From contig JAVBVW010000005.1 in the NCBI GenBank assembly GCA_036677745.1, forward strand, positions 307,268 to 371,267: a stretch of DNA of 64,000 nt, read 5' to 3'. This document shows, piece after piece, positions 1 to 64,000 of the stretch. Numbering within the stretch: the first letter of the stretch is position 1; each line of letters starts with the position of its first letter. Below the pieces are notes generated by a model. That model ran no database searches. It was given only the letters and a program-made list of their open reading frames with translations, and was not told the DNA's origin. Origin of the DNA: Bacteroidales bacterium (GTDB lineage Bacteria; Bacteroidota; Bacteroidia; Bacteroidales; UBA932). The position numbers were made by a program, and so were the translations under genes.

Positions 1-92
1 TTGCTCGGAAAGCAGATAAAATTATATAATAAAAAGGGGGAATTTTAAAAAATTATTTATCAATAATTATTAACAAAAGCTGGTTAATAACC

Positions 93-100
93 TATATTTG
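93..100 (+). promoter_or_regulatory. Candidate Bacteroidota -7 promoter box (TATATTTG) upstream of mfd
   Basis: Exact match to the TAnnTTTG -7 consensus of Bacteroidota sigma-A promoters. It lies in the AT-rich intergenic region and ends 11 nt before the mfd ATG at 112. The motif is short and will also occur by chance. Confidence 0.35.
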
Positions 101-111
101 CAATCGCATTT

Positions 112-3100
112 ATGAACTACAATATAAACGAGAGATTTGAGAGGCAGAAAGGGGTGGGAGAGCTCTTATCCTTTGTTAACAACAAAGAGAAGGGTTGTCT
201 GGTTGTTCAGGGTCTGTACTCCTCTGCAAAAGCATTCGCAATTTGTGCTGCAGCAAAAAGCGGTATTCATATTGTTATGCTTAATAACAGAGAGGATGCA
301 ATTTATTGCAGCGGAGATCTGTACAAAATGATGGGTAAGGAGAGGGTATTCTTTTTCCCCTCATCCCGGAACCAAAGCCTCAGAAATATAAGAAAAGACA
401 CTTCGCATCAGGTTCAGAGAACAGCTGCGTTGAATGAGGTAAAAAGGTTTACCGAGGGAGAATCTCAATTTGAGAGTATAATTCTTGTTACATATCCTCA
501 TGCCGTATCGGAGTTGATTATTGACAGAAAGTCCCTTAAGTCAAATATTCTTAAAATTTCAAAAGGGGATACCCTTTCTCATGATTTTATAAGAGAGACC
601 CTTATTGCATACTCCTTTACAAAAGTTGATTTTGTTACCGAGCCGGGGCAATTTGCATTGAGGGGAGGTCTTATCGATCTCTTTTCGTTCTCTGACAACA
701 GGCCGTACAGAATTGATTTTTTCGGAGATACTGTTGAGAATATTAAGGTCTTTGATATAGAGACTCAACGTTCGGCAGAAGAGAGAGAGAGTATTGAAAT
801 ATTCCCGGATATATTTGAGATGGAGGAGAGTAGCCGGGAGAATATTTTTAACTTTTCCGGTAGTTCGTCGGTTTTGTGGATAACGGATGAGCCTTGGTTC
901 AGGTCGCAGATAAAGCTTATAGAAGATCATAAGACAGAGGGTGAAAAGCTGTTGACATACACTGAATTCGTTGATATAACTCAATCCCGTAAAAGAGTTT
1001 TATTTGGCCCGCTGCAGGGAGATTACAAAGAGTATGAGACTGTTTTGTTTCATACAACACCTCAGCCCGTATTCAATAAAAATTTTGAACTTCTTGCAAG
1101 AGAAATTTCCCAAAAAAAGTCTCAGGAATTTGAAGTTTGGCTTCTGAGTGAAAACCCAAGCCAGACAGAACGGATCAGAAATATACTTAACTCTCTGGAA
1201 ATAGATGGAGTGGGGGATATTAGATTTGACACAGAAAATATCTCAATTCACGAAGGCTTTATTGATTACAATGCCCAAATCTGCCTTTACACAGATCATC
1301 AGATATTTGAAAGGCATCACAGAGTTAAACCACACAGAACTGTAGAAAAGAGTGAACGACTTACCATCAGTGAGCTTAACTCTTTTGAAATAGGTGATTA
1401 CATTGTACATATTGATCATGGAACAGGTCAGTTTGGCGGCCTTGTAAAGACTCAGATTAATGGAAAGCAGCAAGAGGCGGTTAAGCTTATTTATAAGGAT
1501 GGTGATGTAATTTTTGTATCAATTCACGGACTTCACCGGATATCAAGATATAAGTCGAAAGATGCCTCTCCGCCAAAAGTTTATAAACTTGGAACAGGGG
1601 CATGGCAGAAGCTTAAAAGCCAGACAAAATCCAAAGTAAAGGATATAGCCAAAGATCTTATAGAGCTCTATTCAAAGAGGAGAGATGCACAGGGATTCGC
1701 ATTTTCTCCGGACTCTTTTATGCAACAGGAGCTTGAGGCCTCTTTTATGTATGAAGATACCCCTGACCAGCTAAAAGCTACCGATGCCATAAAAGAGGAT
1801 ATGGAAAGAAACTTTCCAATGGACAGATTAATTTGCGGTGATGTTGGCTTTGGAAAAACCGAATTGGCAGTGAGGGCTGCTTTTAAGGCTGTAGCAGACA
1901 ACAAACAGGTGGCCCTTTTGGTACCTACAACAATTCTGGCTCTGCAGCATTATAAGACTTTTACCGGAAGGCTAAAAGATTTCCCTTGCAATATTGCATA
2001 TATAAGCAGACTAAAAACCTCATCCGAAATTAAGGAGATTACAGATTCGCTCGAGAAAGGCAAGACAGATATCATCATTGGAACTCACAGACTGTTAAAC
2101 AAAGAGATAAAATTTAAGGATCTGGGACTGCTTATTATAGATGAGGAGCAAAAGTTTGGGGTAGCTGCTAAGGAGAGGTTAAGACAGCTGAAATTAAATG
2201 TGGACACACTCACCCTCTCGGCAACTCCTATTCCAAGGACTCTCCAGTTTTCTCTGCTTGGTGCCAGAGACTTATCAATTATTAACACACCTCCTCCCAA
2301 CCGCTTACCTATCCAGACAGAGGTTATTGATTTTAATGAGGATATCATAAGAGATGCTATAAACTACGAAATGGAGAGGGGTGGTCAGGTCTTTTTTGTC
2401 CACAACAGAGTAGAAGATATTAAATCTGTGGAGGATATTGTTAGGAGGTTGTGTCCGGACGTTAAGACCTGTACAGGCCATGGACAGATGGATCCCGCAA
2501 CGCTCGAAAAGACAGTGCTTGACTTTATGATGGGAGATTATGATGTTATGATCTCTACAACAATAGTAGAAAATGGGATTGACATTCCAAATGCAAATAC
2601 TATAATAATTAACCAGGCTCAGAATTTCGGATTGAGCGATCTGCATCAGTTAAGGGGCAGGGTCGGCCGTTCTAACGTCAAGGCATTTTGCTACCTTATT
2701 GTTCCCTCTATGGTATCTCTTACAGACGAGGCCAGAAGGAGGATAAGGGCCATCGAAACCTTTTCTGACCTCGGAAGCGGGTTTAACATTGCGATGCAGG
2801 ATCTGGATATAAGAGGAGCCGGCAATCTGCTTGGGGCAGAACAGAGTGGTTTTATAGCAGATATGGGTTTTGAGACATATCAGAGAATTCTGGGTGAGGC
2901 CTTTGCAGAAATAAGAGCAGAACAGGGCCTGCCTGTCTCAGATAAGGAGGGTAAAGAGGAGAGTTTTATAACAGATTGTTCAATTGATACAGACCTTGAA
3001 ATTCTTTTCCCTGACACATATATCGGAATTATATCAGAGAAGATTAAACTCTATAAAGAGCTTGATGCAATCTCAGATGAGAGAGAGCTTAACAGGTTTA

Positions 3101-3420
3101 CAGAGGATATACAGGACAGATTCGGACCTATGCCCGAAGAGGCCAGGCAGCTGACCTTTATTGTGAAACTAAGATGGCTGGCAATAGAACTTGGATTTGA
3201 AAAGATTATACTCAAAAACGGAATTCTGATTGCCTACTTCGTAAGTAATCAGATGTCGGCCTACTACTCCTCATCAAAGTTCTCTGCAATTCTCAATTAT
3301 CTTCAGAAACAACATAAGAGATTCCGAATCAAAGAACAAAAAGAAAAGTTATATATAACTGTCCAGAATATAAACAGCGTGGAACAGGCATATAATATAT
3401 TTTTAGAGATGAAGTTTTAA
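112..3420 (+). CDS. mfd: Transcription-repair coupling factor Mfd
   Basis: 1102-aa ORF. It has a UvrB-homology N-terminal region, a CarD/RID-like segment (FEIGDYIVHIDHGTGQFGG), a superfamily-2 helicase core (GDVGFGKTE Walker A, DEEQKFG, TLSATPIPRT, QLRGRVGRS) and a TRCF C-terminal domain. Confidence 0.95.
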   Translation: MNYNINERFERQKGVGELLSFVNNKEKGCLVVQGLYSSAKAFAICAAAKSGIHIVMLNNREDAIYCSGDLYKMMGKERVFFFPSSRNQSLRNIRKDTSHQVQRTAALNEVKRFTEGESQFESIILVTYPHAVSELIIDRKSLKSNILKISKGDTLSHDFIRETLIAYSFTKVDFVTEPGQFALRGGLIDLFSFSDNRPYRIDFFGDTVENIKVFDIETQRSAEERESIEIFPDIFEMEESSRENIFNFSGSSSVLWITDEPWFRSQIKLIEDHKTEGEKLLTYTEFVDITQSRKRVLFGPLQGDYKEYETVLFHTTPQPVFNKNFELLAREISQKKSQEFEVWLLSENPSQTERIRNILNSLEIDGVGDIRFDTENISIHEGFIDYNAQICLYTDHQIFERHHRVKPHRTVEKSERLTISELNSFEIGDYIVHIDHGTGQFGGLVKTQINGKQQEAVKLIYKDGDVIFVSIHGLHRISRYKSKDASPPKVYKLGTGAWQKLKSQTKSKVKDIAKDLIELYSKRRDAQGFAFSPDSFMQQELEASFMYEDTPDQLKATDAIKEDMERNFPMDRLICGDVGFGKTELAVRAAFKAVADNKQVALLVPTTILALQHYKTFTGRLKDFPCNIAYISRLKTSSEIKEITDSLEKGKTDIIIGTHRLLNKEIKFKDLGLLIIDEEQKFGVAAKERLRQLKLNVDTLTLSATPIPRTLQFSLLGARDLSIINTPPPNRLPIQTEVIDFNEDIIRDAINYEMERGGQVFFVHNRVEDIKSVEDIVRRLCPDVKTCTGHGQMDPATLEKTVLDFMMGDYDVMISTTIVENGIDIPNANTIIINQAQNFGLSDLHQLRGRVGRSNVKAFCYLIVPSMVSLTDEARRRIRAIETFSDLGSGFNIAMQDLDIRGAGNLLGAEQSGFIADMGFETYQRILGEAFAEIRAEQGLPVSDKEGKEESFITDCSIDTDLEILFPDTYIGIISEKIKLYKELDAISDERELNRFTEDIQDRFGPMPEEARQLTFIVKLRWLAIELGFEKIILKNGILIAYFVSNQMSAYYSSSKFSAILNYLQKQHKRFRIKEQKEKLYITVQNINSVEQAYNIFLEMKF

Positions 3421-3431
3421 TTTTTTTACCT

Positions 3432-4163
3432 TTGCCGCTTGTGACAAATTTGGTTATTGATATAGGAAATTCATCGGTTAAGGCATCTTTTGCGAATGGA
3501 ATGTCTCTGGAAGAGGTAGTTAGATTCGATGGGGAGGATGTTGCCGGCTTCATATGGGGTATTGCAAACAACAGGGAGATTGCAGTAATCGCAGTATCTT
3601 CTGTCAGAAAATTTGCAGAGGGATTTTTTAATCAGTTTACCAATCTGTGCCAAAAGCTGATTGTAGTTGACCATAGTACAGAGATACCGTTGATAAACAG
3701 GTATAAATCACCAACTACACTTGGCACAGACAGACTTATTGCGGCGGTTGCAGCAGCAGAACTCTTCCCTGGGAGAAAAAGTATAATTTTTGATTTTGGC
3801 ACAGCACTTACAATCGATTTTATCGGAGAAAACAGAGAATTTTCCGGGGGTAATATTTCGTTGGGAATGAGGAGCAGATTCAGAGCGTTACATGATTATA
3901 CTGAGCGACTTCCGTTGATAAATACACCCGTTGATGTTGTTGATATAGGGGGTAATACATCGGAGGCTGTAGCAAGTGGTGTAATTTTAGGTCTGATTTT
4001 TGAGATTGAAGGTTATATGAAAAGCTATCCGGAGTATATTTATATATTTACAGGTGGTGATGCGATTTATTTTGCAGAAAAATTGAAAAGTTCGATATTT
4101 GTAGTTTACAATTTAGTATTGATGGGTTTGGCCCGAGTGGCAGAGTATTATGCAAAATCTTAA
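3432..4163 (+). CDS. coaX: Type III pantothenate kinase (CoaX)
   Basis: 243-aa ORF. The N-terminal LVIDIGNSSVK phosphate-1 motif and the later GTDR and DFGTA motifs are typical of the ASKHA-fold CoaX. The listed start is a non-ATG codon, so the exact start is uncertain. Confidence 0.88.
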   Translation: MPLVTNLVIDIGNSSVKASFANGMSLEEVVRFDGEDVAGFIWGIANNREIAVIAVSSVRKFAEGFFNQFTNLCQKLIVVDHSTEIPLINRYKSPTTLGTDRLIAAVAAAELFPGRKSIIFDFGTALTIDFIGENREFSGGNISLGMRSRFRALHDYTERLPLINTPVDVVDIGGNTSEAVASGVILGLIFEIEGYMKSYPEYIYIFTGGDAIYFAEKLKSSIFVVYNLVLMGLARVAEYYAKS

Positions 4164-4164
4164 A

Positions 4165-5454
4165 ATGAAAAAGTTAATTGCGGCGTTTGCGGCAATTTTA
4201 TTTACAGGGCAGTTTGCAATTGCCCAGAATACAGATGCTTTGGGCACTTTCACACCCTATTCTGTTTTTGGTGTGGGGGATATCAATAAAAGCGGAACTG
4301 CGCTGAACAAGGCAATGGGAGGCATAGGTGTGGGTTTAAGAGATAACCGCCTTATAAATTTTATGAATCCGGCTTCTCTCACAGAGAGAGACCCACAGTC
4401 ATTTATGATGGATTTTGGTTTAAGCCAGAAGAATATCTACAACTCAAACTCTTCCAACTCTTCTGCTTACAACGTGTTTAATATGAACCATGTGGTCATT
4501 ACACTTCCGTTGTATAAAAAATCGGCAGTTGCGGCAGGTGTTGCGCCGTTCAGCAGTGTCGGATACAAATTCGAAGAGAGAGAGACAGATCCTGAGATTA
4601 TTAATGAGATGGGAGAGATCCGATACAGGAGATACGGCACCGGAGGTATTACAAAGGCATTTGTAGGGGCATCGATGGATTTTCTTAAAAACTTTTCGGT
4701 AGGTGCAGAGGGAATTAACTATTTTGGAACAATTGACAGATATTCCGATGTTCTGTTTCTTACCAACTCTACATACAGAACAATAAATACCGGAATGGAT
4801 TATGTGGTAAGCTCACTTGCTGCAAAATTCGGACTTCAGTATAAAAACGAGATTAAAAAGGATATTGACCTGACGATTGGTGCAACGTGGCTTACCGGAA
4901 CAAAGCTTAAAGGAGATCTTACCAAATATGCATATGCAACCGGAGTTGCCGGAGCAAGAGATACTGTTTACCACAATGTATCAGAAAATACTCAGATGGA
5001 GATCCCTTCTGAACTTGGAATAGGTTTCTCTCTAAGAAAAAAAGATAAATGGCTGATAGGTGCAGATTATATCAGACAAGACTGGAGCAGTGCAAACTTT
5101 GGAACAACTCCCGGAGTTGACTTTTCTCCGGCGGTGAGCAATTCATTCAGAGTGGGTTTTGAATATATCCCTAACAGATATGATATTCGTTACTATTCAA
5201 GAAGGATAACATACAGAGGAGGAGCATACTACGAGAATACATATATGAAGGTCAACGGGAATCAGATTAACTCTATGGGTATAACCTTTGGAGCTACTCT
5301 CCCTGTTCTCAGGCTCTATAATGGCCTGGGACTCTCCGTTGATATGGGTCAGAGAGGTTCTGTAAAGAATAACCTCGTTAGAGAGAGATATGTGATGTTT
5401 AACATCAGCTTCTCATTGCACGATATTTGGTTTATCAAATACAGATACGATTAA
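4165..5454 (+). CDS. Outer-membrane beta-barrel protein of unknown function (putative porin/FadL-PorV-like)
   Basis: The ATG at 4165 directly follows the coaX stop and gives MKKLIAAFAAILFTGQFAIAQ (signal peptide, Gln at +1). The sequence is rich in alternating aromatic/Gly beta-strand patterns and has an aromatic-rich C-terminus. The family name is not recognised with certainty. Confidence 0.6.
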   Translation: MKKLIAAFAAILFTGQFAIAQNTDALGTFTPYSVFGVGDINKSGTALNKAMGGIGVGLRDNRLINFMNPASLTERDPQSFMMDFGLSQKNIYNSNSSNSSAYNVFNMNHVVITLPLYKKSAVAAGVAPFSSVGYKFEERETDPEIINEMGEIRYRRYGTGGITKAFVGASMDFLKNFSVGAEGINYFGTIDRYSDVLFLTNSTYRTINTGMDYVVSSLAAKFGLQYKNEIKKDIDLTIGATWLTGTKLKGDLTKYAYATGVAGARDTVYHNVSENTQMEIPSELGIGFSLRKKDKWLIGADYIRQDWSSANFGTTPGVDFSPAVSNSFRVGFEYIPNRYDIRYYSRRITYRGGAYYENTYMKVNGNQINSMGITFGATLPVLRLYNGLGLSVDMGQRGSVKNNLVRERYVMFNISFSLHDIWFIKYRYD

Positions 5455-5476
5455 TTACCGGGAATAATATAATTTA

Positions 5477-6802
5477 ATGATCATGAAAAAAGTAAAAATT
5501 TTATTAACCATTACATTCCTGTCGCTAGCTGTTTCAGTGGGATTTGCTCAGGGCACCCTCGCCAGTCAGAGCCCGGAGTGTTTAAAATTTCTAAACTACC
5601 TTAAGACAGATATGGAGCAGGGTAACCTGAATGATGCTGCCGCTAACTGGCGGGGAGCGTTTCTTCACTGTGATCCGGGTGTAAGACAGGGGATATACAC
5701 CGACGGGCAGAGAATTTTCAGGTATCTGATTGAAAAGAACAAAGCCAATCCTTCTGTTAAGAATGCATTGATTGACTCTCTTTTTATGATGTTCGATTTG
5801 AGGATACAGTACTTTCCAGGCTCAGCCGCAAGTGCTGCAGAATTTAAGGTGTATGATATGCTTCAGTACAAAGCAGATAAAACGGAGGAGATTCTTAAGA
5901 CTATAGATCAGGCAATAACTATTGCCAAAGAGAAGACAGAGCCTGCATTGCTTTTGACAAAAATGCAGAAAGTTCTTGAACTTCACGCTGCAGGAAAAGT
6001 TGATGCAGAAAAGGTGATGGAGACATATTCTGCCATTACCCCGATGATTGATGCAAGAATTGCCGCAAAACATCCGGATGCAGACCAGATTAAAAAAGAT
6101 ATTGATAATCTGTTTGCAAGCAGCGGAGTTGCGAGTTGCGAGAATATCGTACATCTGTTTACACCTAGATATAACGAGAACCCTAACGACAGAGCGCTTA
6201 TTAACACAATCGTAAAACTTCTGAGTGACGGGGAGTGTACAACTGAACCTCTGTTCCTGAATGCAGTTCAGGCTTTGCATACTCTTGAACCTAGTTTCCA
6301 GAGCGCATACTATCTCTTTAAGCTATACGCTGGTAAAGAAGATCATGAGAACGCCATTAAACTTTTACTTGAGGCAATAGAGAGTGAGCAATCAACAGAA
6401 GATCAGGATGCCAATATGCTTATTGAACTCTCTAACTACTATATGCAAAAAATGGAGAACATTAATAAGGCTGCCGAATATGCAAAAATGGCTATGCAAA
6501 AGAGCACTGCCGTTGCAGGAAGAGCAAACCTTATTCTTGGTCTTGTTTGGGGAAGTGTAAGATGTCAGGGTAACGAGGTTGAAACAAGAGCCAAATACTG
6601 GGTTGCAGTTGACTATCTGATAAGAGCCAGAAATGCTGACCCTTCCATTGCTGAGGAGGCGTCAAGATATATCTCGTCATACAGCCAGTACTTCCCTGCA
6701 CAGGAAGAGGCGTTTATGTATGACATAATTGACGGATCTTCATACACCGTAAGTTGTGGTGGTATGAGAGAGACAACAATTGTGAGAACCAGAAAACAAT
6801 AA
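5477..6802 (+). CDS. Secreted helical-repeat (TPR-like) protein, function unknown
   Basis: 441-aa ORF with a signal peptide (…VGFAQGT) and an alpha-helical repeat-like composition. It sits between the OMP gene and lptC, as in many Bacteroidia. Confidence 0.55.
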   Translation: MIMKKVKILLTITFLSLAVSVGFAQGTLASQSPECLKFLNYLKTDMEQGNLNDAAANWRGAFLHCDPGVRQGIYTDGQRIFRYLIEKNKANPSVKNALIDSLFMMFDLRIQYFPGSAASAAEFKVYDMLQYKADKTEEILKTIDQAITIAKEKTEPALLLTKMQKVLELHAAGKVDAEKVMETYSAITPMIDARIAAKHPDADQIKKDIDNLFASSGVASCENIVHLFTPRYNENPNDRALINTIVKLLSDGECTTEPLFLNAVQALHTLEPSFQSAYYLFKLYAGKEDHENAIKLLLEAIESEQSTEDQDANMLIELSNYYMQKMENINKAAEYAKMAMQKSTAVAGRANLILGLVWGSVRCQGNEVETRAKYWVAVDYLIRARNADPSIAEEASRYISSYSQYFPAQEEAFMYDIIDGSSYTVSCGGMRETTIVRTRKQ

Positions 6803-7443
6803 TGAAAAGCAGCTCTTTAAACAGGGCAAAAATTTATATGGTAGCAGTCACAGCGGTGATTGCTACCATTCTTTTCTCATGCAAGGATGATATCCCCGTT
6901 GCATCAATTCTCACCAGCGAAGATACACCATCACAAAGGGTAGAGGGGATGACTGTAATTCAGTTTTCAAGAGGAATTACATCTTATGTGGTAGAGGCAG
7001 CTGCAATGGAGAGATACTCCGAAGCGGAGAAGCCATATGATGTGTTCCCGTCCGGAATTATTCTTAAAGGATACTCAGCAGAGGGGCTACTTGAGACCAA
7101 AATCAGGGCAGATTACGCTAAGCATATTAATGAAAAATCAGAACAAGAGATCTGGGAGGCATACGGAAATGTTGTCATAAACAATTACGTAAAAGGGGAG
7201 AAAATGGAGACAGACACTCTCTTCTGGAACAGACTTACTCAACGAATTTACACCCACACATGGGTAAAACTCTATACACCTGACATGTTTATGCAGGGGT
7301 ATGGAATGGAGTCGGATGATATGGCAAGAAATGCCGTTATTCAAAGGCCATTCGACAGTTATGCAATTGTTAGAAGAGATTCCACAGAAATTCCCTATCT
7401 TGATACTGTAAACTTTATAGGACCACTACTCAAAGTAAAATAA
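6802..7443 (+). CDS. lptC: LptC-like LPS export periplasmic lipoprotein
   Basis: The ATG at 6802 overlaps the upstream stop (TAATG) and gives MKSSSLNRAKIYMVAVTAVIATILFSC. The pattern of a membrane anchor/lipobox followed by a beta-jellyroll-like segment (…ADYAKH…WEAYGNVVINN…TDTLFWN…GYGMESDDM) is typical of Bacteroidota LptC. The upstream extension to 6754 in the ORF track is rejected. Confidence 0.7.
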   Translation: MKSSSLNRAKIYMVAVTAVIATILFSCKDDIPVASILTSEDTPSQRVEGMTVIQFSRGITSYVVEAAAMERYSEAEKPYDVFPSGIILKGYSAEGLLETKIRADYAKHINEKSEQEIWEAYGNVVINNYVKGEKMETDTLFWNRLTQRIYTHTWVKLYTPDMFMQGYGMESDDMARNAVIQRPFDSYAIVRRDSTEIPYLDTVNFIGPLLKVK

Positions 7444-8561
7444 TGGATATAGCGATAATTATATCTTCTGTTTCAATTATTATAATGGCGCTTATATCGG
7501 CTATAGAAAGCTCATTAAACCGATATAACAGACTAAGATTTGAGGTAGATAAAAAACAGGAGAAGAGATATGCCGTGGTTATGGATGACCTCCTTGAAAA
7601 TGAAGGAGAGTTAAAATCCTCTCTGAGATTGGCATATGATCTTTTTCTAACTGCTGCTGTAGTATCTTTGGCATCGGTTTTTAACAACCTTATTCTTGGC
7701 ATTGCCGTTGCCTTTTTTGGCCTGCTTTTTCTGACAAAAATCCTACCTCTGGCTGTTTCATCGGTTAACGGACACTTTATCATTGAAAACCTTTGGTTTG
7801 TTGCAAAGATATTCCACCTTGTGTTATCACCGTTCGTCAGAAAAGAGAAGAGAACCATAAATCCGGAAAGAGAGGTGTCGGGCGACATGGTTATTTTTCA
7901 GAATGCTCTCAACTTTTCTGAGGTTAAGGTCAGAGAGTGCATGATTCCCAGAACAGAGATATGCGCTGTTTCAGAAGATGCATCAATTGATACGCTACTT
8001 GCGCAGTTTGCAGAATCTAAGTACTCGAGAATTATTGTATACAGAGAGAATCTTGACCGGATAACAGGCTATGTTCACTCAAAGGATCTGTTTTCCGGCA
8101 GAAGACCGGTTAAAGAGATTATCAGAGACATTGAATTTGTACCGGAAGATATGGATGCTCAGACTTTGCTGGCTAACCTGATTAAAAATAAAAACTCCAT
8201 AGCTGTGGTTACCGACCAGTACGGAGGTACGGCAGGAATTGTGACCCTGGAGGATCTTATCGAGGAGATTTTCGGAGAGATATCCGATGAATTGGATAAA
8301 GAGGATCTTATAGAAAAGAGAGTATCGGAAAATGAATATATCTTTTCTGCCCGTCTTGAGATTAAGTATCTCAACAAAACCTACGATCTTGATATTCCCG
8401 AAAATGATGATTATGAAACTTTGGCAGGCTTCATAACATGGTTTAACGAAAACATACCTTCGGAGGGAGAGCAGCTCAGCTATGATAAATATGAATTTTC
8501 CATTATAAAAACCACATCCAACAGAGTAGAGAGCGTATCCTTGCGAATTGTGGGGGAATAG
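7443..8561 (+). CDS. CBS-pair / CorC_HlyC 'hemolysin' family membrane protein (CNNM/GldE-like)
   Basis: 372 aa. It has an N-terminal hydrophobic region, then a CBS pair (VRECMIPRTEI…, IAVVTDQYGGTAGIVTLEDLIEEIFGEI) and a C-terminal transporter-associated domain. Confidence 0.85.
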   Translation: MDIAIIISSVSIIIMALISAIESSLNRYNRLRFEVDKKQEKRYAVVMDDLLENEGELKSSLRLAYDLFLTAAVVSLASVFNNLILGIAVAFFGLLFLTKILPLAVSSVNGHFIIENLWFVAKIFHLVLSPFVRKEKRTINPEREVSGDMVIFQNALNFSEVKVRECMIPRTEICAVSEDASIDTLLAQFAESKYSRIIVYRENLDRITGYVHSKDLFSGRRPVKEIIRDIEFVPEDMDAQTLLANLIKNKNSIAVVTDQYGGTAGIVTLEDLIEEIFGEISDELDKEDLIEKRVSENEYIFSARLEIKYLNKTYDLDIPENDDYETLAGFITWFNENIPSEGEQLSYDKYEFSIIKTTSNRVESVSLRIVGE

Positions 8562-8631
8562 GATTATTCATAAACAAAAATTTACTATCTTCGCGCCTTA
8601 CAAGAAAATAAACAAATTAAACAATAATAAA

Positions 8632-10731
8632 ATGGCAGTTCTCGAGAAGATCCGCGTCAAAATGGGTGTCTTTATTACAGCAATCATCGGATTGGCACTC
8701 GTTTCATTTATCTTAGACGCAGACACATTACAATCGGCATTATCTGTTTTCTCTTCAAAATACGATGTGGGGGAGATGAACGGGAAATCGATATCTTATC
8801 AAGATTTTCAAAAAAGGGTTGATTACTTTAACCGGATTAATCAGATAGCTTCAGGCTCTGCCTCTGTAGATGAGCAGACATCTGAAATGATTCTCAGAAG
8901 CGCGTGGCAGGATCTGCTTAGCGACAATGTGATTATTCCGTATATTGAATCAGCAGGGGTTGCAGTAGGAGACGAAGAGATGTTTGATCTGAGTCAGGGC
9001 AAAAATATTTCACCGGTTTTAGCAAGAGAACAGGCATTTATGGGCGAAAGCGGAATGTTTGACAGGAACCTTCTTGTACAGTTTATAAAAACCATTCCAA
9101 TGGACGAAACAGGTAACCTGGCAACTTACTGGGAATATCTGGAGAAGAATATGATGGTAGATCAGCTTGTCTCAAAATATGTTACCCTTCTTGCAAAGAG
9201 CAGTATCCAGAACCCTGTCGAACTCAGAAGAGGCATAGAGGATAACAATGTTACATCAGATGTTTCCTTTATTGTTCAGCCATACTCATTTACAGAGGAT
9301 ACTTCAATTGTTGTAACAAGATCGGAGGTTAGAGACTACTACAACAAATATAAACACAACTTCGATCAGCCTGCCAGCAGAGACCTCGAATATGTGGTAT
9401 TTGAAGTTGCCCCTTCGATGGAGGATATAAATGCAGCTGAAGATGATATTGAGAAGTTGATGGATGAGTTTTCAACCACCGACAACCTCAAGCTGTTTTT
9501 AGCACGTAACTCAGACAAACCTTTGGATGCATACTATTATAAAGCAGGCGAACTTGCATCTAAATCACCTGTGCTGGACAGCTTTGCGTTTAAGGCAAAA
9601 TACAGCGATATTCTACCGATATTCAAAGAGGGGAACACATTTAAGGCAGCCAGAATTAATTCTATGAAACTGATGCCTGACTCTGTTTATGTACAGCATA
9701 TACTTCTCCCTAACCAGGATAAAGCTCTTGCCAAAAAAGATGCAGACAGTTTAATCAATCTTATAGCAAAGGGAGCAGACTTTTCTCAGGTTGCTGCAGC
9801 AAACTCGTTGGACAAAAATCCTAACACTGTTCCCGGTGAAATAGGATGGATGACTCAGAGTGCGATGATACCAGGATTTGACACTTGCTTTGTTGCAACT
9901 CCCGGTAAACTCTTTACACTTGAAACTCAATACGGACTCCACATAATTAATGTAAAAGAGAGGACTAAGCCAGTAAACAAAGTGCAACTTGCTGTTCTTG
10001 AGAAATCTGCTGTTGCAGGAAGAGAGACATACCAAGGTTTTTACGCAAAGGCAAATGAACTTGCTTCAAGATCTGAAGGTAAGATTGAGAAATTCAACGA
10101 AGTGGCAAAAGAGATGAATGTGGTTCCATTACAGGCATACAATATTGCAGAGGGCGCAAAGAGTGTTGCTAACTATCCAAATACAAGAGAGATTTCAAGA
10201 TGGGCTTATGAAGCAAATGTAGGTGATGTTTCTCAGATTATTTCGGTAGATAACAAATACTTCTTTATTGTTGCATTAACTAAAGTGAGAGAAAAAGGAA
10301 TTCCTGCTGTTGAAAGCATAGAGAAGGAGATTGCTTCTGTACTAAGAAAAGAGAAGGCTAATGAAAAGCTTGTTGCCTCTGTAAAAGAGAAGACAGCCGG
10401 CCTTACCTCTCTGGATGCAATTGCAGAGGCCTTAGGAACAACTGTAAGCAAACAGACTGGTGTTTCATTCGGTGCTCCGGGATCGCAGCAATTTGACCCT
10501 AAATTTATAGGTTTTGTTGCAGGTGCAACCCCGAACACTCTTGTTGGCCCTGTAGCCGGAAATATCGGAGCGTACATCTTTACTGTTGATTCGCGCGAAA
10601 CCGGTGCATTCTTTACAGAGGACGATGCAAAGGCAAGGACCAATCAGGTTCTGGGATACCAGGTTCAGATGATCCCTGCCATTCTTGAGAAGGCTGCAAA
10701 AGTTGTTGATAACAGAGCAAAATTCTTTTAG
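8632..10731 (+). CDS. Periplasmic peptidyl-prolyl isomerase / chaperone (PpiD/SurA-like)
   Basis: The ATG at 8632 gives MAVLEKIRVKMGVFITAIIGLALVSFIL, the N-terminal anchor typical of PpiD. There is a central parvulin-like segment (VQHILL…GEIGWMTQ…). The longer ORF starting at 8548 is rejected. Confidence 0.85.
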   Translation: MAVLEKIRVKMGVFITAIIGLALVSFILDADTLQSALSVFSSKYDVGEMNGKSISYQDFQKRVDYFNRINQIASGSASVDEQTSEMILRSAWQDLLSDNVIIPYIESAGVAVGDEEMFDLSQGKNISPVLAREQAFMGESGMFDRNLLVQFIKTIPMDETGNLATYWEYLEKNMMVDQLVSKYVTLLAKSSIQNPVELRRGIEDNNVTSDVSFIVQPYSFTEDTSIVVTRSEVRDYYNKYKHNFDQPASRDLEYVVFEVAPSMEDINAAEDDIEKLMDEFSTTDNLKLFLARNSDKPLDAYYYKAGELASKSPVLDSFAFKAKYSDILPIFKEGNTFKAARINSMKLMPDSVYVQHILLPNQDKALAKKDADSLINLIAKGADFSQVAAANSLDKNPNTVPGEIGWMTQSAMIPGFDTCFVATPGKLFTLETQYGLHIINVKERTKPVNKVQLAVLEKSAVAGRETYQGFYAKANELASRSEGKIEKFNEVAKEMNVVPLQAYNIAEGAKSVANYPNTREISRWAYEANVGDVSQIISVDNKYFFIVALTKVREKGIPAVESIEKEIASVLRKEKANEKLVASVKEKTAGLTSLDAIAEALGTTVSKQTGVSFGAPGSQQFDPKFIGFVAGATPNTLVGPVAGNIGAYIFTVDSRETGAFFTEDDAKARTNQVLGYQVQMIPAILEKAAKVVDNRAKFF

Positions 10732-10773
10732 ACTCAAACAGCACTTTTAATTTAACCGCTGATACCAAAAAAA

Positions 10774-10800
10774 ATGACCTCCACGGAGGTCATTTTTTAT
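10774..10800 (+). terminator. Rho-independent terminator after the PPIase gene (bidirectional shape)
   Basis: AAAAAAA-ATGACCTCC-ac-GGAGGTCAT-TTTTTTAT. This is an 8-9 bp perfect stem flanked by an A-run and a T-run, about 40 nt after the stop at 10731. Confidence 0.75.
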
Positions 10801-11035
10801 TTGTTCAGCCTTAATTGTTGTACTACGTTCCTTTTGAAAAAGCCGTGCTCTTGATAAAACGACCTGTTTCCCTTTGTAAAGGGGTTGCTTTTGGTGCTTT
10901 GAGCTTTCATTCGTTTTAAAGAGCGCTTTTTGCTGATTACTCTTAGCAGTAAATATTTTACGGGAGGTTAATTATTATGCTATAATTGTTAAGAGAACGA
11001 TAATCCTGTTATTATGCTTTAAGCTTAAATAGAGA

Positions 11036-12448
11036 TTAAAGTGCCTGCTTAAGGTTTTTTCTGGCTAGCGAAAGGGGTGCAAGTGTAGAGGGTCCGTTAA
11101 TACAGCCTCCCGGGCATGCCATTACCTCAACAAACTGCGCCTGTGGCTTTTTAATCATACTTTTTAGTATTGCAATATTCTGTTTGTTAAGGCCATCAAT
11201 ACAAATTGACGAATATCTCTCCCCGGTGGCAGCTGCAACAGCCTCCTTTACGCCTCCGGATTGGGCAAAACCTCTGCCCAGATGGGTGATCTGAGAGTCA
11301 AGAGGTGTCTCTTCGCACTCACGAACATCAACCTTGTATGCCGCCAGAAAAGCGCCTACCTCTTCGAAGCTCATTACATAATCTACTTCAGGAATTGAGT
11401 CAGCTTCGTGCCTTTTTGCCAGACACGGGCCTACAAACACTACCTGCGCATCAGGATTCTCCTCTTTTACGCGGCGGGCGGTATATACCATAGGGCTTTT
11501 GGTGTGGGAGACATAAGGTTTAAATGCAGGGGCGTGTTTTTCTACCCATTCAGTATAAGCAGGGCAGCATGATGATGTCATAAATGGATCTCCCTGATTT
11601 ATTCGCTCTACAAGCTCTTCGGATTCGTATCGGGCTGTATCCTCAGCTCCGAGTGCTACCTCAACAACATGGTCAAACCCGATTCTTTTCATTGCTGTAA
11701 TAATTTGACCTGGTGTTGCATCAAACTGACCGAATATGGCTGGTGCAACAATGGCCACTATATTTACTCCGGGGCGTGATGCCATTTTGTGTATATCAAC
11801 AATTTTTGACCTCTCCATAATGGCACCATACGGGCAGGCTTGCATACAACGTCCGCAGTAGATACACTTGTCCTTGTCTATGTTTTCGGTACCATCGGCG
11901 TTTTTTTTGATAGCCTTAACAGGGCAGGCCTCTTCACATGGTACCGGTGTATATATTATTGCATGATACGGGCACACCTTCTGGCAAATACCGCAGCTGA
12001 CGCAATCTTCCTGAGTAATTATTGCTTTACCCTGTTTAAAAGAGACAGCTCCTTTGGGGCAGTTCATCAGGCAGGGGCGACCTTCGCAGCCTCGGCACAT
12101 ATTGGTGATAAAATACTGAGATTGCATACAAGCACTGCAGGCTTCATGTACAACCGACAGGATTGACTCTTTTATATTTTTATTATCGAGTGAGCGTTGT
12201 GCGTAGGATTCAAGAGATATAAGATCGATATCTTCGTCTTTGATGTCAAAACCGAGTATCGAAATTATTTTGTGCTTTATAATATAGCGGTCTTTATGTA
12301 CGCAGCAGTCAATATTACGTTTTTCCCTTGGGCGCATCTCAACGGGAATTTTTTTAATATCTTCTACAAGTTTCTCACGGATAAGGACTTTGACAAGACG
12401 TATCAGAAGTTCGCGTTTTGCCAGCATCGCATAATTATCATACAGCAT
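11036..12448 (-). CDS. [FeFe]-hydrogenase, catalytic type with intact H-cluster motifs (group-B-like, monomeric)
   Basis: 470 aa with several Cys-rich ferredoxin-like motifs (CxxCxxCxxxCP repeats). H-domain motifs are L1 'TSSCCPAY', L2 'GPCLAKRHE' and L3 'EVMACPGGCINGP'. It is the last gene of the minus-strand train. Confidence 0.85.
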   Translation of the reverse strand: MLYDNYAMLAKRELLIRLVKVLIREKLVEDIKKIPVEMRPREKRNIDCCVHKDRYIIKHKIISILGFDIKDEDIDLISLESYAQRSLDNKNIKESILSVVHEACSACMQSQYFITNMCRGCEGRPCLMNCPKGAVSFKQGKAIITQEDCVSCGICQKVCPYHAIIYTPVPCEEACPVKAIKKNADGTENIDKDKCIYCGRCMQACPYGAIMERSKIVDIHKMASRPGVNIVAIVAPAIFGQFDATPGQIITAMKRIGFDHVVEVALGAEDTARYESEELVERINQGDPFMTSSCCPAYTEWVEKHAPAFKPYVSHTKSPMVYTARRVKEENPDAQVVFVGPCLAKRHEADSIPEVDYVMSFEEVGAFLAAYKVDVRECEETPLDSQITHLGRGFAQSGGVKEAVAAATGERYSSICIDGLNKQNIAILKSMIKKPQAQFVEVMACPGGCINGPSTLAPLSLARKNLKQAL

Positions 12449-12692
12449 CGTTAAGGGTCTCTTTTAAAATTTGCACTAGATTTGATTTTGTTACTCCCGG
12501 AATTGTCTTCCCGTCTATCTGAATGTAGGGTGGTTCTCCCACGTCTGAACACATACCCATACATGGAGAATAGCTGACAGAAAAATGTTTCATAATATCG
12601 TCGGGCATAAGATCCAGCATGGCTCTTAATTCTGCCCCTCCCATCACGTAGCACATTGTGCCAGTGCATATTTTCAAACTTTTCTTTTTCAT
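12438..12692 (-). CDS. Small thioredoxin-like [2Fe-2S] ferredoxin (NuoE/HndA fold)
   Basis: 84 aa with four Cys spaced C-x4-C…C-x3-C (KICTGTMC … SPCMGMC). It overlaps the downstream hydrogenase start by 11 nt, which suggests translational coupling. Confidence 0.7.
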   Translation of the reverse strand: MKKKSLKICTGTMCYVMGGAELRAMLDLMPDDIMKHFSVSYSPCMGMCSDVGEPPYIQIDGKTIPGVTKSNLVQILKETLNDAV

Positions 12693-12722
12693 TCCTGTCT
12701 GTTTTGTTGTTTGAATGTTGTA

Positions 12723-13910
12723 TCAGATATAATTAATGTCAACATCTTTCAGCCATTTGCTTTCGAGCAGAGATTTAATCTTTTTAACAACGTTTCGCCG
12801 TATCTCAAGCTCTATGGGTAGTGTAGGGTCCTGATGCGCTATATTGATGCGTGTTCCAACCAGAAATGTGATTTTATCACTTTCTGCGAGTAATCTGAGC
12901 AGTTTTTCAGCAGGACCATCCTTATATTTTGATTCATACTCCTCTTCTGAGAGGACTCTTTCAACCTTACTGAGAGTCAGTATACCCTCTGTTATCAGAT
13001 CAATTCCCTCCATGTTTGACACAGGAGGAAGTTCTCTGTCAGAAGAGGATCCAACATCGGTTGTGATTGAACGGCCTGTCTCCCTTGAGATTATTTGAGC
13101 GGTTGTGCCGCCGCAAACAATTTTTTGTCCTTGAAAATTACTAATGTAATTGCTTAGGTAAACATCATTCTTTTCGTCGTAAGGAGGGCCGGTACAAACC
13201 AGAAGATTGCGTGGTTTGCGCATATAAATCACACAACAGCTGGTGTCGTCTTTAAGTACCGAACAGTCATTTTGTTCAGCTTTAATTACTATTCGTCTTG
13301 AGAGATCTTTTGCAGAAATATCGGGGTTTCTGTTTACTATCATCGAGATAAATTCCATTGCCCCATCTTCCCAGCCAAGAGGCATATTTCGGTTTCCCAT
13401 TCCCGATTGGCTTACTCCATCACTAAAGAAGATAATTCTATCCTCTTTTTGCATACGAAACTCAGAGATAAGCAGATGGGTGTTTGCAAGGTCTTCACGT
13501 TCAACGGGAATTTTCTTCTTAGGAATATTAATAAACTCTCCATTCCTGAAAAGGTAAAAAGAGGGTGTTTCGTATTCTGCTATCCGGACATTTCCAAAAC
13601 AGTCAATTTCACACAAACAAAAGGTGGAATAGCTTATTCTGCGGACAACATCCTCCGGCAATGTTTTAAGAACAGACGAAGCTGAGTCCATAATATCTTC
13701 GTTCATTATAGAGAAATTGAGCAACATAGAGGATGTTATTGTTGAGAGAACGCTAGCCTTTATACCGCTGCCAAGCCCGTCTGACAGTACACTTATAACG
13801 CGACCCTCCTCCTTGAACTTATGAGACATAAAGCTATCTCCGCAGACAATATTGCCGGCCTTGTTTTTCTGACAACAATCTACCTCTATAAAATCTCCGT
13901 TAACCCTCAT
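12723..13910 (-). CDS. PP2C/SpoIIE-family serine phosphatase with an uncharacterised C-terminal domain
   Basis: The N-terminal half has PP2C-like motifs (GDSF…, SDGLGSGIKASV, FFSDGVSQSG). About 150 C-terminal residues are not recognised. The preferred start is the ATG at 13910 (MRVNGDF…, preceded by AGGGAGG). The ORF-track start at 13955 would overlap hydS by 56 nt. Confidence 0.8.
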   Translation of the reverse strand: MRVNGDFIEVDCCQKNKAGNIVCGDSFMSHKFKEEGRVISVLSDGLGSGIKASVLSTITSSMLLNFSIMNEDIMDSASSVLKTLPEDVVRRISYSTFCLCEIDCFGNVRIAEYETPSFYLFRNGEFINIPKKKIPVEREDLANTHLLISEFRMQKEDRIIFFSDGVSQSGMGNRNMPLGWEDGAMEFISMIVNRNPDISAKDLSRRIVIKAEQNDCSVLKDDTSCCVIYMRKPRNLLVCTGPPYDEKNDVYLSNYISNFQGQKIVCGGTTAQIISRETGRSITTDVGSSSDRELPPVSNMEGIDLITEGILTLSKVERVLSEEEYESKYKDGPAEKLLRLLAESDKITFLVGTRINIAHQDPTLPIELEIRRNVVKKIKSLLESKWLKDVDINYI

Positions 13911-15633
13911 TGTGCCTCCCTCTGCTTTCGGCCTCCTTCTGATCGTAAGCATCAATAATTGAACGAAGTGTTGAGTCAGTATAGGCAGCGTTTTCTCCCA
14001 AGAGCCCGGCTACCTTTTGGACAGTGCTCATATGGTTACGGATAACTTCGCGCGTTTTCTCCAGAATCCACTCTTTCTTTACGCTTGGCTCATTCAGACT
14101 CTGCAACAATCCAAATACCTGTCTGTTTGGCTGAAGGTTATAAATTGAAAGAAGCCATGTTTTCTCATTATCTGTTATGCGTCTCTCTTTAAGCTCCTCT
14201 CCGGTAGCAAATGCTGTCCGGAAAAAAGGTTCAAACGAACAGATTTTTCCAAGTGCAGCACCACTCATACCGGGCATCAGATCGTAAACAGAAAGGATAT
14301 CTTCTCCCATATACGATGCAAAAGTTCTGTTCATATCAACAACCTTCAGGTCTGAATTAACAAGTATGACTCCTGCAGGAATCTTCTGAAGCAACACCGT
14401 GGCTTTGTCGTGAGCAATTTTACGCATATACGAAGCACACATGTTGTCTTCTGCTCTTCTGTCGAGCATTGCAACTGCAAAATCGCGGCAAGAGTCATAA
14501 CCACAACTGCTGCAGTTGAGTTCATCTTCTACTGTTGTTTTGCCAACAGTTGCCAGAGCTGCTTTTATTTCAATTTCTGTATATTTCTGTGTGCTTTTCT
14601 GACAGTTGCTGCTGAACGTTATTGCTAAATCAAGATGAGAGAACTCTTTATTAGGCTCTCCTGTTTCGCATTTGTCAATTATATCATAACGTTTTCTTGC
14701 AATAGAACCTGAATTGAGCTTAGCGGGGCCGTTAACACATCCGCCGCTACATGCAAGCAATTCCAGAAACATTGGGTCTGAACCCTCATCGGGGTTCAGT
14801 TCATTAAGCACACTCTTTACAACATCAATCCCCGAGAATGACATGTAGTGTACAGGCTTCTGCAGAGTGTTCATTCCTTTTAGCATACCTCCCTCTATGG
14901 GATAGGCGGCTCCAATTCGTGAATTGAATGGAATAAATGCCTCTCTGACATTACCCGAAATATCTCTTAGTGGCAGTTCTCCCTCAGATTCGAGCCACTC
15001 GTTAAGATCTTTGAATGTAATGGCAACATCAACAAGGTGGTTGAAGTTGTCTGATTCGATTTTTTTGCTGATACAGGGTCCAGCAAAGATTATCCTTATA
15101 TCATCGCCGTACATCTCCCGCAACATCATTGCGTGGGCAATCATCGGCGAAACAATGGGAGTAATGTTATCTACAAGAGAGGGTGCGTACTTTCGGATAT
15201 AATCCACAATTACAGGGCAGGCCGATGATATGTGAACCTTCTGAGATGACTCCCCTATATATTGTTCTGTTTTTGCAGAGACTACCTCTGCACCCAGTGC
15301 GGTCTCGGAAACTCCTGCAAAACCCAACCTTTTAATAGCCGCAATAAGTGATGAGACAGGAATATTCCCAAATTCACTAACGTATGAAGGTGCAAGCGAC
15401 AAAAATACATTTCCCGGATGCTTGCTTAGTGTGTATTTGGCTCTGGTTAGCCCGTCACGCACCTTTTTGGCACCGGTTGGACAGACCTGAGTACAGTGAC
15501 CACAGTATATGCACCGCTCCTCAATTATTGAAGCCTTATTACCTTCAACCATTATGGCTTTTACAGGACACTCTCTGATACATTTGTAACAATCCTGACA
15601 ATTCTCGGGTTCGGTGTAAATTGGTCTTAACAT
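13900..15633 (-). CDS. hydS: Putative sensory [FeFe]-hydrogenase (HydS-like, group C) with C-terminal PAS domain
   Basis: 577 aa with an N-terminal 2x[4Fe-4S] ferredoxin motif. H-domain motifs are altered relative to catalytic enzymes: L1 'SSACP' instead of TSCCP, L3 'ELLACSGGC' instead of ExMxCxxGC. An extra C-x2-C-x4-C-x16-C motif (CSSCGYDSCRDFAVAMLDRRAEDNMC) follows, then a PAS-like segment (LLQKIPAGVILVNSDLKVVDMNRTFASYMG). Confidence 0.85.
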   Translation of the reverse strand: MLRPIYTEPENCQDCYKCIRECPVKAIMVEGNKASIIEERCIYCGHCTQVCPTGAKKVRDGLTRAKYTLSKHPGNVFLSLAPSYVSEFGNIPVSSLIAAIKRLGFAGVSETALGAEVVSAKTEQYIGESSQKVHISSACPVIVDYIRKYAPSLVDNITPIVSPMIAHAMMLREMYGDDIRIIFAGPCISKKIESDNFNHLVDVAITFKDLNEWLESEGELPLRDISGNVREAFIPFNSRIGAAYPIEGGMLKGMNTLQKPVHYMSFSGIDVVKSVLNELNPDEGSDPMFLELLACSGGCVNGPAKLNSGSIARKRYDIIDKCETGEPNKEFSHLDLAITFSSNCQKSTQKYTEIEIKAALATVGKTTVEDELNCSSCGYDSCRDFAVAMLDRRAEDNMCASYMRKIAHDKATVLLQKIPAGVILVNSDLKVVDMNRTFASYMGEDILSVYDLMPGMSGAALGKICSFEPFFRTAFATGEELKERRITDNEKTWLLSIYNLQPNRQVFGLLQSLNEPSVKKEWILEKTREVIRNHMSTVQKVAGLLGENAAYTDSTLRSIIDAYDQKEAESRGRHNEG

Positions 15634-15872
15634 TAAAATTCCTCTTTTAATATTTTATAAAGCCGGGACATGTTTACATTCTCGTAAACCTTATCGTCTA
15701 TGACAATAACCGGGCCTCTGCTGCACATATTTTCGCAGAGGCGCCCGGTAAATGTAAGTTGGGCATCCAATGAGTTGTCCTGGATAAATTGCTTTATAAC
15801 CTTAACATTAGCACTATTCCCACGACTGAAACAGGAACTTCCCAAACATATTTTTATGGTGCGTTTTTGCAT
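15633..15872 (-). CDS. Small thioredoxin-like [2Fe-2S] ferredoxin (NuoE/HndA fold)
   Basis: 79 aa with Cys pattern KICLGSSC … RLCENMC. Its stop overlaps the hydS start. It is a paralog of the 84-aa protein at 12438..12692. Confidence 0.7.
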   Translation of the reverse strand: MQKRTIKICLGSSCFSRGNSANVKVIKQFIQDNSLDAQLTFTGRLCENMCSRGPVIVIDDKVYENVNMSRLYKILKEEF

Positions 15873-15898
15873 TACAAGCGTTTGTTAGCTTAGTGGGA

Positions 15899-16891
15899 CT
15901 ATCTTTTTAGCCTCTCTGTGAGTAATGGGACAATTTTTTTAACATCTCCCACTATTCCCAGATCAGAAGTCTGGAATATTGGTGCGAACTTGTCTTTATT
16001 AATAGCTATTATATAGTCTGACTCCTCCATTCCAGCAAGGTGCTGAATTGCTCCTGAGATACCCAGTGCAAAATATAGGTCGGGTCTGACTGTTTTACCT
16101 GTCTGACCTACCTGACGATTGTGGGTAACAATACCGGCATCAACCAGTGCACGAGAAGATGATACCTCTGCACCAATTGTCTGTGCAAACTCACGTAACT
16201 TGCCGAAACCTTCTGCATCACCCACTCCGCGGCCTCCTGAAACTAAGATGTTGGCCTCTGTGATATCTACAAGGTTGCGCTCTTCCTTTACTGTTTCAAT
16301 CAGCTTGACTCTGAATTTAGAACTGTTAAACTTAGCATTGAAGTTTACTATTTCACCTTTACGGCTGGTGTCAGGAGTGATGGCACACATTACTCCCGGT
16401 CTTACGGTTGACATTTGAGGGCGGTGCTCTTTGCAGACAATTGTTGCCATCATATTTCCTCCGAATGCCGGACGTGTCATCATAAGATTTCCTTCGTCTG
16501 ATATCTCCAGAGCTGTACAGTCGGCTGTAAGTCCGGTTGTAAGCCTTGCCGAGAGTCTTGGGCCAAGATCGCGTCCGATTGTGGTTGCACCAATAAGGAT
16601 GATGCTTGGTTTAAACTCCTCTGCAATCTGATGTAGGGCCTGAGTATAAGGCTCTGTCATATAGTGTTTTAACTCAGGAGAGTCAACTACAATAACTTTG
16701 TCTGCTCCGTGTGAAATACAATCTGCAGCCAGACTCTGTATATTGTCACCAAGCAAAAGAGCGCATACTTTATCGCCGTGTTTGGCAGCCAGTTCTACGG
16801 CTTTGCCAAGCAACTCAAGCGATACACTTTGCAGTATGCCTTCACGCTGCTCAATAAACACATAAATATCTTTATAATTTGCTTTGTCCAT
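15899..16891 (-). CDS. etfA: Electron transfer flavoprotein alpha subunit (EtfA)
   Basis: 330 aa with typical EtfA blocks (…LVSGGRGVG…, AIGISGAIQHLAGM). It lies immediately downstream of etfB and bcd. Confidence 0.92.
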   Translation of the reverse strand: MDKANYKDIYVFIEQREGILQSVSLELLGKAVELAAKHGDKVCALLLGDNIQSLAADCISHGADKVIVVDSPELKHYMTEPYTQALHQIAEEFKPSIILIGATTIGRDLGPRLSARLTTGLTADCTALEISDEGNLMMTRPAFGGNMMATIVCKEHRPQMSTVRPGVMCAITPDTSRKGEIVNFNAKFNSSKFRVKLIETVKEERNLVDITEANILVSGGRGVGDAEGFGKLREFAQTIGAEVSSSRALVDAGIVTHNRQVGQTGKTVRPDLYFALGISGAIQHLAGMEESDYIIAINKDKFAPIFQTSDLGIVGDVKKIVPLLTERLKR

Positions 16892-16893
16892 AA

Positions 16894-17679
16894 CTATCTT
16901 ATTATGAATTTCTCTTTTAGTTTATTTAATATGATCTCAACTGCCTCCTGAGGCTCTACTTCGTGAAGTTGTCCTGCAGCTTTAGCTCCTCTTGTGAAAG
17001 ATTTGGCCACACGTGTAGGGGAGCCACCCAGGCCGAGCTTCTTTTCGTCGATATTGATGTGCTCATATCCACGTATGCTTACCTCTTTGCCAAAGGACTC
17101 TACAATTCCGCGAACCGACATATAACGAGCTTTATTGGCGCTTGAGAGTACTGTAAGAACACATGGTGTCTCTACCTCAAGAATCTGATATCCCTCCTCG
17201 GTTGATTTCTTGACGGTCAGTTTTTTATTGCCGTCAAATTTTACATCCTCTACATAGGTGATCTGTGGTAAATCGAGGTGCTCTGCTATCTGTGGTCCTA
17301 CCTGTGCTGTATCGCCGTCAATTGCCTGACGTCCTGTAATTATAACATCAAAATCGAGCGTTTTAAGTGCGCCTGCAAGAGTGTTAGATGTAGCAAGTGT
17401 ATCTGCTCCGGCAAATTTACGGTCGGTAAGCAGGATTCCTTTATCAGCACCCATTGCATAGGCTTCGCGAATTATCGCCTCTGCCTTTAACGGACCCATA
17501 GTGATTACTGTAACTTCGGCACCAAATTCATCTTTCAGTCGGAGAGCCAGTTCAAGACCTCCTTTATCATCTGGGTTCATGATGCTGGGAACACCCTCCC
17601 GTATCATTGTCCCGGTAACAGGATCCAGTTTTATCTCAGTTGTATCAGGTACCTGCTTTATGCAAACTATTATCTTCAT
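16894..17679 (-). CDS. etfB: Electron transfer flavoprotein beta subunit (EtfB)
   Basis: 261 aa. The start MKIIVCIKQVPD and the segment …DLIITGRQAIDGDTAQVGP are characteristic of EtfB. Confidence 0.92.
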   Translation of the reverse strand: MKIIVCIKQVPDTTEIKLDPVTGTMIREGVPSIMNPDDKGGLELALRLKDEFGAEVTVITMGPLKAEAIIREAYAMGADKGILLTDRKFAGADTLATSNTLAGALKTLDFDVIITGRQAIDGDTAQVGPQIAEHLDLPQITYVEDVKFDGNKKLTVKKSTEEGYQILEVETPCVLTVLSSANKARYMSVRGIVESFGKEVSIRGYEHINIDEKKLGLGGSPTRVAKSFTRGAKAAGQLHEVEPQEAVEIILNKLKEKFIIR

Positions 17680-17691
17680 AATTTCTCTTTG

Positions 17692-18831
17692 TTATTTAAG
17701 TATGTTTGCAGCGATTACCATTCTCTGGACTTCGCTGGTGCCTTCGTATATTTCTGTGATCTTTGCATCACGCATCATCCGCTCTACAGGATACTCTCTT
17801 GTATAGCCATATCCTCCGTGGAACTGAACAGCCTTTGTTGTCATCTCCATTGCGGTTTCTGCCGCAAAGAGCTTACACATTGCAGCATCGGCAGAGTAGG
17901 GAAGCTTCATATCTTTTTTCCAGGCTGCAGAGCGTACCAGAAGGCGTGCTGCCTGAATTTTAGTTTCAAGATCGGCCAGTTGGAACTGTGTGTTCTGGAA
18001 TGCAGAGATTGGCTTGCCAAACTGCTTGCGCTCTTTTGTGTATTTAATGGTTTCGTCCATAGCTCCCTGAGCAATACCAAGAGCCTGAGATGCAATTCCT
18101 ATACGACCTCCGTCAAGTGTTTTCATTGCAATTCCAAAACCTTTTCCAATCTGTCCCAGCAGGTTTTCCTTAGGTACGATACAGTTTTCCATTATCAGTT
18201 CACATGTGGCAGAGCCGCGGATTCCCAGCTTCTTCTCTTTTTTACCCACTGAGAAGCCCGGAAACTTAGTCTCTACAATAAAGGCAGAGATTCCGCGTGT
18301 ACCCTGGGATTTGTCAGTCATTGCAATAATGATATTAACATCGGCATATGCAGCATTGGTGATAAAGATCTTTGATCCGTTAAGCACCCAGTGATCTCCC
18401 ATATCCGTTGCAATTGTCTGCTGACCTCCAGCGTCTGTACCTGCATTTGGTTCGGTTAGTCCAAATGTGCCAATCCACTCGCCGCTTGCAAGTTTAGGCA
18501 GGTATTTGCGCTTTTGCTCCTCTGTTCCGAATTCCCAGATTGGAGCACAGCATAAAGAGGTGTGTGCAGAGACGATAACTCCTGTTGTTGCGCAGGCTCT
18601 GGAAAGCTCCTCGACGCACATAGAGTATAGCTGGTTATCACCACCGGCACCACCATACTCAGCCGGAAACGGAATACCCATGATTCCCAGTTTTGCCATT
18701 TTTTTTACGGTCTCCACCGGGAAGCGCTCCTGCTCGTCGATTTCGGCAGCCAAAGGCTTAACCTCCTTCTCGGTGAACTCCCTGATCATCTGCAGGAAAA
18801 GCTCCTGCTCTTTACTTAGAGAAAAATCCAT
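17692..18831 (-). CDS. bcd: Butyryl-CoA dehydrogenase (short-chain acyl-CoA dehydrogenase, Bcd)
   Basis: 379 aa with the acyl-CoA dehydrogenase signature (…GLTEPNAGTDA…, QFHGGYGYTREYPVERMMRDAKITEIYEGTSEVQ). It is adjacent to etfBA. Confidence 0.9.
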   Translation of the reverse strand: MDFSLSKEQELFLQMIREFTEKEVKPLAAEIDEQERFPVETVKKMAKLGIMGIPFPAEYGGAGGDNQLYSMCVEELSRACATTGVIVSAHTSLCCAPIWEFGTEEQKRKYLPKLASGEWIGTFGLTEPNAGTDAGGQQTIATDMGDHWVLNGSKIFITNAAYADVNIIIAMTDKSQGTRGISAFIVETKFPGFSVGKKEKKLGIRGSATCELIMENCIVPKENLLGQIGKGFGIAMKTLDGGRIGIASQALGIAQGAMDETIKYTKERKQFGKPISAFQNTQFQLADLETKIQAARLLVRSAAWKKDMKLPYSADAAMCKLFAAETAMEMTTKAVQFHGGYGYTREYPVERMMRDAKITEIYEGTSEVQRMVIAANILK

Positions 18832-18845
18832 AATATAGTTGTGTT

Positions 18846-20201
18846 TTAATTTTTCCAGATTTCTGAATCACTTGGTACTTGAATACGTGCTGAAAGCGGG
18901 GCTACACGTGTAATATTTAACAGATGCTTGTATGTGAAATTCTCTGATATTGAGTTGTTTCCCCAAGTTCCGCAACCAAGAGTATTGGTAACGGCAAGTC
19001 CGTTTTGAATAGATCCGCCGGCGGTAGTGGCGCAGATTGCATTTACAATTACGCGTGAAACAGAGAGCTCGGTCCCGGCTTTAATAATGTTTGCCTGGTT
19101 GTTTGAGTGTATGCCGGCCGTGTGACCACTCCCCTCAAATGTGAGATTTTTCTCAGCTATTTCTATAGCTTCGTCAAAATAACCGTAAGGAATGACCGTT
19201 AATACAGGGAACATCTTTTCTTTGCAGATAATATCAGCCTTGCCTGCACATTTTGCCTCAATAACAAGAATTTTGGTATCTTCCGGAACTGTTATCCCTG
19301 CTGCCTTTGCGATTGTGATTGCAGATTTGCCTATCAACTCTCTAGTCATTGTTCCATCCTGAAATATTGTATCAACAACCCTCTGGCGCTCCTCCTCAGG
19401 AACAACGTAACCTTTGTTTTTTCTGAATGCATCAAGTACCTCTTCGCGGCACTCCTTCGGATAAATTGCACTTTGCTCTCCCGAGCATATAATTCCGTTA
19501 TCAAACGAACGTCCGGTAACAATTTTCCCCACTGCAAGATCATAATCAATATTTCGGTCAAGAATCACCTGGACATTTCCGGCACCCACTCCGAACGAAG
19601 GTTTGCCTGATGAGTACGCAGATTTTACCATTGGCATACCTCCTGTGGCAACAACAGTATCGCACCTCCTCATAAGCTCCTGAGTCTTCTCAAGTGTAGG
19701 CTCCTCAATCACCTGTACCATGCCCTCTGGTACATTCATAGGGGCAATTGCTTCAATTATTGCCTTAACCGCAGCTACAGAGCACCTCTTAGCTCTGGGG
19801 TGAGGGGATATTATTATGGCATTCTTGGTTTTAAGAGCAAAAATTATCTTTGACATAGGGGTTACAATAGGGTTTGTCATTGGAGTAATTCCGGCAACAA
19901 CGCCTATTGGTTTTGCAATCTCGATAAGTCCTGTCATTTCGTCTATGCTCAGAATACCCATCGATTTTTTCCCTTTAAGGTTATTCCAAACACCTTTTGA
20001 TTTGTTTCGGTTTTTGGCGACCTTATCTTCATAAACGCCCATCTCTGTCTCCTCAACAGCCATACGTGCAAGCTCTTCGGCATTATCGAAGATGGCGCGT
20101 GCGGCCAGTTTAATGGTCTGATCTACATCGTCCTGGTCAAATTGTACCTGGTAAGCGGCCTGCGCTTTGCGCGCCAGTGCAATCATCTCTTTTATCTCCA
20201 T
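18846..20201 (-). CDS. sucD: CoA-acylating succinate-semialdehyde dehydrogenase (SucD-type aldehyde dehydrogenase)
   Basis: 451 aa. It resembles the recalled Clostridium kluyveri/Porphyromonas gingivalis SucD along its length (EETEMGVYEDKVAKN…, NGIICSGEQS, GHTAGIHS, TLGCGTWGNNSISEN). Confidence 0.82.
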   Translation of the reverse strand: MEIKEMIALARKAQAAYQVQFDQDDVDQTIKLAARAIFDNAEELARMAVEETEMGVYEDKVAKNRNKSKGVWNNLKGKKSMGILSIDEMTGLIEIAKPIGVVAGITPMTNPIVTPMSKIIFALKTKNAIIISPHPRAKRCSVAAVKAIIEAIAPMNVPEGMVQVIEEPTLEKTQELMRRCDTVVATGGMPMVKSAYSSGKPSFGVGAGNVQVILDRNIDYDLAVGKIVTGRSFDNGIICSGEQSAIYPKECREEVLDAFRKNKGYVVPEEERQRVVDTIFQDGTMTRELIGKSAITIAKAAGITVPEDTKILVIEAKCAGKADIICKEKMFPVLTVIPYGYFDEAIEIAEKNLTFEGSGHTAGIHSNNQANIIKAGTELSVSRVIVNAICATTAGGSIQNGLAVTNTLGCGTWGNNSISENFTYKHLLNITRVAPLSARIQVPSDSEIWKN

Positions 20202-20218
20202 TGCGTTATGATATTAAA

Positions 20219-21334
20219 TTAAAACAATTCTTTATAGATACCCCTTATGTCATCCTCCGTGAAGGGAACATAATTATTGTTGAGCAGACGTTGCTGACCA
20301 ACGAGTACACTTTGTGTAAAACTTTCGATCTCTCTCTCCTGCATTCCGTAGAAACTTAGCCGGTTTTTTGAAGTCAGATGTCCCAGCAGCTCATCAAGCT
20401 TCGTGTAAACCATCTCCTCTGATGTGTTGAGCAACTTTGCATACAGTTCATTAACCTCTTTTATAGCCCCCTGTGGTCTCTTCTTGTTGTAGAGTTTGAA
20501 TACAGCGGTAAAAAACTGGTAGTTGGCTTCTCCGTGCGGTACATGGTAAACTCCTCCCAGCGGATATGAGAGTGCATGAACAGCCCCTACACCTGTGTTT
20601 CCGAATGCTACTCCGGCATAGTTGCTAGCAATCAGCATATCTTCAAGTCGTTCAAGACTATGTTCCTGCCCCTTAAGAGCAATTTCAGAAAACACATCAA
20701 CAATTAAGCTGATAGCTTCGCGGCAGTACATCTTGGTATATGGATTCGATTTTGGCGAAACGTAGGACTCTGTGGCGTGTATAAGTGCATCTATGGCGCT
20801 GAATGCAAAGAATTTAAATGGCAACCCCTTTAGAAGTTCAGGAATCAGTACGGCATCATCGGGTAATAGAGTGTCGTCTGCTATTCCCATTTTGGTATTT
20901 TTTGCCTTGAGTTCTGCGATTGAGATATTGGTCACCTCGCTGCCGGTTCCGCATGTGGTTGGAATGGTGACAAGCTTTTTCTGCTTAACAATTGGAACTT
21001 TTCTTTCAAACACTTCAGATATATCATTAACTTTGTTGATTACTAGGAGTTTGGATACATCAATTACAGTACCTCCTCCAATAGCCACAACTCTGTCATA
21101 CTTTAAATCTGAAATATCGGCGAGTATTCTGTTTATCATTTGGTCAGAGGGCTCGCCGGAGCCGTACTTCTCAATCATTACGAACAGACACTTGAGGTCT
21201 GCCTTCTCTATGTACGACTTGTAAAGGAAGTCGTGTGTAAGAACCAGATCATTTGGGCCAAGTTCGAAGTTGCAGGCAAACTCTGCAAAAGTGTCGAAAC
21301 GGCTGACAGTTGTTTTTAATTTGAATAACTGCAT
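20219..21334 (-). CDS. 4hbD: NAD-dependent 4-hydroxybutyrate dehydrogenase (iron-containing alcohol dehydrogenase family)
   Basis: 371 aa with a Fe-ADH fold (GGGTVIDVSK, GVGAVHALSYPLGG). The size and position between sucD and the CoA-transferase match the known succinate-to-butyrate clusters. Confidence 0.8.
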   Translation of the reverse strand: MQLFKLKTTVSRFDTFAEFACNFELGPNDLVLTHDFLYKSYIEKADLKCLFVMIEKYGSGEPSDQMINRILADISDLKYDRVVAIGGGTVIDVSKLLVINKVNDISEVFERKVPIVKQKKLVTIPTTCGTGSEVTNISIAELKAKNTKMGIADDTLLPDDAVLIPELLKGLPFKFFAFSAIDALIHATESYVSPKSNPYTKMYCREAISLIVDVFSEIALKGQEHSLERLEDMLIASNYAGVAFGNTGVGAVHALSYPLGGVYHVPHGEANYQFFTAVFKLYNKKRPQGAIKEVNELYAKLLNTSEEMVYTKLDELLGHLTSKNRLSFYGMQEREIESFTQSVLVGQQRLLNNNYVPFTEDDIRGIYKELF

Positions 21335-21342
21335 TTTGTTCT

Positions 21343-22638
21343 CTATTTGTTAAACCTTTTTTTGTACTCTTCTTTCAAATCATCACGGAAATCCGGATGT
21401 GCAATCGCTATCAAAGCCTCTGCCCTCTGAACAAGGGTACGCCCTTTGAGTTTGGCCACTCCGTACTCGGTCACCACATAATCAACATCGTTTCTGGAAG
21501 TTGTTACCGCTGCACCCGGGCTCAGGAACGGAACTATTCTCGACACCTTTCCTTTAGAGGCGGTAGCCGGAACGGCAATTATCGACCTGCCCCCTTTTGA
21601 AACTGATGCTCCGCGCACATAGTCAACCTGACCTCCTGTGCCGCTGAATTGCTTTGTTCCTATACTCTCTGCATTCACCTGACCCATAAGATCGACCTCT
21701 ATACACGAGTTGATTGAAACCATATTGTTGTTCTGTCCTATTACCGCTGGGTTGTTTACATAATCGACAGGCATCAACTCAACCAATGGGTTATTGTCCA
21801 CAAAATCATATAAGGCGCGTGTACCCATAAGGAAAGTGGCTACCAGTTTACCGGGGTGGAGAGTTTTAAGTCTTCCGTTAATAACTCCTGATTTAACCAG
21901 CTCCATTGCTCCGTCTGAGAACATCTCGGTATGAACTCCAAGATCTTTTTTCTCTTTCAGAAATAGCAGCACCGCATCAGGAATTGCTCCAATCCCCAGC
22001 TGAAGAGTATCTCCGTCATTAATAAGTGATGCACAGTTTTTCCCGATTTCCCTCTCAACCTCAGTCACCGATGGGAGCGGAATTTCAGGAATCGGATCTG
22101 CACAGGGAACTATACAATCGAACCTGGATAAATGGACCCTGTTAGTTGATCCGACATAGGGCATGCACTCATTAACCTGTGCAATCACCCTTCCTGCCTT
22201 TTCAACGGCAGCTTTGGTGTAGTCACATGATAAACCCAGACTGCAATAGCCTTCACTATCAGGAGGTGATACATTGATAATTGCAATATCTACAGGAAAG
22301 ATATTGCCTATCAGCTGAGGGGTGTCCTTGAAAAAACATGGTATGAAGTCGGCCCTTCCCTGTGAAACGGACTCTCTTGAAGATCCTCCCACAAAATTTG
22401 TGATGTGGTGGAAATGCTTTGAATTTTCCGGCAAAAGGTACTCTCCGTAGCCGAGAGGCAGCATATGGTATATGTGAAGATTGCTGAACCTCTCTTTTTG
22501 CGCAACCAATTCACGCATGATAACCTGTGGATTGGCCGCTGCATGTGAACATACTATATAATCGGAATCGTTTATCGTGCCAACTGCCCGGGTGGCAGAA
22601 ACGATCTTATCTTTGTATTGTTCTTTCCAGTTCATCAT
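21343..22638 (-). CDS. cat2: 4-hydroxybutyrate CoA-transferase (Cat2/AbfT)
   Basis: 431 aa of the acetyl-CoA hydrolase/transferase family (…GIGAIPDAV…, SGTGGQVDYVRGA…). Its start overlaps the abfD stop (ATGA). Confidence 0.85.
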   Translation of the reverse strand: MMNWKEQYKDKIVSATRAVGTINDSDYIVCSHAAANPQVIMRELVAQKERFSNLHIYHMLPLGYGEYLLPENSKHFHHITNFVGGSSRESVSQGRADFIPCFFKDTPQLIGNIFPVDIAIINVSPPDSEGYCSLGLSCDYTKAAVEKAGRVIAQVNECMPYVGSTNRVHLSRFDCIVPCADPIPEIPLPSVTEVEREIGKNCASLINDGDTLQLGIGAIPDAVLLFLKEKKDLGVHTEMFSDGAMELVKSGVINGRLKTLHPGKLVATFLMGTRALYDFVDNNPLVELMPVDYVNNPAVIGQNNNMVSINSCIEVDLMGQVNAESIGTKQFSGTGGQVDYVRGASVSKGGRSIIAVPATASKGKVSRIVPFLSPGAAVTTSRNDVDYVVTEYGVAKLKGRTLVQRAEALIAIAHPDFRDDLKEEYKKRFNK

Positions 22639-24119
22639 TTTTCTGTATTGCTATTCGGGCATTTGGTCAGCTCCTCTTTTATCAAGGCAATCTCTTTGGC
22701 AAGCAGTTTCTTACCTTCGATATTCCCCTGTCTGGCAATCATTACTCTCTGTGCCTGCGGAGAGCCGGCTCCGTGCATCGATTCGGTACGGTAACCAACG
22801 GCAGCTGTACCCAGAGTTATATTTTCTATCAGTCTGAGGATTCGCATACGGTTTTCAGTTGAAACACCCTCTACCCCTTTCAGATACTTCTCTACGTAAG
22901 CTCCAACTTCGGGGCTGCGGAAATCCTGCTCCGATGGCATTGTCACCATAAGACCTCCCGCGATATCTTCTGCGAGTCGGGCTATCTCGTATGGCATACG
23001 GGTGATATTCTGCTTGCAGACATTGGCAAGCAAAAGGTTAACAATATAGTTACCTGCAGGCATCGACTCTCCCTCTGCCGAGCATGCTATACCGCAGGCA
23101 TACAGGGTTTCATTCAGGTGAGTCATCTCTATGAGTTTGTCTTTGATGTGGCTTGCCTTGGCAGCTCCATTGTAATCGGCAGCTACTGCCGAAGCACCAA
23201 TCAGTACATCACCAACGCCAACCTTACACCCACCGTATGACTGGCGGTGGTATCCTGCGAATCTTTCAACCATCATGCCTGCAAAATCATACTCACGACA
23301 CATAAAGATGCGCTCATTAGGAACAAAAACGTCGTTGAAAATTACAAGAGCCTCGTGACCACCAAAGCGGGGATTTCCCAGGTCGATGTCAGCACCCGGC
23401 TCCATCTTGCGGGTATCACACGATTGTCTTCCGTATATCATAACAACCCCTTCTGCATCAGATGGAACGGCAAAAGAGACCGCATAGTCTGCATCCTCCT
23501 CCTTCATTGCAACAGTAGGCATAATAAGGTGTTCATGCGAGTTTACGGCACCTGTCTGGTGCGCTTTTGCGCCTCTCACCACAATTCCTTCCGGCAAAAC
23601 CTTAACAATCCGAAGATATTGGTCGGGATCTGCCTGCTTTGACGGAGATAGCCCACGATCTCCTTTAGGATCGGTCATTGCGCCGTCAACCGTAAGATCG
23701 TTCTCCTGTACAAACTTCAGATAGTCTGTAAAACGTCTGTGATACTCTGTCCCGTATTTTTTGTCGATTTCGTATGTAGTTGAGTATATCGCGTTAAATG
23801 CGTCCATTCCCACACAACGCTGAAAACATGATGCTGTCTTTTGTCCGAGAAGGCGTTGCATCTTAACCTTTTTCACAAGGTCGTCGGTATTCTGATGAAG
23901 GTGGCAGAAACGATTTATGGTTTTTCCGGTGAGGTTAGATGTTGCGGTCATAAGCTCACGGTATTCCGGCATTTCGGCAAGCTCGTAGGTCATTGCAACA
24001 GAATTCATAGACGGTTTGATCATTGGATGGTCAACGGGGTTGTCTATAAGTTCGCCCATAAGGTAAACCTTAAGATTCATCTTCCTGAGGCTTTCGATAT
24101 ACTGCTCTTTTGTCATCAT
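22635..24119 (-). CDS. abfD: 4-hydroxybutyryl-CoA dehydratase / vinylacetyl-CoA delta-isomerase (AbfD)
   Basis: 494 aa of the HpaB/AbfD-like family. The N-terminus MMTKEQYIESLRKMNLKVYLMGE and length are typical of AbfD. It is the first CDS after the riboswitch. Confidence 0.88.
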   Translation of the reverse strand: MMTKEQYIESLRKMNLKVYLMGELIDNPVDHPMIKPSMNSVAMTYELAEMPEYRELMTATSNLTGKTINRFCHLHQNTDDLVKKVKMQRLLGQKTASCFQRCVGMDAFNAIYSTTYEIDKKYGTEYHRRFTDYLKFVQENDLTVDGAMTDPKGDRGLSPSKQADPDQYLRIVKVLPEGIVVRGAKAHQTGAVNSHEHLIMPTVAMKEEDADYAVSFAVPSDAEGVVMIYGRQSCDTRKMEPGADIDLGNPRFGGHEALVIFNDVFVPNERIFMCREYDFAGMMVERFAGYHRQSYGGCKVGVGDVLIGASAVAADYNGAAKASHIKDKLIEMTHLNETLYACGIACSAEGESMPAGNYIVNLLLANVCKQNITRMPYEIARLAEDIAGGLMVTMPSEQDFRSPEVGAYVEKYLKGVEGVSTENRMRILRLIENITLGTAAVGYRTESMHGAGSPQAQRVMIARQGNIEGKKLLAKEIALIKEELTKCPNSNTEK

Positions 24120-24299
24120 AATGGTATGTGTTTAATATTCAGTTTCGTGTTTCGGTTCAGGCAAAGCAATCACACTCCGGCAAAAATGCCGGCTTCTCAT
24201 GTTTTTTCAACTTCGCCCCGCTAAAGGCGACTATTTTCCGAAGTTTAACTTTTAGGTTGTCATTTAACCCGGTCCACGGGGTTTTGTGACATTAACATG

Positions 24300-24455
24300 A
24301 ATTGGCAGGTCTTCTGACTAACACACTCATTCCTAAACCTTCCCGGCCGTTATGACCAGTGGTCGCAGATTTTTTCGGAACGTTCACGTGCTTCACAGCA
24401 GCGGGCCTGTCCGGGATTCACACCCGGTTCCCTTTTAATCAACACACCTGTTGGT
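24300..24455 (-). promoter_or_regulatory. Cobalamin (B12) riboswitch in the 5' leader of the abfD operon
   Basis: The minus strand reads CAGGTGTGTTGATTAAAAGGGAACCGGGTGTGAATCCCGGACAGGCCCGCTGCTGTGAAGC…GACCACTGGTCATAACGGCCGGGAAGGTTT…GTTAGTCAGAAGACCTGCC. All conserved blocks are present: GGGAA/GGTG-GAATCC, AC-GG-CCCGC-CTGT, CCACTG, GGGAAGG, and the B12 box AGTCAGAAGACCTGCC. P1 closes as CAGGT/ACCTG. Confidence 0.85.
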
Positions 24456-24476
24456 GTATCGATACCAATTCGGGTG

Positions 24477-24484
24477 CAAATGTA
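24477..24484 (-). promoter_or_regulatory. Candidate -7 promoter box (TACATTTG) driving the riboswitch/abfD operon
   Basis: TAnnTTTG match on the minus strand, about 25 nt upstream of the riboswitch P1 stem. Confidence 0.5.
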
Positions 24485-24733
24485 TGTATATTTTTGACAT
24501 TTAACTAAATTTTGGGGAGGTTTTTGTAAAAAAAACACAAAAGATTTTTTGCCGGAAATGCAACTACCTCCATTTTAGCATTGTAACGATATGTGCGATT
24601 TTGATAATAAATAGAAATAATAATCCAAAAAAATGTTCGGATTAGAAATCATTTGCCTTTTGAAATGACAAATTAACTCAGAATTTAGTGGGATAAATAT
24701 GTAGTGCGAAAAACTGATTGAGCATTATGAATA

Positions 24734-25882
24734 TCAAATATTACCAAATTTCATTTTTATAATAAAAACATCATTGTCTGAGTCTGGAAGCTGACTCATT
24801 TTGTGTAAAATATAGTCTTTGAGATTTGTTGTTTTTGATAATACCTCTTTTACAGCGTCTTTGTCGCGGTAAACTACCGAGTAAAAATAGTTTGAGTCTG
24901 ATGCCAGAATAAAAAAAGGGTCGTTGTTGTTACTTTCGTATGCCCATCGGAACCCTTTGCAGTTATTCTTTGATAGAACAAAATCGTTCTGCAAAGCAGC
25001 CGGGCCAATCGACGAAAAATAGAGATGTTCCTTTGTATCATGTATATGTATCGGGAGCTTATAGTAATCCGAAAATAGATAGTTTTTCATCCCCTCAAAC
25101 AAATCGCCACCATTATTGAAAATATACTTAGGCGAAATTGCTTGTTGTTGAAAATCAATTTTTAAAAAAGGAGTGAGATCTTTTCCGATTTTATAAGCAA
25201 TATTGTCACCCTCCTGAGGTCTCATAATCGTTGACTTGTCATATGACTGAGTAAATATCCCCTGAGTAAATACAAAGTCTTTCCTGGGCAAAAACTCTTT
25301 AATCTTCACTCCATTGTTGTCAAATTGGGTAAGAGCATAAAAATGCTCTTCAAAATTAGATTCGTCAGGAGGATTTGAAGAGAACAGGTAAAAACCTCCA
25401 TTAACGGACGCACAAATTGCGTCGTAATTAACCTGTTCAAAATTTAACTTTAAAACAAACTTGCCGTCACTTATTTTATATTTTGATACACCGCTTGAAT
25501 GGAGGAGCCAGATGTACTCACCATCAGGGGTTATGCACATATCAGTAATATCGGTATATTCGCCTGGTCCGCGCCCTTTATTGCCGATACTTCCGATATA
25601 TTTTCCGGTTTCATCAATAACTTGAATGCCTAGGATTTCGTCTTTTAAAATAAAGTTATCATTATTATCAATTAAGATCTTAGATACCACAGATATAATA
25701 TCTCCAGAGCTACTTTGTACCGGGATAAAGATTAATGTGTCCACAAATAATGAAAAATCATCGGTAAAAGTTGTGGTTTTCAAAGGTGCAATTGTTTGGA
25801 TTGTTTCATTTTCAAGCCTATTGCAGCTAATTAAGGCAAAGATTACCCACAAAAAATAGAAAGGTAAATGAGGCTTTTTCAT
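24734..25882 (-). CDS. BF3164-type 6-bladed beta-propeller lipoprotein (propeller A)
   Basis: 382 aa. It has a lipoprotein signal (…FALISCN) and the hallmark KGRGPGEYTDITD motif of the Bacteroidales 6-bladed beta-propeller (DUF5128/BF3164) family. It is a paralog of 26741..27892. Confidence 0.78.
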   Translation of the reverse strand: MKKPHLPFYFLWVIFALISCNRLENETIQTIAPLKTTTFTDDFSLFVDTLIFIPVQSSSGDIISVVSKILIDNNDNFILKDEILGIQVIDETGKYIGSIGNKGRGPGEYTDITDMCITPDGEYIWLLHSSGVSKYKISDGKFVLKLNFEQVNYDAICASVNGGFYLFSSNPPDESNFEEHFYALTQFDNNGVKIKEFLPRKDFVFTQGIFTQSYDKSTIMRPQEGDNIAYKIGKDLTPFLKIDFQQQAISPKYIFNNGGDLFEGMKNYLFSDYYKLPIHIHDTKEHLYFSSIGPAALQNDFVLSKNNCKGFRWAYESNNNDPFFILASDSNYFYSVVYRDKDAVKEVLSKTTNLKDYILHKMSQLPDSDNDVFIIKMKFGNI

Positions 25883-25901
25883 AACTTATTTTTAAATATT
25901 G

Positions 25902-25960
25902 CTATAATTATAAGTCTCGGCCAGCTTCATTCTCCAAGAAAATTATTCATTTTAATGTTG
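25902..25960 (-). pseudogene. Chimeric remnant of the small secreted-paralog family
   Basis: 25902..25930 matches 28893..28921 (paralog B, MKLAEIYNY region) with 2 mismatches. 25932..25960 matches 28161..28189 (paralog A, NIKLNNFLG region) with 1 mismatch. The two pieces abut here but are far apart in an intact gene, and no intact ORF exists. Confidence 0.6.
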
Positions 25961-26128
25961 ACGGAACTGACTCGTTCCTTTAACCCATTGTATTATCGGT
26001 ACTTTAACTTTTACTTTTTTGTCGTTGTCCACGATTTGTCCACGAGAAATTCGGGTACAAAAAGAGTTTACAATCGCTTTAACGATGGGGCAAAGATGCT
26101 GATATTGTTTGACTTAGCAAAAGGATTT

Positions 26129-26660
26129 TCACGGTTTTCCTTTCAGTTGCTTCCCTAATATTGTCAAGCGATATTTTTGCAAACTGCTATTAGGCTTATC
26201 AGGTATAGTCATTTCAACAAAACCTTGTTCTAATGCGGGCTTTAGATAGTTGGATCGAAAATTTTCTCTATGAGCAAGTCCTAATTTATCCTGAATTTCT
26301 TGCCTATCCATTTTCTTTATCCAATACATTAACTAGTTCTTTGACTTGCTCGGTAACTTGCTCGGTAACTTGCTCGGCAACTTGCTCGGATCCAGGGAAA
26401 GTCATTCGTAGAAAGTTCTCGGTAAACTTAAAACACTCTTTTCCATAGCTTTTTAAAATACGAGGAACGCCAGATCCTAAATGTTCAACCAGTTCCAAAT
26501 CCCGAAATACTCGCATTAGTTCTTTATTACGAGGGACAGAATAACCCTCAAAGAATTCTTTTTCTGTCATTCCTTGCGGGAGACTTCCAAATGAAGTAAT
26601 CTCAATCCTATCATCAAAGAACTCAAATTTTGGAGGAACTAACCCGATTAATCTTAGTGG
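26129..26660 (-). pseudogene. 5'-truncated, frameshifted remnant of a 'RecG-like' putative transcriptional regulator/ATP-binding protein (AlbA_2/HATPase_c_4 family C-terminus)
   Basis: The reading frame opens straight after a stop with …PPKFEFFDDRIEITSFGSLPQGMTEKEFFEGYSVPRNKELMRVFRDLELVEHLGSGVPRI…. It breaks near 26304-26329 and continues in another frame (…MDRQEIQDKLGLAHRENFRSNYLKPALEQGFVEMTIPDKPNSSLQKYRLT). Only the C-terminal ~170 aa of a normally much longer protein are present. Confidence 0.72.
26344..26390. repeat. 12-bp tandem repeat (about 4 copies of ACTTGCTCGGTA) inside the pseudogene
   Basis: Direct reading gives acttgctcggta acttgctcggta acttgctcggca acttgctcgga. It encodes the (EQVT)n tract on the minus strand. 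Confidence 0.9.
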
Positions 26661-26740
26661 CTATTGCAACAAAAGAGAGTATAGAAATGGATAGATTTAT
26701 TAATAGTGTAATAAAGAATATTTTGTTGATTTTCATGATA

Positions 26741-27892
26741 TTATTTATATGTGTATTTTAAAATAACATAGTTATCATCTATGTTGATGTTTGATAATGC
26801 AATTTGTTGACTACTACTTAGGATAGATTTATTTACAAATTGACTTAAATATTTTGGGGGAATGCAGATATAATGATATTCTTTATGAGAATATCCTGGA
26901 AATATTTGAACTCCTTCTTTTGTTTTATGAAATACATGTGATTTGTTTAAACTTTTATTGTAAGCTAATGTCATCATTCTTCCCCTAAAATTAAAATTAG
27001 AGATTACAAAACCATCTGATTCAGTGCACAATAGAAAACTTGATGCGTATTTAAAAGAAATTGTGTTCCCCAATTGATAATAGTAAGCATCATTCTCGTT
27101 TTCTGGCACTTCAGACAAATTAAAATTATACTTGCCAAAATCCCACTTGTACTTTGCAAAAATTGAGAGAGATGTAGTATCAATTGAATAAATATTTCCA
27201 TTATGTCCCTCGTAAAAACGAACTGTATCGTTGAACCTAATAAATGGAGACATAGCGAATTTCAAGGTGCTTTTTTTAAGAATATAATCAGGCAGGGTAT
27301 AGTCTGTTTTTACCACCTCATTTTCTTTTGTAGAATAATATATAAGCTTTTTATCGTTAAATATTGAGAAAAAAACATAGTAATCATCAGAAAGAATCTC
27401 AAACAAATGAGTGGACTTCGTACTATCTTTAAGACTAAATGAATCAACAAAATAATTACTGTCTATGGTATAGCGATATAGTGTGCCGGTAGGACAGAGC
27501 AGCTCAATGGTTCTGTTTTGTCGATTAATTCCAAAATCACTAAGAAGCGAATACTCTCCCGGCCCGCGCCCTCTCTTATTAATTGTTGTGATATATTTCC
27601 CACAAGAGTCAAATTTTTGTATCAAATGCTGTTTACTATCAAGAATATAAATAAAATCCTCGAATGGAATAACTTTAACGAAATTCATTTGACTTAGTAA
27701 AGAGAGGTTAGTTGTTTCTAATGGGATAATCTCAACCTTAGAAAAGATATCAAAAAAAGATAAAGAATCTTTTATATTATCCAATTCAACAGGGATAAGA
27801 TCATTATCTAAAAGATTATTTGTACGACTATTGCATCCGTATGTAAAAAGTATGATAAAAGTCAAAAATGATGCAATTACAATTTGTTTCAT
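26741..27892 (-). CDS. BF3164-type 6-bladed beta-propeller lipoprotein (propeller B)
   Basis: 383 aa with a lipoprotein signal (…LFTYGCN) and the KRGRGPGEYSLLSDF motif. Overall length and pattern match propeller A. Confidence 0.78.
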   Translation of the reverse strand: MKQIVIASFLTFIILFTYGCNSRTNNLLDNDLIPVELDNIKDSLSFFDIFSKVEIIPLETTNLSLLSQMNFVKVIPFEDFIYILDSKQHLIQKFDSCGKYITTINKRGRGPGEYSLLSDFGINRQNRTIELLCPTGTLYRYTIDSNYFVDSFSLKDSTKSTHLFEILSDDYYVFFSIFNDKKLIYYSTKENEVVKTDYTLPDYILKKSTLKFAMSPFIRFNDTVRFYEGHNGNIYSIDTTSLSIFAKYKWDFGKYNFNLSEVPENENDAYYYQLGNTISFKYASSFLLCTESDGFVISNFNFRGRMMTLAYNKSLNKSHVFHKTKEGVQIFPGYSHKEYHYICIPPKYLSQFVNKSILSSSQQIALSNINIDDNYVILKYTYK

Positions 27893-27978
27893 AGCATTAA
27901 GAAATTATTTCATGATACTACATTAGTTTTAAACCTGACAGTAGGAATATAGAAGGGAGTCGTTCATATTGTGTTAAT

Positions 27979-28476
27979 TTACATAAAATCACTATAGGAT
28001 TCAATGCCTATCGCAATAATAATTTGGTTAGCAGGATTAAAATGAATTATAGCGTGACCTATGCTTTTATATTCCTCACTTGGAGCCCAATAAAAGAGAT
28101 TTGGTTTTACATTGAATATAATACCCCCCATTTGATTAACCGCAGAAGTACTCATTCCTACTCCAAGAAAATTATTCAATTTAATGTTGTTTCCTCTAAT
28201 AACGATTTGTTGCAATGAATTATTAATGAGTGTAAATTCATTTTCTTTTCCAGCTAAACTATCGTAATACCAATATGTGATCCAATCCGGGAAATCTTCG
28301 TTAGGAGGCGTTATTCTGCTTGGAGCACCTAGACTGTCAGTTAGTTGTGATTCTGTGTAAGTAGCTCCCAAAATGAGTCCGTTTACTTTGATTTCACTAT
28401 ATTGTGAAAATACAGGTATTGAAAGGGTTAATGAAACAATAATTATTATAAACTTTTTCATAAGCAACGAATTCAT
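27979..28476 (-). CDS. Small secreted protein, paralog A of a four-gene tandem family (function unknown)
   Basis: 165 aa. The signal peptide ends …PVFSQ (Gln at +1), and the real start is probably the internal MKKF. It is very similar to paralog D (…EIKVNGLILGATYTESQ.TDSLGAPS…, …KLNN.L.VGM..S.VNQMGG…, FYWAPSEEYKSIG.AIIHFNP). Confidence 0.75.
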   Translation of the reverse strand: MNSLLMKKFIIIIVSLTLSIPVFSQYSEIKVNGLILGATYTESQLTDSLGAPSRITPPNEDFPDWITYWYYDSLAGKENEFTLINNSLQQIVIRGNNIKLNNFLGVGMSTSAVNQMGGIIFNVKPNLFYWAPSEEYKSIGHAIIHFNPANQIIIAIGIESYSDFM

Positions 28477-28546
28477 TAGAGAATGTTATATACAAAAAAT
28501 CTTGCCGGAGATTCTTTAATTAAATGTCCGGCAAGAAAATTTAATC

Positions 28547-29035
28547 TTAAGAAGGGAAACGACACACCATTCGTGTAATAATTCCATTGTTGTGGAATAT
28601 CTCGAAGACTGTGTCACCAATTCCCCTGAAATAATAAGAACCACCCGGTTTTACTTCCAATTGACCAAAGCCAAGCTGATTGAATTTGGCAATAGGCTCT
28701 CCTACTTTAATGCCTCCCTGCAGGTCTAAAGTAAAAACTGCAAACCTGTTGTCAATCAATGTAAAAGTAGAGAAAAATCCATTATTGCTAAATCTGAAAA
28801 AATTTTGCCCGTAGTAATATTTTTCGTCTAGTCCGAATTCGCTTTCTCTGCTCCAGTATCTGTCCGGGGCTCCGAACTTGTTCGTGACGTAACTATAATT
28901 ATAAATCTCGGCCAGTTTCATCCCATTTACATCCTGGGCAAATGATGCAAGTGGAGTTGCTACGAGAATTAAAAGAGTGACTGATAATGTTATTGCAGGT
29001 TTATTGAGTGTTATCATATCAAGAGACTTATGCAT
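28547..29035 (-). CDS. Small secreted protein, paralog B (most divergent member)
   Basis: 162 aa with a signal peptide …LASFAQ. It shares the VNGMKL……FGAP and …GIKVG…..F.QLG pattern with the other three members. Confidence 0.65.
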   Translation of the reverse strand: MHKSLDMITLNKPAITLSVTLLILVATPLASFAQDVNGMKLAEIYNYSYVTNKFGAPDRYWSRESEFGLDEKYYYGQNFFRFSNNGFFSTFTLIDNRFAVFTLDLQGGIKVGEPIAKFNQLGFGQLEVKPGGSYYFRGIGDTVFEIFHNNGIITRMVCRFPS

Positions 29036-29036
29036 T

Positions 29037-29513
29037 TTATATGAGCGGAATTGCTACTTCTCCACTTATCAATGTGATCTTATTAGTAGAAACATCTGTA
29101 TGTATTATCAAGTATCCGGTTTCATTATAGTAATTTTCGCTAGGCGCCCAATAATAAACACCCGGAGACTTTCCCGGAATAAGCAAGCCACCCATCAGAT
29201 TTAATGCAGATGAATCCATACCCACACCAAGATAATTATTTACTTTAAACAAAGTATCTCGGATAGTAAAATAAATAAAATCACCAGCTTGAAACACAAA
29301 TTCTGAACTTCCATAGTGATACTCTGTCATTTCAGGAATATCATCATCAGGAGATGGATATCTGATGTTGGTAGGAATCCCAAGTGCTGCAGTTATTTGT
29401 GCACCAGAATATGAAGCCGACAGGCTAAGGCCATTTATCGTTATTGTGCAGTTTTGTGAATAAATAGATATTGAACAAAGAACAAAAATCAAGAATAGTA
29501 TAAACTTTTTCAT
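29037..29513 (-). CDS. Small secreted protein, paralog C
   Basis: 158 aa with a signal peptide …SIYSQ. It shares INGLSL…ALGIP, KVNNYLGVGMDSSALNLMGG and YYWAPSENY with paralogs A and D. It lies 1 nt from the paralog B start. Confidence 0.72.
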   Translation of the reverse strand: MKKFILFLIFVLCSISIYSQNCTITINGLSLSASYSGAQITAALGIPTNIRYPSPDDDIPEMTEYHYGSSEFVFQAGDFIYFTIRDTLFKVNNYLGVGMDSSALNLMGGLLIPGKSPGVYYWAPSENYYNETGYLIIHTDVSTNKITLISGEVAIPLI

Positions 29514-29522
29514 ATGATTTAA

Positions 29523-30005
29523 TTACATAAAATCACTTGTTGTGCTAACGTCAATCAATGTTATTTTCTGATTTGAAGGGTTAAAGTGGATAATTGCATA
29601 TCCGATGCTCTTGTATTCCTCACTTGGTGCCCAATAAAAGAGATCTGACGTTGAATTATAGATTACGCCTCCCATTTGATTTACCATTGATATATCCATT
29701 CCAACTTCGAGATAATTATTTAATTTGAAATTATTATTTCTAATGCAGAATTGTTGAAGTGATCCATCAATAAATAAAAAGGCACTTTCATTTCCTATAA
29801 CGCTGTTTAAATAGCAGTATTCAACCCAATCAGGAAAATCCTGATTTGGAGGAATTATTTTGCTTGGAGCACCGAGACTGTCTGTTATTTGAGACTCTGT
29901 GTATGTAGCTCCCAAAATGAGTCCGTTTACTTTAATTTCACTAAATTGTGAAAACAAAGGCATAGAAACGATTAATGAAACAATAGATATTATTAACTTT
30001 TTCAT
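29523..30005 (-). CDS. Small secreted protein, paralog D
   Basis: 160 aa with a signal peptide …PLFSQ. It is the closest relative of paralog A and the first gene of the array. Confidence 0.75.
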   Translation of the reverse strand: MKKLIISIVSLIVSMPLFSQFSEIKVNGLILGATYTESQITDSLGAPSKIIPPNQDFPDWVEYCYLNSVIGNESAFLFIDGSLQQFCIRNNNFKLNNYLEVGMDISMVNQMGGVIYNSTSDLFYWAPSEEYKSIGYAIIHFNPSNQKITLIDVSTTSDFM

Positions 30006-30236
30006 AATGTGAATGTTAATTAGTCAAATTTCTTGTAATATTAGCATTTTACTCACATTTTGTATATTGAAAACATTCTTACTATGCTTACTGACAGATG
30101 CTTTGTCAAACATAATAAAAATTTCTGATTTATTTGCTCGTAAAGTATTCACAAAATGCTGATTTGCTGAATAATTACACTATGGCAAATCGCTGGAAAC
30201 ACTAATGAATACTAGTGATCGCGAAACTATGAGAAT

Positions 30237-30270
30237 AAAAAAACAGGCCGGGAAATGGCCTGAATTTTTT
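30237..30270. terminator. Bidirectional rho-independent terminator downstream of ychF
   Basis: AAAAAAA-CAGGCC-gggaaat-GGCCTG-aaTTTTTT. The A-run and T-run flank a 6-bp GC stem, about 40 nt after the ychF stop. Confidence 0.65.
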
Positions 30271-30300
30271 ACATTTTTTTTAATCTAAAGCGCTGTATGA

Positions 30301-31404
30301 TTATACATTAAAGCGGAAGTGCATGATGTCGCCATCCTGAACAATGTACTCTTTGCCCTCAACGGCCATTTTACCGGCCTCTTTGCAGGCGGCTTCACTG
30401 CCATACTTCACGTAGTCGTCGTACTTAATGACCTCTGCACGGATAAAGCCCTTTTCGAAATCGGTGTGAATAATGCCTGCAGCCTGAGGTGCTTTGATGC
30501 CCTTTGAGAAAGTCCATGCGCGAACCTCCTGTACGCCTGCCGTAAAGTAGGTCTCCAGGTTCAAAAGCGCATATGCCGATCGGATAAGCCTTGAAACCCC
30601 AGAAGAGTCAAGACCAAGCTCTGAAAGAAACATCTCCCTCTCCTCGAAGCTCTCAAGCTCTGCAATCTCTGATTCTATCTTTGCTGCCACTACCAGAAGC
30701 TGTGCATCTTCGTCCTTTATGGCCTCTTTTACCATATCCACATATTTGTTCCCCTCTTTTGCCGATGCCTCATCTACATTGCAGACATACATAACGGGTT
30801 TATTGGTAAGCAAGAAGAGCTCTTTAGCCATTTTTGCATCCTCTGCGTTGTCAAAGAATACAGTTCTGGCAGATTTACCCTGAACCAGGGCATCTTTGAG
30901 CTTAACCAGAATCTCGTACATCCTTTTTGCGTTTTTGTCACCGCCAGTTTGTGCCTGCTTGTGCACTTTAGAAATGCGGCTTTCAACTGTTTCAAGATCC
31001 TTAATCTGAAGTTCGGTGTCGATAATCTCTTTGTCCCTCACAGGATTTACCGATCCGTCAACGTGAACTATGTTGGGGTCGTCAAAACAGCGGAGTACAT
31101 GTAAGATGGCATCTGTTTCGCGGATATTTCCAAGGAACTGATTTCCAAGTCCCTCTCCTTTGCTTGCCCCTTTAACAAGTCCGGCAATATCTACAATCTC
31201 TACGGTTGCAGGGATAACTCTTTGCGGTTTTACCAGCTTTTCAAGTACCTGCAGCCTCTCGTCAGGTACAATTGTAGATCCTATGTTTGGTTCGATTGTG
31301 CAAAAGGGGAAGTTTGCAGACTGGGCTTTTCCTGAGCTGATGCAATTAAAAAGTGTTGATTTACCAACATTCGGGAGCCCCACTATTCCGCATTGAAGTG
31401 CCAT
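30301..31404 (-). CDS. ychF: Ribosome-binding ATPase YchF
   Basis: 367 aa with GIVGLPNVGKSTLFN, DIAGLVKGAS and the C-terminal TGS-like …IVQDGDIMHFRFNV. Confidence 0.95.
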   Translation of the reverse strand: MALQCGIVGLPNVGKSTLFNCISSGKAQSANFPFCTIEPNIGSTIVPDERLQVLEKLVKPQRVIPATVEIVDIAGLVKGASKGEGLGNQFLGNIRETDAILHVLRCFDDPNIVHVDGSVNPVRDKEIIDTELQIKDLETVESRISKVHKQAQTGGDKNAKRMYEILVKLKDALVQGKSARTVFFDNAEDAKMAKELFLLTNKPVMYVCNVDEASAKEGNKYVDMVKEAIKDEDAQLLVVAAKIESEIAELESFEEREMFLSELGLDSSGVSRLIRSAYALLNLETYFTAGVQEVRAWTFSKGIKAPQAAGIIHTDFEKGFIRAEVIKYDDYVKYGSEAACKEAGKMAVEGKEYIVQDGDIMHFRFNV

Positions 31405-31603
31405 TTTATAAAAGTATTATTATTTGAGGGTGCGAAATTAACAAAAAAAGGGAGATAAATCTAAAAACGCATAAAATGTGTTTAAAATCAGATAATTGTG
31501 ACAACAGACGACTACTTATTATCTGGTTGGATATTAATTTTACCCTGTTATAAACAACAATTCTCTCCGACGTTTTTTCTCTGAAACATAAACTGTCTTT
31601 AAC

Positions 31604-32641
31604 ATGAAAACAAAACTACTTTTATTGACAATAGCAGCAATTACTCTTTTATTTACAGAACTATCGGGACAGCAGAGAGATAGTTTAACCGGTAGCGGCG
31701 GGTTTCAGGGTAGTTATTTTGTGTTCTGGAATCTCGAAAACTTTTTTGATACAAAATCAGATACGGTGGGTGTTGTACAGGAGTTTTCTGCTTATGGTAA
31801 GATGATGTGGGGCAGAAGGAGGTTTGTTTCCAAAAGGGATGCTATTGCAAAGACAGTTATGGCTGCGGGGGAGGGGAGCTTTCCGTTGTTTATTGGTGTT
31901 GCCGAGGTTGAAAACAGGTATGTGCTAAACTCTCTTGTCTATGACTCTCCATTGAGTTTTGGACGTTATGGAATTATTCATAAAGATTCTCCTGATCTGA
32001 GGGGGATTGATGTGGCTCTGCTTTACAGAAAAGATATGTTCAAGGTATTGTCTGCTAGGTTTATAGGGGTTGATCTCCTGGATACTTCAAGAAAGACCAG
32101 AGATATTCTATATGCCAGAGGGGTGGTGAATGTTCTGGATACTCTGCATATTTTTATTAACCACTGGCCATCAAAATTTGGTGGGGAGAGGGTGTCGCAG
32201 CCGGCAAGGGAGGCTGCTGCTCTCGCGTTAAAGGGGGTTTGTGATTCGCTGTTTTGTGTTAACAACCGTGCAAATATTATTGTAGCGGGTGACTTTAATG
32301 ATACTCCTGATTCGGATATTATGAGATCGCTCGAGGGGTTGGTAAATCTTGCCGGCCGCCGTCATGAAAAGGGGGAGGGGACAATAAAGTACAGGGGTGT
32401 GTGGGAACTGATTGATCAGATTCTTGTCTCGCGAAATTTGCTGGATAAAGATGAGCCTCTCTTTACTGATGAGTCTCTCTTCTCAATTTTTGATGCTCCG
32501 TTTCTGCTTGAGAGAGATAGGGCGTTTACGGGACTCAAGCCCAAACGTACATATGTTGGGCCAAGATATAACGGAGGGGTGAGCGACCACCTTCCTGTGA
32601 GGGTGCTGATTTATTTTTATACCTTTGCAGCATGTATGTAA
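31604..32641 (+). CDS. Secreted endonuclease/exonuclease/phosphatase (EEP) family protein
   Basis: 345 aa with a signal peptide. EEP-like blocks are present (FWNLENFFD, …INHWPS…, GDFND, SDHLPV). Confidence 0.8.
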   Translation: MKTKLLLLTIAAITLLFTELSGQQRDSLTGSGGFQGSYFVFWNLENFFDTKSDTVGVVQEFSAYGKMMWGRRRFVSKRDAIAKTVMAAGEGSFPLFIGVAEVENRYVLNSLVYDSPLSFGRYGIIHKDSPDLRGIDVALLYRKDMFKVLSARFIGVDLLDTSRKTRDILYARGVVNVLDTLHIFINHWPSKFGGERVSQPAREAAALALKGVCDSLFCVNNRANIIVAGDFNDTPDSDIMRSLEGLVNLAGRRHEKGEGTIKYRGVWELIDQILVSRNLLDKDEPLFTDESLFSIFDAPFLLERDRAFTGLKPKRTYVGPRYNGGVSDHLPVRVLIYFYTFAACM

Positions 32642-33426
32642 AGGCAAAAAAGGCGTTGGGTCAGCATTTTCTCAAGGACCCTAAAATAGCAAAGCGTATC
32701 GTTGATTCGCTTGAGCTTTCGGATTTAGATAAAAGTGGCGGGATTGATGTAATAGAGGTGGGGCCGGGAACCGGTGTGCTTACTCAGTTCCTTGCCGTTG
32801 ACCCGGATATTAACCTTAAACTTGCCGAGATTGACTCTGAGTCGGTTGAATATCTTAAAATTCACTATCCGGCACTGGAGGAGTCTCTGTACGAAGCCGA
32901 CTTTCTGAGAATGAAGCTTGAAGATGTTTTCGATGGGGAGTTTATGGTGATTGGTAACTTTCCGTATAACATCTCTTCTCAGATCTTCTTTAAGGTTCTG
33001 GATTACAGGAGCCGTATTCCTCAGGTTGTGGGTATGGTACAGAAAGAAGTGGCTGAGAGGCTTGCGTCGAATCCCGGTAAAAAGGCTTACGGAATATTGT
33101 CTGTTTTGCTTCAGGCTTGGTACTCAATTGAGTATCTCTTTACTGTTGATGAGAATGAATTTATCCCGCCACCTAAGGTTAAGTCGGCAGTTATAAGGCT
33201 TAAGAGAAACTCAAGGGAGTCACTCGGGTGTGACGAATCGCTCTTTAAGGCTGTTGTTAAGACCTCTTTCAACCAGAGGCGCAAAACCATACGAAACTCT
33301 TTGAAGCCTATAATTGGTGGGCTAGAATTACCTGATAGCTATCTCTTTGCCAAAAGACCTGAACAGCTTTCTGTTGAGGAGTTTGTAGAGCTTACAAAAA
33401 TTGTTGACTCTCTGAAACAGAGTTAA
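32632..33426 (+). CDS. rsmA: 16S rRNA (adenine1518/1519-N6)-dimethyltransferase RsmA/KsgA
   Basis: 264 aa with LGQHFL, the SAM motif EVGPGTGVLT, NFPYNISS and FNQRRK. Confidence 0.93.
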   Translation: MYVKAKKALGQHFLKDPKIAKRIVDSLELSDLDKSGGIDVIEVGPGTGVLTQFLAVDPDINLKLAEIDSESVEYLKIHYPALEESLYEADFLRMKLEDVFDGEFMVIGNFPYNISSQIFFKVLDYRSRIPQVVGMVQKEVAERLASNPGKKAYGILSVLLQAWYSIEYLFTVDENEFIPPPKVKSAVIRLKRNSRESLGCDESLFKAVVKTSFNQRRKTIRNSLKPIIGGLELPDSYLFAKRPEQLSVEEFVELTKIVDSLKQS

Positions 33427-33447
33427 GACACACGAAAGAGATTTAAT

Positions 33448-34719
33448 CTACTTAGAGTTAATTGCATCTACCGGATTCAGATTTGCAGCAGTGTAAGCCG
33501 GCAGAAATCCGGAAACTATCCCGATAACAGATGAAATCATCAATCCTCTTATGATGTTGTATGCGCTAAGCTGCATCGGGAATGACTCGCTGCTCCCTAC
33601 TCCCAGCACCAATAATGATACAAACAGAATTCCCACGGCACCACCGGCCAGGGCCAAAACCGCAGCCTCTGCCAGAAACTGTGTGAGTATTGTATATTTC
33701 TTTGCACCGAGTGCCTTTTGAATACCTATGAGGTTTGTCCTCTCCTTAACAGAGACAAACATAATGTTTGCTATTCCAAAGCCACCTATAAGTATTGAGA
33801 AACCTCCGATTATCCAGCCTGCAAGGTTTATCCCTCCAAATATCTCTTTGGTTGAGTCAAGCAGAAAGGTCATTTCGTTAAGTGCAAAATTGTCTTTCTG
33901 CTTTGGTTTTAGTCTTCTTACAGCCCTCATTAACTGTCTCATCTCCTGAATAAATTCGTCTCTTGAGACATTGTCGTGCGGTTTCAGACAAATCATTGCA
34001 GATGAGCGCTTCACATTAAATAGAGTACCGGCATAGCTGTATGGAACCAACACAGAATTATCTGTATCAAAGATATTAACGATACTCTCCCCAGCCTTCT
34101 TCATAACACCGATTACCCGCGTGTTGCTGTTGCCAAGCTTAATGATTTTATTAATAGGATCTTCGCCCGCAAAAAGGTTTTCTGCAACTGCATAACCAAG
34201 AATTACAACCGGAACAGATGATTGGGTTTCTGACATCGAAAAATACCGTCCTGTCTCTATCTCAACATTTGCAACCTTATCCCATTCGAAGGTAGGTGCA
34301 GTTACAAACCCTCCGGTGAATGTGTTACGGCGGTATTTGATTGATAAATTGGTAAATGTTACAAAAGCAGTAGATTCGAGTGTCTTTGAATTTGCCTTAA
34401 GAAAAAGATACTCTTCATACTTTGGGGTGGGCCTCATCCTGAATTCCCACCACTTGTACTCCTCTCCCTCTTCGGGAGCAAATGGGAACTCCTGTACATA
34501 AACTGTAGTAGAGCCAAAGCTGTTAAGCCCTCTCTCTACATTATTGCGTAAGGCATCAATGGCAGTAAATACTGTTACAATCGAGAAGATACCAATGGTT
34601 ACCCCGAACAGTGACAAAAATGTCCTGAATTTATCTCCCTTTAGCGAACCGAAAGCAAACGTTATACTTTCGACCATAAGTTTAAAGATCATCTGGAATC
34701 TTCTGTAATAACTTATCAT
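33448..34719 (-). CDS. ABC transporter permease, MacB/FtsX-like
   Basis: 423 aa. It has an N-terminal TM segment, a large periplasmic MacB_PCD-like region and a C-terminal FtsX-type 3-TM bundle (…ERTNLIGIQKALGAKK…). The start may be the internal MIFKL. Confidence 0.85.
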   Translation of the reverse strand: MISYYRRFQMIFKLMVESITFAFGSLKGDKFRTFLSLFGVTIGIFSIVTVFTAIDALRNNVERGLNSFGSTTVYVQEFPFAPEEGEEYKWWEFRMRPTPKYEEYLFLKANSKTLESTAFVTFTNLSIKYRRNTFTGGFVTAPTFEWDKVANVEIETGRYFSMSETQSSVPVVILGYAVAENLFAGEDPINKIIKLGNSNTRVIGVMKKAGESIVNIFDTDNSVLVPYSYAGTLFNVKRSSAMICLKPHDNVSRDEFIQEMRQLMRAVRRLKPKQKDNFALNEMTFLLDSTKEIFGGINLAGWIIGGFSILIGGFGIANIMFVSVKERTNLIGIQKALGAKKYTILTQFLAEAAVLALAGGAVGILFVSLLVLGVGSSESFPMQLSAYNIIRGLMISSVIGIVSGFLPAYTAANLNPVDAINSK

Positions 34720-34728
34720 AAACCCTCC

Positions 34729-37338
34729 TTAAAGACCCAATCTCTTTTTTAAGTTTCTTAATTTATCAAATGCATCAAGCGGCGAAAGAGTATTTATATC
34801 CATATCTCGAAGCTCGTCACGGATCTCAATCAGCAGCGGGTCGTCGAGCTTGAAAAATGATAGCTGAACGGCATCCTGATTTGGGGGCATCTTTTTACCC
34901 CTTTTTTCTCTTCCCGAGCCTGTGTTTTCGAGTTGTTTCAGAACCCTCTCAGCACCTGAAACTACATCACGCGGCATTCCAGCCATCCTTGCAACATGGA
35001 TACCAAAGCTGTGTTCAACTCCTCCTCTGCACAATTTTCGCAGAAAGATAACATTTTTACCAACCTCTTTTACAGAAATGTGCCAGTTTTTAACTCTCGG
35101 GAACCTCTCCTCCAGATCGTTCAGTTCATGGTAATGGGTTGCAAAGAGTGTTTTTGCTCTGTGTTGAGGGTGCTCGTGAATATACTCTACAATTGCCCAG
35201 GCTATCGACATGCCATCGTATGTGCTTGTTCCTCTGCCTATTTCGTCAAGTAAAACAAGGGAGCGCGACGACAGATTGTGAAGGATGGTGGATGTTTCGA
35301 GCATTTCGGTCATAAAGGTACTCTCACCGCGGCTGATATTGTCCGAAGCGCCGACTCTTGTGAAAATTTTATCGGTAATTCCCAGTGTCGCGCTCTCAGC
35401 AGGAACAAATGAGCCGGTTTGGGCAAGCAGAACTATCAGAGCTGTTTGTCTAAGCAAGGCACTTTTACCCGCCATGTTAGGTCCGGTAAGAATAATTATC
35501 TGCTGATTGTCGTTATCAAGTGTTATATCGTTGGCGATGTACTCCTCCCCCGGAGACATAAGTGTCTCAATAACGGGATGTCTTCCGTTTTTAATCTCTA
35601 TGGCAGTTCCTGTGTTAAGAACAGGGCGGCAGTAGTTGTTCTCCTGAGCCAGCAGTGCAAAGCCTGCCAGGCAGTCAAGCTGTGCCAGTACAGCTGCGTT
35701 CTGCTGAATTGCCGGAATGTTCTGCTGTATGGCTGATATCAGATTGTTGAAAAGGGTCTGTTCAAGGGCAAGAATTTTCTCTTCTGCTCCAAGAATTTTC
35801 TCTTCGTACTCCTTGAGTTCCTGTGTAATATACCTCTCAGCACTTACAAGAGTCTGTTTTCGTATCCAGTCCTGTGGTACCTTGTCTTTGTGTGTATTAC
35901 GTACCTCCAGATAATAACCGAACACATTGTTGTAGCTTATTTTGAGTGAAGTTATTCCTGTACGCTTTGTTTCCCGCTCCTGAATGTCGGCAAGTATCTC
36001 TTTGCCGTGACGGGCAATATCGCGGAGTGAATCCAGTTCTGAACTGATGCCGGGTGAGATTACATCTCCTTTTCCGATTAGGCCGGCGGGGTCGGGAAGA
36101 AGCTCTTTGTTGAGTCTTTCGAGTAGCGTTTTACATTCGTCTAATGACTCCCCGTAATCTTTCAGGTGATTTGACTGTGAGTTTTGGCAGATAGTCTTTA
36201 CAGGAGAGATCTGTTGCAGACCCCGCCTGAGCATAACCATTTCACGCGGAGTTATTCTGCCTGCAGCAGCTTTTGAGACAACCCGTTCGAGATCTCCTGT
36301 ATCGTGGAGGAGTTGCCTGAGATTATCTCTCAGCTCTCTCTGTGTGAACAGTGTCTCTACAATATTGTGTCTGATATTGAGATGATCGATATTTTTCAGT
36401 GGCATGGCAAGCCAGTTTCTCAGGGTTCTTGAACCCATCGGATTGGCACACCGTTCAATTGTTTTGAAGAGCGAGACAGCACCCTCCTGTGAACTCCCGA
36501 AAACCTCAAGATTGCGGAATGTGAACTTATCTATCCAGACAAACTCCCCCTCGTCAATCCTTGATATTGAGCATAAGTGCCCCAGTCCCTCGTGATGGGT
36601 CAGTTCGAGATAAAAGAGAATCGCTCCGGCAGCAGTTACCGCCAGTGGAATTTCGTCAACTCCAAATCCTTTGAGCGAGGTTGTTCCAAAGTGATCTCTA
36701 AGCTTTTCATAAGCGGCATCCTGAACAAATGCCCACTCATCCATCGGGGTAATATAGTAATCTCTTCCAAACCGCTCTTCAAAACCTTTACGGAACGAAC
36801 GCTCCACCAGAACCTCCTTAGGGGCCATGCTTGCAAGCAGCAACTCTGCATATTCCAACGAACCCGATGCAACCCGGAATGTGCCGGTTGAGATGTCCAG
36901 AAATGCAATTCCGGCACTATCTCCCTTAAAACACATTGAACACAGAAAGTTATTTTCGCTGTTTGAAAGAAGTTGATCGTTGTATGCTACACCGGGAGTA
37001 ACCAGCTCTGTTATGCCTCTCTTTACAATCTTCTTTGTGAGTTTGGGGTCCTCCAGCTGATCGCAGACTGCAACCCGGTACCCGGCCCTTACAAGTTTGG
37101 GAAGGTAGCTGTCTATGGAGTGGTGTGGAAATCCCGCCAGTTCTACGTGTGAGGCGGCACCATTTGCCCTTTTTGTGAGTACTATTCCAAGCACTTTTGA
37201 TGCAGTAACAGCGTCCTCTCCAAAGGTCTCGTAAAAGTCACCTACTCTAAAGAGCAAAAGGGCGTCGGGATACCTGGCCTTGATGGCCAGATACTGTTTC
37301 ATTAAAGGGGTTTCTGCTATTTTTTTATCGGAGTTCAT
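34729..37338 (-). CDS. mutS: DNA mismatch repair protein MutS
   Basis: 869 aa with the TPLMKQY start, Walker A GPNMAGKS, DEIGRGTSTYDG and TLFATHYHEL. Confidence 0.96.
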   Translation of the reverse strand: MNSDKKIAETPLMKQYLAIKARYPDALLLFRVGDFYETFGEDAVTASKVLGIVLTKRANGAASHVELAGFPHHSIDSYLPKLVRAGYRVAVCDQLEDPKLTKKIVKRGITELVTPGVAYNDQLLSNSENNFLCSMCFKGDSAGIAFLDISTGTFRVASGSLEYAELLLASMAPKEVLVERSFRKGFEERFGRDYYITPMDEWAFVQDAAYEKLRDHFGTTSLKGFGVDEIPLAVTAAGAILFYLELTHHEGLGHLCSISRIDEGEFVWIDKFTFRNLEVFGSSQEGAVSLFKTIERCANPMGSRTLRNWLAMPLKNIDHLNIRHNIVETLFTQRELRDNLRQLLHDTGDLERVVSKAAAGRITPREMVMLRRGLQQISPVKTICQNSQSNHLKDYGESLDECKTLLERLNKELLPDPAGLIGKGDVISPGISSELDSLRDIARHGKEILADIQERETKRTGITSLKISYNNVFGYYLEVRNTHKDKVPQDWIRKQTLVSAERYITQELKEYEEKILGAEEKILALEQTLFNNLISAIQQNIPAIQQNAAVLAQLDCLAGFALLAQENNYCRPVLNTGTAIEIKNGRHPVIETLMSPGEEYIANDITLDNDNQQIIILTGPNMAGKSALLRQTALIVLLAQTGSFVPAESATLGITDKIFTRVGASDNISRGESTFMTEMLETSTILHNLSSRSLVLLDEIGRGTSTYDGMSIAWAIVEYIHEHPQHRAKTLFATHYHELNDLEERFPRVKNWHISVKEVGKNVIFLRKLCRGGVEHSFGIHVARMAGMPRDVVSGAERVLKQLENTGSGREKRGKKMPPNQDAVQLSFFKLDDPLLIEIRDELRDMDINTLSPLDAFDKLRNLKKRLGL

Positions 37339-37343
37339 TCTTA

Positions 37344-37351
37344 CAAAAATA
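37344..37351 (-). promoter_or_regulatory. Candidate -7 box (TATTTTTG) for mutS, 5 nt from the ATG
   Basis: TAnnTTTG match on the minus strand. The distance implies a leaderless or near-leaderless mRNA. Confidence 0.4.
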
Positions 37352-37373
37352 GATATATTTTATTTCAAAACTC

Positions 37374-37381
37374 TATCTTTG
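37374..37381 (+). promoter_or_regulatory. Candidate -7 box (TATCTTTG) for the serine hydrolase gene
   Basis: TAnnTTTG match 27 nt upstream of the ATG at 37409. It is divergent from the mutS box. Confidence 0.4.
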
Positions 37382-37408
37382 TGAAATGTCCGCTAAAATT
37401 AACCGCTT

Positions 37409-38596
37409 ATGAAAAAACAGAGAATTTTCAGAAACATCGCTGCAATTTTAAGTGTCGCTACAGTAGTGACCGCTTGCAGTTTTCAGTCAAAGGAGAGCAA
37501 GGTGGAGGAGAAGATTGGCAATATTATGGATAGTACGGGGGCTGTTGGCCTTGCCGTTGCTGTCGTAAAAGACGGAAAGATTATCTACAGCAACTCGTTC
37601 GGGTGCAAAAACCTTGATGAGAAGAGCCCTCTGGCACAAGATGATATTTTTAGAATAGCCTCAATATCAAAATCTTTCACCACAACAGCCCTTATGACAC
37701 TCGTTGAGAAGGGTCTTTTTAGCCTGGACGAAGATGTTAGCAATCTGGTGGGCTTTACAGTAAGAAATCCAAAATATCCCGATGTGCCAATTACGGTTAA
37801 GATGTTGCTTTCGCACACTTCAAGTATGAACGATGCAGGCGGATACTTCAGGCTTGATGTGATAGATCCTCTGAAGACTCCTGAGTACGCTAAAAGCTAC
37901 AACGATTATGAGCCGGGCACAAAGTATGAATACTGCAATCTGGGATTCAACACACTTGGTGCTATAATTGAAAAATATTCCGGTATTAGGTTCGATAATC
38001 TTATTAAAGAGACAATTATAAATCCGCTTGGCCTAACTGCAAGTTTCAATGTTGACTCTCTTGATGCTGCAAAATATGTTCCGCTGTACAGTAAAGAGCC
38101 TGTTGACACAACCGAAGGAGCGGAGAGGGTATTTAAGGTTCAGCCGTCTGCCTATCTGAGCAGAGCGAAAGATATTGATTCGGGATATGTAATGGGTTAC
38201 AGCACTCCTCTCTTTTCGCCTACAGGTGGTATGAAAACGTCGGCATACGATCTTGCACGCTATATGATTATGCATATGAACTACGGAGTAGGAGAGAACG
38301 GAGTGAGAGTTCTGTCAGAAGAGAGTGCAAAACTTATGCAGACTCCTGTTATTGAGACAGGTGAACTTAACAGCTATTGCCTTGCTTTAAGACACGCCGG
38401 AAACCTAATCCCGGGAGAGATGATGGTTGGGCATACAGGATCTGCTTACGGACTATACAGCGCGATGTTCTTTGAGCCGAATAAAAGGTTTGGCTTTGTG
38501 ATGATGACAAATGGATGTGATCCTGTTTACAAAGACGGATTTACAACAATTCAGGGAGACGTTATCAGAGCGCTTTATGAAATATTTATTAAATAG
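37409..38596 (+). CDS. Serine hydrolase, beta-lactamase class C/PBP-like family lipoprotein
   Basis: 395 aa with a lipobox (…VVTACS), the SxxK motif (ASISKSF) and a YxN-like motif (YCNLGFN). Confidence 0.85.
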   Translation: MKKQRIFRNIAAILSVATVVTACSFQSKESKVEEKIGNIMDSTGAVGLAVAVVKDGKIIYSNSFGCKNLDEKSPLAQDDIFRIASISKSFTTTALMTLVEKGLFSLDEDVSNLVGFTVRNPKYPDVPITVKMLLSHTSSMNDAGGYFRLDVIDPLKTPEYAKSYNDYEPGTKYEYCNLGFNTLGAIIEKYSGIRFDNLIKETIINPLGLTASFNVDSLDAAKYVPLYSKEPVDTTEGAERVFKVQPSAYLSRAKDIDSGYVMGYSTPLFSPTGGMKTSAYDLARYMIMHMNYGVGENGVRVLSEESAKLMQTPVIETGELNSYCLALRHAGNLIPGEMMVGHTGSAYGLYSAMFFEPNKRFGFVMMTNGCDPVYKDGFTTIQGDVIRALYEIFIK

Positions 38597-38611
38597 AACC
38601 TAAATTATATA

Positions 38612-38637
38612 TCAGAATTGACAATTCTGAATTTTAA
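38612..38637 (+). terminator. AT-rich palindrome, possible terminator or operator between the hydrolase and glycosyltransferase genes
   Basis: TCAGAATT-gac-AATTCTGA followed by ATTTTAA. The stem has 8 perfect base pairs but is AT-rich. Confidence 0.3.
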
Positions 38638-38639
38638 GG

Positions 38640-39953
38640 TTGAAAAAAATACTCATCATAACCTATTACTGGCCTCCGTTCGGGGGCTCCGGAGTTCAGA
38701 GGTGGCTTAAGTTTACCAAATACCTCAGGGAATTCGGGTATGAACCCGTTATCTACACTCCGGATAATCCTGAATTTATGGCCGAGGACAAGTCATTGGA
38801 GAAAGAGATTCCGTCCGGCATAGAGGTTATAAAGCGAAAAATTACAGAGCCCTATTCGCTTTACAGACTTTTTACAGGAAAGAAAAAGGGGGCTGTTAAG
38901 CCGGGTTTCATTAATGCTCCCGGTTCGGCATCCCGCCGTGTCTCTCTTAAAGAGAGACTATCTCTTTTTATAAGGAGCAATATATTTATTCCCGATCCAA
39001 AGATACTCTGGGTATCTCCCACTGTAAAATTTCTCAGGAGATACCTTAAAGAGAACCCTGTTGATGCTATTGTCAGCACAGGACCTCCCCACTCAATGCA
39101 CCTGATTGCCGGAAAGGTTTCAAAGGCAACAGGAATTCCCTGGCTGGCAGATTTCAGAGATCCCTGGACAAAGATTTATAACTTCAAATACATGGGACAC
39201 ACCTCCTTTGTGAAGGGTATTCATGAAAAACTGGAGAAGAGAGTGGTAAGAGATGCAAATGCAGTTGTAACCGTTACAAACACTATTGCTGCAGAGCTTA
39301 AAGATCTGAGAGGGAGTGATGTCTATGTAGTTACCAACGGCTTTGATAAAGATGATTTTAAAGGAGTGGAACCTGAGTCAGAGATTAACTTCACGATTAC
39401 ATATACAGGGTTGTTTGTGGCAGTTCAGAATCCGTCTCTTTTGTGGAAGGTGCTGGGGGAGAGAGCAAGAAAAAGCAAGGCGTTTGCCAAAGAGTTAAGG
39501 ATAAGGCTTATTGGAAATATTGATAAATCAATTATTGATGATATTTACAAAAACGGCCTTAGGGAGAATCTTATTTTAATGGATTATATGCCACACGATC
39601 AGGTTGTAATCTGGCAAAGGAAGGCTCGTATTCTGTTACTTTCAGGGGGGATGGAGCCTGAATCCAAAGGGATAATGACGGGTAAGTTTTTTGAATATCT
39701 GGCTGCAGGAAAGCCTATTCTTGGATTTGGTCCAAAGGGCGGTGATATGGACATAGCTCTGGATGAGAGCGGAGCGGGAAGGATGTTTGATTTTAATGAT
39801 AGCAAGGGTGTTTCATCCTGGATAGATGAGGTCTACAGGATTTATAAAGAGGGGTTGGTATATCCGAAAGGGTTAAACATTGATAAATATTCAAGAAAAA
39901 ATTTAACCGGGCAACTTGCCGGAATACTTGATCAAATTACAGACAGAGAATAA
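38640..39953 (+). CDS. Glycosyltransferase (GT-B fold, GT4-like)
   Basis: 437 aa. The N-terminus KILIITYYWPPFGGSGVQRWLKF is typical of a Bacteroidota glycosyltransferase subgroup. It has a TTG start in the ORF track. Confidence 0.7.
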   Translation: MKKILIITYYWPPFGGSGVQRWLKFTKYLREFGYEPVIYTPDNPEFMAEDKSLEKEIPSGIEVIKRKITEPYSLYRLFTGKKKGAVKPGFINAPGSASRRVSLKERLSLFIRSNIFIPDPKILWVSPTVKFLRRYLKENPVDAIVSTGPPHSMHLIAGKVSKATGIPWLADFRDPWTKIYNFKYMGHTSFVKGIHEKLEKRVVRDANAVVTVTNTIAAELKDLRGSDVYVVTNGFDKDDFKGVEPESEINFTITYTGLFVAVQNPSLLWKVLGERARKSKAFAKELRIRLIGNIDKSIIDDIYKNGLRENLILMDYMPHDQVVIWQRKARILLLSGGMEPESKGIMTGKFFEYLAAGKPILGFGPKGGDMDIALDESGAGRMFDFNDSKGVSSWIDEVYRIYKEGLVYPKGLNIDKYSRKNLTGQLAGILDQITDRE

Positions 39954-39964
39954 ATTATTGTTAT

Positions 39965-42472
39965 ATGAAGGAGTTTATTAAGAGATACAAACAGTATCTG
40001 ATACCAATACTGCTTTTTGCGGTTACTGCCTATCTCTTTACACCTCAGGTGTTACAGAATAAGGTTGTTAATCAAAGCGACATTGCAGCCTGGAGAGGAA
40101 TGGCAAATGAGATTATTGAGTACAACAAGGCAAATCCCGACAAAGATCCGGCGCTTTGGACAAACTCTATGTTTTCGGGTATGCCTGCAACAACAATCTC
40201 TGTAATCTACGAAGGTGATTACACCGATTATTTCTACAAACTGATAAATAAAGTATCGGGAACCCGTCCTCCGGCATATCTTCTGATTAGTCTGGCTGGG
40301 GCATTTATGATGTTCCTTGCCTTTGGAATCAACCCGTGGCTCTCTGCTATTGGTGCCTTTGCTGTAACATTCTGCTCTTACAATCTGCAGATTATTCAGG
40401 TTGGACACAACTCAAAAATGGTGGCGATTGCCTTTATGCCCTGGGTTGTAGCTGCTGTTGTTTATGCATATAAACGAAAGGCGCTTCTTGGATCTCTTCT
40501 CTTCGCTTTTGCCCTCAGCTTTCAGATTAAAGCAAACCACCCTCAGATAACATATTACCTAGCAATGATTATTCTTGCGCTGGCAATCGCCGAGCTTTAC
40601 TCGGCAGTTAAGGAGGGATACTTCAGAAAGTTTATAACTGTCTCTGCAATGCTACTGGTTGCAGGTCTTCTGGGCATTGCATCAAATGTAAACCATTTGT
40701 GGCCAACATATGAGTATTCGAAATATACAATGAGAGGGGGCTCCGATCTTGCCAATGAAGAGGGGAAAGATCAAAAGGGGCTTGATATCTCTTATGCAAC
40801 AAACTGGTCATACAGCCCTCAGGAGATGCCAAATCTTATGATTCCAAATTTTAACGGAGGTTCATCGGGGGGAGAATTATCAAGAAATTCCGAGACCTAT
40901 AAGGCACTTAAAGCGGGTGGTTATACAGGTGCCGAGCAGGTGATTAAGCAGATGCCGCTCTATTGGGGCCCTCAGCCTTTTACTGCAGGCCCTATGTATA
41001 TGGGAGCACTCTCTGTTTTCCTTTTTGTTCTGGGTCTCATACTAATTAAGGGGCCTCTGAGGTGGTGGGTGGCCGGCGTCTCCCTTCTTGCAGTAATGCT
41101 CTCCTGGGGGTCTAACCTTCTTTTTGTAACGGAGTTTTTCTTTAGATATATTCCGCTTTACAGCAAGTTCAGAACAGTGTCCATGGTTCTTGTTATTCTG
41201 CAGATTACAATTCCGCTGCTTGCGATTGTGGTTCTGGACAGGATTCTTAAAAAAGAGTATGACGAGAAAAAGCTTAAACGGGCATTTGTGATATCACTGG
41301 CAATTACCGCCGGCCTGTCGCTCCTTTTTGCGATTATTCCGTCACTTGCCGGTTCGTTTGTATCTGCAGGTGATGCTCGTCTTCCTGAAGCTTTGAGAGA
41401 TTCGTTGGTTAACGACAGGATCTCTTTGCTTAGTGCAGATGCTTTACGTTCTCTCTTTTTAATCCTGGCCGGCGCTGCTGTAATATGGTTCGGATACAAG
41501 GGTAAGATCAAGCAGGTAGTTATCTATGTGTTGATTGCTCTGATTTTTGTTGCCGATTTATGGATGGTTGGAAAGAGGTATTTGAATGATGACCATTTTG
41601 TTAAACGTCGCGATTTTGAAAACCAGTATGCTCTCAGGCCTGTTGACAAACTTATTCTTGAGGATAAAGATCCTAACTACAGAGTACTTGATTTAAGCGT
41701 AGAGAGTCCGTTTAATGATTCGCATATCAGCTATCACCACAAAACAATCGGGGGCTACAGCCCGGCCAAACTGCAGAGATATCAGGATATTATTGATAAC
41801 CACCTTTATCGTGAAATGCAGCTTGTCGTAGATGATATTAAGGAGTGCAGGACAATAGATGCAGCACAGGACAGTCTTGGGTTCTACCCGGTATTAAGTA
41901 TGCTTAATTCAAGATATATAATCATATCACCCGAAAGTTCTCCGCTCATAAATAAATTTGCTTTTGGAAACGCCTGGTTTGTAAATGATATTAAAATTGT
42001 TGAATCCAACAGGAAAGAGATTGATATGCTTAATCCTGCTACTGCAGATCAAGGATTTGACATCAGAAATCACGCTGTTATACACGAGAGCTATGCCTCA
42101 TATGTTGATGGGTACTCAAATGATACTCTTTCTGACGATGAGTTGATTGTTCTAACTGAATATTCGCCCAATAAGCTAACATATCAGTACAATGCAACCG
42201 GTACAAGAGTCGCCCTGTTCAGCGAGATATACTACCCGGCAGGGTGGCGGGCTTATGTAGATGGTCAGGAGGTTCCGGTTTTCAGAGCCAACTACACCCT
42301 TAGGGGGCTTAAACTCCCTGCGGGTAGCCATACAGTTGAGTTTGAATTCAAACCTGAATCGTTTACCAAGGGAGAGCTCTACTCAAGAATCTCCTCAGGA
42401 ATTCTTATCCTTCTGCTTTTGGGTGTAATTGTTAAGGAAATATTGCGAAAAAGAGCGATTGTTAAGCAATAG
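39965..42472 (+). CDS. YfhO-family polytopic membrane protein (putative glycosyl-transfer/glycan-modifying)
   Basis: 835 aa with many TM helices in the first ~520 residues, then a soluble C-terminal domain and a final TM. The architecture and size match YfhO. Confidence 0.78.
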   Translation: MKEFIKRYKQYLIPILLFAVTAYLFTPQVLQNKVVNQSDIAAWRGMANEIIEYNKANPDKDPALWTNSMFSGMPATTISVIYEGDYTDYFYKLINKVSGTRPPAYLLISLAGAFMMFLAFGINPWLSAIGAFAVTFCSYNLQIIQVGHNSKMVAIAFMPWVVAAVVYAYKRKALLGSLLFAFALSFQIKANHPQITYYLAMIILALAIAELYSAVKEGYFRKFITVSAMLLVAGLLGIASNVNHLWPTYEYSKYTMRGGSDLANEEGKDQKGLDISYATNWSYSPQEMPNLMIPNFNGGSSGGELSRNSETYKALKAGGYTGAEQVIKQMPLYWGPQPFTAGPMYMGALSVFLFVLGLILIKGPLRWWVAGVSLLAVMLSWGSNLLFVTEFFFRYIPLYSKFRTVSMVLVILQITIPLLAIVVLDRILKKEYDEKKLKRAFVISLAITAGLSLLFAIIPSLAGSFVSAGDARLPEALRDSLVNDRISLLSADALRSLFLILAGAAVIWFGYKGKIKQVVIYVLIALIFVADLWMVGKRYLNDDHFVKRRDFENQYALRPVDKLILEDKDPNYRVLDLSVESPFNDSHISYHHKTIGGYSPAKLQRYQDIIDNHLYREMQLVVDDIKECRTIDAAQDSLGFYPVLSMLNSRYIIISPESSPLINKFAFGNAWFVNDIKIVESNRKEIDMLNPATADQGFDIRNHAVIHESYASYVDGYSNDTLSDDELIVLTEYSPNKLTYQYNATGTRVALFSEIYYPAGWRAYVDGQEVPVFRANYTLRGLKLPAGSHTVEFEFKPESFTKGELYSRISSGILILLLLGVIVKEILRKRAIVKQ

Positions 42473-42473
42473 C

Positions 42474-42481
42474 TAATTTTG
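42474..42481 (+). promoter_or_regulatory. Candidate -7 box (TAATTTTG) just after the YfhO stop
   Basis: TAnnTTTG match. It could drive the following hypothetical gene. Confidence 0.3.
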
Positions 42482-42555
42482 CACGGAAATTGAGAGTAAA
42501 GAGAAGAGGTTCCTGACAAACATTTTTATTGTGGCCTTACAAATAATAAATTAAG

Positions 42556-42996
42556 TTGGACAGATTAAAGGAGATAAAAAATAAGTTTTTGCGGAGATTA
42601 ATTCCTGCATTGCTGGCGTGCCTTCTGCTTGCCGGCTATGTGGGATATTTTCGTAGCTCCCTTTTGCTCTGCAATCAATCCAGTAATATCTCTGTTTCCG
42701 GCAAATCTGCTCTTAAAGGATTCTCTTTTTCGGAGGCAGAAGCCTCTCCCTTCTCTGCAATTGTTCAGGATGGGTCAGTCTCGCTTCCGGGAGTCTCTGC
42801 CCGCAGCAACTCTCCGTGGAGTAATTCCGGAATCAACTTTCGCCTTGGCAAAACAATTCAGTACTCTTCAATTCGGGAAAACTCACTAAAGAGGTTCTTT
42901 GCCCATTCGGTGAAAAGCAAAAATGAGAGCCTTATTCATATATTCTCCTACAGCAATAACCTGTTCGTTTACAGGCTCAGGGAAATAATTATTTAA
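42556..42996 (+). CDS. Hypothetical membrane-anchored Ser-rich protein
   Basis: 146-aa ORF with a TTG start and one N-terminal hydrophobic helix. No family is recognised, and coding status is uncertain. Confidence 0.35.
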   Translation: MDRLKEIKNKFLRRLIPALLACLLLAGYVGYFRSSLLLCNQSSNISVSGKSALKGFSFSEAEASPFSAIVQDGSVSLPGVSARSNSPWSNSGINFRLGKTIQYSSIRENSLKRFFAHSVKSKNESLIHIFSYSNNLFVYRLREIII

Positions 42997-43123
42997 CCAC
43001 ATCTGTTTTTTTATTCAGACTCCGGCCTGCATTACCGGAGCGGCTTACCTGTATGTATTGCCGGTAACCGCCGTATAATGCATATTCAGTTCAATCTGAA
43101 AATTACATTAAAACAGATATGTC

Positions 43124-43582
43124 ATGGAAAATCAAATAATAAAAAGACTTAATATAAAAATTCTTATTCTTTCGCTCTCATTGCTTACTGTGTCTGGAGT
43201 GGCCTTTATTCTCAGAGATTACTCTACAGCTGTAATTGTATTAATAGCTGCAATTTTAATTTACCTCTTTAAACGGAAACATGAGGTTTATGCAGCTACC
43301 GGAAGCCCCGTAAAACGGGAATCCTACTACTTTGACAGAGACAGCAAAGGTGCCCTTGAGAACGTATTACGTGGAGAGCTCGGTGATAATTCGCTTGTAC
43401 TCTACTTTAGCGATAACGGTAGTGGCAGACTGGATGTAATAATGACCAAGGATGAGAGTTTTGCCTCGGCAACAATAAATCAGTTTATTCCCCATAAATA
43501 TGAACGGGTTGGTGAGCCGATAGAGTTTACAGGTCCTAAGGTTAAAAAACTGGCAAGGTATCTTAAGCGTTGTCAACGCTAA
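43124..43582 (+). CDS. Hypothetical protein with two N-terminal TM helices
   Basis: 152-aa ORF with an ATG start and two hydrophobic segments followed by a soluble domain. No family is recognised. Confidence 0.5.
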   Translation: MENQIIKRLNIKILILSLSLLTVSGVAFILRDYSTAVIVLIAAILIYLFKRKHEVYAATGSPVKRESYYFDRDSKGALENVLRGELGDNSLVLYFSDNGSGRLDVIMTKDESFASATINQFIPHKYERVGEPIEFTGPKVKKLARYLKRCQR

Positions 43583-43597
43583 AACCTCAGGCTATCA

Positions 43598-44947
43598 TTA
43601 AAAAATACTGTTCAAAAGAACAATAGAGATAGCAATAGGAGCTAAAAATTTAATTACCAGCATAATTCCACTAAAGAGGGACTTTCTTAACGCGACTGTC
43701 CCTCCGCTGGTAAGTTCATCCATAACATCTGCTTTTTTCATTCTCCATCCAACAAACAGCACCACAAGCAGACCTCCAACCGGGAGAAGCACGTTTGAAG
43801 AGGCGTAGTCAAAGAGATCGAAGAATGTTTTTCCAAATATTGTAACATCACTAAGCGGGCCTTGTGAAAGGGAGCTGAATGTTCCAAAGAGACCTATAAT
43901 GAGGAATGTAATTATAACGGCTGTTTTCCGGCTCATCTTAATCTCTTCTGTGAAGTAGGCAACTACTACTTCCAGAAGGGATATTGCAGATGTAATTGCA
44001 GCAATCAGAAGTATGAAGAAAAAGGCTATTGAAATTAGGTTGCCAAACGGCATCTGTGCGAAAATCTGTGGGAGCGTTATAAATACAAGACTTGGCCCCT
44101 GTCCGGGCGAGATTCCGAATGCGAAAACAGCCGGCATTACTGCAAGTCCTGCCAGAATTGCAAATCCGGTATCGGCCGCTGCAGACATAAACGAGATCTT
44201 AAACAGGTTCTCTTTTTTGTTTACGTATGAACCATATGTGATTATGCAACCCATGCCCAAACTGAGTGAGAAAAAGGCCTGGCCAAGCGCCGCAAGCATT
44301 GTCTCTCCTGTTATTTTTGAAAAATCAGGGTAGAGAAGGAACTTAACTCCAGCACCTGAGCCGTCAAGCGTAAGGGATCTTATTGCCAGAATCATAACCA
44401 GAACAAAAAGCATTGGCATCAATATTTTGGAATATTTTTCAATTCCGTTTTTTACTCCGGCAACAACTATCAGGGCCGAAAGAGTAAGAAACAGAAGGTG
44501 CATAGCTACAGGCATAAGAGATGACTGTGAAAAACCGGAGAACTGGTTTGCAAGTGAAGTGCTGTCTGATGTGAGAAAATCCGGAGAGAAAGATTTGAAA
44601 ATGTACTCAAGTGTCCATCCTCCCACTACGCTGTAGAATGACATTATGCAGATAGATGCTACAACGCTTATTACTCCAATAGAAAGCCAGCCCGATTTGG
44701 GTGCAATTTTCTTAATAGCTCCGAAAGCATTTGATTGTGTCCTCCTCCCGATAACAAACTCAGAGAACATTATGGGAAGGCATAGTAAAATGACAAAAAA
44801 GAGATAGAGAATTATGAATGCGGCACCTCCGTTGTTTCCCACCATATAAGGGAACCTCCACAAGTTGCCAAGACCTACAGCCGAACCGGCTACCGCCACC
44901 AGAACTCCGAATCGGCTTCCAAAGCCGTCTCTTTCTATGTTTGCCAT
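43598..44947 (-). CDS. Sodium-dependent transporter, SNF (neurotransmitter:sodium symporter) family
   Basis: 449 aa. The N-terminal GSAVGLGNLWRFPY signature and about 11-12 TM segments are present. Confidence 0.9.
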   Translation of the reverse strand: MANIERDGFGSRFGVLVAVAGSAVGLGNLWRFPYMVGNNGGAAFIILYLFFVILLCLPIMFSEFVIGRRTQSNAFGAIKKIAPKSGWLSIGVISVVASICIMSFYSVVGGWTLEYIFKSFSPDFLTSDSTSLANQFSGFSQSSLMPVAMHLLFLTLSALIVVAGVKNGIEKYSKILMPMLFVLVMILAIRSLTLDGSGAGVKFLLYPDFSKITGETMLAALGQAFFSLSLGMGCIITYGSYVNKKENLFKISFMSAAADTGFAILAGLAVMPAVFAFGISPGQGPSLVFITLPQIFAQMPFGNLISIAFFFILLIAAITSAISLLEVVVAYFTEEIKMSRKTAVIITFLIIGLFGTFSSLSQGPLSDVTIFGKTFFDLFDYASSNVLLPVGGLLVVLFVGWRMKKADVMDELTSGGTVALRKSLFSGIMLVIKFLAPIAISIVLLNSIF

Positions 44948-44963
44948 AATTTAAGTTTTAACA

Positions 44964-44971
44964 CAAAGATA
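44964..44971 (-). promoter_or_regulatory. Candidate -7 box (TATCTTTG) for the SNF transporter gene
   Basis: TAnnTTTG on the minus strand, 16 nt upstream of the ATG at 44947. Confidence 0.4.
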
Positions 44972-44992
44972 TATAAATGCTGGTTTTATCAT

Positions 44993-45000
44993 TATTTTTG
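44993..45000 (+). promoter_or_regulatory. Candidate -7 box (TATTTTTG) for the FabK-like gene
   Basis: TAnnTTTG ending 7 nt before the ATG at 45008. Confidence 0.4.
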
Positions 45001-45007
45001 TGGTGTT

Positions 45008-45919
45008 ATGGAAAACAGAATTTGCAAACTTTTTGGGATTGAATTTCCCATTATTCAGGGAGGTATGGTCTGGTGCAGCGGATGGAGGCTGGCATCGGCA
45101 GTAAGTAATGCCGGAGGGCTAGGTCTGATTGGAGCTGGATCTATGCATCCTGACAATCTCAGACACCATATTCGTAGTTGCAGGGAGGCACTTTTACCCG
45201 GACGTACATTTGGGGTTAATGTTCCGTTGCTTTATCCTCAGATAGACGAGATTATGAATATAATTGCAGAGGAGAGGGTCCCTGTTGTATTTACCTCGGC
45301 GGGGAGTCCCAAAAAGTGGACTCCGTTTTTGAAGGAGAGGGGAGTGATTGTTGCTCATGTGGTTTCAAGTTCTGCATTTGCAGTTAAGTGTCAGGAGGCT
45401 GGTGTAGATGCTGTGGTTGCCGAAGGTTTTGAGGCCGGCGGTCATAACGGAAGGGAGGAGACCACAACTTTCTGTCTTATTCCTGCGGTTCGTGAAGCAA
45501 TTTCGATACCACTGATTGCTGCCGGCGGGGTGTCGTCACGTCCAAGCTATAATGCTGCATTTGCTCTGGGGGCAGAGGGGGTTCAGATAGGAACACGCTT
45601 TGCGTTGTGTGAAGAGAGCTCTGCTCACGAATCATTCAAAGAGTTTTGCCGCGGCCTGCCTGAAGGGGGAACGCGACTTCTTCTCAAAAAACTTGCTCCG
45701 GCCAGACTTGTCGAAAATGATTTTTCAAATGCTGTTGCAGAGGCCGAAAACCGTGGAGCTTCCGCCGAAGAACTTCGCGAACTACTTGGAAAGGGGCGTG
45801 CCAAACGAGGCATCTTCGAAGGTGACCTCTCACAGGGCGAGCTCGAAATAGGCCAGGCCGCCACCATGATCCGCCATCCCGAAACCGTCGCCGACATTTT
45901 TGACGATCTTACACGGTAA
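45008..45919 (+). CDS. Nitronate monooxygenase-family flavoprotein (FabK-like enoyl-ACP reductase II)
   Basis: 303 aa with a TIM-barrel FMN enzyme pattern (PIIQGGMVWCSG…SNAGGLGLIGAG, EGFEAGGH, AAGG…GAEGVQIGT). Confidence 0.82.
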   Translation: MENRICKLFGIEFPIIQGGMVWCSGWRLASAVSNAGGLGLIGAGSMHPDNLRHHIRSCREALLPGRTFGVNVPLLYPQIDEIMNIIAEERVPVVFTSAGSPKKWTPFLKERGVIVAHVVSSSAFAVKCQEAGVDAVVAEGFEAGGHNGREETTTFCLIPAVREAISIPLIAAGGVSSRPSYNAAFALGAEGVQIGTRFALCEESSAHESFKEFCRGLPEGGTRLLLKKLAPARLVENDFSNAVAEAENRGASAEELRELLGKGRAKRGIFEGDLSQGELEIGQAATMIRHPETVADIFDDLTR

Positions 45920-45920
45920 A

Positions 45921-46060
45921 TCTCTGCGCCAGTTCGGGGTATGTTTCACATATCCAGCTACTTGCAAAAAGTACTTTTCTAAAATGGTTCAGTTTTACAA
46001 AATGTCCTATTTGCAAACCGCACACAATCAAATGGTTGCACCAAGCTGGCGCGGAGAAAA
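45921..46060. repeat. MITE-like intergenic repeat, copy 1 (140 bp, terminal inverted repeats)
   Basis: The ends TCTCTGCGCCAG… and …CTGGCGCGGAGA are reverse complements (11 of 12 positions). It aligns gap-free to copy 2. Confidence 0.8.
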
Positions 46061-46064
46061 ATTT

Positions 46065-46094
46065 AGCCGGCCCTTTTGCAAGAACCGGCTTTTC
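46065..46094 (+). terminator. Weak hairpin plus T-tract between the two repeat copies
   Basis: AGCCGG-(14 nt)-CCGGCT-TTTC. The stem is short and the loop is large. Confidence 0.25.
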
Positions 46095-46103
46095 ACCGTA
46101 CAA

Positions 46104-46243
46104 TCTCCACGCCATTTTGGGGTATATTTCACACATCCAGCTACTTGCAAAAAGTACTTTTCTAAAATAGTTCAGTTTTACAAAATGTTCTATTTATAAG
46201 CCACACACAATCAAATGGTTACACCAAACTGGTGCGGAGAAAA
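46104..46243. repeat. MITE-like intergenic repeat, copy 2
   Basis: A hand alignment to copy 1 gives 15 mismatches in 140 positions with no gaps. The TIR-like ends are TCTCCACGCCA… and …CTGGTGCGGAGA. Confidence 0.8.
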
Positions 46244-46261
46244 GTTAGTGTGCAGACAGCC

Positions 46262-46981
46262 TTATTTCACCAACTCATCATATCGTTTAGAAACCACATC
46301 CCAGTTTATAACACTCCAAAATGCCTCAATATAGTCCGGGCGTTTGTTCTGGTATTTCAGGTAGTAAGCATGTTCCCAAACATCCATACCCAGAACCGGA
46401 GTCCCTTTCTTATCTGCAACATCCATCAGCGGGTTGTCCTGATTAGGGGTTGAAGATACAAACAGCTCGCCCTTCTCGTCAACGCTCAGCCAAGCCCAGC
46501 CACTTCCAAAGCGAGTCTTACCGGCATCAGAAAATTGCTTTTTGAGCTCATCCATAGACCCGAATTTCTTCATAATAGCAGCCTCAAGCTTTGCTGAAGG
46601 CTTTCCGCCATTTACCTTCATGTTCTCCCAGTAAATAACGTGATTATAAAATCCTCCGCCATTATTCCTCACAGCAGCAGGGTATTTGCTAATGTTGGCA
46701 AAAATCTCTTCAATGGTTTTAGATTCCATCTCAGTACCTTTTATTGCTGCAACAAAATTGTCAAAATAGGCTTTGTGGTGTCTGCTGTAGTGGATCTCCA
46801 TTGTCATTTTGTCAATGAATGGTTCTAATGCGTCGTAAGCGTAGGGAAGTTCCGGAAATTCGAATTTATTTAATGTTTTCATACTCTTTTGTGTTTTTGA
46901 ATGGTTTTCAAATGTGCGGTTTTCGGCCTCTGCAACTAACGGCAGAGCAATTAAAAGAACCGCTGCTATAATACTTCTCAT
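46262..46981 (-). CDS. Fe/Mn superoxide dismutase with N-terminal signal-peptide-like extension
   Basis: The SOD core starts at FEFPELPYAYDALEP and continues with HYSRHH and DVWEHAYYL. The 239-aa ORF begins with MRSIIAAVLLIALPLVAEA. An alternative internal start at 46882 (MKTLNKF…) would give a normal ~206-aa cytoplasmic enzyme. Confidence 0.9.
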   Translation of the reverse strand: MRSIIAAVLLIALPLVAEAENRTFENHSKTQKSMKTLNKFEFPELPYAYDALEPFIDKMTMEIHYSRHHKAYFDNFVAAIKGTEMESKTIEEIFANISKYPAAVRNNGGGFYNHVIYWENMKVNGGKPSAKLEAAIMKKFGSMDELKKQFSDAGKTRFGSGWAWLSVDEKGELFVSSTPNQDNPLMDVADKKGTPVLGMDVWEHAYYLKYQNKRPDYIEAFWSVINWDVVSKRYDELVK

Positions 46982-47123
46982 ATAAATCTCTTTTTAGTAA
47001 AAGAATTTCGTTTAGTTATTATAACAGAATAGCACTTCGTTTGTTCAACGCAGGAAAATATTTCTAATTTAAAATAGGCGGGTATAAACCGGAGATAGTT
47101 AAAAAATATGGAGTATCTAAGGG

Positions 47124-47888
47124 TTAGCGAATTTGAGTTTTTTCGTAAACAATAAATTCAAACGGGTGCTCAAAGCGCTTACCGTGATCGTGGGATTCGC
47201 GGGAGATTTCACTCCATTGTGCCGGATCTATTTCGGGGAAAAAGGTATCGGCATCATCTACAGTAACATGAACCCTAGTAAGATAGAGCTTGTCGGCCAA
47301 TGGTAGTGCTTGTTTGTAAACCTCTCCGCCTCCGATAATAAAAACCTCATCAGGGTAGACAACCGTTTTAATTTTATTATCGTCTGTTAGAGGGTCTTTA
47401 ATTGCCTGATTTATAGTGTCAGGTTGGGCTGTTATTTCTGACGGGTTAGTCGTAATTGTTGAGTCTTCCGGGATGGGTTTGTATGCAATATTATTTAATG
47501 CCTCTTCAAGTGAGGCGTAGAGTTCTGCTCCGGGAATTAAGTGTCGGTATTGTGCTAGCGAACTTCCGATGGATTTGACAACTGCGGTGTCAACCCCTTT
47601 TTGGTGGGCATTACCCTGTGAATTATCCTGCGCGTTTTCTTGAGAATTGTCAGATGGCTGGCAGAGTGACCTACTGAGTACTATATTTCTTCTGCCGGGA
47701 AGTGGTTTTCCAATGGAGAGCCAAGTCTTGTGACCCATAATTACCGGGCAACCGTGAGTGATTCTCTTGAAGTATTTAAGGTCTTCTGAGATGTGCCACA
47801 GTAGTCTGTTATCTTTGCCGATCGCGTTGTTTTCTGCTACTGCAACAATAACTGAGAGTTTATATTTTTTTTCGCCAATGTTGTTCAT
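47124..47888 (-). CDS. folA: Dihydrofolate reductase with large internal insertions
   Basis: DHFR blocks are present: VAVAENNAIGKDNRLLWHISEDLKYFKRIT, PVIMGHKTWLSIGKPLPGRRNIVLS, VFIIGGGEVYKQALPLADKLYLTRV and TFFPE. The ORF is 254 aa against about 160 for typical bacterial DHFR. It lies downstream of thyA. Confidence 0.85.
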   Translation of the reverse strand: MNNIGEKKYKLSVIVAVAENNAIGKDNRLLWHISEDLKYFKRITHGCPVIMGHKTWLSIGKPLPGRRNIVLSRSLCQPSDNSQENAQDNSQGNAHQKGVDTAVVKSIGSSLAQYRHLIPGAELYASLEEALNNIAYKPIPEDSTITTNPSEITAQPDTINQAIKDPLTDDNKIKTVVYPDEVFIIGGGEVYKQALPLADKLYLTRVHVTVDDADTFFPEIDPAQWSEISRESHDHGKRFEHPFEFIVYEKTQIR

Positions 47889-47976
47889 TTTGTTTCGACT
47901 GTTTGTCCGGAGGGGTTGAATGCCTGGTGCTTAGAAACGACCTGCTAATAAAATAATCAGGTAGCTATTAAAATAA

Positions 47977-48771
47977 TCAGACCGCTATTGGAGCTTTGAT
48001 GGCCGGATAAGGGTCATAGTTTTCCAGAGTAAAGTCTTCGTACTTGAAGTCAAATATTGATCTGACTTCAGGATTAATTTTCATTAACGGTAAAGGACGG
48101 GGTTTGCGTGAAAGCTGAAGATCTACCTGATCAAAGTGATTTGTATAGATGTGTGCATCCCCGAATGTATGTACAAACTCCCCAGGATTCAATCCGCAAA
48201 CCTGAGCAATCATCATAGTAAAAAGTGCATACGAAGCAATATTAAACGGTACCCCAAGAAAGACATCTGCACTCCTCTGGTAAAGCTGACAACTTAGTTG
48301 TCCGTCGGCCACATAAAACTGAAACATTGCATGGCAGGGCGGAAGCGCCATCTTGTCTATATCTCCGGGATTCCAGGCCGAAATAATATGTCTGCGCGAA
48401 TCTGGGTTTTTCTTAATGCCCTCAATCAGATTGCTTAGTTGGTCAATTGTTCTTCCGTCTGAGCACTCCCATGATCGCCACTGATGCCCGTAAACAGGAC
48501 CAAGGTTTCCACTCTCGTCTGCCCACTCGTCCCAGATAGTAACTCCGTTTTGGTTAAGGTATTTTATGTTGGTGTCACCGTTAATAAACCAGAGTAGTTC
48601 GTGGATTATTGATCTGAGGTGCAGTTTTTTTGTTGTCAGAAGAGGAAATCCCTCTTCAAGGGAGAATCTCATCTGGTATCCGAAAACACTTTTGGTGCCG
48701 GTGCCTGTGCGGTCGCTTTTGAGCTTACCGTTCTCCATAATATATTTAAGTAAATCTAAATATGCTTTCAT
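47977..48771 (-). CDS. thyA: Thymidylate synthase ThyA
   Basis: 264 aa with [31 protein letters not shown] and the C-terminal …PAIKAPIAV. Confidence 0.96.
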
Positions 48772-48775
48772 GCCA

Positions 48776-48783
48776 CAAATATA
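48776..48783 (-). promoter_or_regulatory. Candidate -7 box (TATATTTG) 4 nt upstream of the thyA ATG
   Basis: TAnnTTTG on the minus strand. The spacing implies a leaderless thyA-folA mRNA. Confidence 0.4.
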
Positions 48784-48950
48784 ACATTAAGGTGCGAGAC
48801 TATGAAGTTAATACCTTTATTGAAAAACTGAGCCAACTTTTGATAATTAGAAAACGAGTTGATTTTCGTGCAGAGCGACCTATTTTGCACATTCAACTGA
48901 GATTACGGCATAGTTGGCTTCCCTTGCTTTAGTCGTATAACTTCTTGAAA

Positions 48951-48958
48951 TACCTTTG
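48951..48958 (+). promoter_or_regulatory. Candidate -7 box (TACCTTTG) with no CDS behind it
   Basis: TAnnTTTG on the + strand, about 35 nt upstream of the strong hairpin at 48994. Confidence 0.3.
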
Positions 48959-48993
48959 TGGCTCAGCATAAAATTGTTGTAATTTGGTTAGTC

Positions 48994-49034
48994 AGCCAGA
49001 TTGTCCGTTTAGGACCAATCTGGCTTTGTCTTTC
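48994..49034 (+). terminator. Perfect 10-bp hairpin plus T-rich tail in the thyA/pilus-operon divergent region
   Basis: AGCCAGATTG-(12 nt loop)-CAATCTGGCT followed by TTGTCTTTC. It may be the terminator of a short (~65-75 nt) transcript or a protein-binding palindrome. Confidence 0.4.
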
Positions 49035-49133
49035 AACCGTTATAATCCGCAAGTTCAGGATTGAAATATGCTGTTCCGCCAATCCGGAATGCTATCTCAC
49101 GTCTTATCCTTTTATAGAGGTAAAGAGTAAATC

Positions 49134-49141
49134 TATTTTTG
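49134..49141 (+). promoter_or_regulatory. Candidate -7 box (TATTTTTG) for the kinase-like/pilus operon
   Basis: TAnnTTTG ending 22 nt upstream of the ATG at 49164. Confidence 0.45.
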
Positions 49142-49163
49142 CAAAAACCGCAATTGTCCCCAA

Positions 49164-50318
49164 ATGATGAACCTTAACAGTATTTCTTTGTCTGAGACCA
49201 ATGTTGTTACATCTACAATATCTCATGAACTTAACACTCCCCTTAATGCAATTATCGGGTTCACCGACCTTATTCTTGAGGAGGATTCAATTGATGATAT
49301 AAGAGGATATGCTACCATTATAAAGAACAATAGTTCGTTGCTTCTCGAAAAAATTAAAAAGATAATTTCGCTTAATTCACTTGACTTCGAAAATGAAGTC
49401 TATCTGGAGGAGGTGAGTATCTCTGTTCTGGTTGAAAAATCACAGGACATTATTGAAAAAGAGTTCAGCAAGAATAAAAGGATGTTCAGTATAAGCTGTA
49501 ATACATCTGAAGAAGATCAAAAGATTACAATATTCTCAGATAAAGTAAAGCTGGAAAAATTTCTGAGCCATCTGTTGTTTAGTGCTTTCTATCTCAACAA
49601 AGAGGGTCAGGTGTTCATTTCTTTTAATGTGGTTCATAAAGACGGATTTAAAGAGGCTCTTCAGGTGATGGTTTCAGAAGAGAAGATTAAAAATTTCAAT
49701 GAACTGGAGCGAGGTTTCGAAGAGAATATTGATGATGTTGTGTCAACCATGAAGTTCGAAGATGGAATAGGCATCAATCTGGCTATTTGCCACAAAATAT
49801 CTAAAAAGATAGGTGGACACATGTATCTTAAAATCAATAGTAACAATAAGATTATTGCATTTGAACTTCCTGTTGGGAATCTATATGGTACAGATGCCCA
49901 TTCAGAGAATGACATACAGGTACTTATTGTTGAGGATGAGCCTTTAAGTTCGGCCCCCTTTAACAGAGTGATTTCTGAGTACCCATTTACTGTAATAAGA
50001 ACTTCTTCAAACGGATTTTTGGCAGGTGCTGCAGAGAGGTTGGCCAGAACTGACATTGTTGTTATAAATGAAGATATGAAGGGAGACCAGTTAAAAAGAA
50101 CTATGGAAAATCTTCTGAAAAGAGATCCCAAAGTTCTATTTCTTCTGGAAGATTCCTGTTTTAAACCCGAAAATAATTTGTCTCTGCACCACAATAATTT
50201 CTTTCACTACTGCAAAAATTCCACAACCGGTATGATAGAACAAATAATTGACAACATAATCGAATATAAAAACAACGAAAGTAGTAATTCATATACACAA
50301 AGAATAAATGCGCTTTAA
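49164..50318 (+). CDS. Soluble histidine-kinase-like protein with degenerate ATPase and receiver-like domains
   Basis: 384 aa. The H-box is intact (STISHELNTPLNAIIGFTDLI). In the ATPase region the N-box Asn and G1 DxGxG are not recognisable, and only a G2-like GIGINLAICHKI remains. The C-terminal receiver-like segment (IQVLIVEDEP… TDIVVINEDMKG) lacks a clear phospho-acceptor Asp context. There is no sensor or TM domain. Confidence 0.7.
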   Translation: MMNLNSISLSETNVVTSTISHELNTPLNAIIGFTDLILEEDSIDDIRGYATIIKNNSSLLLEKIKKIISLNSLDFENEVYLEEVSISVLVEKSQDIIEKEFSKNKRMFSISCNTSEEDQKITIFSDKVKLEKFLSHLLFSAFYLNKEGQVFISFNVVHKDGFKEALQVMVSEEKIKNFNELERGFEENIDDVVSTMKFEDGIGINLAICHKISKKIGGHMYLKINSNNKIIAFELPVGNLYGTDAHSENDIQVLIVEDEPLSSAPFNRVISEYPFTVIRTSSNGFLAGAAERLARTDIVVINEDMKGDQLKRTMENLLKRDPKVLFLLEDSCFKPENNLSLHHNNFFHYCKNSTTGMIEQIIDNIIEYKNNESSNSYTQRINAL

Positions 50319-51828
50319 ATCAAACATATATAAAATTTTCGGGCTGCTTGTTTTATTTATGGCCTTCTCTGTGCAGGTTAGCTCTCAAAGCATTCTTCAT
50401 CCCGGTATAGTATTCGATCTGCGATTTTCAAACGGCTCGAATGTACTTGAGATGAATTATGAAGATAATCGCTACGAGATATCTGGCCTAAACGAATTTA
50501 TTTCCTACAACAGAAATACAATTCTGAGCAGAAGATCGCACCTTGCCATTATTGCGTTTATGAGAGAAGATCAGAAAGAAAATCTCTACTCGGTTAACAG
50601 AGCATCTGTGCTTGGGAGTGTGGTCAGATCATATCTTAAGATCAGGCATGGTTTAAATAACTCTAATTTTACTTTTATAATACGTACAGACAAAACCGCA
50701 TCCAATCTTGTTAAAATTGAGTACAGACCATACTCTGTAAAGCCATATGAAAATCAGGATATATTCTACACTTTAAAGCCATCGTACAAAGAGCTGATTT
50801 TTGCATTAGCAAGTTACAGAGAGATTCCTTTTGAAGCCGTGAAAGAAGAAAATTCATTTGAGGTTTTCAACGGCGAAGAGACTCAAAATATTGAAAGCGG
50901 AAACATCGGGAGCGAAGATCTTGAAAGATTTGAAGAGCTGTTAAAAAGGGTTAAGGAGTTGGAAAGCCTTGGTAACAAAGAGTCCGGAATTGTAAGCCAG
51001 TCTCAGAAACCGGTTGATAATAGTGTAAATCACTCTTTTCAAAAAAATACAGAGATTTCAGTTCAGGCAGCGGCAGCATCATCAATTCAGGCAGCGGCAG
51101 CATCAGTTCAAACAGAGGTTAAGGAGTCCGCTCAAACAGAAGTAAAAGAGTCTGCTCAAACAGAAGTAAAAGAGTCTGTTCAAACAGAGGGGAAAAAATC
51201 AGCTCAAACAGAGTTAAAAGAATCAGTTCAGGCAAAAACAAGTAAGTCGTCTCAAAAAGCTATTTATAGTCCTGTAGTTGCTCTTAAAACAAACCTTCTT
51301 GGATTAGCCGGATTAACTCCTCCTGCTAAAATAACCGATCCTATCTTTAATATTTCAGCTGAATTCTTTTTTGCTAACAGATTTTCGATTATTGCAGAGG
51401 GCTTTAAATCTCCCTTGGCCGATAAAACTGACGCAAATTCTGAGGAGTGGTTTAAAACCAGTGGTCTGGTGGTGGAGAGCAGAGTTTATCTGGGCAAAGC
51501 TAAAACTTACAAAGGTTTCTATGGAGGTATTTATGGTTTGTTTGGTGATTTTGACATCAGAGATTTATCTGTGGACGAAAAGGGCAAAACAGGAAGCTTT
51601 ACAGGAGCGGGCCTGAGTATTGGATATGCAATTCCTCTCTATAAAGGACTTACTCTTGAGGCAGGATTAAGAGCAGGATACAGAGGCGATAAGTTTGATA
51701 CATACATTGTTAATGAGGGGAGTTTTTATATTTCGGAATCTCTGACTAACAGTGAATTCGGCCTTACATCATATAATTTGAACTTAACTTACAGATTTGG
51801 GAGTTATAAACGACCCGGGGAAAGATGA
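50308..51828 (+). CDS. DUF3575-type outer-membrane beta-barrel protein with N-terminal domain and repeat linker
   Basis: 506 aa with a signal peptide (…VQVSSQ), an unrecognised N-terminal ~200-aa domain and a QTEVKESA-type repeat tract. The C-terminal ~190 aa match the DUF3575 pattern (ALKTNLLGLA… ending LNLTYRFG). It overlaps the upstream gene by 11 nt. Confidence 0.72.
   Translation: MRFKSNIYKIFGLLVLFMAFSVQVSSQSILHPGIVFDLRFSNGSNVLEMNYEDNRYEISGLNEFISYNRNTILSRRSHLAIIAFMREDQKENLYSVNRASVLGSVVRSYLKIRHGLNNSNFTFIIRTDKTASNLVKIEYRPYSVKPYENQDIFYTLKPSYKELIFALASYREIPFEAVKEENSFEVFNGEETQNIESGNIGSEDLERFEELLKRVKELESLGNKESGIVSQSQKPVDNSVNHSFQKNTEISVQAAAASSIQAAAASVQTEVKESAQTEVKESAQTEVKESVQTEGKKSAQTELKESVQAKTSKSSQKAIYSPVVALKTNLLGLAGLTPPAKITDPIFNISAEFFFANRFSIIAEGFKSPLADKTDANSEEWFKTSGLVVESRVYLGKAKTYKGFYGGIYGLFGDFDIRDLSVDEKGKTGSFTGAGLSIGYAIPLYKGLTLEAGLRAGYRGDKFDTYIVNEGSFYISESLTNSEFGLTSYNLNLTYRFGSYKRPGER
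51061..51225 (+). repeat. In-frame coding tandem repeats (2 x ~21-24 bp, then 5 x 24 bp)
   Basis: (g/a)ttcaggcagcggcagcatca occurs twice. Then G(T/C)TCAAACAGA(G/A)GT(T/A)AA(G/A)GAGTC(C/T) units occur at 51106, 51130, 51154, 51178 and 51202, encoding (A/V)QTEVKES x5. Confidence 0.9.
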
Positions 51829-52682
51829 AGTTAAATATCTGTATATACTTTTTTATCTGTGTTGCATTCGTTTACGGTTGCAGCAAACGTGACGTTTTTG
51901 CCCCGGTATGGCATAAATACACTGTAGAGGTAAAGTATAATACGGAGGCTGACAGTACAAAGAGCAAGAGTACAAATGTTTATAAAACATATGTATACTC
52001 CGGAGATACCCTCGTAAGAATAAAGAGCTCTGTAAAAGAGAAGGATACTCTACATATTCCTGTAGGAAGCTATAATTTTATCACAGTGAACCTCGCAGCA
52101 ACAGGGGTTAAGCTGGGAAACATGGATACATTCAGGGAGGCAAGCCTTTTGCTAAACTCAGACGGAGCATTGGCAGCCTCTGTTAATCCACTAAGAGATG
52201 TGTTCACATCTACTGTTTCACAATACTATGTGATGCCAAACTCACCAAATGTTCTCAACATAAATCTGGTTAATCAAGTAAAAAACATAGAATATCAACT
52301 TGTTATAGAAGGGGCGAAGGATTCTTTGGAAAGATGTATCATTACTCAACACGGAGTTTCAAAGGGATTCCTGTTTCATAATAACAGATTAATTTTTGAC
52401 AATGTCAACAAAACATCGGTATCTGCAGAGGCATCCAGCACAAATAACTTTACAGGTACATTCTCTCTCCTTGGAGTTGATCCGGAAAAAAAGGAGCTGG
52501 AAATAAACTTTGTTTACAATAATAAGAAGGTGCAAAATACTACACTCGAAATCAACAACCTTCAGGACGAATACCTCTTCTCAAAAAAACTGGTCATTTA
52601 TATTGATATCTCAAGGGTAAATATGGAGCTTAATGCCTCCGTTAAATCATGGATAGTTGTACAGGATAAAATTGATATTTAG
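51825..52682 (+). CDS. Type V pilus lipoprotein, possible FimB/Mfa2-like anchor subunit
   Basis: 285 aa with a lipobox (…FVYGCS). Its size, its position directly after the DUF3575 gene, and the 'HIPVGSYNFITVN' style motif resemble Mfa2-family anchors. The assignment is tentative. Confidence 0.5.
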   Translation: MKLNICIYFFICVAFVYGCSKRDVFAPVWHKYTVEVKYNTEADSTKSKSTNVYKTYVYSGDTLVRIKSSVKEKDTLHIPVGSYNFITVNLAATGVKLGNMDTFREASLLLNSDGALAASVNPLRDVFTSTVSQYYVMPNSPNVLNINLVNQVKNIEYQLVIEGAKDSLERCIITQHGVSKGFLFHNNRLIFDNVNKTSVSAEASSTNNFTGTFSLLGVDPEKKELEINFVYNNKKVQNTTLEINNLQDEYLFSKKLVIYIDISRVNMELNASVKSWIVVQDKIDI

Positions 52683-52695
52683 TTAGGGATAATTA

Positions 52696-53577
52696 ATGCT
52701 AAAGAGAATTATATATATTGCTGTTTTACTCACAACACTTGGCTGCACCAAGGTTTTTGAGGAGGCTTTCAACATCTCAAAAGTTGAATTCACAGTTGGT
52801 AAAGTTATAGATTCCGGAGTACCCGAAAACCAAAACAGCTATCAGGAAGATTTTCTTACAGGAGTATTCGTTTATGAGGAGGGGGTATATCAGGGCAGCG
52901 GATATAAGGGAGTGCCTGTAGTGCAAAATATGCAGTTTAAAAACTCATCTGGCATTCTGGATGGAGACAATTTATATCTGGACAAGAAAAAAAGTTATAA
53001 AATATATTCTTATGCTCCCTATACCGGAGATAACAAGATAAATGGGGAATCAATTGAGTTTAATCATGGAACAGATGTTATCCACGCTGTTGCAAGATAT
53101 TCAAGCAATAATCAAGCAGAGATTATAAACAAGATACAACTGGATTATGAACATCTGACTTCTAAAGTAAAATTTGTTTTCGAAGATAACAGAGATCCGG
53201 TTTTGAAGAATCTCTATGATTTTAACAGAAAGAGTTTTAAAATCAATGGATTCAGCAGAAAATATTCCCTGAATGTATTTACAGGTAAATTAACAAGAGG
53301 TCAGATAGATCTACAGGTTACAATTACAGAAGAGAATAGTCCTGTTTGTTTCGCACCCGGGACAAATGGAACAGAGCTTAATCTAGAGCTGATTATACCT
53401 GCAGCTGCTACAAATCTGCCTCCTGTCACAATAAATGAAAAATTCATGTACAACTTCAGGCCGGGCCACTCATATGAAATTACCATAAACATTAAAACCG
53501 AGGAGATGTCCTTTAACAGCCACATTGTTAGTTGGGAATACAAAGCGGTTGAAGATCTTGAAATAGAAACAAAATAA
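52696..53577 (+). CDS. Fimbrillin-family (Mfa-like) lipoprotein
   Basis: 293 aa with a lipobox (…TTLGCT) and the motif LDYEHLTSKVKFVF (the 'x-H-x-hydrophobic-x-K/Q-hydrophobic-x-F' strand typical of fimbrillin-like proteins). Confidence 0.62.
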   Translation: MLKRIIYIAVLLTTLGCTKVFEEAFNISKVEFTVGKVIDSGVPENQNSYQEDFLTGVFVYEEGVYQGSGYKGVPVVQNMQFKNSSGILDGDNLYLDKKKSYKIYSYAPYTGDNKINGESIEFNHGTDVIHAVARYSSNNQAEIINKIQLDYEHLTSKVKFVFEDNRDPVLKNLYDFNRKSFKINGFSRKYSLNVFTGKLTRGQIDLQVTITEENSPVCFAPGTNGTELNLELIIPAAATNLPPVTINEKFMYNFRPGHSYEITINIKTEEMSFNSHIVSWEYKAVEDLEIETK

Positions 53578-53581
53578 TAAT

Positions 53582-54613
53582 ATGATGAAAAAAACATTAA
53601 TTGCGTTATTAATAGGGGTAACACTTATCAACTCCTGTAGCAAGGTAGACTTGATGTCGGGAGGTCAGACTCCTGCAGATCCAAAAGGGCCTGTTGTGTT
53701 AAAAGTAAAAACACCACTCCTTATGCATGCAGAGACTAAATCAATAATTCAGGGCAACACCTTTCCCATTGGTGCTAAAATGGGGGTACAGCTTTTAAAG
53801 TATGAAGATGATGCTGTTTACTCTCAATCAGGGATAGCCAATAATGAATACTCTTATATTGGTGGAGGAGTGTGGAATTCTGCTTCAGGGTATATTCTAA
53901 GCTCATCAAAAGCAAAGGTTTACGCCTACTATCCCTATGTGTCGTTGACCGATAATAGCCAGAAATTTTTAACAGTTCCAATTTCGGTAGATAAACAGAC
54001 TGAATCTGAAGATTATATGTATGCGACTCCGGTAGTTAATCTGGCAGATGTTGTATCTAATGCCAACAGCACAATTACCCTTAATATGAATCATGCTCTG
54101 GCCCAGATTTCAATACTTGTATATAAAGAGAATTACGGTGGTTTGGGTGAGCTGAGCGAATTTTCAATCGAAGATGCAGGGGTGACAAACCATATTATAG
54201 TAAACAAAGATTCTAACAATGATCTTGTTATGGATATTACTGACGGAACTGTTTCCGGAGGTCAAAAAGGAAAAATCACAAGAGTTCTGACTCCCAACCC
54301 TGTCATTCTTAAGAATTCTAGCCTAGATCCGGAGTATCCTTCCTCAATCCTTGCGACTCTTAAAAATCAGGTAAATTCAGATGGAGTATCTACCATAATA
54401 GTTCCAACAGGATTGATTCAACCGGGAGATCTTACCTTTTCGTTTGTAATAGATGGTAATACATACAGTATTAATAACGGGTCTCAAGTAACATTTGAAA
54501 AAGGAAAACAATACATATACAAAGTTAAACTTGCCGGAACCTCACTGACAGTCTCTTCTGTAACCATTACAGAGTGGACGCCTGTATCGGGAGAAGATAT
54601 GGTTATTCAATAA
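53582..54613 (+). CDS. Fimbrillin-family (Mfa-like) lipoprotein
   Basis: 343 aa with a lipobox (…LINSCS), a candidate maturation site AETK|S, and LNMNHALAQISILVY. It is a paralog of 54624..55628 and of the N-termini of 55660.. and 58410... Confidence 0.7.
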   Translation: MMKKTLIALLIGVTLINSCSKVDLMSGGQTPADPKGPVVLKVKTPLLMHAETKSIIQGNTFPIGAKMGVQLLKYEDDAVYSQSGIANNEYSYIGGGVWNSASGYILSSSKAKVYAYYPYVSLTDNSQKFLTVPISVDKQTESEDYMYATPVVNLADVVSNANSTITLNMNHALAQISILVYKENYGGLGELSEFSIEDAGVTNHIIVNKDSNNDLVMDITDGTVSGGQKGKITRVLTPNPVILKNSSLDPEYPSSILATLKNQVNSDGVSTIIVPTGLIQPGDLTFSFVIDGNTYSINNGSQVTFEKGKQYIYKVKLAGTSLTVSSVTITEWTPVSGEDMVIQ

Positions 54614-54623
54614 TCTTACAGCT

Positions 54624-55628
54624 ATGAAAAAGACAATTACAATCTCAATCCTCGCTCTTGCACTACTTTCGGGTTGCACAAAAAACAAATTTCTATCTAC
54701 CGAAAGACTGGCTCCAATCTCATTAACTCCAAATTTCGCAGTGCCTGCAACAAAGGCGCTTATTAGTGATGCTAATATTGAAAGTGAAACCATCCGGGTG
54801 CAAGTTTCAAAAAATGACGGAATTACAAGTTATGTTGACGGTGGGGCAAAATACACTTTAACTCACGGTGGTATCAACTGGGCATTATCAAACATTCTCT
54901 ATCTTTCAGTAGAAAACGCGAAGGTGTTCGCCTATGCACCAACCCCCGCTGACCCTACATCAGAGGAGACAGGAGAGTATAACACATTGAAAAGAAGACT
55001 TGATATTCCTGCCACACAAAATATGACAGATCAGGTTGACTACCTTTGGTGCTATCAGGATAAAACCAACGACACAGACGGGATCAACATAAACAGCACA
55101 AATCCTAATGTTGCATTGACAATGAAGCACGCTTTGGCTCAGGTCTCTTTTGTTATTTATGGAGAGAACTACAACGGTGCAGGTGTAATAAACACAATTA
55201 AAATAAAGGATAACACAGCAACATCGTCGCTTACCAAGATGCTTGACGCCGGTAATGATCTTTATCTGAATATAGCTAACGGCTCTATTTCGGGTGGTGA
55301 GCCTGTTGCGGAGATTGTAGCAACCAATATAAACGGAGCAATAGAGACAACTCAGCCAACAGCCGATCTTACAGAATTAAAATCAAAAGTAAACGGTTAC
55401 CTTTTACTTGTTCCTGTCTCTATAGCAGATAAGACTAAAGTTCAGTTCTCATTTAACATAGACGGGAAAGATTACAACGTCTCTTTAACGGGAGCAGGTG
55501 GAGTCAACTGGCTTGCAGGACAGCAGTATATATATACTGTAAAACTTTCAGGTACTCAGATGAGCGTAATAAGCGTTGCAGTGACACCTTGGACATCTAG
55601 TCACGAGGGTGAAGTGGTGATTAATTAA
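54624..55628 (+). CDS. Fimbrillin-family (Mfa-like) lipoprotein
   Basis: 334 aa with a lipobox (…LLSGCT), a candidate maturation site PATK|A, and LTMKHALAQVSFVIY. Confidence 0.7.
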   Translation: MKKTITISILALALLSGCTKNKFLSTERLAPISLTPNFAVPATKALISDANIESETIRVQVSKNDGITSYVDGGAKYTLTHGGINWALSNILYLSVENAKVFAYAPTPADPTSEETGEYNTLKRRLDIPATQNMTDQVDYLWCYQDKTNDTDGININSTNPNVALTMKHALAQVSFVIYGENYNGAGVINTIKIKDNTATSSLTKMLDAGNDLYLNIANGSISGGEPVAEIVATNINGAIETTQPTADLTELKSKVNGYLLLVPVSIADKTKVQFSFNIDGKDYNVSLTGAGGVNWLAGQQYIYTVKLSGTQMSVISVAVTPWTSSHEGEVVIN

Positions 55629-55659
55629 TAAAAAATTAAACGAAAACCGGAATCCAGTT

Positions 55660-57303
55660 GTGAAGTTTTGTCTTAACATATTTGCTGTTGCGCTAATTCT
55701 TGTATTAAACTCCTGCTCAAAAGAGAGGATTATAATCAAGGAGGGGTCTGCTCTGCACATATCTCCGGCAATTAACGGAATGACCAAATCTTTGGTTGAT
55801 GACAGCAATGTCTCAACCAAAGAGATTGGTGTTCAGATAACAGATCAGGCCGGTACTCAACTTTATGACGGTAATTCGCAATATAGCAATCTAAGACTCA
55901 TCAAACCTGCTGATTCGTGGATCTTTGACGATGGAGCAGGAGACTCCAGAGATGTGCTTTTAAATGCGGATAATGCAAAAATATATGCCTACTACCCTTA
56001 CACTTCTGATCCGGCCGTTTTTACAGGAACCTCAGATGGGGCAGTCCTTATGGCAGATATTCCGCAATCACACTCTTATGGTTATGTACAGGATTATTTG
56101 TGGAGTGCACAGGATAAAACATTACCAACAGGTGGTTTGCCAATAAATTCAACAAGTTCATCTGTCCAGCTAAAGATGAACCATGCTCTTGCAATGGTTG
56201 CATTTGTCTTTTATAAATCGGGATACGAAGGCACAGGGAATATAACTGCAATGGAAATGAAGAGTTTATCAGTCACAAATGTTTTCAGTGTAAATAAAAC
56301 CGGAATCAACGATCTTAGAATGAAGCTTTCTAACGGAGCTTTCGAAGGAGGCTCAATGGTTCCGAATTTGATTCTCACAGATATAAACTCTAATATAGCC
56401 CTCACTGCCGATCCGGGAACTGATCCTCAGACTCTGTTTAACATAAGAAATTTTCATATGTTGTTGATACCGGCAAGTATCGCAGCAAGAGAGGATATAG
56501 AATTCAGTTTTGATATTGACGGCAGTAATTACAAGGTTGGATTTCCAGGGTCAGGAGCTCTTAATATGACAGCAGGAAATATAAATATTATTACTGTTAA
56601 GCTTAGTCCAAAATCTCTTAGCATTACTGGGGTGGCAACCTGGAATCTGGTTGAATATGAGGTAGGAAGTGGTTATCAGGATATATGGGGTGGCTTTACA
56701 CCTCAGACAATAAACGGAGTTACCTGGGCTCCGGTTAATGCCGGATATGATGGAACTCATTTGCATGGTCTTATTTACCAGTGGCATAGGAAGTACGGGC
56801 AAAATTATAACGAATCTCCGGCACCAACATCGGTTCAAGGTCCTGTTAGTTTGCAAGTTGCAAATGATGAGTTGAATAAAAGTAATTTTTACATCAGCAC
56901 TTCAGGTGACTATGATTGCATAACACCGCAACAATCTGCATGGAGCATGACCTCTGATTTTAACCCGTGTCCTGCAGGATGGAGGGTGCCTACTGCTGCA
57001 GAATTTCAGTCACTTATAAGTTCTGGTTATACATATGTTGATGTTGGACTAAATAACCAACGGGGTTATTGGTTTGGCGGACGTCACAATACAGATCGTG
57101 TTGGAAGTATATTTATTTCATTATCAGGCTACAGAAGGGGGTCAGACTCATCACCGATTAACAGGAATATCACTGGTTATTACTGGACTATGGATTCAGA
57201 TCTTATAAATGCAAGAATGCTTCAGATGAACTCATCTACTGTACAAATGAATTCATGGAGCAGGGCAAATGGTTTTAGTGTCAGATGTGTTAAAGAATTA
57301 TAA
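55660..57303 (+). CDS. Fimbrillin-like lipoprotein fused to one C-terminal FISUMP (Fibrobacter succinogenes major paralogous) domain
   Basis: 547 aa with a GTG start and a lipobox (…VLNSCS). The N-terminal ~330 aa are fimbrillin-like (LKMNHALAMVAFVFY). The C-terminus has INGVTWAPVNAGY…LIYQWHRKYGQ…CPAGWRVPTAAEFQSL…GYYWT…ANGFSVRCVKEL. Confidence 0.78.
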   Translation: MKFCLNIFAVALILVLNSCSKERIIIKEGSALHISPAINGMTKSLVDDSNVSTKEIGVQITDQAGTQLYDGNSQYSNLRLIKPADSWIFDDGAGDSRDVLLNADNAKIYAYYPYTSDPAVFTGTSDGAVLMADIPQSHSYGYVQDYLWSAQDKTLPTGGLPINSTSSSVQLKMNHALAMVAFVFYKSGYEGTGNITAMEMKSLSVTNVFSVNKTGINDLRMKLSNGAFEGGSMVPNLILTDINSNIALTADPGTDPQTLFNIRNFHMLLIPASIAAREDIEFSFDIDGSNYKVGFPGSGALNMTAGNINIITVKLSPKSLSITGVATWNLVEYEVGSGYQDIWGGFTPQTINGVTWAPVNAGYDGTHLHGLIYQWHRKYGQNYNESPAPTSVQGPVSLQVANDELNKSNFYISTSGDYDCITPQQSAWSMTSDFNPCPAGWRVPTAAEFQSLISSGYTYVDVGLNNQRGYWFGGRHNTDRVGSIFISLSGYRRGSDSSPINRNITGYYWTMDSDLINARMLQMNSSTVQMNSWSRANGFSVRCVKEL

Positions 57304-57309
57304 TAAGAG

Positions 57310-58383
57310 ATGAAAAATTTTCTGAATTCGTTGTTAATAGTGGTTGTTTTAGCCGTGGGGTGTTCAAAGGAGAACCTAAATACGACAAAGAATAGCACTG
57401 CGGAGGTTAATTTTTCTCTTATTCCGGTTGAATTTGGTGCACCGTTAACTCGGGCCGGAGTATTGGCAGACGAGAATACAATAAAAGATTTATGGATTTT
57501 ACAATTTGATGGTACTGCAGAAAACTCGCTCTTAATCAAGTCAGAATATATAACAGGAATAACAGATCCCGCCAATACACAGATTGTACTTAATCAAGGA
57601 GTAAATCACAGGGTAATTTTCATTGCAAACACCTTTGATCCTCTCCTTTTTGATGGTACAAATGCTCCGCTAAATACATATACATACTCCCAATTCAAAG
57701 GCAAAACAATATCTCTGGCAACTGAATCAGACATTTTTACCGGAAGCGGTACAAGCTATCTGAGAATGTACGGGTTATATGAGGGAGATCTTCCAAACAA
57801 GAGCGAATCTGTATTGTTATACCGAATATGTGCCAAAATAAATTTAACCTATACCTCCGAAGATGTTAGCTCTGTTACAGATGGTGTAAGGTTTAAGATA
57901 AACTCAGTACAGTTAAAAAATGTACCAACTACATACTCTTATATCTCTAATCCATCAAATGATATAGTTTTAACTCCGGCTTCTGTAACAGATTATCCGG
58001 TTACATCGGGATCGTTAACGGGGGCTGCCGGAGAGGCCTATAATATTGGAGATTACAGCGGTTATGTTACTTATTATTTCCCCGAAAATATTGCCGGGAT
58101 CAATAGCTCGGTTACATCACAGTTTAAAAAATCATTGTATGCTCCCGCAAAAGCAACATGGCTTGAAATAAAGGGTGAGGGTATTGGAAATGACGGAAGG
58201 TTAAATGAATATGCCACATTTAAATTCTATTTAGGGAATAACCTCACCGATAACTACAATGTAAATTCAAACACATCATATAATATTTCCATCAGATTTA
58301 AAGGGGTAGATGTAGCGGATATGAGGATGGAGGTTATCAGAATTTCTGATATCGAAATTTTTCAGGAAGAGGAGTGGTTATAA
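57310..58383 (+). CDS. FimA/Mfa1-like pilin lipoprotein (candidate stalk subunit)
   Basis: 357 aa with a lipobox (…LAVGCS), a canonical-looking maturation site PLTR|AG, DLWILQFDG, LYRICAKINLTY, and FKINSVQLKNVP motifs as seen in FimA/DUF4906-type pilins. Confidence 0.6.
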   Translation: MKNFLNSLLIVVVLAVGCSKENLNTTKNSTAEVNFSLIPVEFGAPLTRAGVLADENTIKDLWILQFDGTAENSLLIKSEYITGITDPANTQIVLNQGVNHRVIFIANTFDPLLFDGTNAPLNTYTYSQFKGKTISLATESDIFTGSGTSYLRMYGLYEGDLPNKSESVLLYRICAKINLTYTSEDVSSVTDGVRFKINSVQLKNVPTTYSYISNPSNDIVLTPASVTDYPVTSGSLTGAAGEAYNIGDYSGYVTYYFPENIAGINSSVTSQFKKSLYAPAKATWLEIKGEGIGNDGRLNEYATFKFYLGNNLTDNYNVNSNTSYNISIRFKGVDVADMRMEVIRISDIEIFQEEEWL

Positions 58384-58409
58384 CCTGTTTTTAAGCAGAT
58401 CGGATCATT

Positions 58410-60941
58410 ATGAAAAAGACTACAATATTATTCAAAACTATTATTTTTCTTGTATTAACATTTATTACAATCTCTTCATGTATAAAAGAGAAATATGATA
58501 AACCGATATTGAATAATGATGGAAGTATTCCTTTTATATGTGAGGGGAATGAGCCCAAAACCAAGACTACATTAAACGGGCTAACCACCAGTTGGATTGC
58601 AAACAGCGATAAAGTCGGCCTTTTTTCTCCACAGGCAACTACAGTTGCAGGCGGAGCAGCCGGGGTTGTTAATATACCCCTTACGGCACAAAACAACGGA
58701 GAGAGAGTTCAATTCAGCGGAACAGTTTTTTGGGGATCGGGCGAGCATGACTTCTACTCCTACTATCCATACACAGCAGGATCGCCCGAATATACAGCAG
58801 TTCCTGTTTCACTGCCAGCCGATCAATCTCAATTAAACGGAGATAACAGCGATCACCTCGGATCATTGGATTTTCTTATAGCAAAGCCATATAAGGCTAA
58901 ATTTCCGGGAAACTATTCAGACGGAGCAACCGTATCTTTAAAATACAGTCACCTTTTTGCAATATTAGAGTTTCAGATAATCAGGAGTTCAGGTACAGAT
59001 GCAATATCAAAAGTAAAACTAATAGGTAAAGTGCCCCTTGCTTTTGGGAGCGGCACGATAGATCTGTCACAAAGCACACCGGCCTCGGGTGTTTCCTATG
59101 TAATTGATGGAATGTCAAATACCTCCAACTCTGTTACAGTATCTCTGGGTACTGCCATAACCCCCACCACAGACTATTCTACAACCCCAAAGGTTTATAT
59201 GGTTGTTTTACCCGGCACACATGTTGGCGATTTAAAAATTGGGGTAGAAAGTGCAGGGGTTTTTAAAGAGGTTAAAAAAACAGATGCAACTTTTGAAAGA
59301 GGTAAAAAATATATTGTAAAAGTTGATGCCGATATGGCATCAATACCGGTGATAACGGGAAGTGAACTTGAGCCGGTTACTATAGATGGAACGACATGGA
59401 TGCCGGTAAATGCAGGTTACAGACAAGATCTTACGATGGGTGAATATTTTCAATGGTTCAGAAAATATGGATTCGGGCAACAACCGGAAATTATGCTGGC
59501 CAACGAAACATTATGGAACGATGATCTTGACCAGGAGACATCAATGGACAAATACAAAAATGTCTTTTTTAAATCCAAGGGTTCAGGATTTGACTGGATG
59601 CCTTGTTATCAAGCTGCATGGAATCTTACTGAAAAATTTAATCCTTGTCCGGCAGGCTGGAGGCTTCCTACCAAAGATGAGGCAACAACGCTCATCTCTT
59701 ACGGGAGCACAAGCATTCCTACTCAAAATGCCGGAGGCGTTGATGGTTTGGTTGGCAGATGGATAGGCCCAAATCATGATAATCCCGATCTTAGAACAAC
59801 AACTGCAGTTTTCTTTCCATATACCGGTATGATGTCATATAGTAACGGGTTGTTACCAAGTAGCTTTAGTGTTGGCTATTACTGGCTGGCCTATTATGGA
59901 GAACCGTCAACATTATATAATGGTCAGATGATGAGTGTAAATCAAAATCAAAGCACAAATCCAAACACTTCTCTTATGAATAAAGCTTACGGATTGTCTG
60001 TCAGGTGCGTAAAAAGAGAGTCTTCTGTTGAGCCCTTGCTCCATACAACAAAACCTGTGGATGTGCAGGAGGGGTTAGTTACATCGGGCGGATATATAGA
60101 AGAAGAGGGCTCTCTGCCGATTACCGAAAGAGGAGTTTTCTATGGAACCGCATCATTTCCTTCTTCAACCAATGTGGTTGCATCAACTGCGGGTTCGGGC
60201 TCCTTTACGGCTGATATTACGGGATTAGAGGAGTTAAAAACATACTATGTAAGAGCTTATGCCAAAAATTCTGCAGGAACAGTCTATTATGGTGATCAGT
60301 ATAAGTTTATTAAGAAAAATCCTGACAACTACAACGGAGAAGAGGTTACTATAAGCGGCGTTACTTGGGCTCCCTATAATGCCGGATACAGCGATCTATA
60401 TCCGTATGGTCTTTTATATCAGTGGCACAGAAAATACGGACAGACATACACAGGAGAAACACCGGCACCAACATTTTCATCAAGTGCGACTACTCTTTCT
60501 ACAGCATCTGGTTTTATAAATAAAAACAGGTTCTATTATAAAACCACCTCTCCATACGACTGTATCTCTCCTCAGCAAGCTTCATGGAATATGGACAGAA
60601 TGTATAACCCGTGTCCGGATGGTTGGAGAGTTCCTACAGATGCAGAGTTCCAGCTACTTATAGATTCAGGCAATTCTTGGGGGACAGGCCCCGGAGGTAT
60701 ACCCGGTATATGGTTTGGTGAAAATCATTCAGGTTCAAAAGAGGGTTGTGTATTTCTTCCTGCTTCTGGTTTCAGGGATCATACAGCTACAACGAATTTA
60801 AGAGATACGTGCGGACTATACTGGACATCATCAATAAATTCCATCAGTGCCAATGCACTAATTTTTTCCAGCGATAATACACCTGCTATCTCTGCTAGAT
60901 ATAGGGCGTCTGCAAATTCAGTAAGATGTGTAAAAGAGTAG
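58410..60941 (+). CDS. Fimbrillin-like lipoprotein with two FISUMP domains separated by an Ig/Fn3-like module
   Basis: 843 aa with a lipobox (…ISSCI) and a fimbrillin-like N-terminus (LKYSHLFAILEFQII). FISUMP domain 1 runs IDGTTWMPVNAGY…CPAGWRLPT…YGLSVRCVKRE. A middle module ends …YYVRAYAKNSAGTVYYGDQYKF. FISUMP domain 2 runs ISGVTWAPYNAGY…LLYQWHRKYGQ…CPDGWRVPT…ANSVRCVKE. Confidence 0.78.
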   Translation: MKKTTILFKTIIFLVLTFITISSCIKEKYDKPILNNDGSIPFICEGNEPKTKTTLNGLTTSWIANSDKVGLFSPQATTVAGGAAGVVNIPLTAQNNGERVQFSGTVFWGSGEHDFYSYYPYTAGSPEYTAVPVSLPADQSQLNGDNSDHLGSLDFLIAKPYKAKFPGNYSDGATVSLKYSHLFAILEFQIIRSSGTDAISKVKLIGKVPLAFGSGTIDLSQSTPASGVSYVIDGMSNTSNSVTVSLGTAITPTTDYSTTPKVYMVVLPGTHVGDLKIGVESAGVFKEVKKTDATFERGKKYIVKVDADMASIPVITGSELEPVTIDGTTWMPVNAGYRQDLTMGEYFQWFRKYGFGQQPEIMLANETLWNDDLDQETSMDKYKNVFFKSKGSGFDWMPCYQAAWNLTEKFNPCPAGWRLPTKDEATTLISYGSTSIPTQNAGGVDGLVGRWIGPNHDNPDLRTTTAVFFPYTGMMSYSNGLLPSSFSVGYYWLAYYGEPSTLYNGQMMSVNQNQSTNPNTSLMNKAYGLSVRCVKRESSVEPLLHTTKPVDVQEGLVTSGGYIEEEGSLPITERGVFYGTASFPSSTNVVASTAGSGSFTADITGLEELKTYYVRAYAKNSAGTVYYGDQYKFIKKNPDNYNGEEVTISGVTWAPYNAGYSDLYPYGLLYQWHRKYGQTYTGETPAPTFSSSATTLSTASGFINKNRFYYKTTSPYDCISPQQASWNMDRMYNPCPDGWRVPTDAEFQLLIDSGNSWGTGPGGIPGIWFGENHSGSKEGCVFLPASGFRDHTATTNLRDTCGLYWTSSINSISANALIFSSDNTPAISARYRASANSVRCVKE

Positions 60942-60956
60942 TAAGGTAATAATTGA

Positions 60957-61601
60957 GTGTTAATGATAAGACGAGCATATATAAAAACCGGGCTTCTGAT
61001 TGTGATTTTACTCACTTGCGGGCAGATTTATTCCCAAAACCAAAGCGGAGTGTTTTCGGCAGAGGTTACAGGCGGACCGGTATTTGCTGTGGGGGAGACA
61101 GGAGGGAACAGGCTAAAATATGGTAGGGGATTAGACGCTGTTTTAGCTGTTAATGTTTTTGCAAATACCGGCCTTTTTGGTGGATGGAGTGTAAACAGTT
61201 ATACGTCTGACGGGGTATTCAGTTACCGTGAATCAGGGTTAATATATGGCTTGCAGTTCACGATTAATCCAAAAGAGAGCATATATAAGATAGTTATCAG
61301 AGGCGGTGGGTTTTGGAGCAATCTGGATATTACAGGATCTGACAACACCTATGCCGCCGGGTACTCTTTTAATTCTGACTGGAAAAATGGTGCTCTTTTG
61401 TCAGCGATATTGTTGCGCTCTTTGGGTAAAGAGTGGTATATAAGTGGCAAATTTGACTATCGGCTCAGTATCTCCAGAGTAATATTACCGGAGATAATAT
61501 GGTCTGACGGAACGTCAGAATCACAGACTTATGTATTAATGCCACGCAACCTTTACCTTAACCAGGCAGGAATAAAATTTGGCATAGTTAAGACGTTTTA
61601 A
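60957..61601 (+). CDS. Small outer-membrane beta-barrel protein (paralog 1)
   Basis: 214 aa with a signal peptide (…QIYSQ), alternating beta-strand pattern and a C-terminal …GIKFGIVKTF (terminal Phe). The start is the GTG at 60957 or the ATG at 60963. Confidence 0.6.
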   Translation: MLMIRRAYIKTGLLIVILLTCGQIYSQNQSGVFSAEVTGGPVFAVGETGGNRLKYGRGLDAVLAVNVFANTGLFGGWSVNSYTSDGVFSYRESGLIYGLQFTINPKESIYKIVIRGGGFWSNLDITGSDNTYAAGYSFNSDWKNGALLSAILLRSLGKEWYISGKFDYRLSISRVILPEIIWSDGTSESQTYVLMPRNLYLNQAGIKFGIVKTF

Positions 61602-61695
61602 ATATTATTTGCACATTGGGGGCGCAATTATTCGCGTTCAGTTTTGTTATTTCCAAGTTCATAAGGTTTTGTTATTAGTATCATGTTCCTTTGAA

Positions 61696-61703
61696 TAATT
61701 TTG
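61696..61703 (+). promoter_or_regulatory. Candidate -7 box (TAATTTTG) for the second barrel gene
   Basis: TAnnTTTG ending 21 nt upstream of the ATG at 61725. Confidence 0.4.
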
Positions 61704-61724
61704 CGCCTCCAAATTAATATAGTT

Positions 61725-62351
61725 ATGAATTTCAAAAAAGTAATTTTAATTGCAGCAATAAGCCTGATAGCTTTATCCGGTTTTTCTCAGGAGGCTGGCA
61801 TAGCTAAAAAAACTAACAGGAGATTTTCAGTAGAGCTAGGTGGCGGAAGCTCTTTTGCAATCGGGAAACCAGCTGGATTTAAGCTAAGCAGTGGTATGGG
61901 TAGTGACGGAGTTATCGGATATACTGCCTATAAAAACTTTGGCCTTTTTGCAGGCTGGGGCTTCAATATGTTTGAGAGTGACTACTTCGACTTTGAGGAG
62001 ACAGGATACATGTATGGTATTCAGTACAGAAATTCATTTAAAGAGAGTAAATTTTCTTATACGTTAAGAGTAGGTGCTCTTTACAACCATATAGAGGTTG
62101 AGGGTGCTCACGATTCGTATTTCGATGGCTTCTATTCCGACAGCGGACATGGCCTTGGATTCCACACATCGGCTTCATTACAGTACAGTCTTGGTAAAGG
62201 ATGGGCGATCAACGGAAATGTCAAATTTCATCAACTGAAGAGAGATGTCCAATTGGAGGAGTCTGAGCTTCTTCCGGAACCGGATCAGACAGATTATTCA
62301 TTCAACCTTAAATATATTGGTCTGAGAATAGGAATTGTTAAGAATTTTTAA
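61725..62351 (+). CDS. Small outer-membrane beta-barrel protein (paralog 2)
   Basis: The ATG at 61725 gives MNFKKVILIAAISLIALSGFSQ. The C-terminus is …GLRIGIVKNF. It shares the GGG..FA.G…GLFAGWG/GLFGGWS pattern with paralog 1. The TTG start at 61701 is rejected because it lies inside the -7 box. Confidence 0.6.
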   Translation: MNFKKVILIAAISLIALSGFSQEAGIAKKTNRRFSVELGGGSSFAIGKPAGFKLSSGMGSDGVIGYTAYKNFGLFAGWGFNMFESDYFDFEETGYMYGIQYRNSFKESKFSYTLRVGALYNHIEVEGAHDSYFDGFYSDSGHGLGFHTSASLQYSLGKGWAINGNVKFHQLKRDVQLEESELLPEPDQTDYSFNLKYIGLRIGIVKNF

Positions 62352-62380
62352 AATATATTTGAAAAAAAACTTATTGGTGT

Positions 62381-63442
62381 TTGTTTAAGCGTGACTATTT
62401 CAGACCCTTTTCAGCCAGGAGCATTTTTATGCTTCTGGTTGCTTTGTCGTTTATAATCCAGCTGATTGTAGTATCATATAACCATTACACCGGGTATCAC
62501 TTAATCCGCTCGTGGTATGAAGTTCTGGTCAGAATAACAATAAGTACCGGAATAAGTACAATTGCAGGATTGGTAATTGTACTGATGAATCTGGCTTGTA
62601 TAAGGCTACTTAACAGGAATTTTCCGTGGTCTTCCAAGGCTCTTAAAAGAGGGGTGTTTCAAATGTCATTCACAATTCTTTCGGGAGTGATTATTTCACT
62701 AGTTGCCACATTTGTATCCAATAATTACATACATGCATACGAAGAGGAATTTTCCGGTGTAATCATTATTAATGCAATTCTCTTTGCTGTTGCCAATGTT
62801 TTATTAATGACAATACTTGAGGGCTGGATGTTTTTTAATGAAAACAAAAAGACCAATTTGGTTACGGGTAATCTTAAGTATGAATTAAGTCAGGTTAAAT
62901 TCGATATACTCAAAAATCAGATAAATCCCCACTTTATGTTTAATAGCCTGAATGTTCTTTCGGGGTTGATTAAAAAGGATATTTCTAAGGCGCAGTTATT
63001 TATCGAAGATTTCTCAAGTGTATACAGATATGTTGCTGAGACAATAGAGAGACCTCTTGTTACTCTTAAAATGGAGCTGGAATTTGTTGAAAGTTATCTT
63101 TATCTGCAAAAAATCAGGTATGGAGATATGTTACAGTATAAAGCAGATCTGCCCGAAAAATTTATGGATTATCAACTTCCTCCTCTCTCTTTGCAGGTCA
63201 TACTGGAAAATGCCATTAAACATAATATCGTAAGTGTTTCAGAGAGCCTGATGATTGAGATATTAATTAAGGACGAAAATCTTGTTATAAAAAATAAGAT
63301 CACACCAAAAAAATCATACGAAATATCAACAGGAACAGGACTAAGCAATCTTACCAAAAGGTATGCTTTTGTATGTAACAAGCACCCCGAATTTGTAAAA
63401 TCTGAGGGGTATTTCATCGCCAGATTACCACTAATAAATTAA
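62381..63442 (+). CDS. LytS/YehU-type sensor histidine kinase
   Basis: 353 aa with four to five N-terminal TM helices, the His_kinase motif QINPHFMFNSLNVL, and an ATPase N-box LQVILENAIKHN plus GTGLSNL. Confidence 0.85.
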   Translation: MFKRDYFRPFSARSIFMLLVALSFIIQLIVVSYNHYTGYHLIRSWYEVLVRITISTGISTIAGLVIVLMNLACIRLLNRNFPWSSKALKRGVFQMSFTILSGVIISLVATFVSNNYIHAYEEEFSGVIIINAILFAVANVLLMTILEGWMFFNENKKTNLVTGNLKYELSQVKFDILKNQINPHFMFNSLNVLSGLIKKDISKAQLFIEDFSSVYRYVAETIERPLVTLKMELEFVESYLYLQKIRYGDMLQYKADLPEKFMDYQLPPLSLQVILENAIKHNIVSVSESLMIEILIKDENLVIKNKITPKKSYEISTGTGLSNLTKRYAFVCNKHPEFVKSEGYFIARLPLIN

Positions 63443-63447
63443 AAATC

Positions 63448-64000
63448 ATGAAAGTACTTATTATTGAAGATGAGGTTTTAGCGGCAGAGAGGCTTGAGGA
63501 GATGTTACACGAAATAGATCCGTCTATTAATGTTGCTGCTAAAACAGGCTCAATAACTGAATCAGTTCAGTGGCTAAAAAGCAATATTGCAGATCTTATT
63601 TTTCTGGATATTCAGCTCTCTGATGGGTTGAGTTTTACGATATTTGATGAGGTCAAGATTACTACCCCTATTATATTCACAACAACATATGATCAGTATG
63701 CAATAAAGGCATTCGAACTTAATAGTGTTGCATATCTGCTCAAACCCATAAGTCAGAAAAGGCTGGCTGAGAGCATACAGAAATTTAAATCTCTTAAAAC
63801 AGCATTTGCCATAGATTTGTCGGCACTGTCACAAATGATAGGCAATAAAGAGAGTCGTTATAAAGAGAGGTTGCTAATACAGATAGGGCCGAATTACAAA
63901 AAGGTAGATGTTACAGAGATCGCCTATTTCTACGCCACTGATGCAGGAATATATGTAAGAACATTTAACGGGAACTCATACCCGATTGATTTTCCCCTTG
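63448..64000 (+). CDS. LytTR-family response regulator (3' end beyond window)
   Basis: The open frame from the ATG at 63448 reads MKVLIIEDEVLAAERLEEML… DLIFLDIQLSDG…FTTTYDQYAIKAFELNSVAYLLKP (receiver domain) and then enters a LytTR-like region. It is not in the ORF track because no stop falls within the window. Confidence 0.85.
   Translation, partial: MKVLIIEDEVLAAERLEEMLHEIDPSINVAAKTGSITESVQWLKSNIADLIFLDIQLSDGLSFTIFDEVKITTPIIFTTTYDQYAIKAFELNSVAYLLKPISQKRLAESIQKFKSLKTAFAIDLSALSQMIGNKESRYKERLLIQIGPNYKKVDVTEIAYFYATDAGIYVRTFNGNSYPIDFPL

Follow-up and report, generated by a model that had tools for sequence, protein, structure and literature searches.

Why should a cobalamin riboswitch stand in front of an operon whose enzymes are not expected to use B12? 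The question is raised by a locus on the minus strand of the 64-kb stretch of Bacteroidales DNA analysed here (the window), where such an element lies in the leader of a gene set leading from succinyl-CoA to butyrate. B12 riboswitches repress metE, the alternative to metH, and the nrd genes of class I/III, the alternatives to those of class II. In Bacteroidales, succinyl-CoA is normally drained to propionate via the AdoCbl-dependent methylmalonyl-CoA mutase. The reading that we favour, with a confidence somewhat above even, is that the element is a canonical cobalamin riboswitch that acts as an OFF switch and shuts a B12-independent succinyl-CoA-to-butyrate module competing with the mutase.

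Riboswitch aptamer and candidate promoter box

When the whole 64-kb window was scanned with the covariance models of Rfam 15, a single match exceeded the gathering score. This match, to RF00174 (Cobalamin), spans 24484..24287 of the minus strand and scores 115.1 bits (gathering score, 31.5; E-value, 3.9e-28); RF00174 is also the top-scoring family of its clan for this aptamer. Model positions 1–189 of 189 are aligned, without truncation. The aptamer (24287..24484, minus strand) is of the long form, for which AdoCbl is the expected ligand, and its architecture is complete, comprising the closing helix P1, the GCCACUG/GGGAAG core junction, the B12 box and a peripheral extension. The CCACTG...GGGAAGG core is found at about 24362..24337 and the B12 box, AGTCAGAAGACCTGCC, evident both in the sequence and in the RF00174 match, at 24304..24319, both on the minus strand. 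The ...CAG.AGACCTGCC core of the box shows no variation in the nine abfD-locus riboswitches that were aligned (9/9). Over its length, the window aptamer is 90%–98% identical to those of the close relatives L081 and L096. By sequence and structure, the window element is an ordinary, canonical member of RF00174, and the observation is far above chance level.

The first-pass annotation, made from the letters and their open reading frames, had called a textbook cobalamin riboswitch on the minus strand and had pointed to the B12 box and the CCACTG/GGGAAGG core as its conserved blocks; the full-length covariance-model match and the sequence bear out both statements. It had also placed abfD some 180 nt further on. 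The abfD ATG is at 24119, with the 3' end of the Rfam aptamer 167 nt upstream, or about 180 nt if counted from the aptamer boundary used in that annotation.

The aptamer and abfD are on the same (minus) strand, and a −7-like box marks the 5' edge of the aptamer, as expected for a 5'-leader position. This candidate Bacteroidetes −7 promoter box, TACATTTG, is located at 24477..24484 on the minus strand and is identical in L001, L081 and L096. The consensus for such boxes is TAnnTTTG. On its own, TANNTTTG occurs in the window about as often as expected (61 matches versus 64), so that the box alone was ruled out as proof of a promoter. A TAnnTTTG motif is nevertheless present 0–67 nt upstream of each of the ten abfD-linked riboswitches having upstream sequence, and it is only because of this recurrence upstream of all testable orthologous riboswitches that the box was accepted as a promoter candidate. 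The transcript probably starts at the riboswitch. The −7 box claimed at first pass is thus present and recurrent, which favours the claim, while its lack of enrichment in the window weakens it.

Genes downstream of the riboswitch

The first gene after the leader, abfD (22635..24119, minus strand), encodes a 4-hydroxybutyryl-CoA dehydratase/vinylacetyl-CoA isomerase. Its product scores 841 bits to PDB entry 1U8V and contains HpaB_N and HpaB domains, and named homologues share the 4-hydroxybutyryl-CoA dehydratase annotation. On the same strand follow abfT (21343..22638), encoding a 4-hydroxybutyrate CoA-transferase (586 bits to 3EH7, an enzyme of this activity); 4hbD (20219..21334), encoding an Fe-type alcohol dehydrogenase (4-hydroxybutyrate dehydrogenase) with Fe-ADH domains and 382 bits to PDB entry 30sm, 'Cvir-Hbd2'; and sucD (18846..20201), encoding a succinate-semialdehyde dehydrogenase of the CoA-acylating kind (479 bits to the acylating SSADH 8CEI). 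With sucD, 4hbD, the 4-hydroxybutyrate CoA-transferase gene and abfD together, the locus is a pathway operon, and since SucD is the entry enzyme, the substrate is fixed as succinyl-CoA.

Beyond sucD, still on the minus strand, lie bcd (18831..17692; acyl-CoA dehydrogenase, 521 bits to an AcrC-type model), etfB (17679..16894; EtfB, 339 bits) and etfA (16891..15899; EtfA, 371 bits). An apparent gap of 266 nt after etfA is occupied by the gene for a Trx-like 2Fe-2S ferredoxin of 79 amino acids (15872..15633), 26 nt from etfA. The series continues with a HydS-like (sensory-type) [FeFe] hydrogenase (15633..13900), a PP2C phosphatase (13955..12723), a second small ferredoxin (12692..12438) and hydB (12448..11036), a group-B [FeFe] hydrogenase that matches TIGR04105 with 508 bits, above the cut-off. 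Every gene between 24119 and 11036 has the same orientation, and no gap exceeds 30 nt. Two species-level relatives keep the gene order from abfD onwards for as far as their loci extend, L098 as far as the PP2C gene and L099 to the start of the second ferredoxin; neither locus reaches hydB. The hydrogenase module of L018 lies on the upstream side of the riboswitch, so the hydrogenases do not belong to the conserved portion of the regulon. To judge from the gene spacing, their co-transcription with the abfD operon is plausible in the window clade.

The gene identities proposed at first pass agree with the scores to the structural homologues (1U8V, 3EH7, 8CEI and 30sm) and with the domain matches. 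The further proposal that none of the downstream enzymes uses B12 also holds, all of them being homologous to enzymes known not to do so: the encoded families (FAD/[4Fe-4S] AbfD, AbfT, Fe-ADH, acylating SSADH, Bcd/Etf and [FeFe] hydrogenases) have no corrinoid cofactor. The inclusion of the hydrogenases in the operon survives in part. The riboswitch heads the abfD string, and the hydrogenases may belong to the same unit, but their upstream position in L018 speaks against this as a general arrangement.

Neither the window nor any of the loci retrieved contains a methylmalonyl-CoA mutase or a B12 transporter. A six-frame regular-expression search of the window and of loci L001–L097 for the mutase/B12-binding motifs RIARNT, DGHDxG and SLHTN gave no match, and nearly all genes of the window were also scanned with Pfam, with no mutase and no btuB among the results.

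Conservation of the association with abfD

Eighty abfD loci were gathered from one-genome-per-species collections by alignment of AbfD, and each was searched for Rfam families, with the gathering scores as cut-offs. A match to RF00174 (71–115 bits), on the abfD strand and upstream of the operon, was obtained for nine of the 15 loci with a Bacteroidales-type AbfD; in two loci, a MarC-family gene sits between the riboswitch and abfD. No RF00174 match was found upstream of abfD in any of the 65 loci from Clostridia, Negativicutes, Deltaproteobacteria, Acidobacteria, Spirochaetes and other groups. One riboswitch, in the Sporomusaceae locus L048, follows abfD at a distance of 4.3 kb on the downstream side and would serve other genes. 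Look-ups of exact proteins added two carrier lineages (L081/82 and L096/97), and also four lineages (L084, L090, Odoribacter L092 and Tenuifilaceae L094) in which none lies within 1.5 kb.

Overall, a linked riboswitch is present in 11 of 21 Bacteroidales-type lineages versus none of the 65 others; a comparison with the abfD orthologues of other Bacteroidia had been proposed in the first-pass annotation. Fisher's exact test gives a p of about 6e-7, with 42 other-phylum loci in the table and with lineages that are not independent samples. Another 23 other-phylum loci, scanned after the test, likewise have no riboswitch upstream of abfD. For L007, the upstream sequence amounts to just 371 nt. Labels of metagenome-assembled genomes (MAGs) may be wrong, and L009, labelled Acutalibacteraceae, was counted as Bacteroidales-type on account of an AbfD identity of 82% to the window protein and of its TACCTTTG box. 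Counted outside the Bacteroidales instead, it raises p to about 1e-5 (again with 42 other-phylum loci in the table), which is still significant; if its label is correct, there is one riboswitch–abfD link outside the order.

The carriers include Porphyromonas, Prevotellaceae and Muribaculaceae relatives; among the assemblies with the arrangement are DINE01 (UBA5548), GCA_001769145.1, GWE2_39_28, HGW-Bacteroidetes-7, RUG390, RUG429, UBA4347 and Porphyromonas sp. SUG530. Loci without a riboswitch include L002, L006, L008, L012 and L017, besides those of Odoribacter and Tenuifilaceae. L001, a contig of the MAG 'Bacteroidales bacterium UBA5548', is nearly identical to the window, and the closest named relatives of the window are Bacteroidetes bacterium HGW-Bacteroidetes-7 and GWE2_39_28. 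The 11 aptamers form five groups: the window clade; L009; L003, L004 and L005; L013, L015 and L018; and L020 (Porphyromonas sp.). Aptamer identity between groups is 42%–61%, with L005 as the exception at 61% to L013 and L018. AbfD proteins are 78%–86% identical to the window protein in the divergent loci and at least 95% identical in the window's own clade. Among the linked loci, the shortest leader has about 120 nt and the longest about 750 nt. L004 has a second riboswitch, in the region 12199..11594, which may drive an antisense RNA into sucD.

The core operon, abfD-abfT-4hbD-sucD, is alike with or without a riboswitch: its four genes occur in the same order in every Bacteroidales-type locus that is long enough, five short contigs stopping before 4hbD or sucD. 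Riboswitch control is therefore optional, or dispensable, as 10 of the 21 Bacteroidales lineages have the same operon without it. The recurrence of the link in many Bacteroidales and in no other sampled phylum argues for a selected regulatory link and against chance juxtaposition, and the five divergent aptamer groups imply that the association is old or was recruited several times. In either case, judged by these comparisons, the association of riboswitch and abfD is under selection.

Leader structure and expression platform

In the minimum free energy fold of the window leader, three hairpins follow the aptamer, all on the minus strand. The first post-aptamer hairpin (24258..24291) is P13-like, with the form TGTCA..AACCC-loop-GGGTT..TGACA; its pairing is preserved by wobble-compatible changes in L081 and L096, and its loop is invariant. 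The second (24213..24230, TCGCC..GGCGA) has a stem preserved in L096 and a loop that differs there. The third (24177..24192, CCGGCA-TTTT-TGCCGG) is followed by a broken U-run and is a weak terminator candidate. It has one stem mismatch in L096, and a terminator scan of the window leader, which found no canonical terminator, did not call it. The entire leader of the window clade, 370 nt, is 96% conserved over three species-level lineages.

Several alternative pairings were considered. The unconstrained minimum free energy fold contains two long-range pairings, of which 24380-24374/24242-24236 was rejected because of uncompensated changes in both L081 and L096; the other, 24409-24405/24162-24158, is invariant and hence uninformative. 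For the P1 3' strand, pairing is strongest with 24203-24188, adjoining the third hairpin (−11.5 kcal/mol, z about −2.6); neither L081 nor L096 retains this pairing, which was not adopted. Among the candidates compared with L081 and L096, there is no conserved alternative pairing in the window leader. A CGCG/CGCG kissing-loop match between L5 and L13 is evident in the leaders of L003, L004, L005, L013, L015 and L018; in the window, L5 (GGCCCG) has no convincing partner. The last 55 nt of the window leader are C-rich and G-poor, a composition compatible, if one may speculate, with Rho-dependent attenuation.

Two orthologous leaders are more explicit. L013 and L018 contain a GC-rich terminator hairpin of 15–17 bp with a U-run, about 50–60 nt before the abfD start. 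When each 16-nt segment of these leaders was scored against the 5' arm of the terminator, the single best partner in the whole leader was the P1 3' strand, directly after the B12 box, with −19.7 kcal/mol in L013 and −19.3 kcal/mol in L018, against a mean near −6 and a standard deviation of 3–4. As predicted from these pairings, the L013 and L018 leaders are of the classical OFF-type terminator/antiterminator design. By analogy with these orthologues, with the behaviour of the family and with two experimental precedents in Bacteroidales, the riboswitch of the window most likely works as an OFF switch too.

Proposed mechanism

In the mechanism that we propose, the mRNA of a self-contained butyrate module would have the riboswitch as its 5' leader. 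The enzymes of the module would convert succinyl-CoA, via succinate semialdehyde, 4-hydroxybutyrate, 4-hydroxybutyryl-CoA and crotonyl-CoA, to butyryl-CoA. In the window clade, Bcd-Etf and the hydrogenases would be added to the module; the adjacent hydrogenase could take the electrons from ferredoxin that Bcd-Etf has reduced and dispose of them as H2. Binding of a corrinoid would close the aptamer, allowing a downstream terminating or occluding structure to act and silencing the operon. In leaders of the L013 and L018 type, the ligand would lock P1, formation of the antiterminator would be blocked and the terminator would act. When corrinoid is scarce, the leader would be read through and the operon would be on. 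Without B12, the mutase route would be dead, and the B12-independent 4-hydroxybutyrate route would provide an alternative sink for carbon and electrons.

The inferred picture, in which B12 shuts a succinyl-CoA sink that competes with the mutase, is coherent, and competition with the mutase route to propionate would explain why the link is limited to Bacteroidales. We infer that the element responds to its ligand, that regulation in the window has this direction, that the transcript covers the module, that the genome encodes a mutase and that the outcome is a switch between propionate and butyrate.

Discussion

Other explanations of the locus differ from ours in the partner of the switch or in what B12 signals. 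An OFF switch might have as its B12-dependent counterpart not the methylmalonyl-CoA mutase but lysine 5,6-aminomutase, in lysine fermentation, or glutamate mutase. Fermentations of lysine and glutamate to butyrate use AdoCbl enzymes and are known from some Bacteroidales, and the operon has its own bcd-etf. These routes begin from other substrates, however, and the sucD gene in every sufficiently long locus sets the entry at succinyl-CoA; for the lysine route, repression of bcd-etf under B12 would even be a hindrance unless a second copy exists. None of the genes identified in the window and the loci is a kam or glm gene. We regard this pairing as rather unlikely. It is also unlikely that B12 serves purely as an environmental or community cue, reporting host-associated versus free-living conditions or the presence of corrinoid producers and timing a costly, oxygen-sensitive pathway without any direct competition. 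The patchy distribution of the riboswitch within Bacteroidales would suit such a cue, as would the varied habitats of the carriers, which according to record titles include groundwater- or sediment-type MAGs, rumen and gut. Yet a general cue accounts neither for the restriction to a phylum that sends succinate to propionate through a B12 enzyme nor for the absence of the riboswitch at 65 of 65 abfD loci elsewhere.

The architecture of the window leader, with neither a canonical terminator nor a conserved alternative pairing, could be reconciled with an ON switch or with indirect activation, by which succinyl-CoA derived through the mutase from propionyl-CoA or methylmalonyl-CoA in amino-acid breakdown would be led to butyrate. 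Non-classical mechanisms for cobalamin riboswitches exist, such as the antisense-RNA control in Listeria mentioned in the introduction of PMC11575231. Nevertheless, activation appears very unlikely to us: the P1 3' strand of L013 and L018 is placed to act as antiterminator of a strong terminator, the classical OFF arrangement, and almost all characterised cobalamin riboswitches repress. Riboswitch-proximal genes were, moreover, repressed by B12 in both Bacteroidales tested (PMC3422912, PMC11575231). The lack of a canonical terminator, together with the fact that half of the related operons have no riboswitch, might also suggest that the aptamer is a non-functional relic, or that it controls a short leader transcript only and leaves the operon unaffected. 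Of a relic one would not expect a very high, full-length RF00174 score, a 370-nt leader kept at 96% in three species-level lineages, or recurrence of the link in five divergent riboswitch groups, and we consider this the case with the slightest probability. We therefore retain repression of a pathway that competes with the methylmalonyl-CoA mutase as the preferred reading.

Experimental precedents from the order are available on both the RNA and the metabolic side. In Porphyromonas gingivalis, coenzyme B12 lowers the btuB transcript and leaves the leader unaffected (PMC3422912). The window leader resembles this cbl-1/btuB leader in its RNA family, its position at the mRNA 5' end, its Bacteroidales host and its length; the difference is in the target, a B12 transporter in P. 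gingivalis and a fermentation pathway without any B12-related enzyme in the window. Xylanibacter (Prevotella) ruminicola depends on a supply of cobalamin for propionate formation, and its most strongly B12-repressed genes are those adjoining cobalamin riboswitches (PMC11575231). The parallel is that of a Bacteroidales succinate-to-propionate step gated by B12. None of the four riboswitches of X. ruminicola is near propionate-pathway genes, for which reason the authors consider control of the branch to be probably post-translational; the strain makes no butyrate (PMC11575231).

The encoded pathway has all four signature enzymes (sucD-4hbD-cat2/abfT-abfD) of the succinate/4-hydroxybutyrate route of Clostridium kluyveri, C. 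aminobutyricum and P. gingivalis. The operon of the window clade differs in also having bcd-etfBA, a sensory-plus-catalytic [FeFe] hydrogenase module and a riboswitch at its head.

As to regulation, the metE case of repression by a B12 riboswitch is discussed in PMC9600662. The logic proposed here is like that of metE and nrd, in that a B12-independent option would be shut when the cofactor of the B12-dependent option is available, and in that the regulated enzymes use no B12. It is unlike them in two respects. The metE and nrd pairs are isofunctional, whereas the abfD and mutase routes share succinyl-CoA only and end in butyrate plus H2 and in propionate, respectively; and a whole pathway, of 7–13 genes, would be under control. 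Because the products differ, the locus works like the metE/nrd type without being a strict member of it. The analogy drawn in the first-pass annotation is accordingly sound for the logic and for the shared substrate, and does not extend to an isofunctional pair.

In the literature on a link between riboswitch and abfD, we found one passing mention. It concerns Tannerella, where the same juxtaposition is noted in a single sentence on periodontitis metatranscriptomes and left uninterpreted; the gene is mislabelled there as 'adenosylcobalamin biosynthesis', and neither a comparative analysis nor a metabolic interpretation is given. An earlier note in Rodionov et al. 2003 is possible. Butyrate, succinate and abfD all go unmentioned in the RegPrecise riboswitch survey (PMC3766115). 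The riboswitch itself is known biology; the abfD operon as its target, conserved across divergent Bacteroidales, is a new member of the regulon.

The comparison suggests that the supply of B12 may decide between propionate and butyrate in the organism of the window and in about half of the related Bacteroidales. A wider version of this idea, which we put forward tentatively and rate just short of an even chance, is that butyrogenic Bacteroidales of gut, rumen, oral cavity and sediment possess a riboswitch-mediated B12 switch at the succinyl-CoA branch, recruited or kept in at least five divergent riboswitch lineages, so that their output of short-chain fatty acids and H2 is set by cross-feeding of B12. 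If true, succinate would go to propionate in the presence of B12 and to butyrate in its absence, accompanied by H2 in the window clade. Gut, rumen and oral communities share B12, which is often in short supply there. The host is affected differently by propionate and by butyrate, and H2 feeds methanogens and acetogens. The switch would explain in a simple and testable way how B12 affects short-chain fatty acid profiles, and the prediction is open to test in cultivable carriers, the arrangement having been reported in Tannerella. It would also extend the rule of repressing the B12-independent alternative from pairs of isozymes to whole competing pathways.

Hydrogenase module and other gene clusters in the window

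A hydrogenase module is joined onto the butyrate operon of the window, at positions 15872..11036 of the minus strand. It opens with the gene for a Trx-like [2Fe-2S] ferredoxin, followed by that for a 577-amino-acid [FeFe] hydrogenase homologue of the HydS-like (sensory) type. Next come the genes for a PP2C/SpoIIE phosphatase and another ferredoxin, and the last one encodes a group-B [FeFe] hydrogenase. Two Bacteroidales-type abfD loci from other genomes have the gene order of the window, up to the PP2C phosphatase (L098) and up to the second ferredoxin (L099); both loci stop short of hydB. In L018, also of Bacteroidales type, the module is located upstream of the riboswitch, whereas in the window it is at the butyrate operon.

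Elsewhere in the window, four tandem paralogous genes (27979..30005, minus strand) encode products of around 160 amino acids, with signal-like sequences at their amino-termini, mutual identities of 26-69% and no Pfam match. They adjoin two paralogues of the DUF5128 six-bladed beta-propeller family (24734..25882 and 26741..27892). On the plus strand, five Mfa-like fimbrillin genes, two of them with Fib_succ_major/Lcl_C carboxy-terminal domains, cluster with DUF5119 and DUF4906 genes between 51825 and 60941, an arrangement suggestive of a type V pilus locus.

Riboswitches and inserted genes in other abfD loci

Outside the Bacteroidales, TPP riboswitches occur a few kilobases from abfD in four Firmicutes loci (L029:4044-4145, L038:1261-1372, L052:244-366 and L062:3158-3257), three of them on the strand opposite abfD. 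A Sporomusaceae locus (L048) contains a cobalamin riboswitch at 11772-11969, 4.3 kb downstream of abfD.

The Porphyromonas sp. locus L020 has a riboswitch-to-abfD leader of about 745 nt (5255-6001), without a convincing open reading frame and longer than the 430 nt reported for the P. gingivalis btuB leader. In the Prevotellaceae locus L004, a second RF00174 riboswitch (12000-12199, minus strand, 92 bits) is aimed at the 3' end of sucD, and the 400 nt it would control contain no open reading frame of more than 41 amino acids; it may be an orphan, or drive a riboswitch-controlled antisense RNA. Outside the window clade, its aptamer is the one most closely related (61%) to that of the window.

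A gene for a MarC-family integral membrane protein is placed between riboswitch and abfD in the same Prevotellaceae locus (L004:5319-5963) and in a Muribaculaceae locus (L003:5340-5966), and is therefore the first riboswitch-controlled gene in both. Between abfD and abfT, four Bacteroidales-type loci (L081, L084, L092 and L098) contain a NifU-domain gene of around 103 codons, missing from the window and L099; its product may be an Fe-S scaffold serving the [4Fe-4S] dehydratase.

Follow-up and report, generated by a model that had tools for sequence, protein, structure and literature searches.

Organization of the locus

The window analyzed here, a stretch of 64,000 nucleotides from a small Bacteroidales genome (contig JAVBVW010000005.1), was found to harbor a tightly packed operon of nine genes (g1–g9; 50308..61601, + strand) with intergenic gaps of -4 to 31 nt.

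50308..51828, + strand: g1, first gene of the operon, DUF3575 protein of 506 aa (Pfam DUF3575, 61.7 bits)
51825..52682, + strand: g2, DUF5119 lipoprotein (Pfam DUF5119, 30.5 bits)
52696..53577, + strand: g3, short Mfa_like_1 pilin lipoprotein of 293 aa (Pfam Mfa_like_1, 58.6 bits)
53582..54613, + strand: g4, stalk-type pilin (Mfa_like_1, 95.8 bits)
54624..55628, + strand: g5, stalk-type pilin (Mfa_like_1, 77.9 bits)
55660..57303, + strand: g6, lipoprotein of 547 aa with GTG start, Mfa_like_1 pilin module followed by one FISUMP/Fib_succ_major domain
57310..58383, + strand: g7, DUF4906 lipoprotein with a TR|A-type site (Pfam DUF4906, 55.7 bits)
58410..60941, + strand: g8, lipoprotein of 843 aa, Mfa_like_1 pilin module and two FISUMP/Fib_succ_major domains with FN3 between them
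60957..61601, + strand: g9, small secreted protein, 15 nt 3' of g8

The order g1–g8 was kept in all eight loci of other genomes having a full-length g6 ortholog (L001–L008, g8 being truncated in L008, where the contig ends). In these loci, g1, which carries a signal peptide and no lipobox Cys and overlaps g2 by 4 nt, held the same first position, the synteny of g2 was likewise retained, and g7 lay between the g6 and g8 homologs, as it also did in L010. Both g2 and g7 are putative accessory pilus proteins, g2 being a candidate anchor; PDB sequence searches with g2 and g7 returned no relative of either and identified no anchor pilin. The alignment of the pilins revealed a TK|S/A/T motif approximately 25 residues past the lipobox Cys that is common to g4, g5, g6, and g8 and absent from g3. 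Both stalk-type pilins end in a free strand, g4 (PDB sequence match 3T2L, E 5.7e-7) in the donor-strand-like …EWTPVSGEDMVIQ and g5 in …PWTSSHEGEVVIN, and …G(E/D)V(V/L)IN is retained at the extreme C-terminus in the g5 orthologs. Pfam and NCBIfam profile searches gave no family match for g9, which probably closes the unit; its homologs come after g8-type genes in L003–L006 (in L005, the locus ends within the match).

Pilin module, junction, and head of g6

Both open reading frames for which the original prediction had proposed fimbrillin-like N-termini fused to FISUMP domains were present, and each was confirmed to encode a lipoprotein having a signal peptide and a lipobox-type Cys (Cys19 in g6 and Cys24 in g8). 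The FISUMP motifs quoted there were also present and conserved, and the proposed copy numbers of one in g6 and two in g8 were borne out: TIGR02145 (curated cut-off 41.65 bits) matched g6 with 42.9 bits, barely above the cut-off, and g8 with 63.8 bits in two stretches, while all three heads, when scanned singly, exceeded the Pfam Fib_succ_major gathering score of 33.9. The parts of g6 are as follows.

55660..55788, + strand: residues 1–43, signal peptide, lipobox Cys19, and anchor strand to Lys43
55789..56649, + strand: residues 44–330, two-domain type V pilin module
56641..56694, + strand: residues 328–345, conserved junction aligned at the position of the terminal donor strand of g5
56686..57300, + strand: residues 343–547, FISUMP head of C-type-lectin-like fold (Pfam Fib_succ_major, 36.7 bits)

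The Pfam Mfa_like_1 match (cut-off 27) covered residues 51–324 of g6 with 48.5 bits, and Cys19 and Lys43 were invariant among 31 aligned sequences, Lys43 being the putative protease site (TK|S). The structural model (pLDDT 82) split cleanly into residues 28–331, which matched type V pilins, and residues 343–547, which matched the C-type-lectin-like group. In VIA-align, the pilin part gave 4QB7 (Z 18.4, rmsd 3.6, 261 aligned), 4K4K (Z 17.2), and 3SY6 (Z 16.9) over the range 29..331, in which residues 29–43 belong to the preceding anchor-strand part; the corresponding Foldseek E values ranged from 2e-13 to 8e-11. Furthermore, the tip pilin BovFim1C (4EPS) aligned over residues 28..547 of the model (Z 9.3, 325 aligned). 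The paralog nearest to the g6 pilin module was the stalk pilin g5 (36% identity, E 4e-55). At the junction, which reads W-N-L-V-x-Y-E-V-S-S-G-Y-D-D-L-W-Y-G in the orthologs, residues 331–342 displayed the lowest entropy of g6 (0.68 bits), despite which residues 331–341 were modeled with pLDDT < 50.

Domain architecture of g8

58410..59357, + strand: residues 1–316, signal peptide, Cys24, Lys52 (KTK|T), and pilin module
59361..60020, + strand: residues 318–537, FISUMP head 1 (Pfam Fib_succ_major, 45.4 bits), variable segment 486–527
60021..60338, + strand: residues 538–643, FN3 spacer separating the two heads
60339..60938, + strand: residues 644–843, FISUMP head 2 (Pfam Fib_succ_major, 38.2 bits), variable segment 798–834

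In g8, the Mfa_like_1 match (76.5 bits, Pfam) spanned residues 59–316, and Cys24 and Lys52 were invariant among 21 aligned sequences. The expectation that both N-terminal halves would model as pilins held for the two domains of g6 and for the second domain of g8, the sole confidently modeled pilin domain of that protein (residues 177–309 versus 3T2L: Z 10.8, rmsd 2.4, 117 aligned; VIA-align), whereas the first domain was poorly modeled, with pLDDT < 50 at residues 21–61 and 119–181. Only 11 residues separate the last core strand from head 1; the pilin module thus stops directly after this strand and leaves no donor-strand region. Although the original prediction treated the two proteins alike, they differ in precisely this respect, as g6 retains a conserved donor-like segment and g8 has none.

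The Ig/Fn3-like spacer predicted in g8 proved to be a true FN3 domain, residues 538–640 matching many FN3 structures in VIA-align (Z 9.2–10.8) and 2IC2 and 8OS3 in Foldseek (TM 0.60), with a sub-threshold Pfam fn3 score at the sequence level (13.4 bits versus 25). Head 1 was the most divergent of the three copies (33% and 31% protein identity to the others), and head 2 was closest to the g6 head (46%) and passed the Lcl_C profile in the whole-protein scan (35.5 bits versus a cut-off of 34.9).

Fold and variable face of the FISUMP heads

The fold search with the g6 head (343–547) returned lectin- and FGE-like structures, as had been anticipated. The best matches in VIA-align were Lcl-CTD (8Q4E, Z 7.8) and Mtd (1YU0, Z 7.8, 122 aligned), followed by TvpA (2Y3C, Z 7.7, 149 aligned) and Bd2740 (8OKS, Z 7.4), and InvE, FGE-like proteins, and animal CTLDs were matched as well. 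All of these scores (Z 5.6–7.8) lie where a common arrangement alone can score; they gain weight, however, from their consistency, approximately 25 match rows of one fold class covering residues 340–547, and from the sequence-level Lcl_C match. The FISUMP domain is a member of the Lcl_C/DUF1566 and Mtd-type C-lectins, a group with known binding functions, and the earlier statement that it has no established function is outdated or incomplete.

The most variable part of each head was the segment equivalent to the DGR variable region, which in g6 comprises residues 501–537 and is followed by the conserved SVRCVK end. Its entropy among orthologs was 2.29 bits in g6 and 2.14 bits in each head of g8, as compared with 1.17 and 1.06 bits for the pilin modules; the segment boundaries were picked after viewing x-runs in the consensus lines, and these values therefore quantify the pattern and are no blind test of it. 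EPN and QPD motifs were sought in the heads and were absent, and the heads were neutral to acidic (pI 7.07, 4.94, and 5.92), so that neither classical Ca-dependent sugar binding nor polyanion binding of the Lcl kind is indicated.

Among the 149 close representatives scanned, FISUMP was accompanied by Big_2 in 55, Mfa_like_1 in 15, fn3 in 10, and BACON in 6, and one FISUMP head in the same genome was mounted on an astacin protease. The FISUMP head is thus a portable module.

Proposed assembly and placement of g6 and g8

Taking these properties together, we consider, with a probability of about 0.7, that this region forms the distal part, encoding the adhesins, of an operon for a type V (FimA/Mfa-type) pilus and that g6 and g8 are pilin lipoproteins carrying C-terminal C-type-lectin-like FISUMP heads. 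Under the established type V model, both proteins would be exported via Sec, lipidated at Cys19 (g6) or Cys24 (g8), and carried to the cell surface, where a surface protease would cleave after the invariant Lys43 (g6) or Lys52 (g8). According to one review (PMC12632263), pilins are processed by a surface clostripain, and this genome has one Peptidase_C11 gene, a clostripain-family candidate. The freed groove would then take the C-terminal donor strand of the stalk pilin g5 or g4, and a head-bearing subunit whose groove is filled in this way would begin the fiber and sit at its far end.

According to PMC13655056, C-terminal donor strands, whose C-terminus is essential, are required in stalk and base pilins and are absent from tip and adaptor pilins. 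Like such tip pilins, g8 has no donor-strand region, and it could therefore serve only as the terminal tip, showing two heads with the FN3 spacer between. In contrast, g6, in effect a copy of the stalk pilin g5 plus a head, may act as an alternative tip or else as an adaptor below the tip, since its donor-like segment is kept. In either case, the heads would bind their ligand through a surface made up of the ~40 residues that immediately precede the conserved SVRCVK strand, presumably the one targeted by DGR hypermutation in related heads. The distal ligand-binding role suggested by the original prediction agrees with the context of the operon, with the conservation of the Lys site, and with the C-terminal position of the head, which fills the very end that stalk pilins need free; lectin-type heads on type V tip pilins had already been described.

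The complex prediction of mature g5 with processed g6 (44–340) gave 0.54 (runs 0.49, 0.57, and 0.54, sharing at least 74% of contacts, with partner pLDDT of at least 84) against 0.00 for the best of three controls. Among 157 solved complexes, 116 attained the pass mark, compared with 2 among 215 mismatched pairs; scores of 0.60 or below were obtained for only 18 of the 157 and for both mismatches that passed. Since FimA and Mfa1 polymers are already solved, the pass may reflect likeness to these, and it weakly backs pilus assembly.

It is conceivable, if rather unlikely, that g6 is an adaptor or a head-decorated shaft subunit, in which residues 328–345 act as an internal donor strand that fills the groove of either g8 or a second g6 copy while the head projects sideways; the outcome would be a tip complex with several heads or a shaft that bears lectin heads. 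The paralogy with g5 is in line with such a role, as is the retention in g6 of a beta14-like strand and an 18-residue segment exactly where the terminal strand of g5 sits. Conservation within g6 peaks in this segment, which nevertheless has low pLDDT, as expected of a strand ordered only in its partner, and the presence of the segment counts against a pure tip, which should not need one; its conservation could, however, equally come from packing of the pilin module against the head. Headless g6 homologs occupy the same operon position (L010; 341-aa proteins), and Mfa3 of Porphyromonas gingivalis, an accessory pilin that possesses donor strands, is reported as the likely link between stalk and tip. 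On the other hand, a 200-residue domain comes after the donor-like segment of g6, and an internal donor strand is not described in the type V pilus literature examined.

We regard it as improbable that g6 and g8 function on their own as surface lipoproteins that do not polymerize, with the pilin fold as a stalk that displays a lectin head at the outer membrane or on vesicles. FISUMP heads do occur mostly on the non-pilin stalks counted above (Big_2, fn3, and BACON), and the related Bacteroides C-lectin proteins BovT and BfiT are reported not to be incorporated into pili. Against this stand the invariance of the Lys site in the homologs of both proteins, the tight co-orientation of their genes with stalk pilins having free donor strands in a layout kept in eight genomes, and the weak pass of the g5–g6 complex; moreover, the comparable three-domain hybrid pilin BfrT is reported to be surface exposed and cleaved at R43.

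Diversification of the heads

The DNA-level paralogy of the copies noted in the original prediction was detectable but weak: 56707–56747 and 60348–60388 shared 83% identity over 41 nt, the best BLASTN alignment of the g6 head with head 2 of g8 reached 72.7% over 128 nt, and those of the other two pairs about 72% over 62–81 nt. The longest exact matches between copies were 9, 13, and 10 nt. With exact matches of at most 13 nt and identities of 72–77% over at most 128 nt, the recombination between head copies proposed as a source of adhesin variation was rejected; the variation would instead come from ordinary divergence and the gain or loss of head-bearing genes.

That the heads are DGR variable proteins, or vary by recombination among the three copies, is accordingly highly improbable, for although Fib_succ_major/DUF1566 heads are a recognized DGR target class, type V tip adhesins of Bacteroides are diversified by DGRs, and the DGR-equivalent segment is the most variable part of these heads, the genome (93% complete) yielded no RVT_1 match, and no second copy resembling a template repeat was found genome-wide for the 3' segment of any head, each matching itself only, which points to static heads.

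Relation to known tip pilins

Tip pilins with C-terminal lectin heads and BovFim1C (4EPS) have already been published, an Mfa2+Fib_succ_major lipoprotein was described in 2014, and DGR-diversified type V tip adhesins are known in Bacteroides. Unlike the latter, the heads of g6 and g8 are fixed rather than hypermutated. The lectin-headed type V tip pilin is thus a known concept, to which g6 and g8 would add fixed, non-hypermutated examples.

Organization of the pilus operon and its flanks

The nine genes g1–g9 of the type V pilus operon were all found on the forward strand of the window between 50308 and 61601, with intergenic gaps of −4 to 31 nt, and a signal peptide with a terminal Cys was identified at the N-terminus of every protein from g2 to g8.

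Genes of the type V pilus operon (window coordinates)
g1, + strand: DUF3575 (family profile match)
g2, + strand: DUF5119 (family profile match)
g3–g5, + strand: three Mfa_like_1 pilins (family profile match)
g6, 55660..57303, + strand: Mfa_like_1 plus one Fib_succ_major, 547 aa
g7, + strand: DUF4906 (family profile match)
g8, 58410..60941, + strand: Mfa_like_1 plus two Fib_succ_major, 843 aa
g9, 60957-61601, + strand: small protein, 214 aa, without Pfam or NCBIfam match

The ends of the operon were defined neither by the sigma-70 promoter scan (44 found versus 44.3 expected) nor by the terminator scan (11 found versus 8.8 expected), since both performed at the level of chance. The PDB sequence search with g2 and g7 returned chance-level matches only and gave neither protein an anchor or adaptor role.

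In the translation of g1, a low-complexity tandem repeat (…QTEVKESAQTEVKESAQTEVKESVQTEGKKSAQTELKESVQ…) was seen at approximately residues 250–310, between the N-terminal part and the DUF3575 domain, and the g1 match was split around this region in three of the loci from other genomes (L001, L007, and L008). The products of g9 and of the next gene, g10 (61701-62351), were similar small proteins of 214 and 216 aa, both devoid of Pfam and NCBIfam matches and sharing the C-terminal end …GI(K/R)(F/I)GIVK(T/N)F; judged by eye only, the C-terminal aromatic residue suggests outer-membrane beta-barrels. Homologs of g9 were located after head-bearing pilin genes in L003–L006, and those of g10 in L001–L004, L006, and L007. 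According to labels assigned by eye from the translations, the upstream flank (49164-50318) encodes a protein that resembles histidine kinases and has a receiver-like C-terminus, whereas a membrane sensor kinase and a response regulator are encoded downstream (within 62381-63999); these flanking genes could be regulators of the pilus operon.

FISUMP heads on the pilin lipoproteins g6 and g8

The original prediction had described g6 and g8 as fusions of fimbrillin-like N-termini with FISUMP domains, and had noted an Ig/Fn3-like spacer in g8. In the TIGR02145 search, by which this was to be checked, g6 and g8 scored 42.9 and 63.8 bits, both above the curated cut-off of 41.65, and PF09603 scores for each head alone (36.7, 45.4, and 38.2 bits) all exceeded the gathering score of 33.9. 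The g8 heads taken singly in the six-frame genome search reached 35.0 and 34.9 bits, below the TIGR02145 cut-off. Residues 538-640 of g8, between its two heads, were aligned with FN3 domains at Z 9.2-10.8 (VIA-align, g8 model). On these family scores and the FN3 alignment, the description of the two proteins in the original prediction was therefore correct. An arabinosidase identity of the FN3 spacer was discarded, as its NCBIfam score was 20.8 bits against the 600 required.

A lipobox Cys was located at Cys19 in g6 and Cys24 in g8, and the Cys residues of the NPCP and VRCVK motifs were invariant in the three head copies and their homologs. FISUMP proteins have been described as extracytoplasmic, often as lipoproteins, and as having conserved cysteines (PMC5758913), and g6 and g8 were both found to combine an extracytoplasmic lipoprotein nature with conserved Cys residues. 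On their profile scores, the g6 and g8 heads are to be regarded as divergent FISUMP members. Seven FISUMP matches in six proteins were detected in the same genome, three of the seven on pilins; these pilin-borne copies were marginal for TIGR02145 (34.9-45.2 bits) as compared with the other four (93-133 bits), which are carried by non-pilin proteins, namely an astacin protease with FN3 and a head, FN3 repeats with a head, and two small proteins.

At L065:545-2293 (minus strand; contig C1 of the same genome), a 582-aa lipoprotein was observed that consists of an astacin (M12A) metalloprotease, an FN3-like part (sub-threshold, 21.3 versus 25 bits), and a FISUMP head of 147.6 bits. As read from this domain order, the head on the astacin lipoprotein is a putative targeting module for the enzyme.

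Predicted folds of the pilin modules and heads

The AlphaFold model of g6 (31 homologs, pLDDT 82) was composed of two parts with a low-confidence joint at residues 331-341. Residues 28-331 were matched by VIA-align to two-domain type V pilins, namely 4QB7 (BvuFim1C, Z 18.4), 4K4K (Z 17.2), and 3SY6 (Z 16.9), with Mfa1-4 and FimA likewise among the matches, and Foldseek concurred (E 2e-13 to 8e-11). The model of g8 was weaker (pLDDT 75, with the first pilin domain below 50); its second pilin domain matched 3T2L (Z 10.8, VIA-align), and residues 59-316 gave a Pfam Mfa_like_1 match of 76.5 bits. The N-terminal halves, which the original prediction expected to model as pilins, are thus predicted to adopt the type V pilin (FimA/Mfa superfamily) fold of two successive transthyretin-like beta-sandwich domains, in g6 by structure match and, for the first domain of g8, by Pfam match only.

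In the comparison with lectin- and FGE-like folds that had also been proposed, residues 343-547 of the whole-protein g6 model were aligned by VIA-align with the C-terminal domain of Legionella Lcl (8Q4E, Z 7.8), phage Mtd (1YU0, Z 7.8), Treponema TvpA (2Y3C, Z 7.7), the Bdellovibrio Bd2740 tip (8OKS, Z 7.4), and 5N40 (Z 7.2), as well as with invasin InvE, PvdO, EgtB, FGE paralogs, and animal C-type lectin domains. Each of these head matches lay below Z 8, a middling range by the tool's own warning; they carry weight because about 25 rows pointed to one fold class over the same range, approximately residues 340-547, and because g8 matched Pfam Lcl_C (formerly DUF1566) at 35.5 bits against a cut-off of 34.9. 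By this consistency, the g6 head is predicted to have a C-type-lectin-like fold of the Mtd/TvpA/Lcl_C (DUF1566) group. The VIA-align rows for the g8 model were dominated by FN3, so that its heads and first pilin domain fell outside the scope of that comparison, and Foldseek on the whole multi-domain models gave pilins and FN3/multi-Ig proteins, the head fold being isolated only by VIA-align. At the sequence level, phmmer searches of the PDB with g6 and g8 yielded no relatives at E <= 0.01, and the sole match to a profile of the three head copies was 8Q4E at a non-significant E of 0.43, with which the later fold search agrees.

Tip, adaptor, or stalk

According to the available sections of PMC13655056, the stalk and base pilins of type V pili polymerize by placing a C-terminal donor strand into the groove of the preceding subunit, the groove is opened by protease cleavage of the beta1-beta2 loop, donor strands are absent from tip and adaptor pilins, and the cleavage site is absent from anchors. 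The definition of a tip pilin applied here was taken from the same sections and from those of PMC12632263.

A TK-(S/A/T) motif, with Lys preceding the presumed scissile bond, was common to g4, g5, g6, and g8 at approximately 25 residues past the lipobox Cys, and its Lys was invariant (K43 in the 31 sequences of the g6 alignment and K52 in the 21 of the g8 alignment). K43 and K52 may represent the putative protease-cleavage site; the type V cleavage sites given in the published accounts consulted are Arg (PMC13655056; Macadangdang et al., bioRxiv 10.1101/2024.11.15.621889). One Peptidase_C11 gene was found in the genome, and the Peptidase_C25 profile search was silent in this genome and equally in all control genomes, and hence uninformative.

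The pilin module of g8 ends directly past its last core strand, and only 11 residues separate it from the head; it therefore lacks a donor-strand region and, bearing extra heads, fits the tip definition. In g6, an extra head is likewise present, yet a conserved donor-like segment is kept. This protein was shown to be a paralog of g5 (36% identity, E 4e-55) and retains a beta14-like strand followed, in the orthologs, by W-N-L-V-x-Y-E-V-S-S-G-Y-D-D-L-W at the position where g5 has its terminal strand; no other part of g6 is as strongly conserved as this segment (0.68 bits), although it is of low confidence in the model. Because this donor-like segment is retained and highly conserved, g6 may serve either as an alternative tip or as an adaptor just below the tip. 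The tip-adhesin role with ligand binding, as put forward in the original prediction, is supported by inference, and this support is firm for g8 but weaker for g6.

The complex prediction for mature g5 with processed g6 gave a score of 0.54 (runs 0.49, 0.57, and 0.54) against 0.00 for the best of three controls, with a contact agreement of at least 74% and a partner pLDDT of at least 84. In the calibration of this procedure, 116 of 157 solved complexes passed the mark, as did 2 of 215 mismatched pairs; only 18 of the 157 solved complexes, but both of the passing mismatches, scored 0.60 or lower. The prediction weakly favors donor-strand exchange between g5 and g6. As type V polymers have already been solved, the pass may reflect likeness to them. 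We consider it rather improbable, but worth stating, that g6-type pilins use an internal donor strand, namely the highly conserved stretch joining pilin module and head, and are either built in beneath the g8 tip or self-polymerizing, which would result in a multi-headed tip (three heads, from g8 and g6) or a lectin-decorated shaft. If true, such internal-donor-strand assembly and multi-headed or decorated architecture would be features that we did not find described for type V pili in the literature consulted for this operon.

Head variability and candidate ligands

Among orthologs, the most variable part of all three heads was the segment preceding the SVRCVK end (2.29, 2.14, and 2.14 bits, as compared with 1.17 and 1.06 bits for the pilin modules), the limits of which were set after viewing the consensus lines, so that the figures quantify a pattern rather than provide a blind test. 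Classical Ca-dependent C-type lectins are characterized by an EPN or QPD motif plus WND. In the motif search, EPN and QPD were absent from all three heads and a single WND occurred in the head 1 insert only, and the heads thus did not present the classical signature of Ca-dependent carbohydrate recognition. They are neutral to acidic. The Ca/sugar site is also missing from Mtd, Lcl-CTD, and Bd2740 (PMC11162425; PMC10769870). Proteins related by this fold act as distal binding modules. Lcl-CTD binds sulphated glycosaminoglycans via a basic surface (PMC11162425). Bd2740 forms the C-lectin tip of a prey-recognition fibre, for which the account consulted names no ligand, and the upper face of Mtd binds pertactin (PMC10769870). 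In the Fibrobacteres literature, as far as available, TIGR02145 proteins are discussed, without accompanying experiments, as putative cellulose binders or analogs of cohesin, and no experimental function was found for the FISUMP domain in the domain literature, which treats its role as putative.

Diversity-generating retroelements (DGRs) are reported to hypermutate the C-terminal part of C-lectin heads, including those of type V tip adhesins in Bacteroides (Macadangdang et al.; PMC4159848; PMC5758913). In the present genome (93% complete), no RVT_1 match was detected, and a genome-wide search for a second copy of the 3′ segment of any head returned each segment itself and otherwise matches of at most 35 nt. 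The heads thus did not qualify as DGR variable proteins, both a reverse transcriptase and a template repeat being absent from the 93%-complete genome. The original prediction had further regarded the paralogous copies as substrates for recombination and adhesin variation. This part was not supported: the longest identical runs between head copies were 9, 13, and 10 nt, with 72-77% DNA identity over at most 128 nt and 31-46% protein identity, and a recombination system between the copies was rejected on these short exact runs and low identity.

Conservation of the operon and distribution of the head

The g6 family comprised 309 homologs at E <= 1e-5, and at least 45 of the 120 matches listed carried both PF13149 and PF09603 when counted by eye in the precomputed annotation; some of the homologs are named "fimbrillin family protein" at NCBI and "TIGR02145 family" at JGI. 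Among the species-representative genomes, the gene order g1-g2-g3-g4-g5-g6-g7-g8 was kept in all eight loci having a full-length g6 ortholog (L001–L008), although g8 is truncated at the edge of the contig in L008. The operon was variable at its 3′ end: L003 and L004 each have one additional g8-type gene and L005 has two, some of these being single-headed, and the orthologous operons hold two to four head-bearing genes.

A headless g6 homolog was found at the same operon position (7373-8350) in L010, which is an additional locus from one of the same genomes; it matched residues 10-339 only and was directly followed by g7 and g8 homologs. Four 341-aa clusters (P0026 and P0033-P0035) likewise stop exactly at the pilin-head junction, …SGYPE. 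From these sequences, the head has been gained or lost as a unit. Variation was thus visible in genes being added or lost at the operon 3′ end and in the presence or absence of heads.

In the 2.27-Mb genome (93% complete), five of the seven Mfa_like_1 matches lie inside the operon. The sole other Mfa_like_1 locus, C1:177047-178578, consists of two adjacent pilin genes with open frames of 305 and 310 aa, and the six-frame search of the genome detected no FISUMP match there.

The head superfamily extends to 18,653 representative clusters at E <= 1e-3, 4,105 at 1e-10, and 318 at 1e-30. A domain scan at E <= 1e-5 was carried out on the best 150 representatives, one of more than 5000 aa being left out. 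Among the 149 scanned, 140 contained Fib_succ_major, 89 Lcl_C, 55 Big_2, 34 Big-like, 10 fn3, and 6 BACON domains. Regarding the frequency of FISUMP–pilin fusions, for which the original prediction suggested a survey, at least 15 of these 149 carried Mfa_like_1, which is a lower bound because P0032, annotated with PF13149 in the precomputed annotation, missed the threshold; the sample is also biased. With partner domains as varied as these, the FISUMP head is a portable module that is mounted on different types of stalk, the pilin among them. FISUMP-like heads with 26-34% identity to the g6 head were also observed at L030-L033, L040, L045, and L064, on contigs that binning had assigned to Paceibacterota, Saccharibacteria, Omnitrophota, and one Methanosarcinales archaeon; either the head is widely distributed or the bins are contaminated or misassigned.

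Discussion

The idea of a lectin-headed type V tip is already present in the literature, and g6 and g8 leave the current picture unchanged. A lipoprotein combining Mfa2 with Fib_succ_major was described in 2014 (PMC4159848), fimbrial domains on DUF1566/Fib_succ_major DGR targets in 2018 (PMC5758913), and C-lectin-headed type V tips in 2024, both static (BovFim1C) and diversified (BfrT, BthT, and BunT) (bioRxiv 10.1101/2024.11.15.621889); the available text of a 2025 review (PMC12632263) states such tips at textbook level. In the literature found for the domain names and for type V pili with C-type lectin tips, pilin-borne FISUMP heads were not the subject of any experiment.

Among the closest known counterparts of g6 and g8 is BovFim1C of Bacteroides ovatus (BACOVA_04982, PDB 4EPS), a static-headed type V tip pilin (Macadangdang et al.) that is likewise a lipoprotein pilin module with a C-terminal globular C-lectin-type head. 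As its structure aligned with the g6 model from 28 to 547 (Z 9.3, 325 aligned, VIA-align; 640 Foldseek columns), g6 and BovFim1C share this overall build; however, their sequence similarity was undetectable (phmmer, E <= 0.01), with 12-14% identity in the structural alignment, and their domain orientation differs (rmsd 23). BovFim1C was superimposed on TvpA in the work of Ye 2014, as seen in the accessible part of PMC4159848. In g8, unlike in BovFim1C, a second head and an FN3 spacer are present.

The DGR-diversified Bacteroides tip adhesins BfrT, BthT, and BunT (Macadangdang et al., bioRxiv 10.1101/2024.11.15.621889) resemble g6 and g8 in carrying a signal peptide and a lipobox. They also have a basic residue that is cleaved (R43 in BfrT), where g6 and g8 have a predicted site with Lys instead of Arg. 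They are located at the end of operons with anchor and stalk pilins, and each combines a C-lectin head with a pilin of stalk-like type (BvuFim1C-like, as is g6). Hypermutation of their heads is due to a neighboring RT/Avd/TR cassette, which frequently lies on an ICE or a prophage, whereas no RT or TR was found here and the g6 and g8 heads match the Fib_succ_major model. By its description in the available part of PMC4159848 (Ye 2014), the stool-metagenome protein SRS014459.31157 is a fimbrial lipoprotein with a C-terminal Fib_succ_major and, at 807 aa, about the size of g8, but it is a reported DGR target and its pilin module is Mfa2 rather than Mfa_like_1.

Lcl-CTD, Bd2740, Mtd, and TvpA share with the g6 head, as predicted here, a C-type-lectin-like fold in a distal position on a fibre or stalk, as well as the lack of a Ca/carbohydrate motif; however, both their heads and the fibres that bear them are trimeric, in contrast to the single chain of a type V pilin. 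Moreover, Lcl-CTD has no disulfides and a basic surface, in contrast to the conserved Cys residues (NPCP … VRCVK) and neutral to acidic character of the g6 and g8 heads. The Fibrobacter succinogenes FISUMP paralogs match the same domain model (TIGR02145) and are typically extracytoplasmic lipoproteins with conserved cysteines, but the available Fibrobacteres accounts give 17-119 copies per genome versus the seven matches here. In P. gingivalis, the stalk gene is likewise followed by accessory genes, those for Mfa3, Mfa4, and Mfa5; according to the available text of PMC13655056, donor strands are absent from the tip subunits but present in the adaptor Mfa3; the extra adhesive domain of Mfa5 is described as vWA in that of PMC7835359, whereas g6 and g8 carry other extra domains. 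Pilin cleavage in P. gingivalis is performed by Arg-gingipain, whose C25 profile gave no signal here or in the control genomes.

The ligands of Bacteroidota type V pili are still largely unknown, as stated in the available text of PMC12632263, and the present operon offers a compact natural system for this question, with a small genome, three diverged heads, and defined scaffolds, to which the orthologous operons with two to four head genes and the headless L010 counterpart add further value. A point worth following up is the conserved internal donor-like segment of g6. As static counterparts to DGR-diversified tips, these heads help to ask which positions set specificity.
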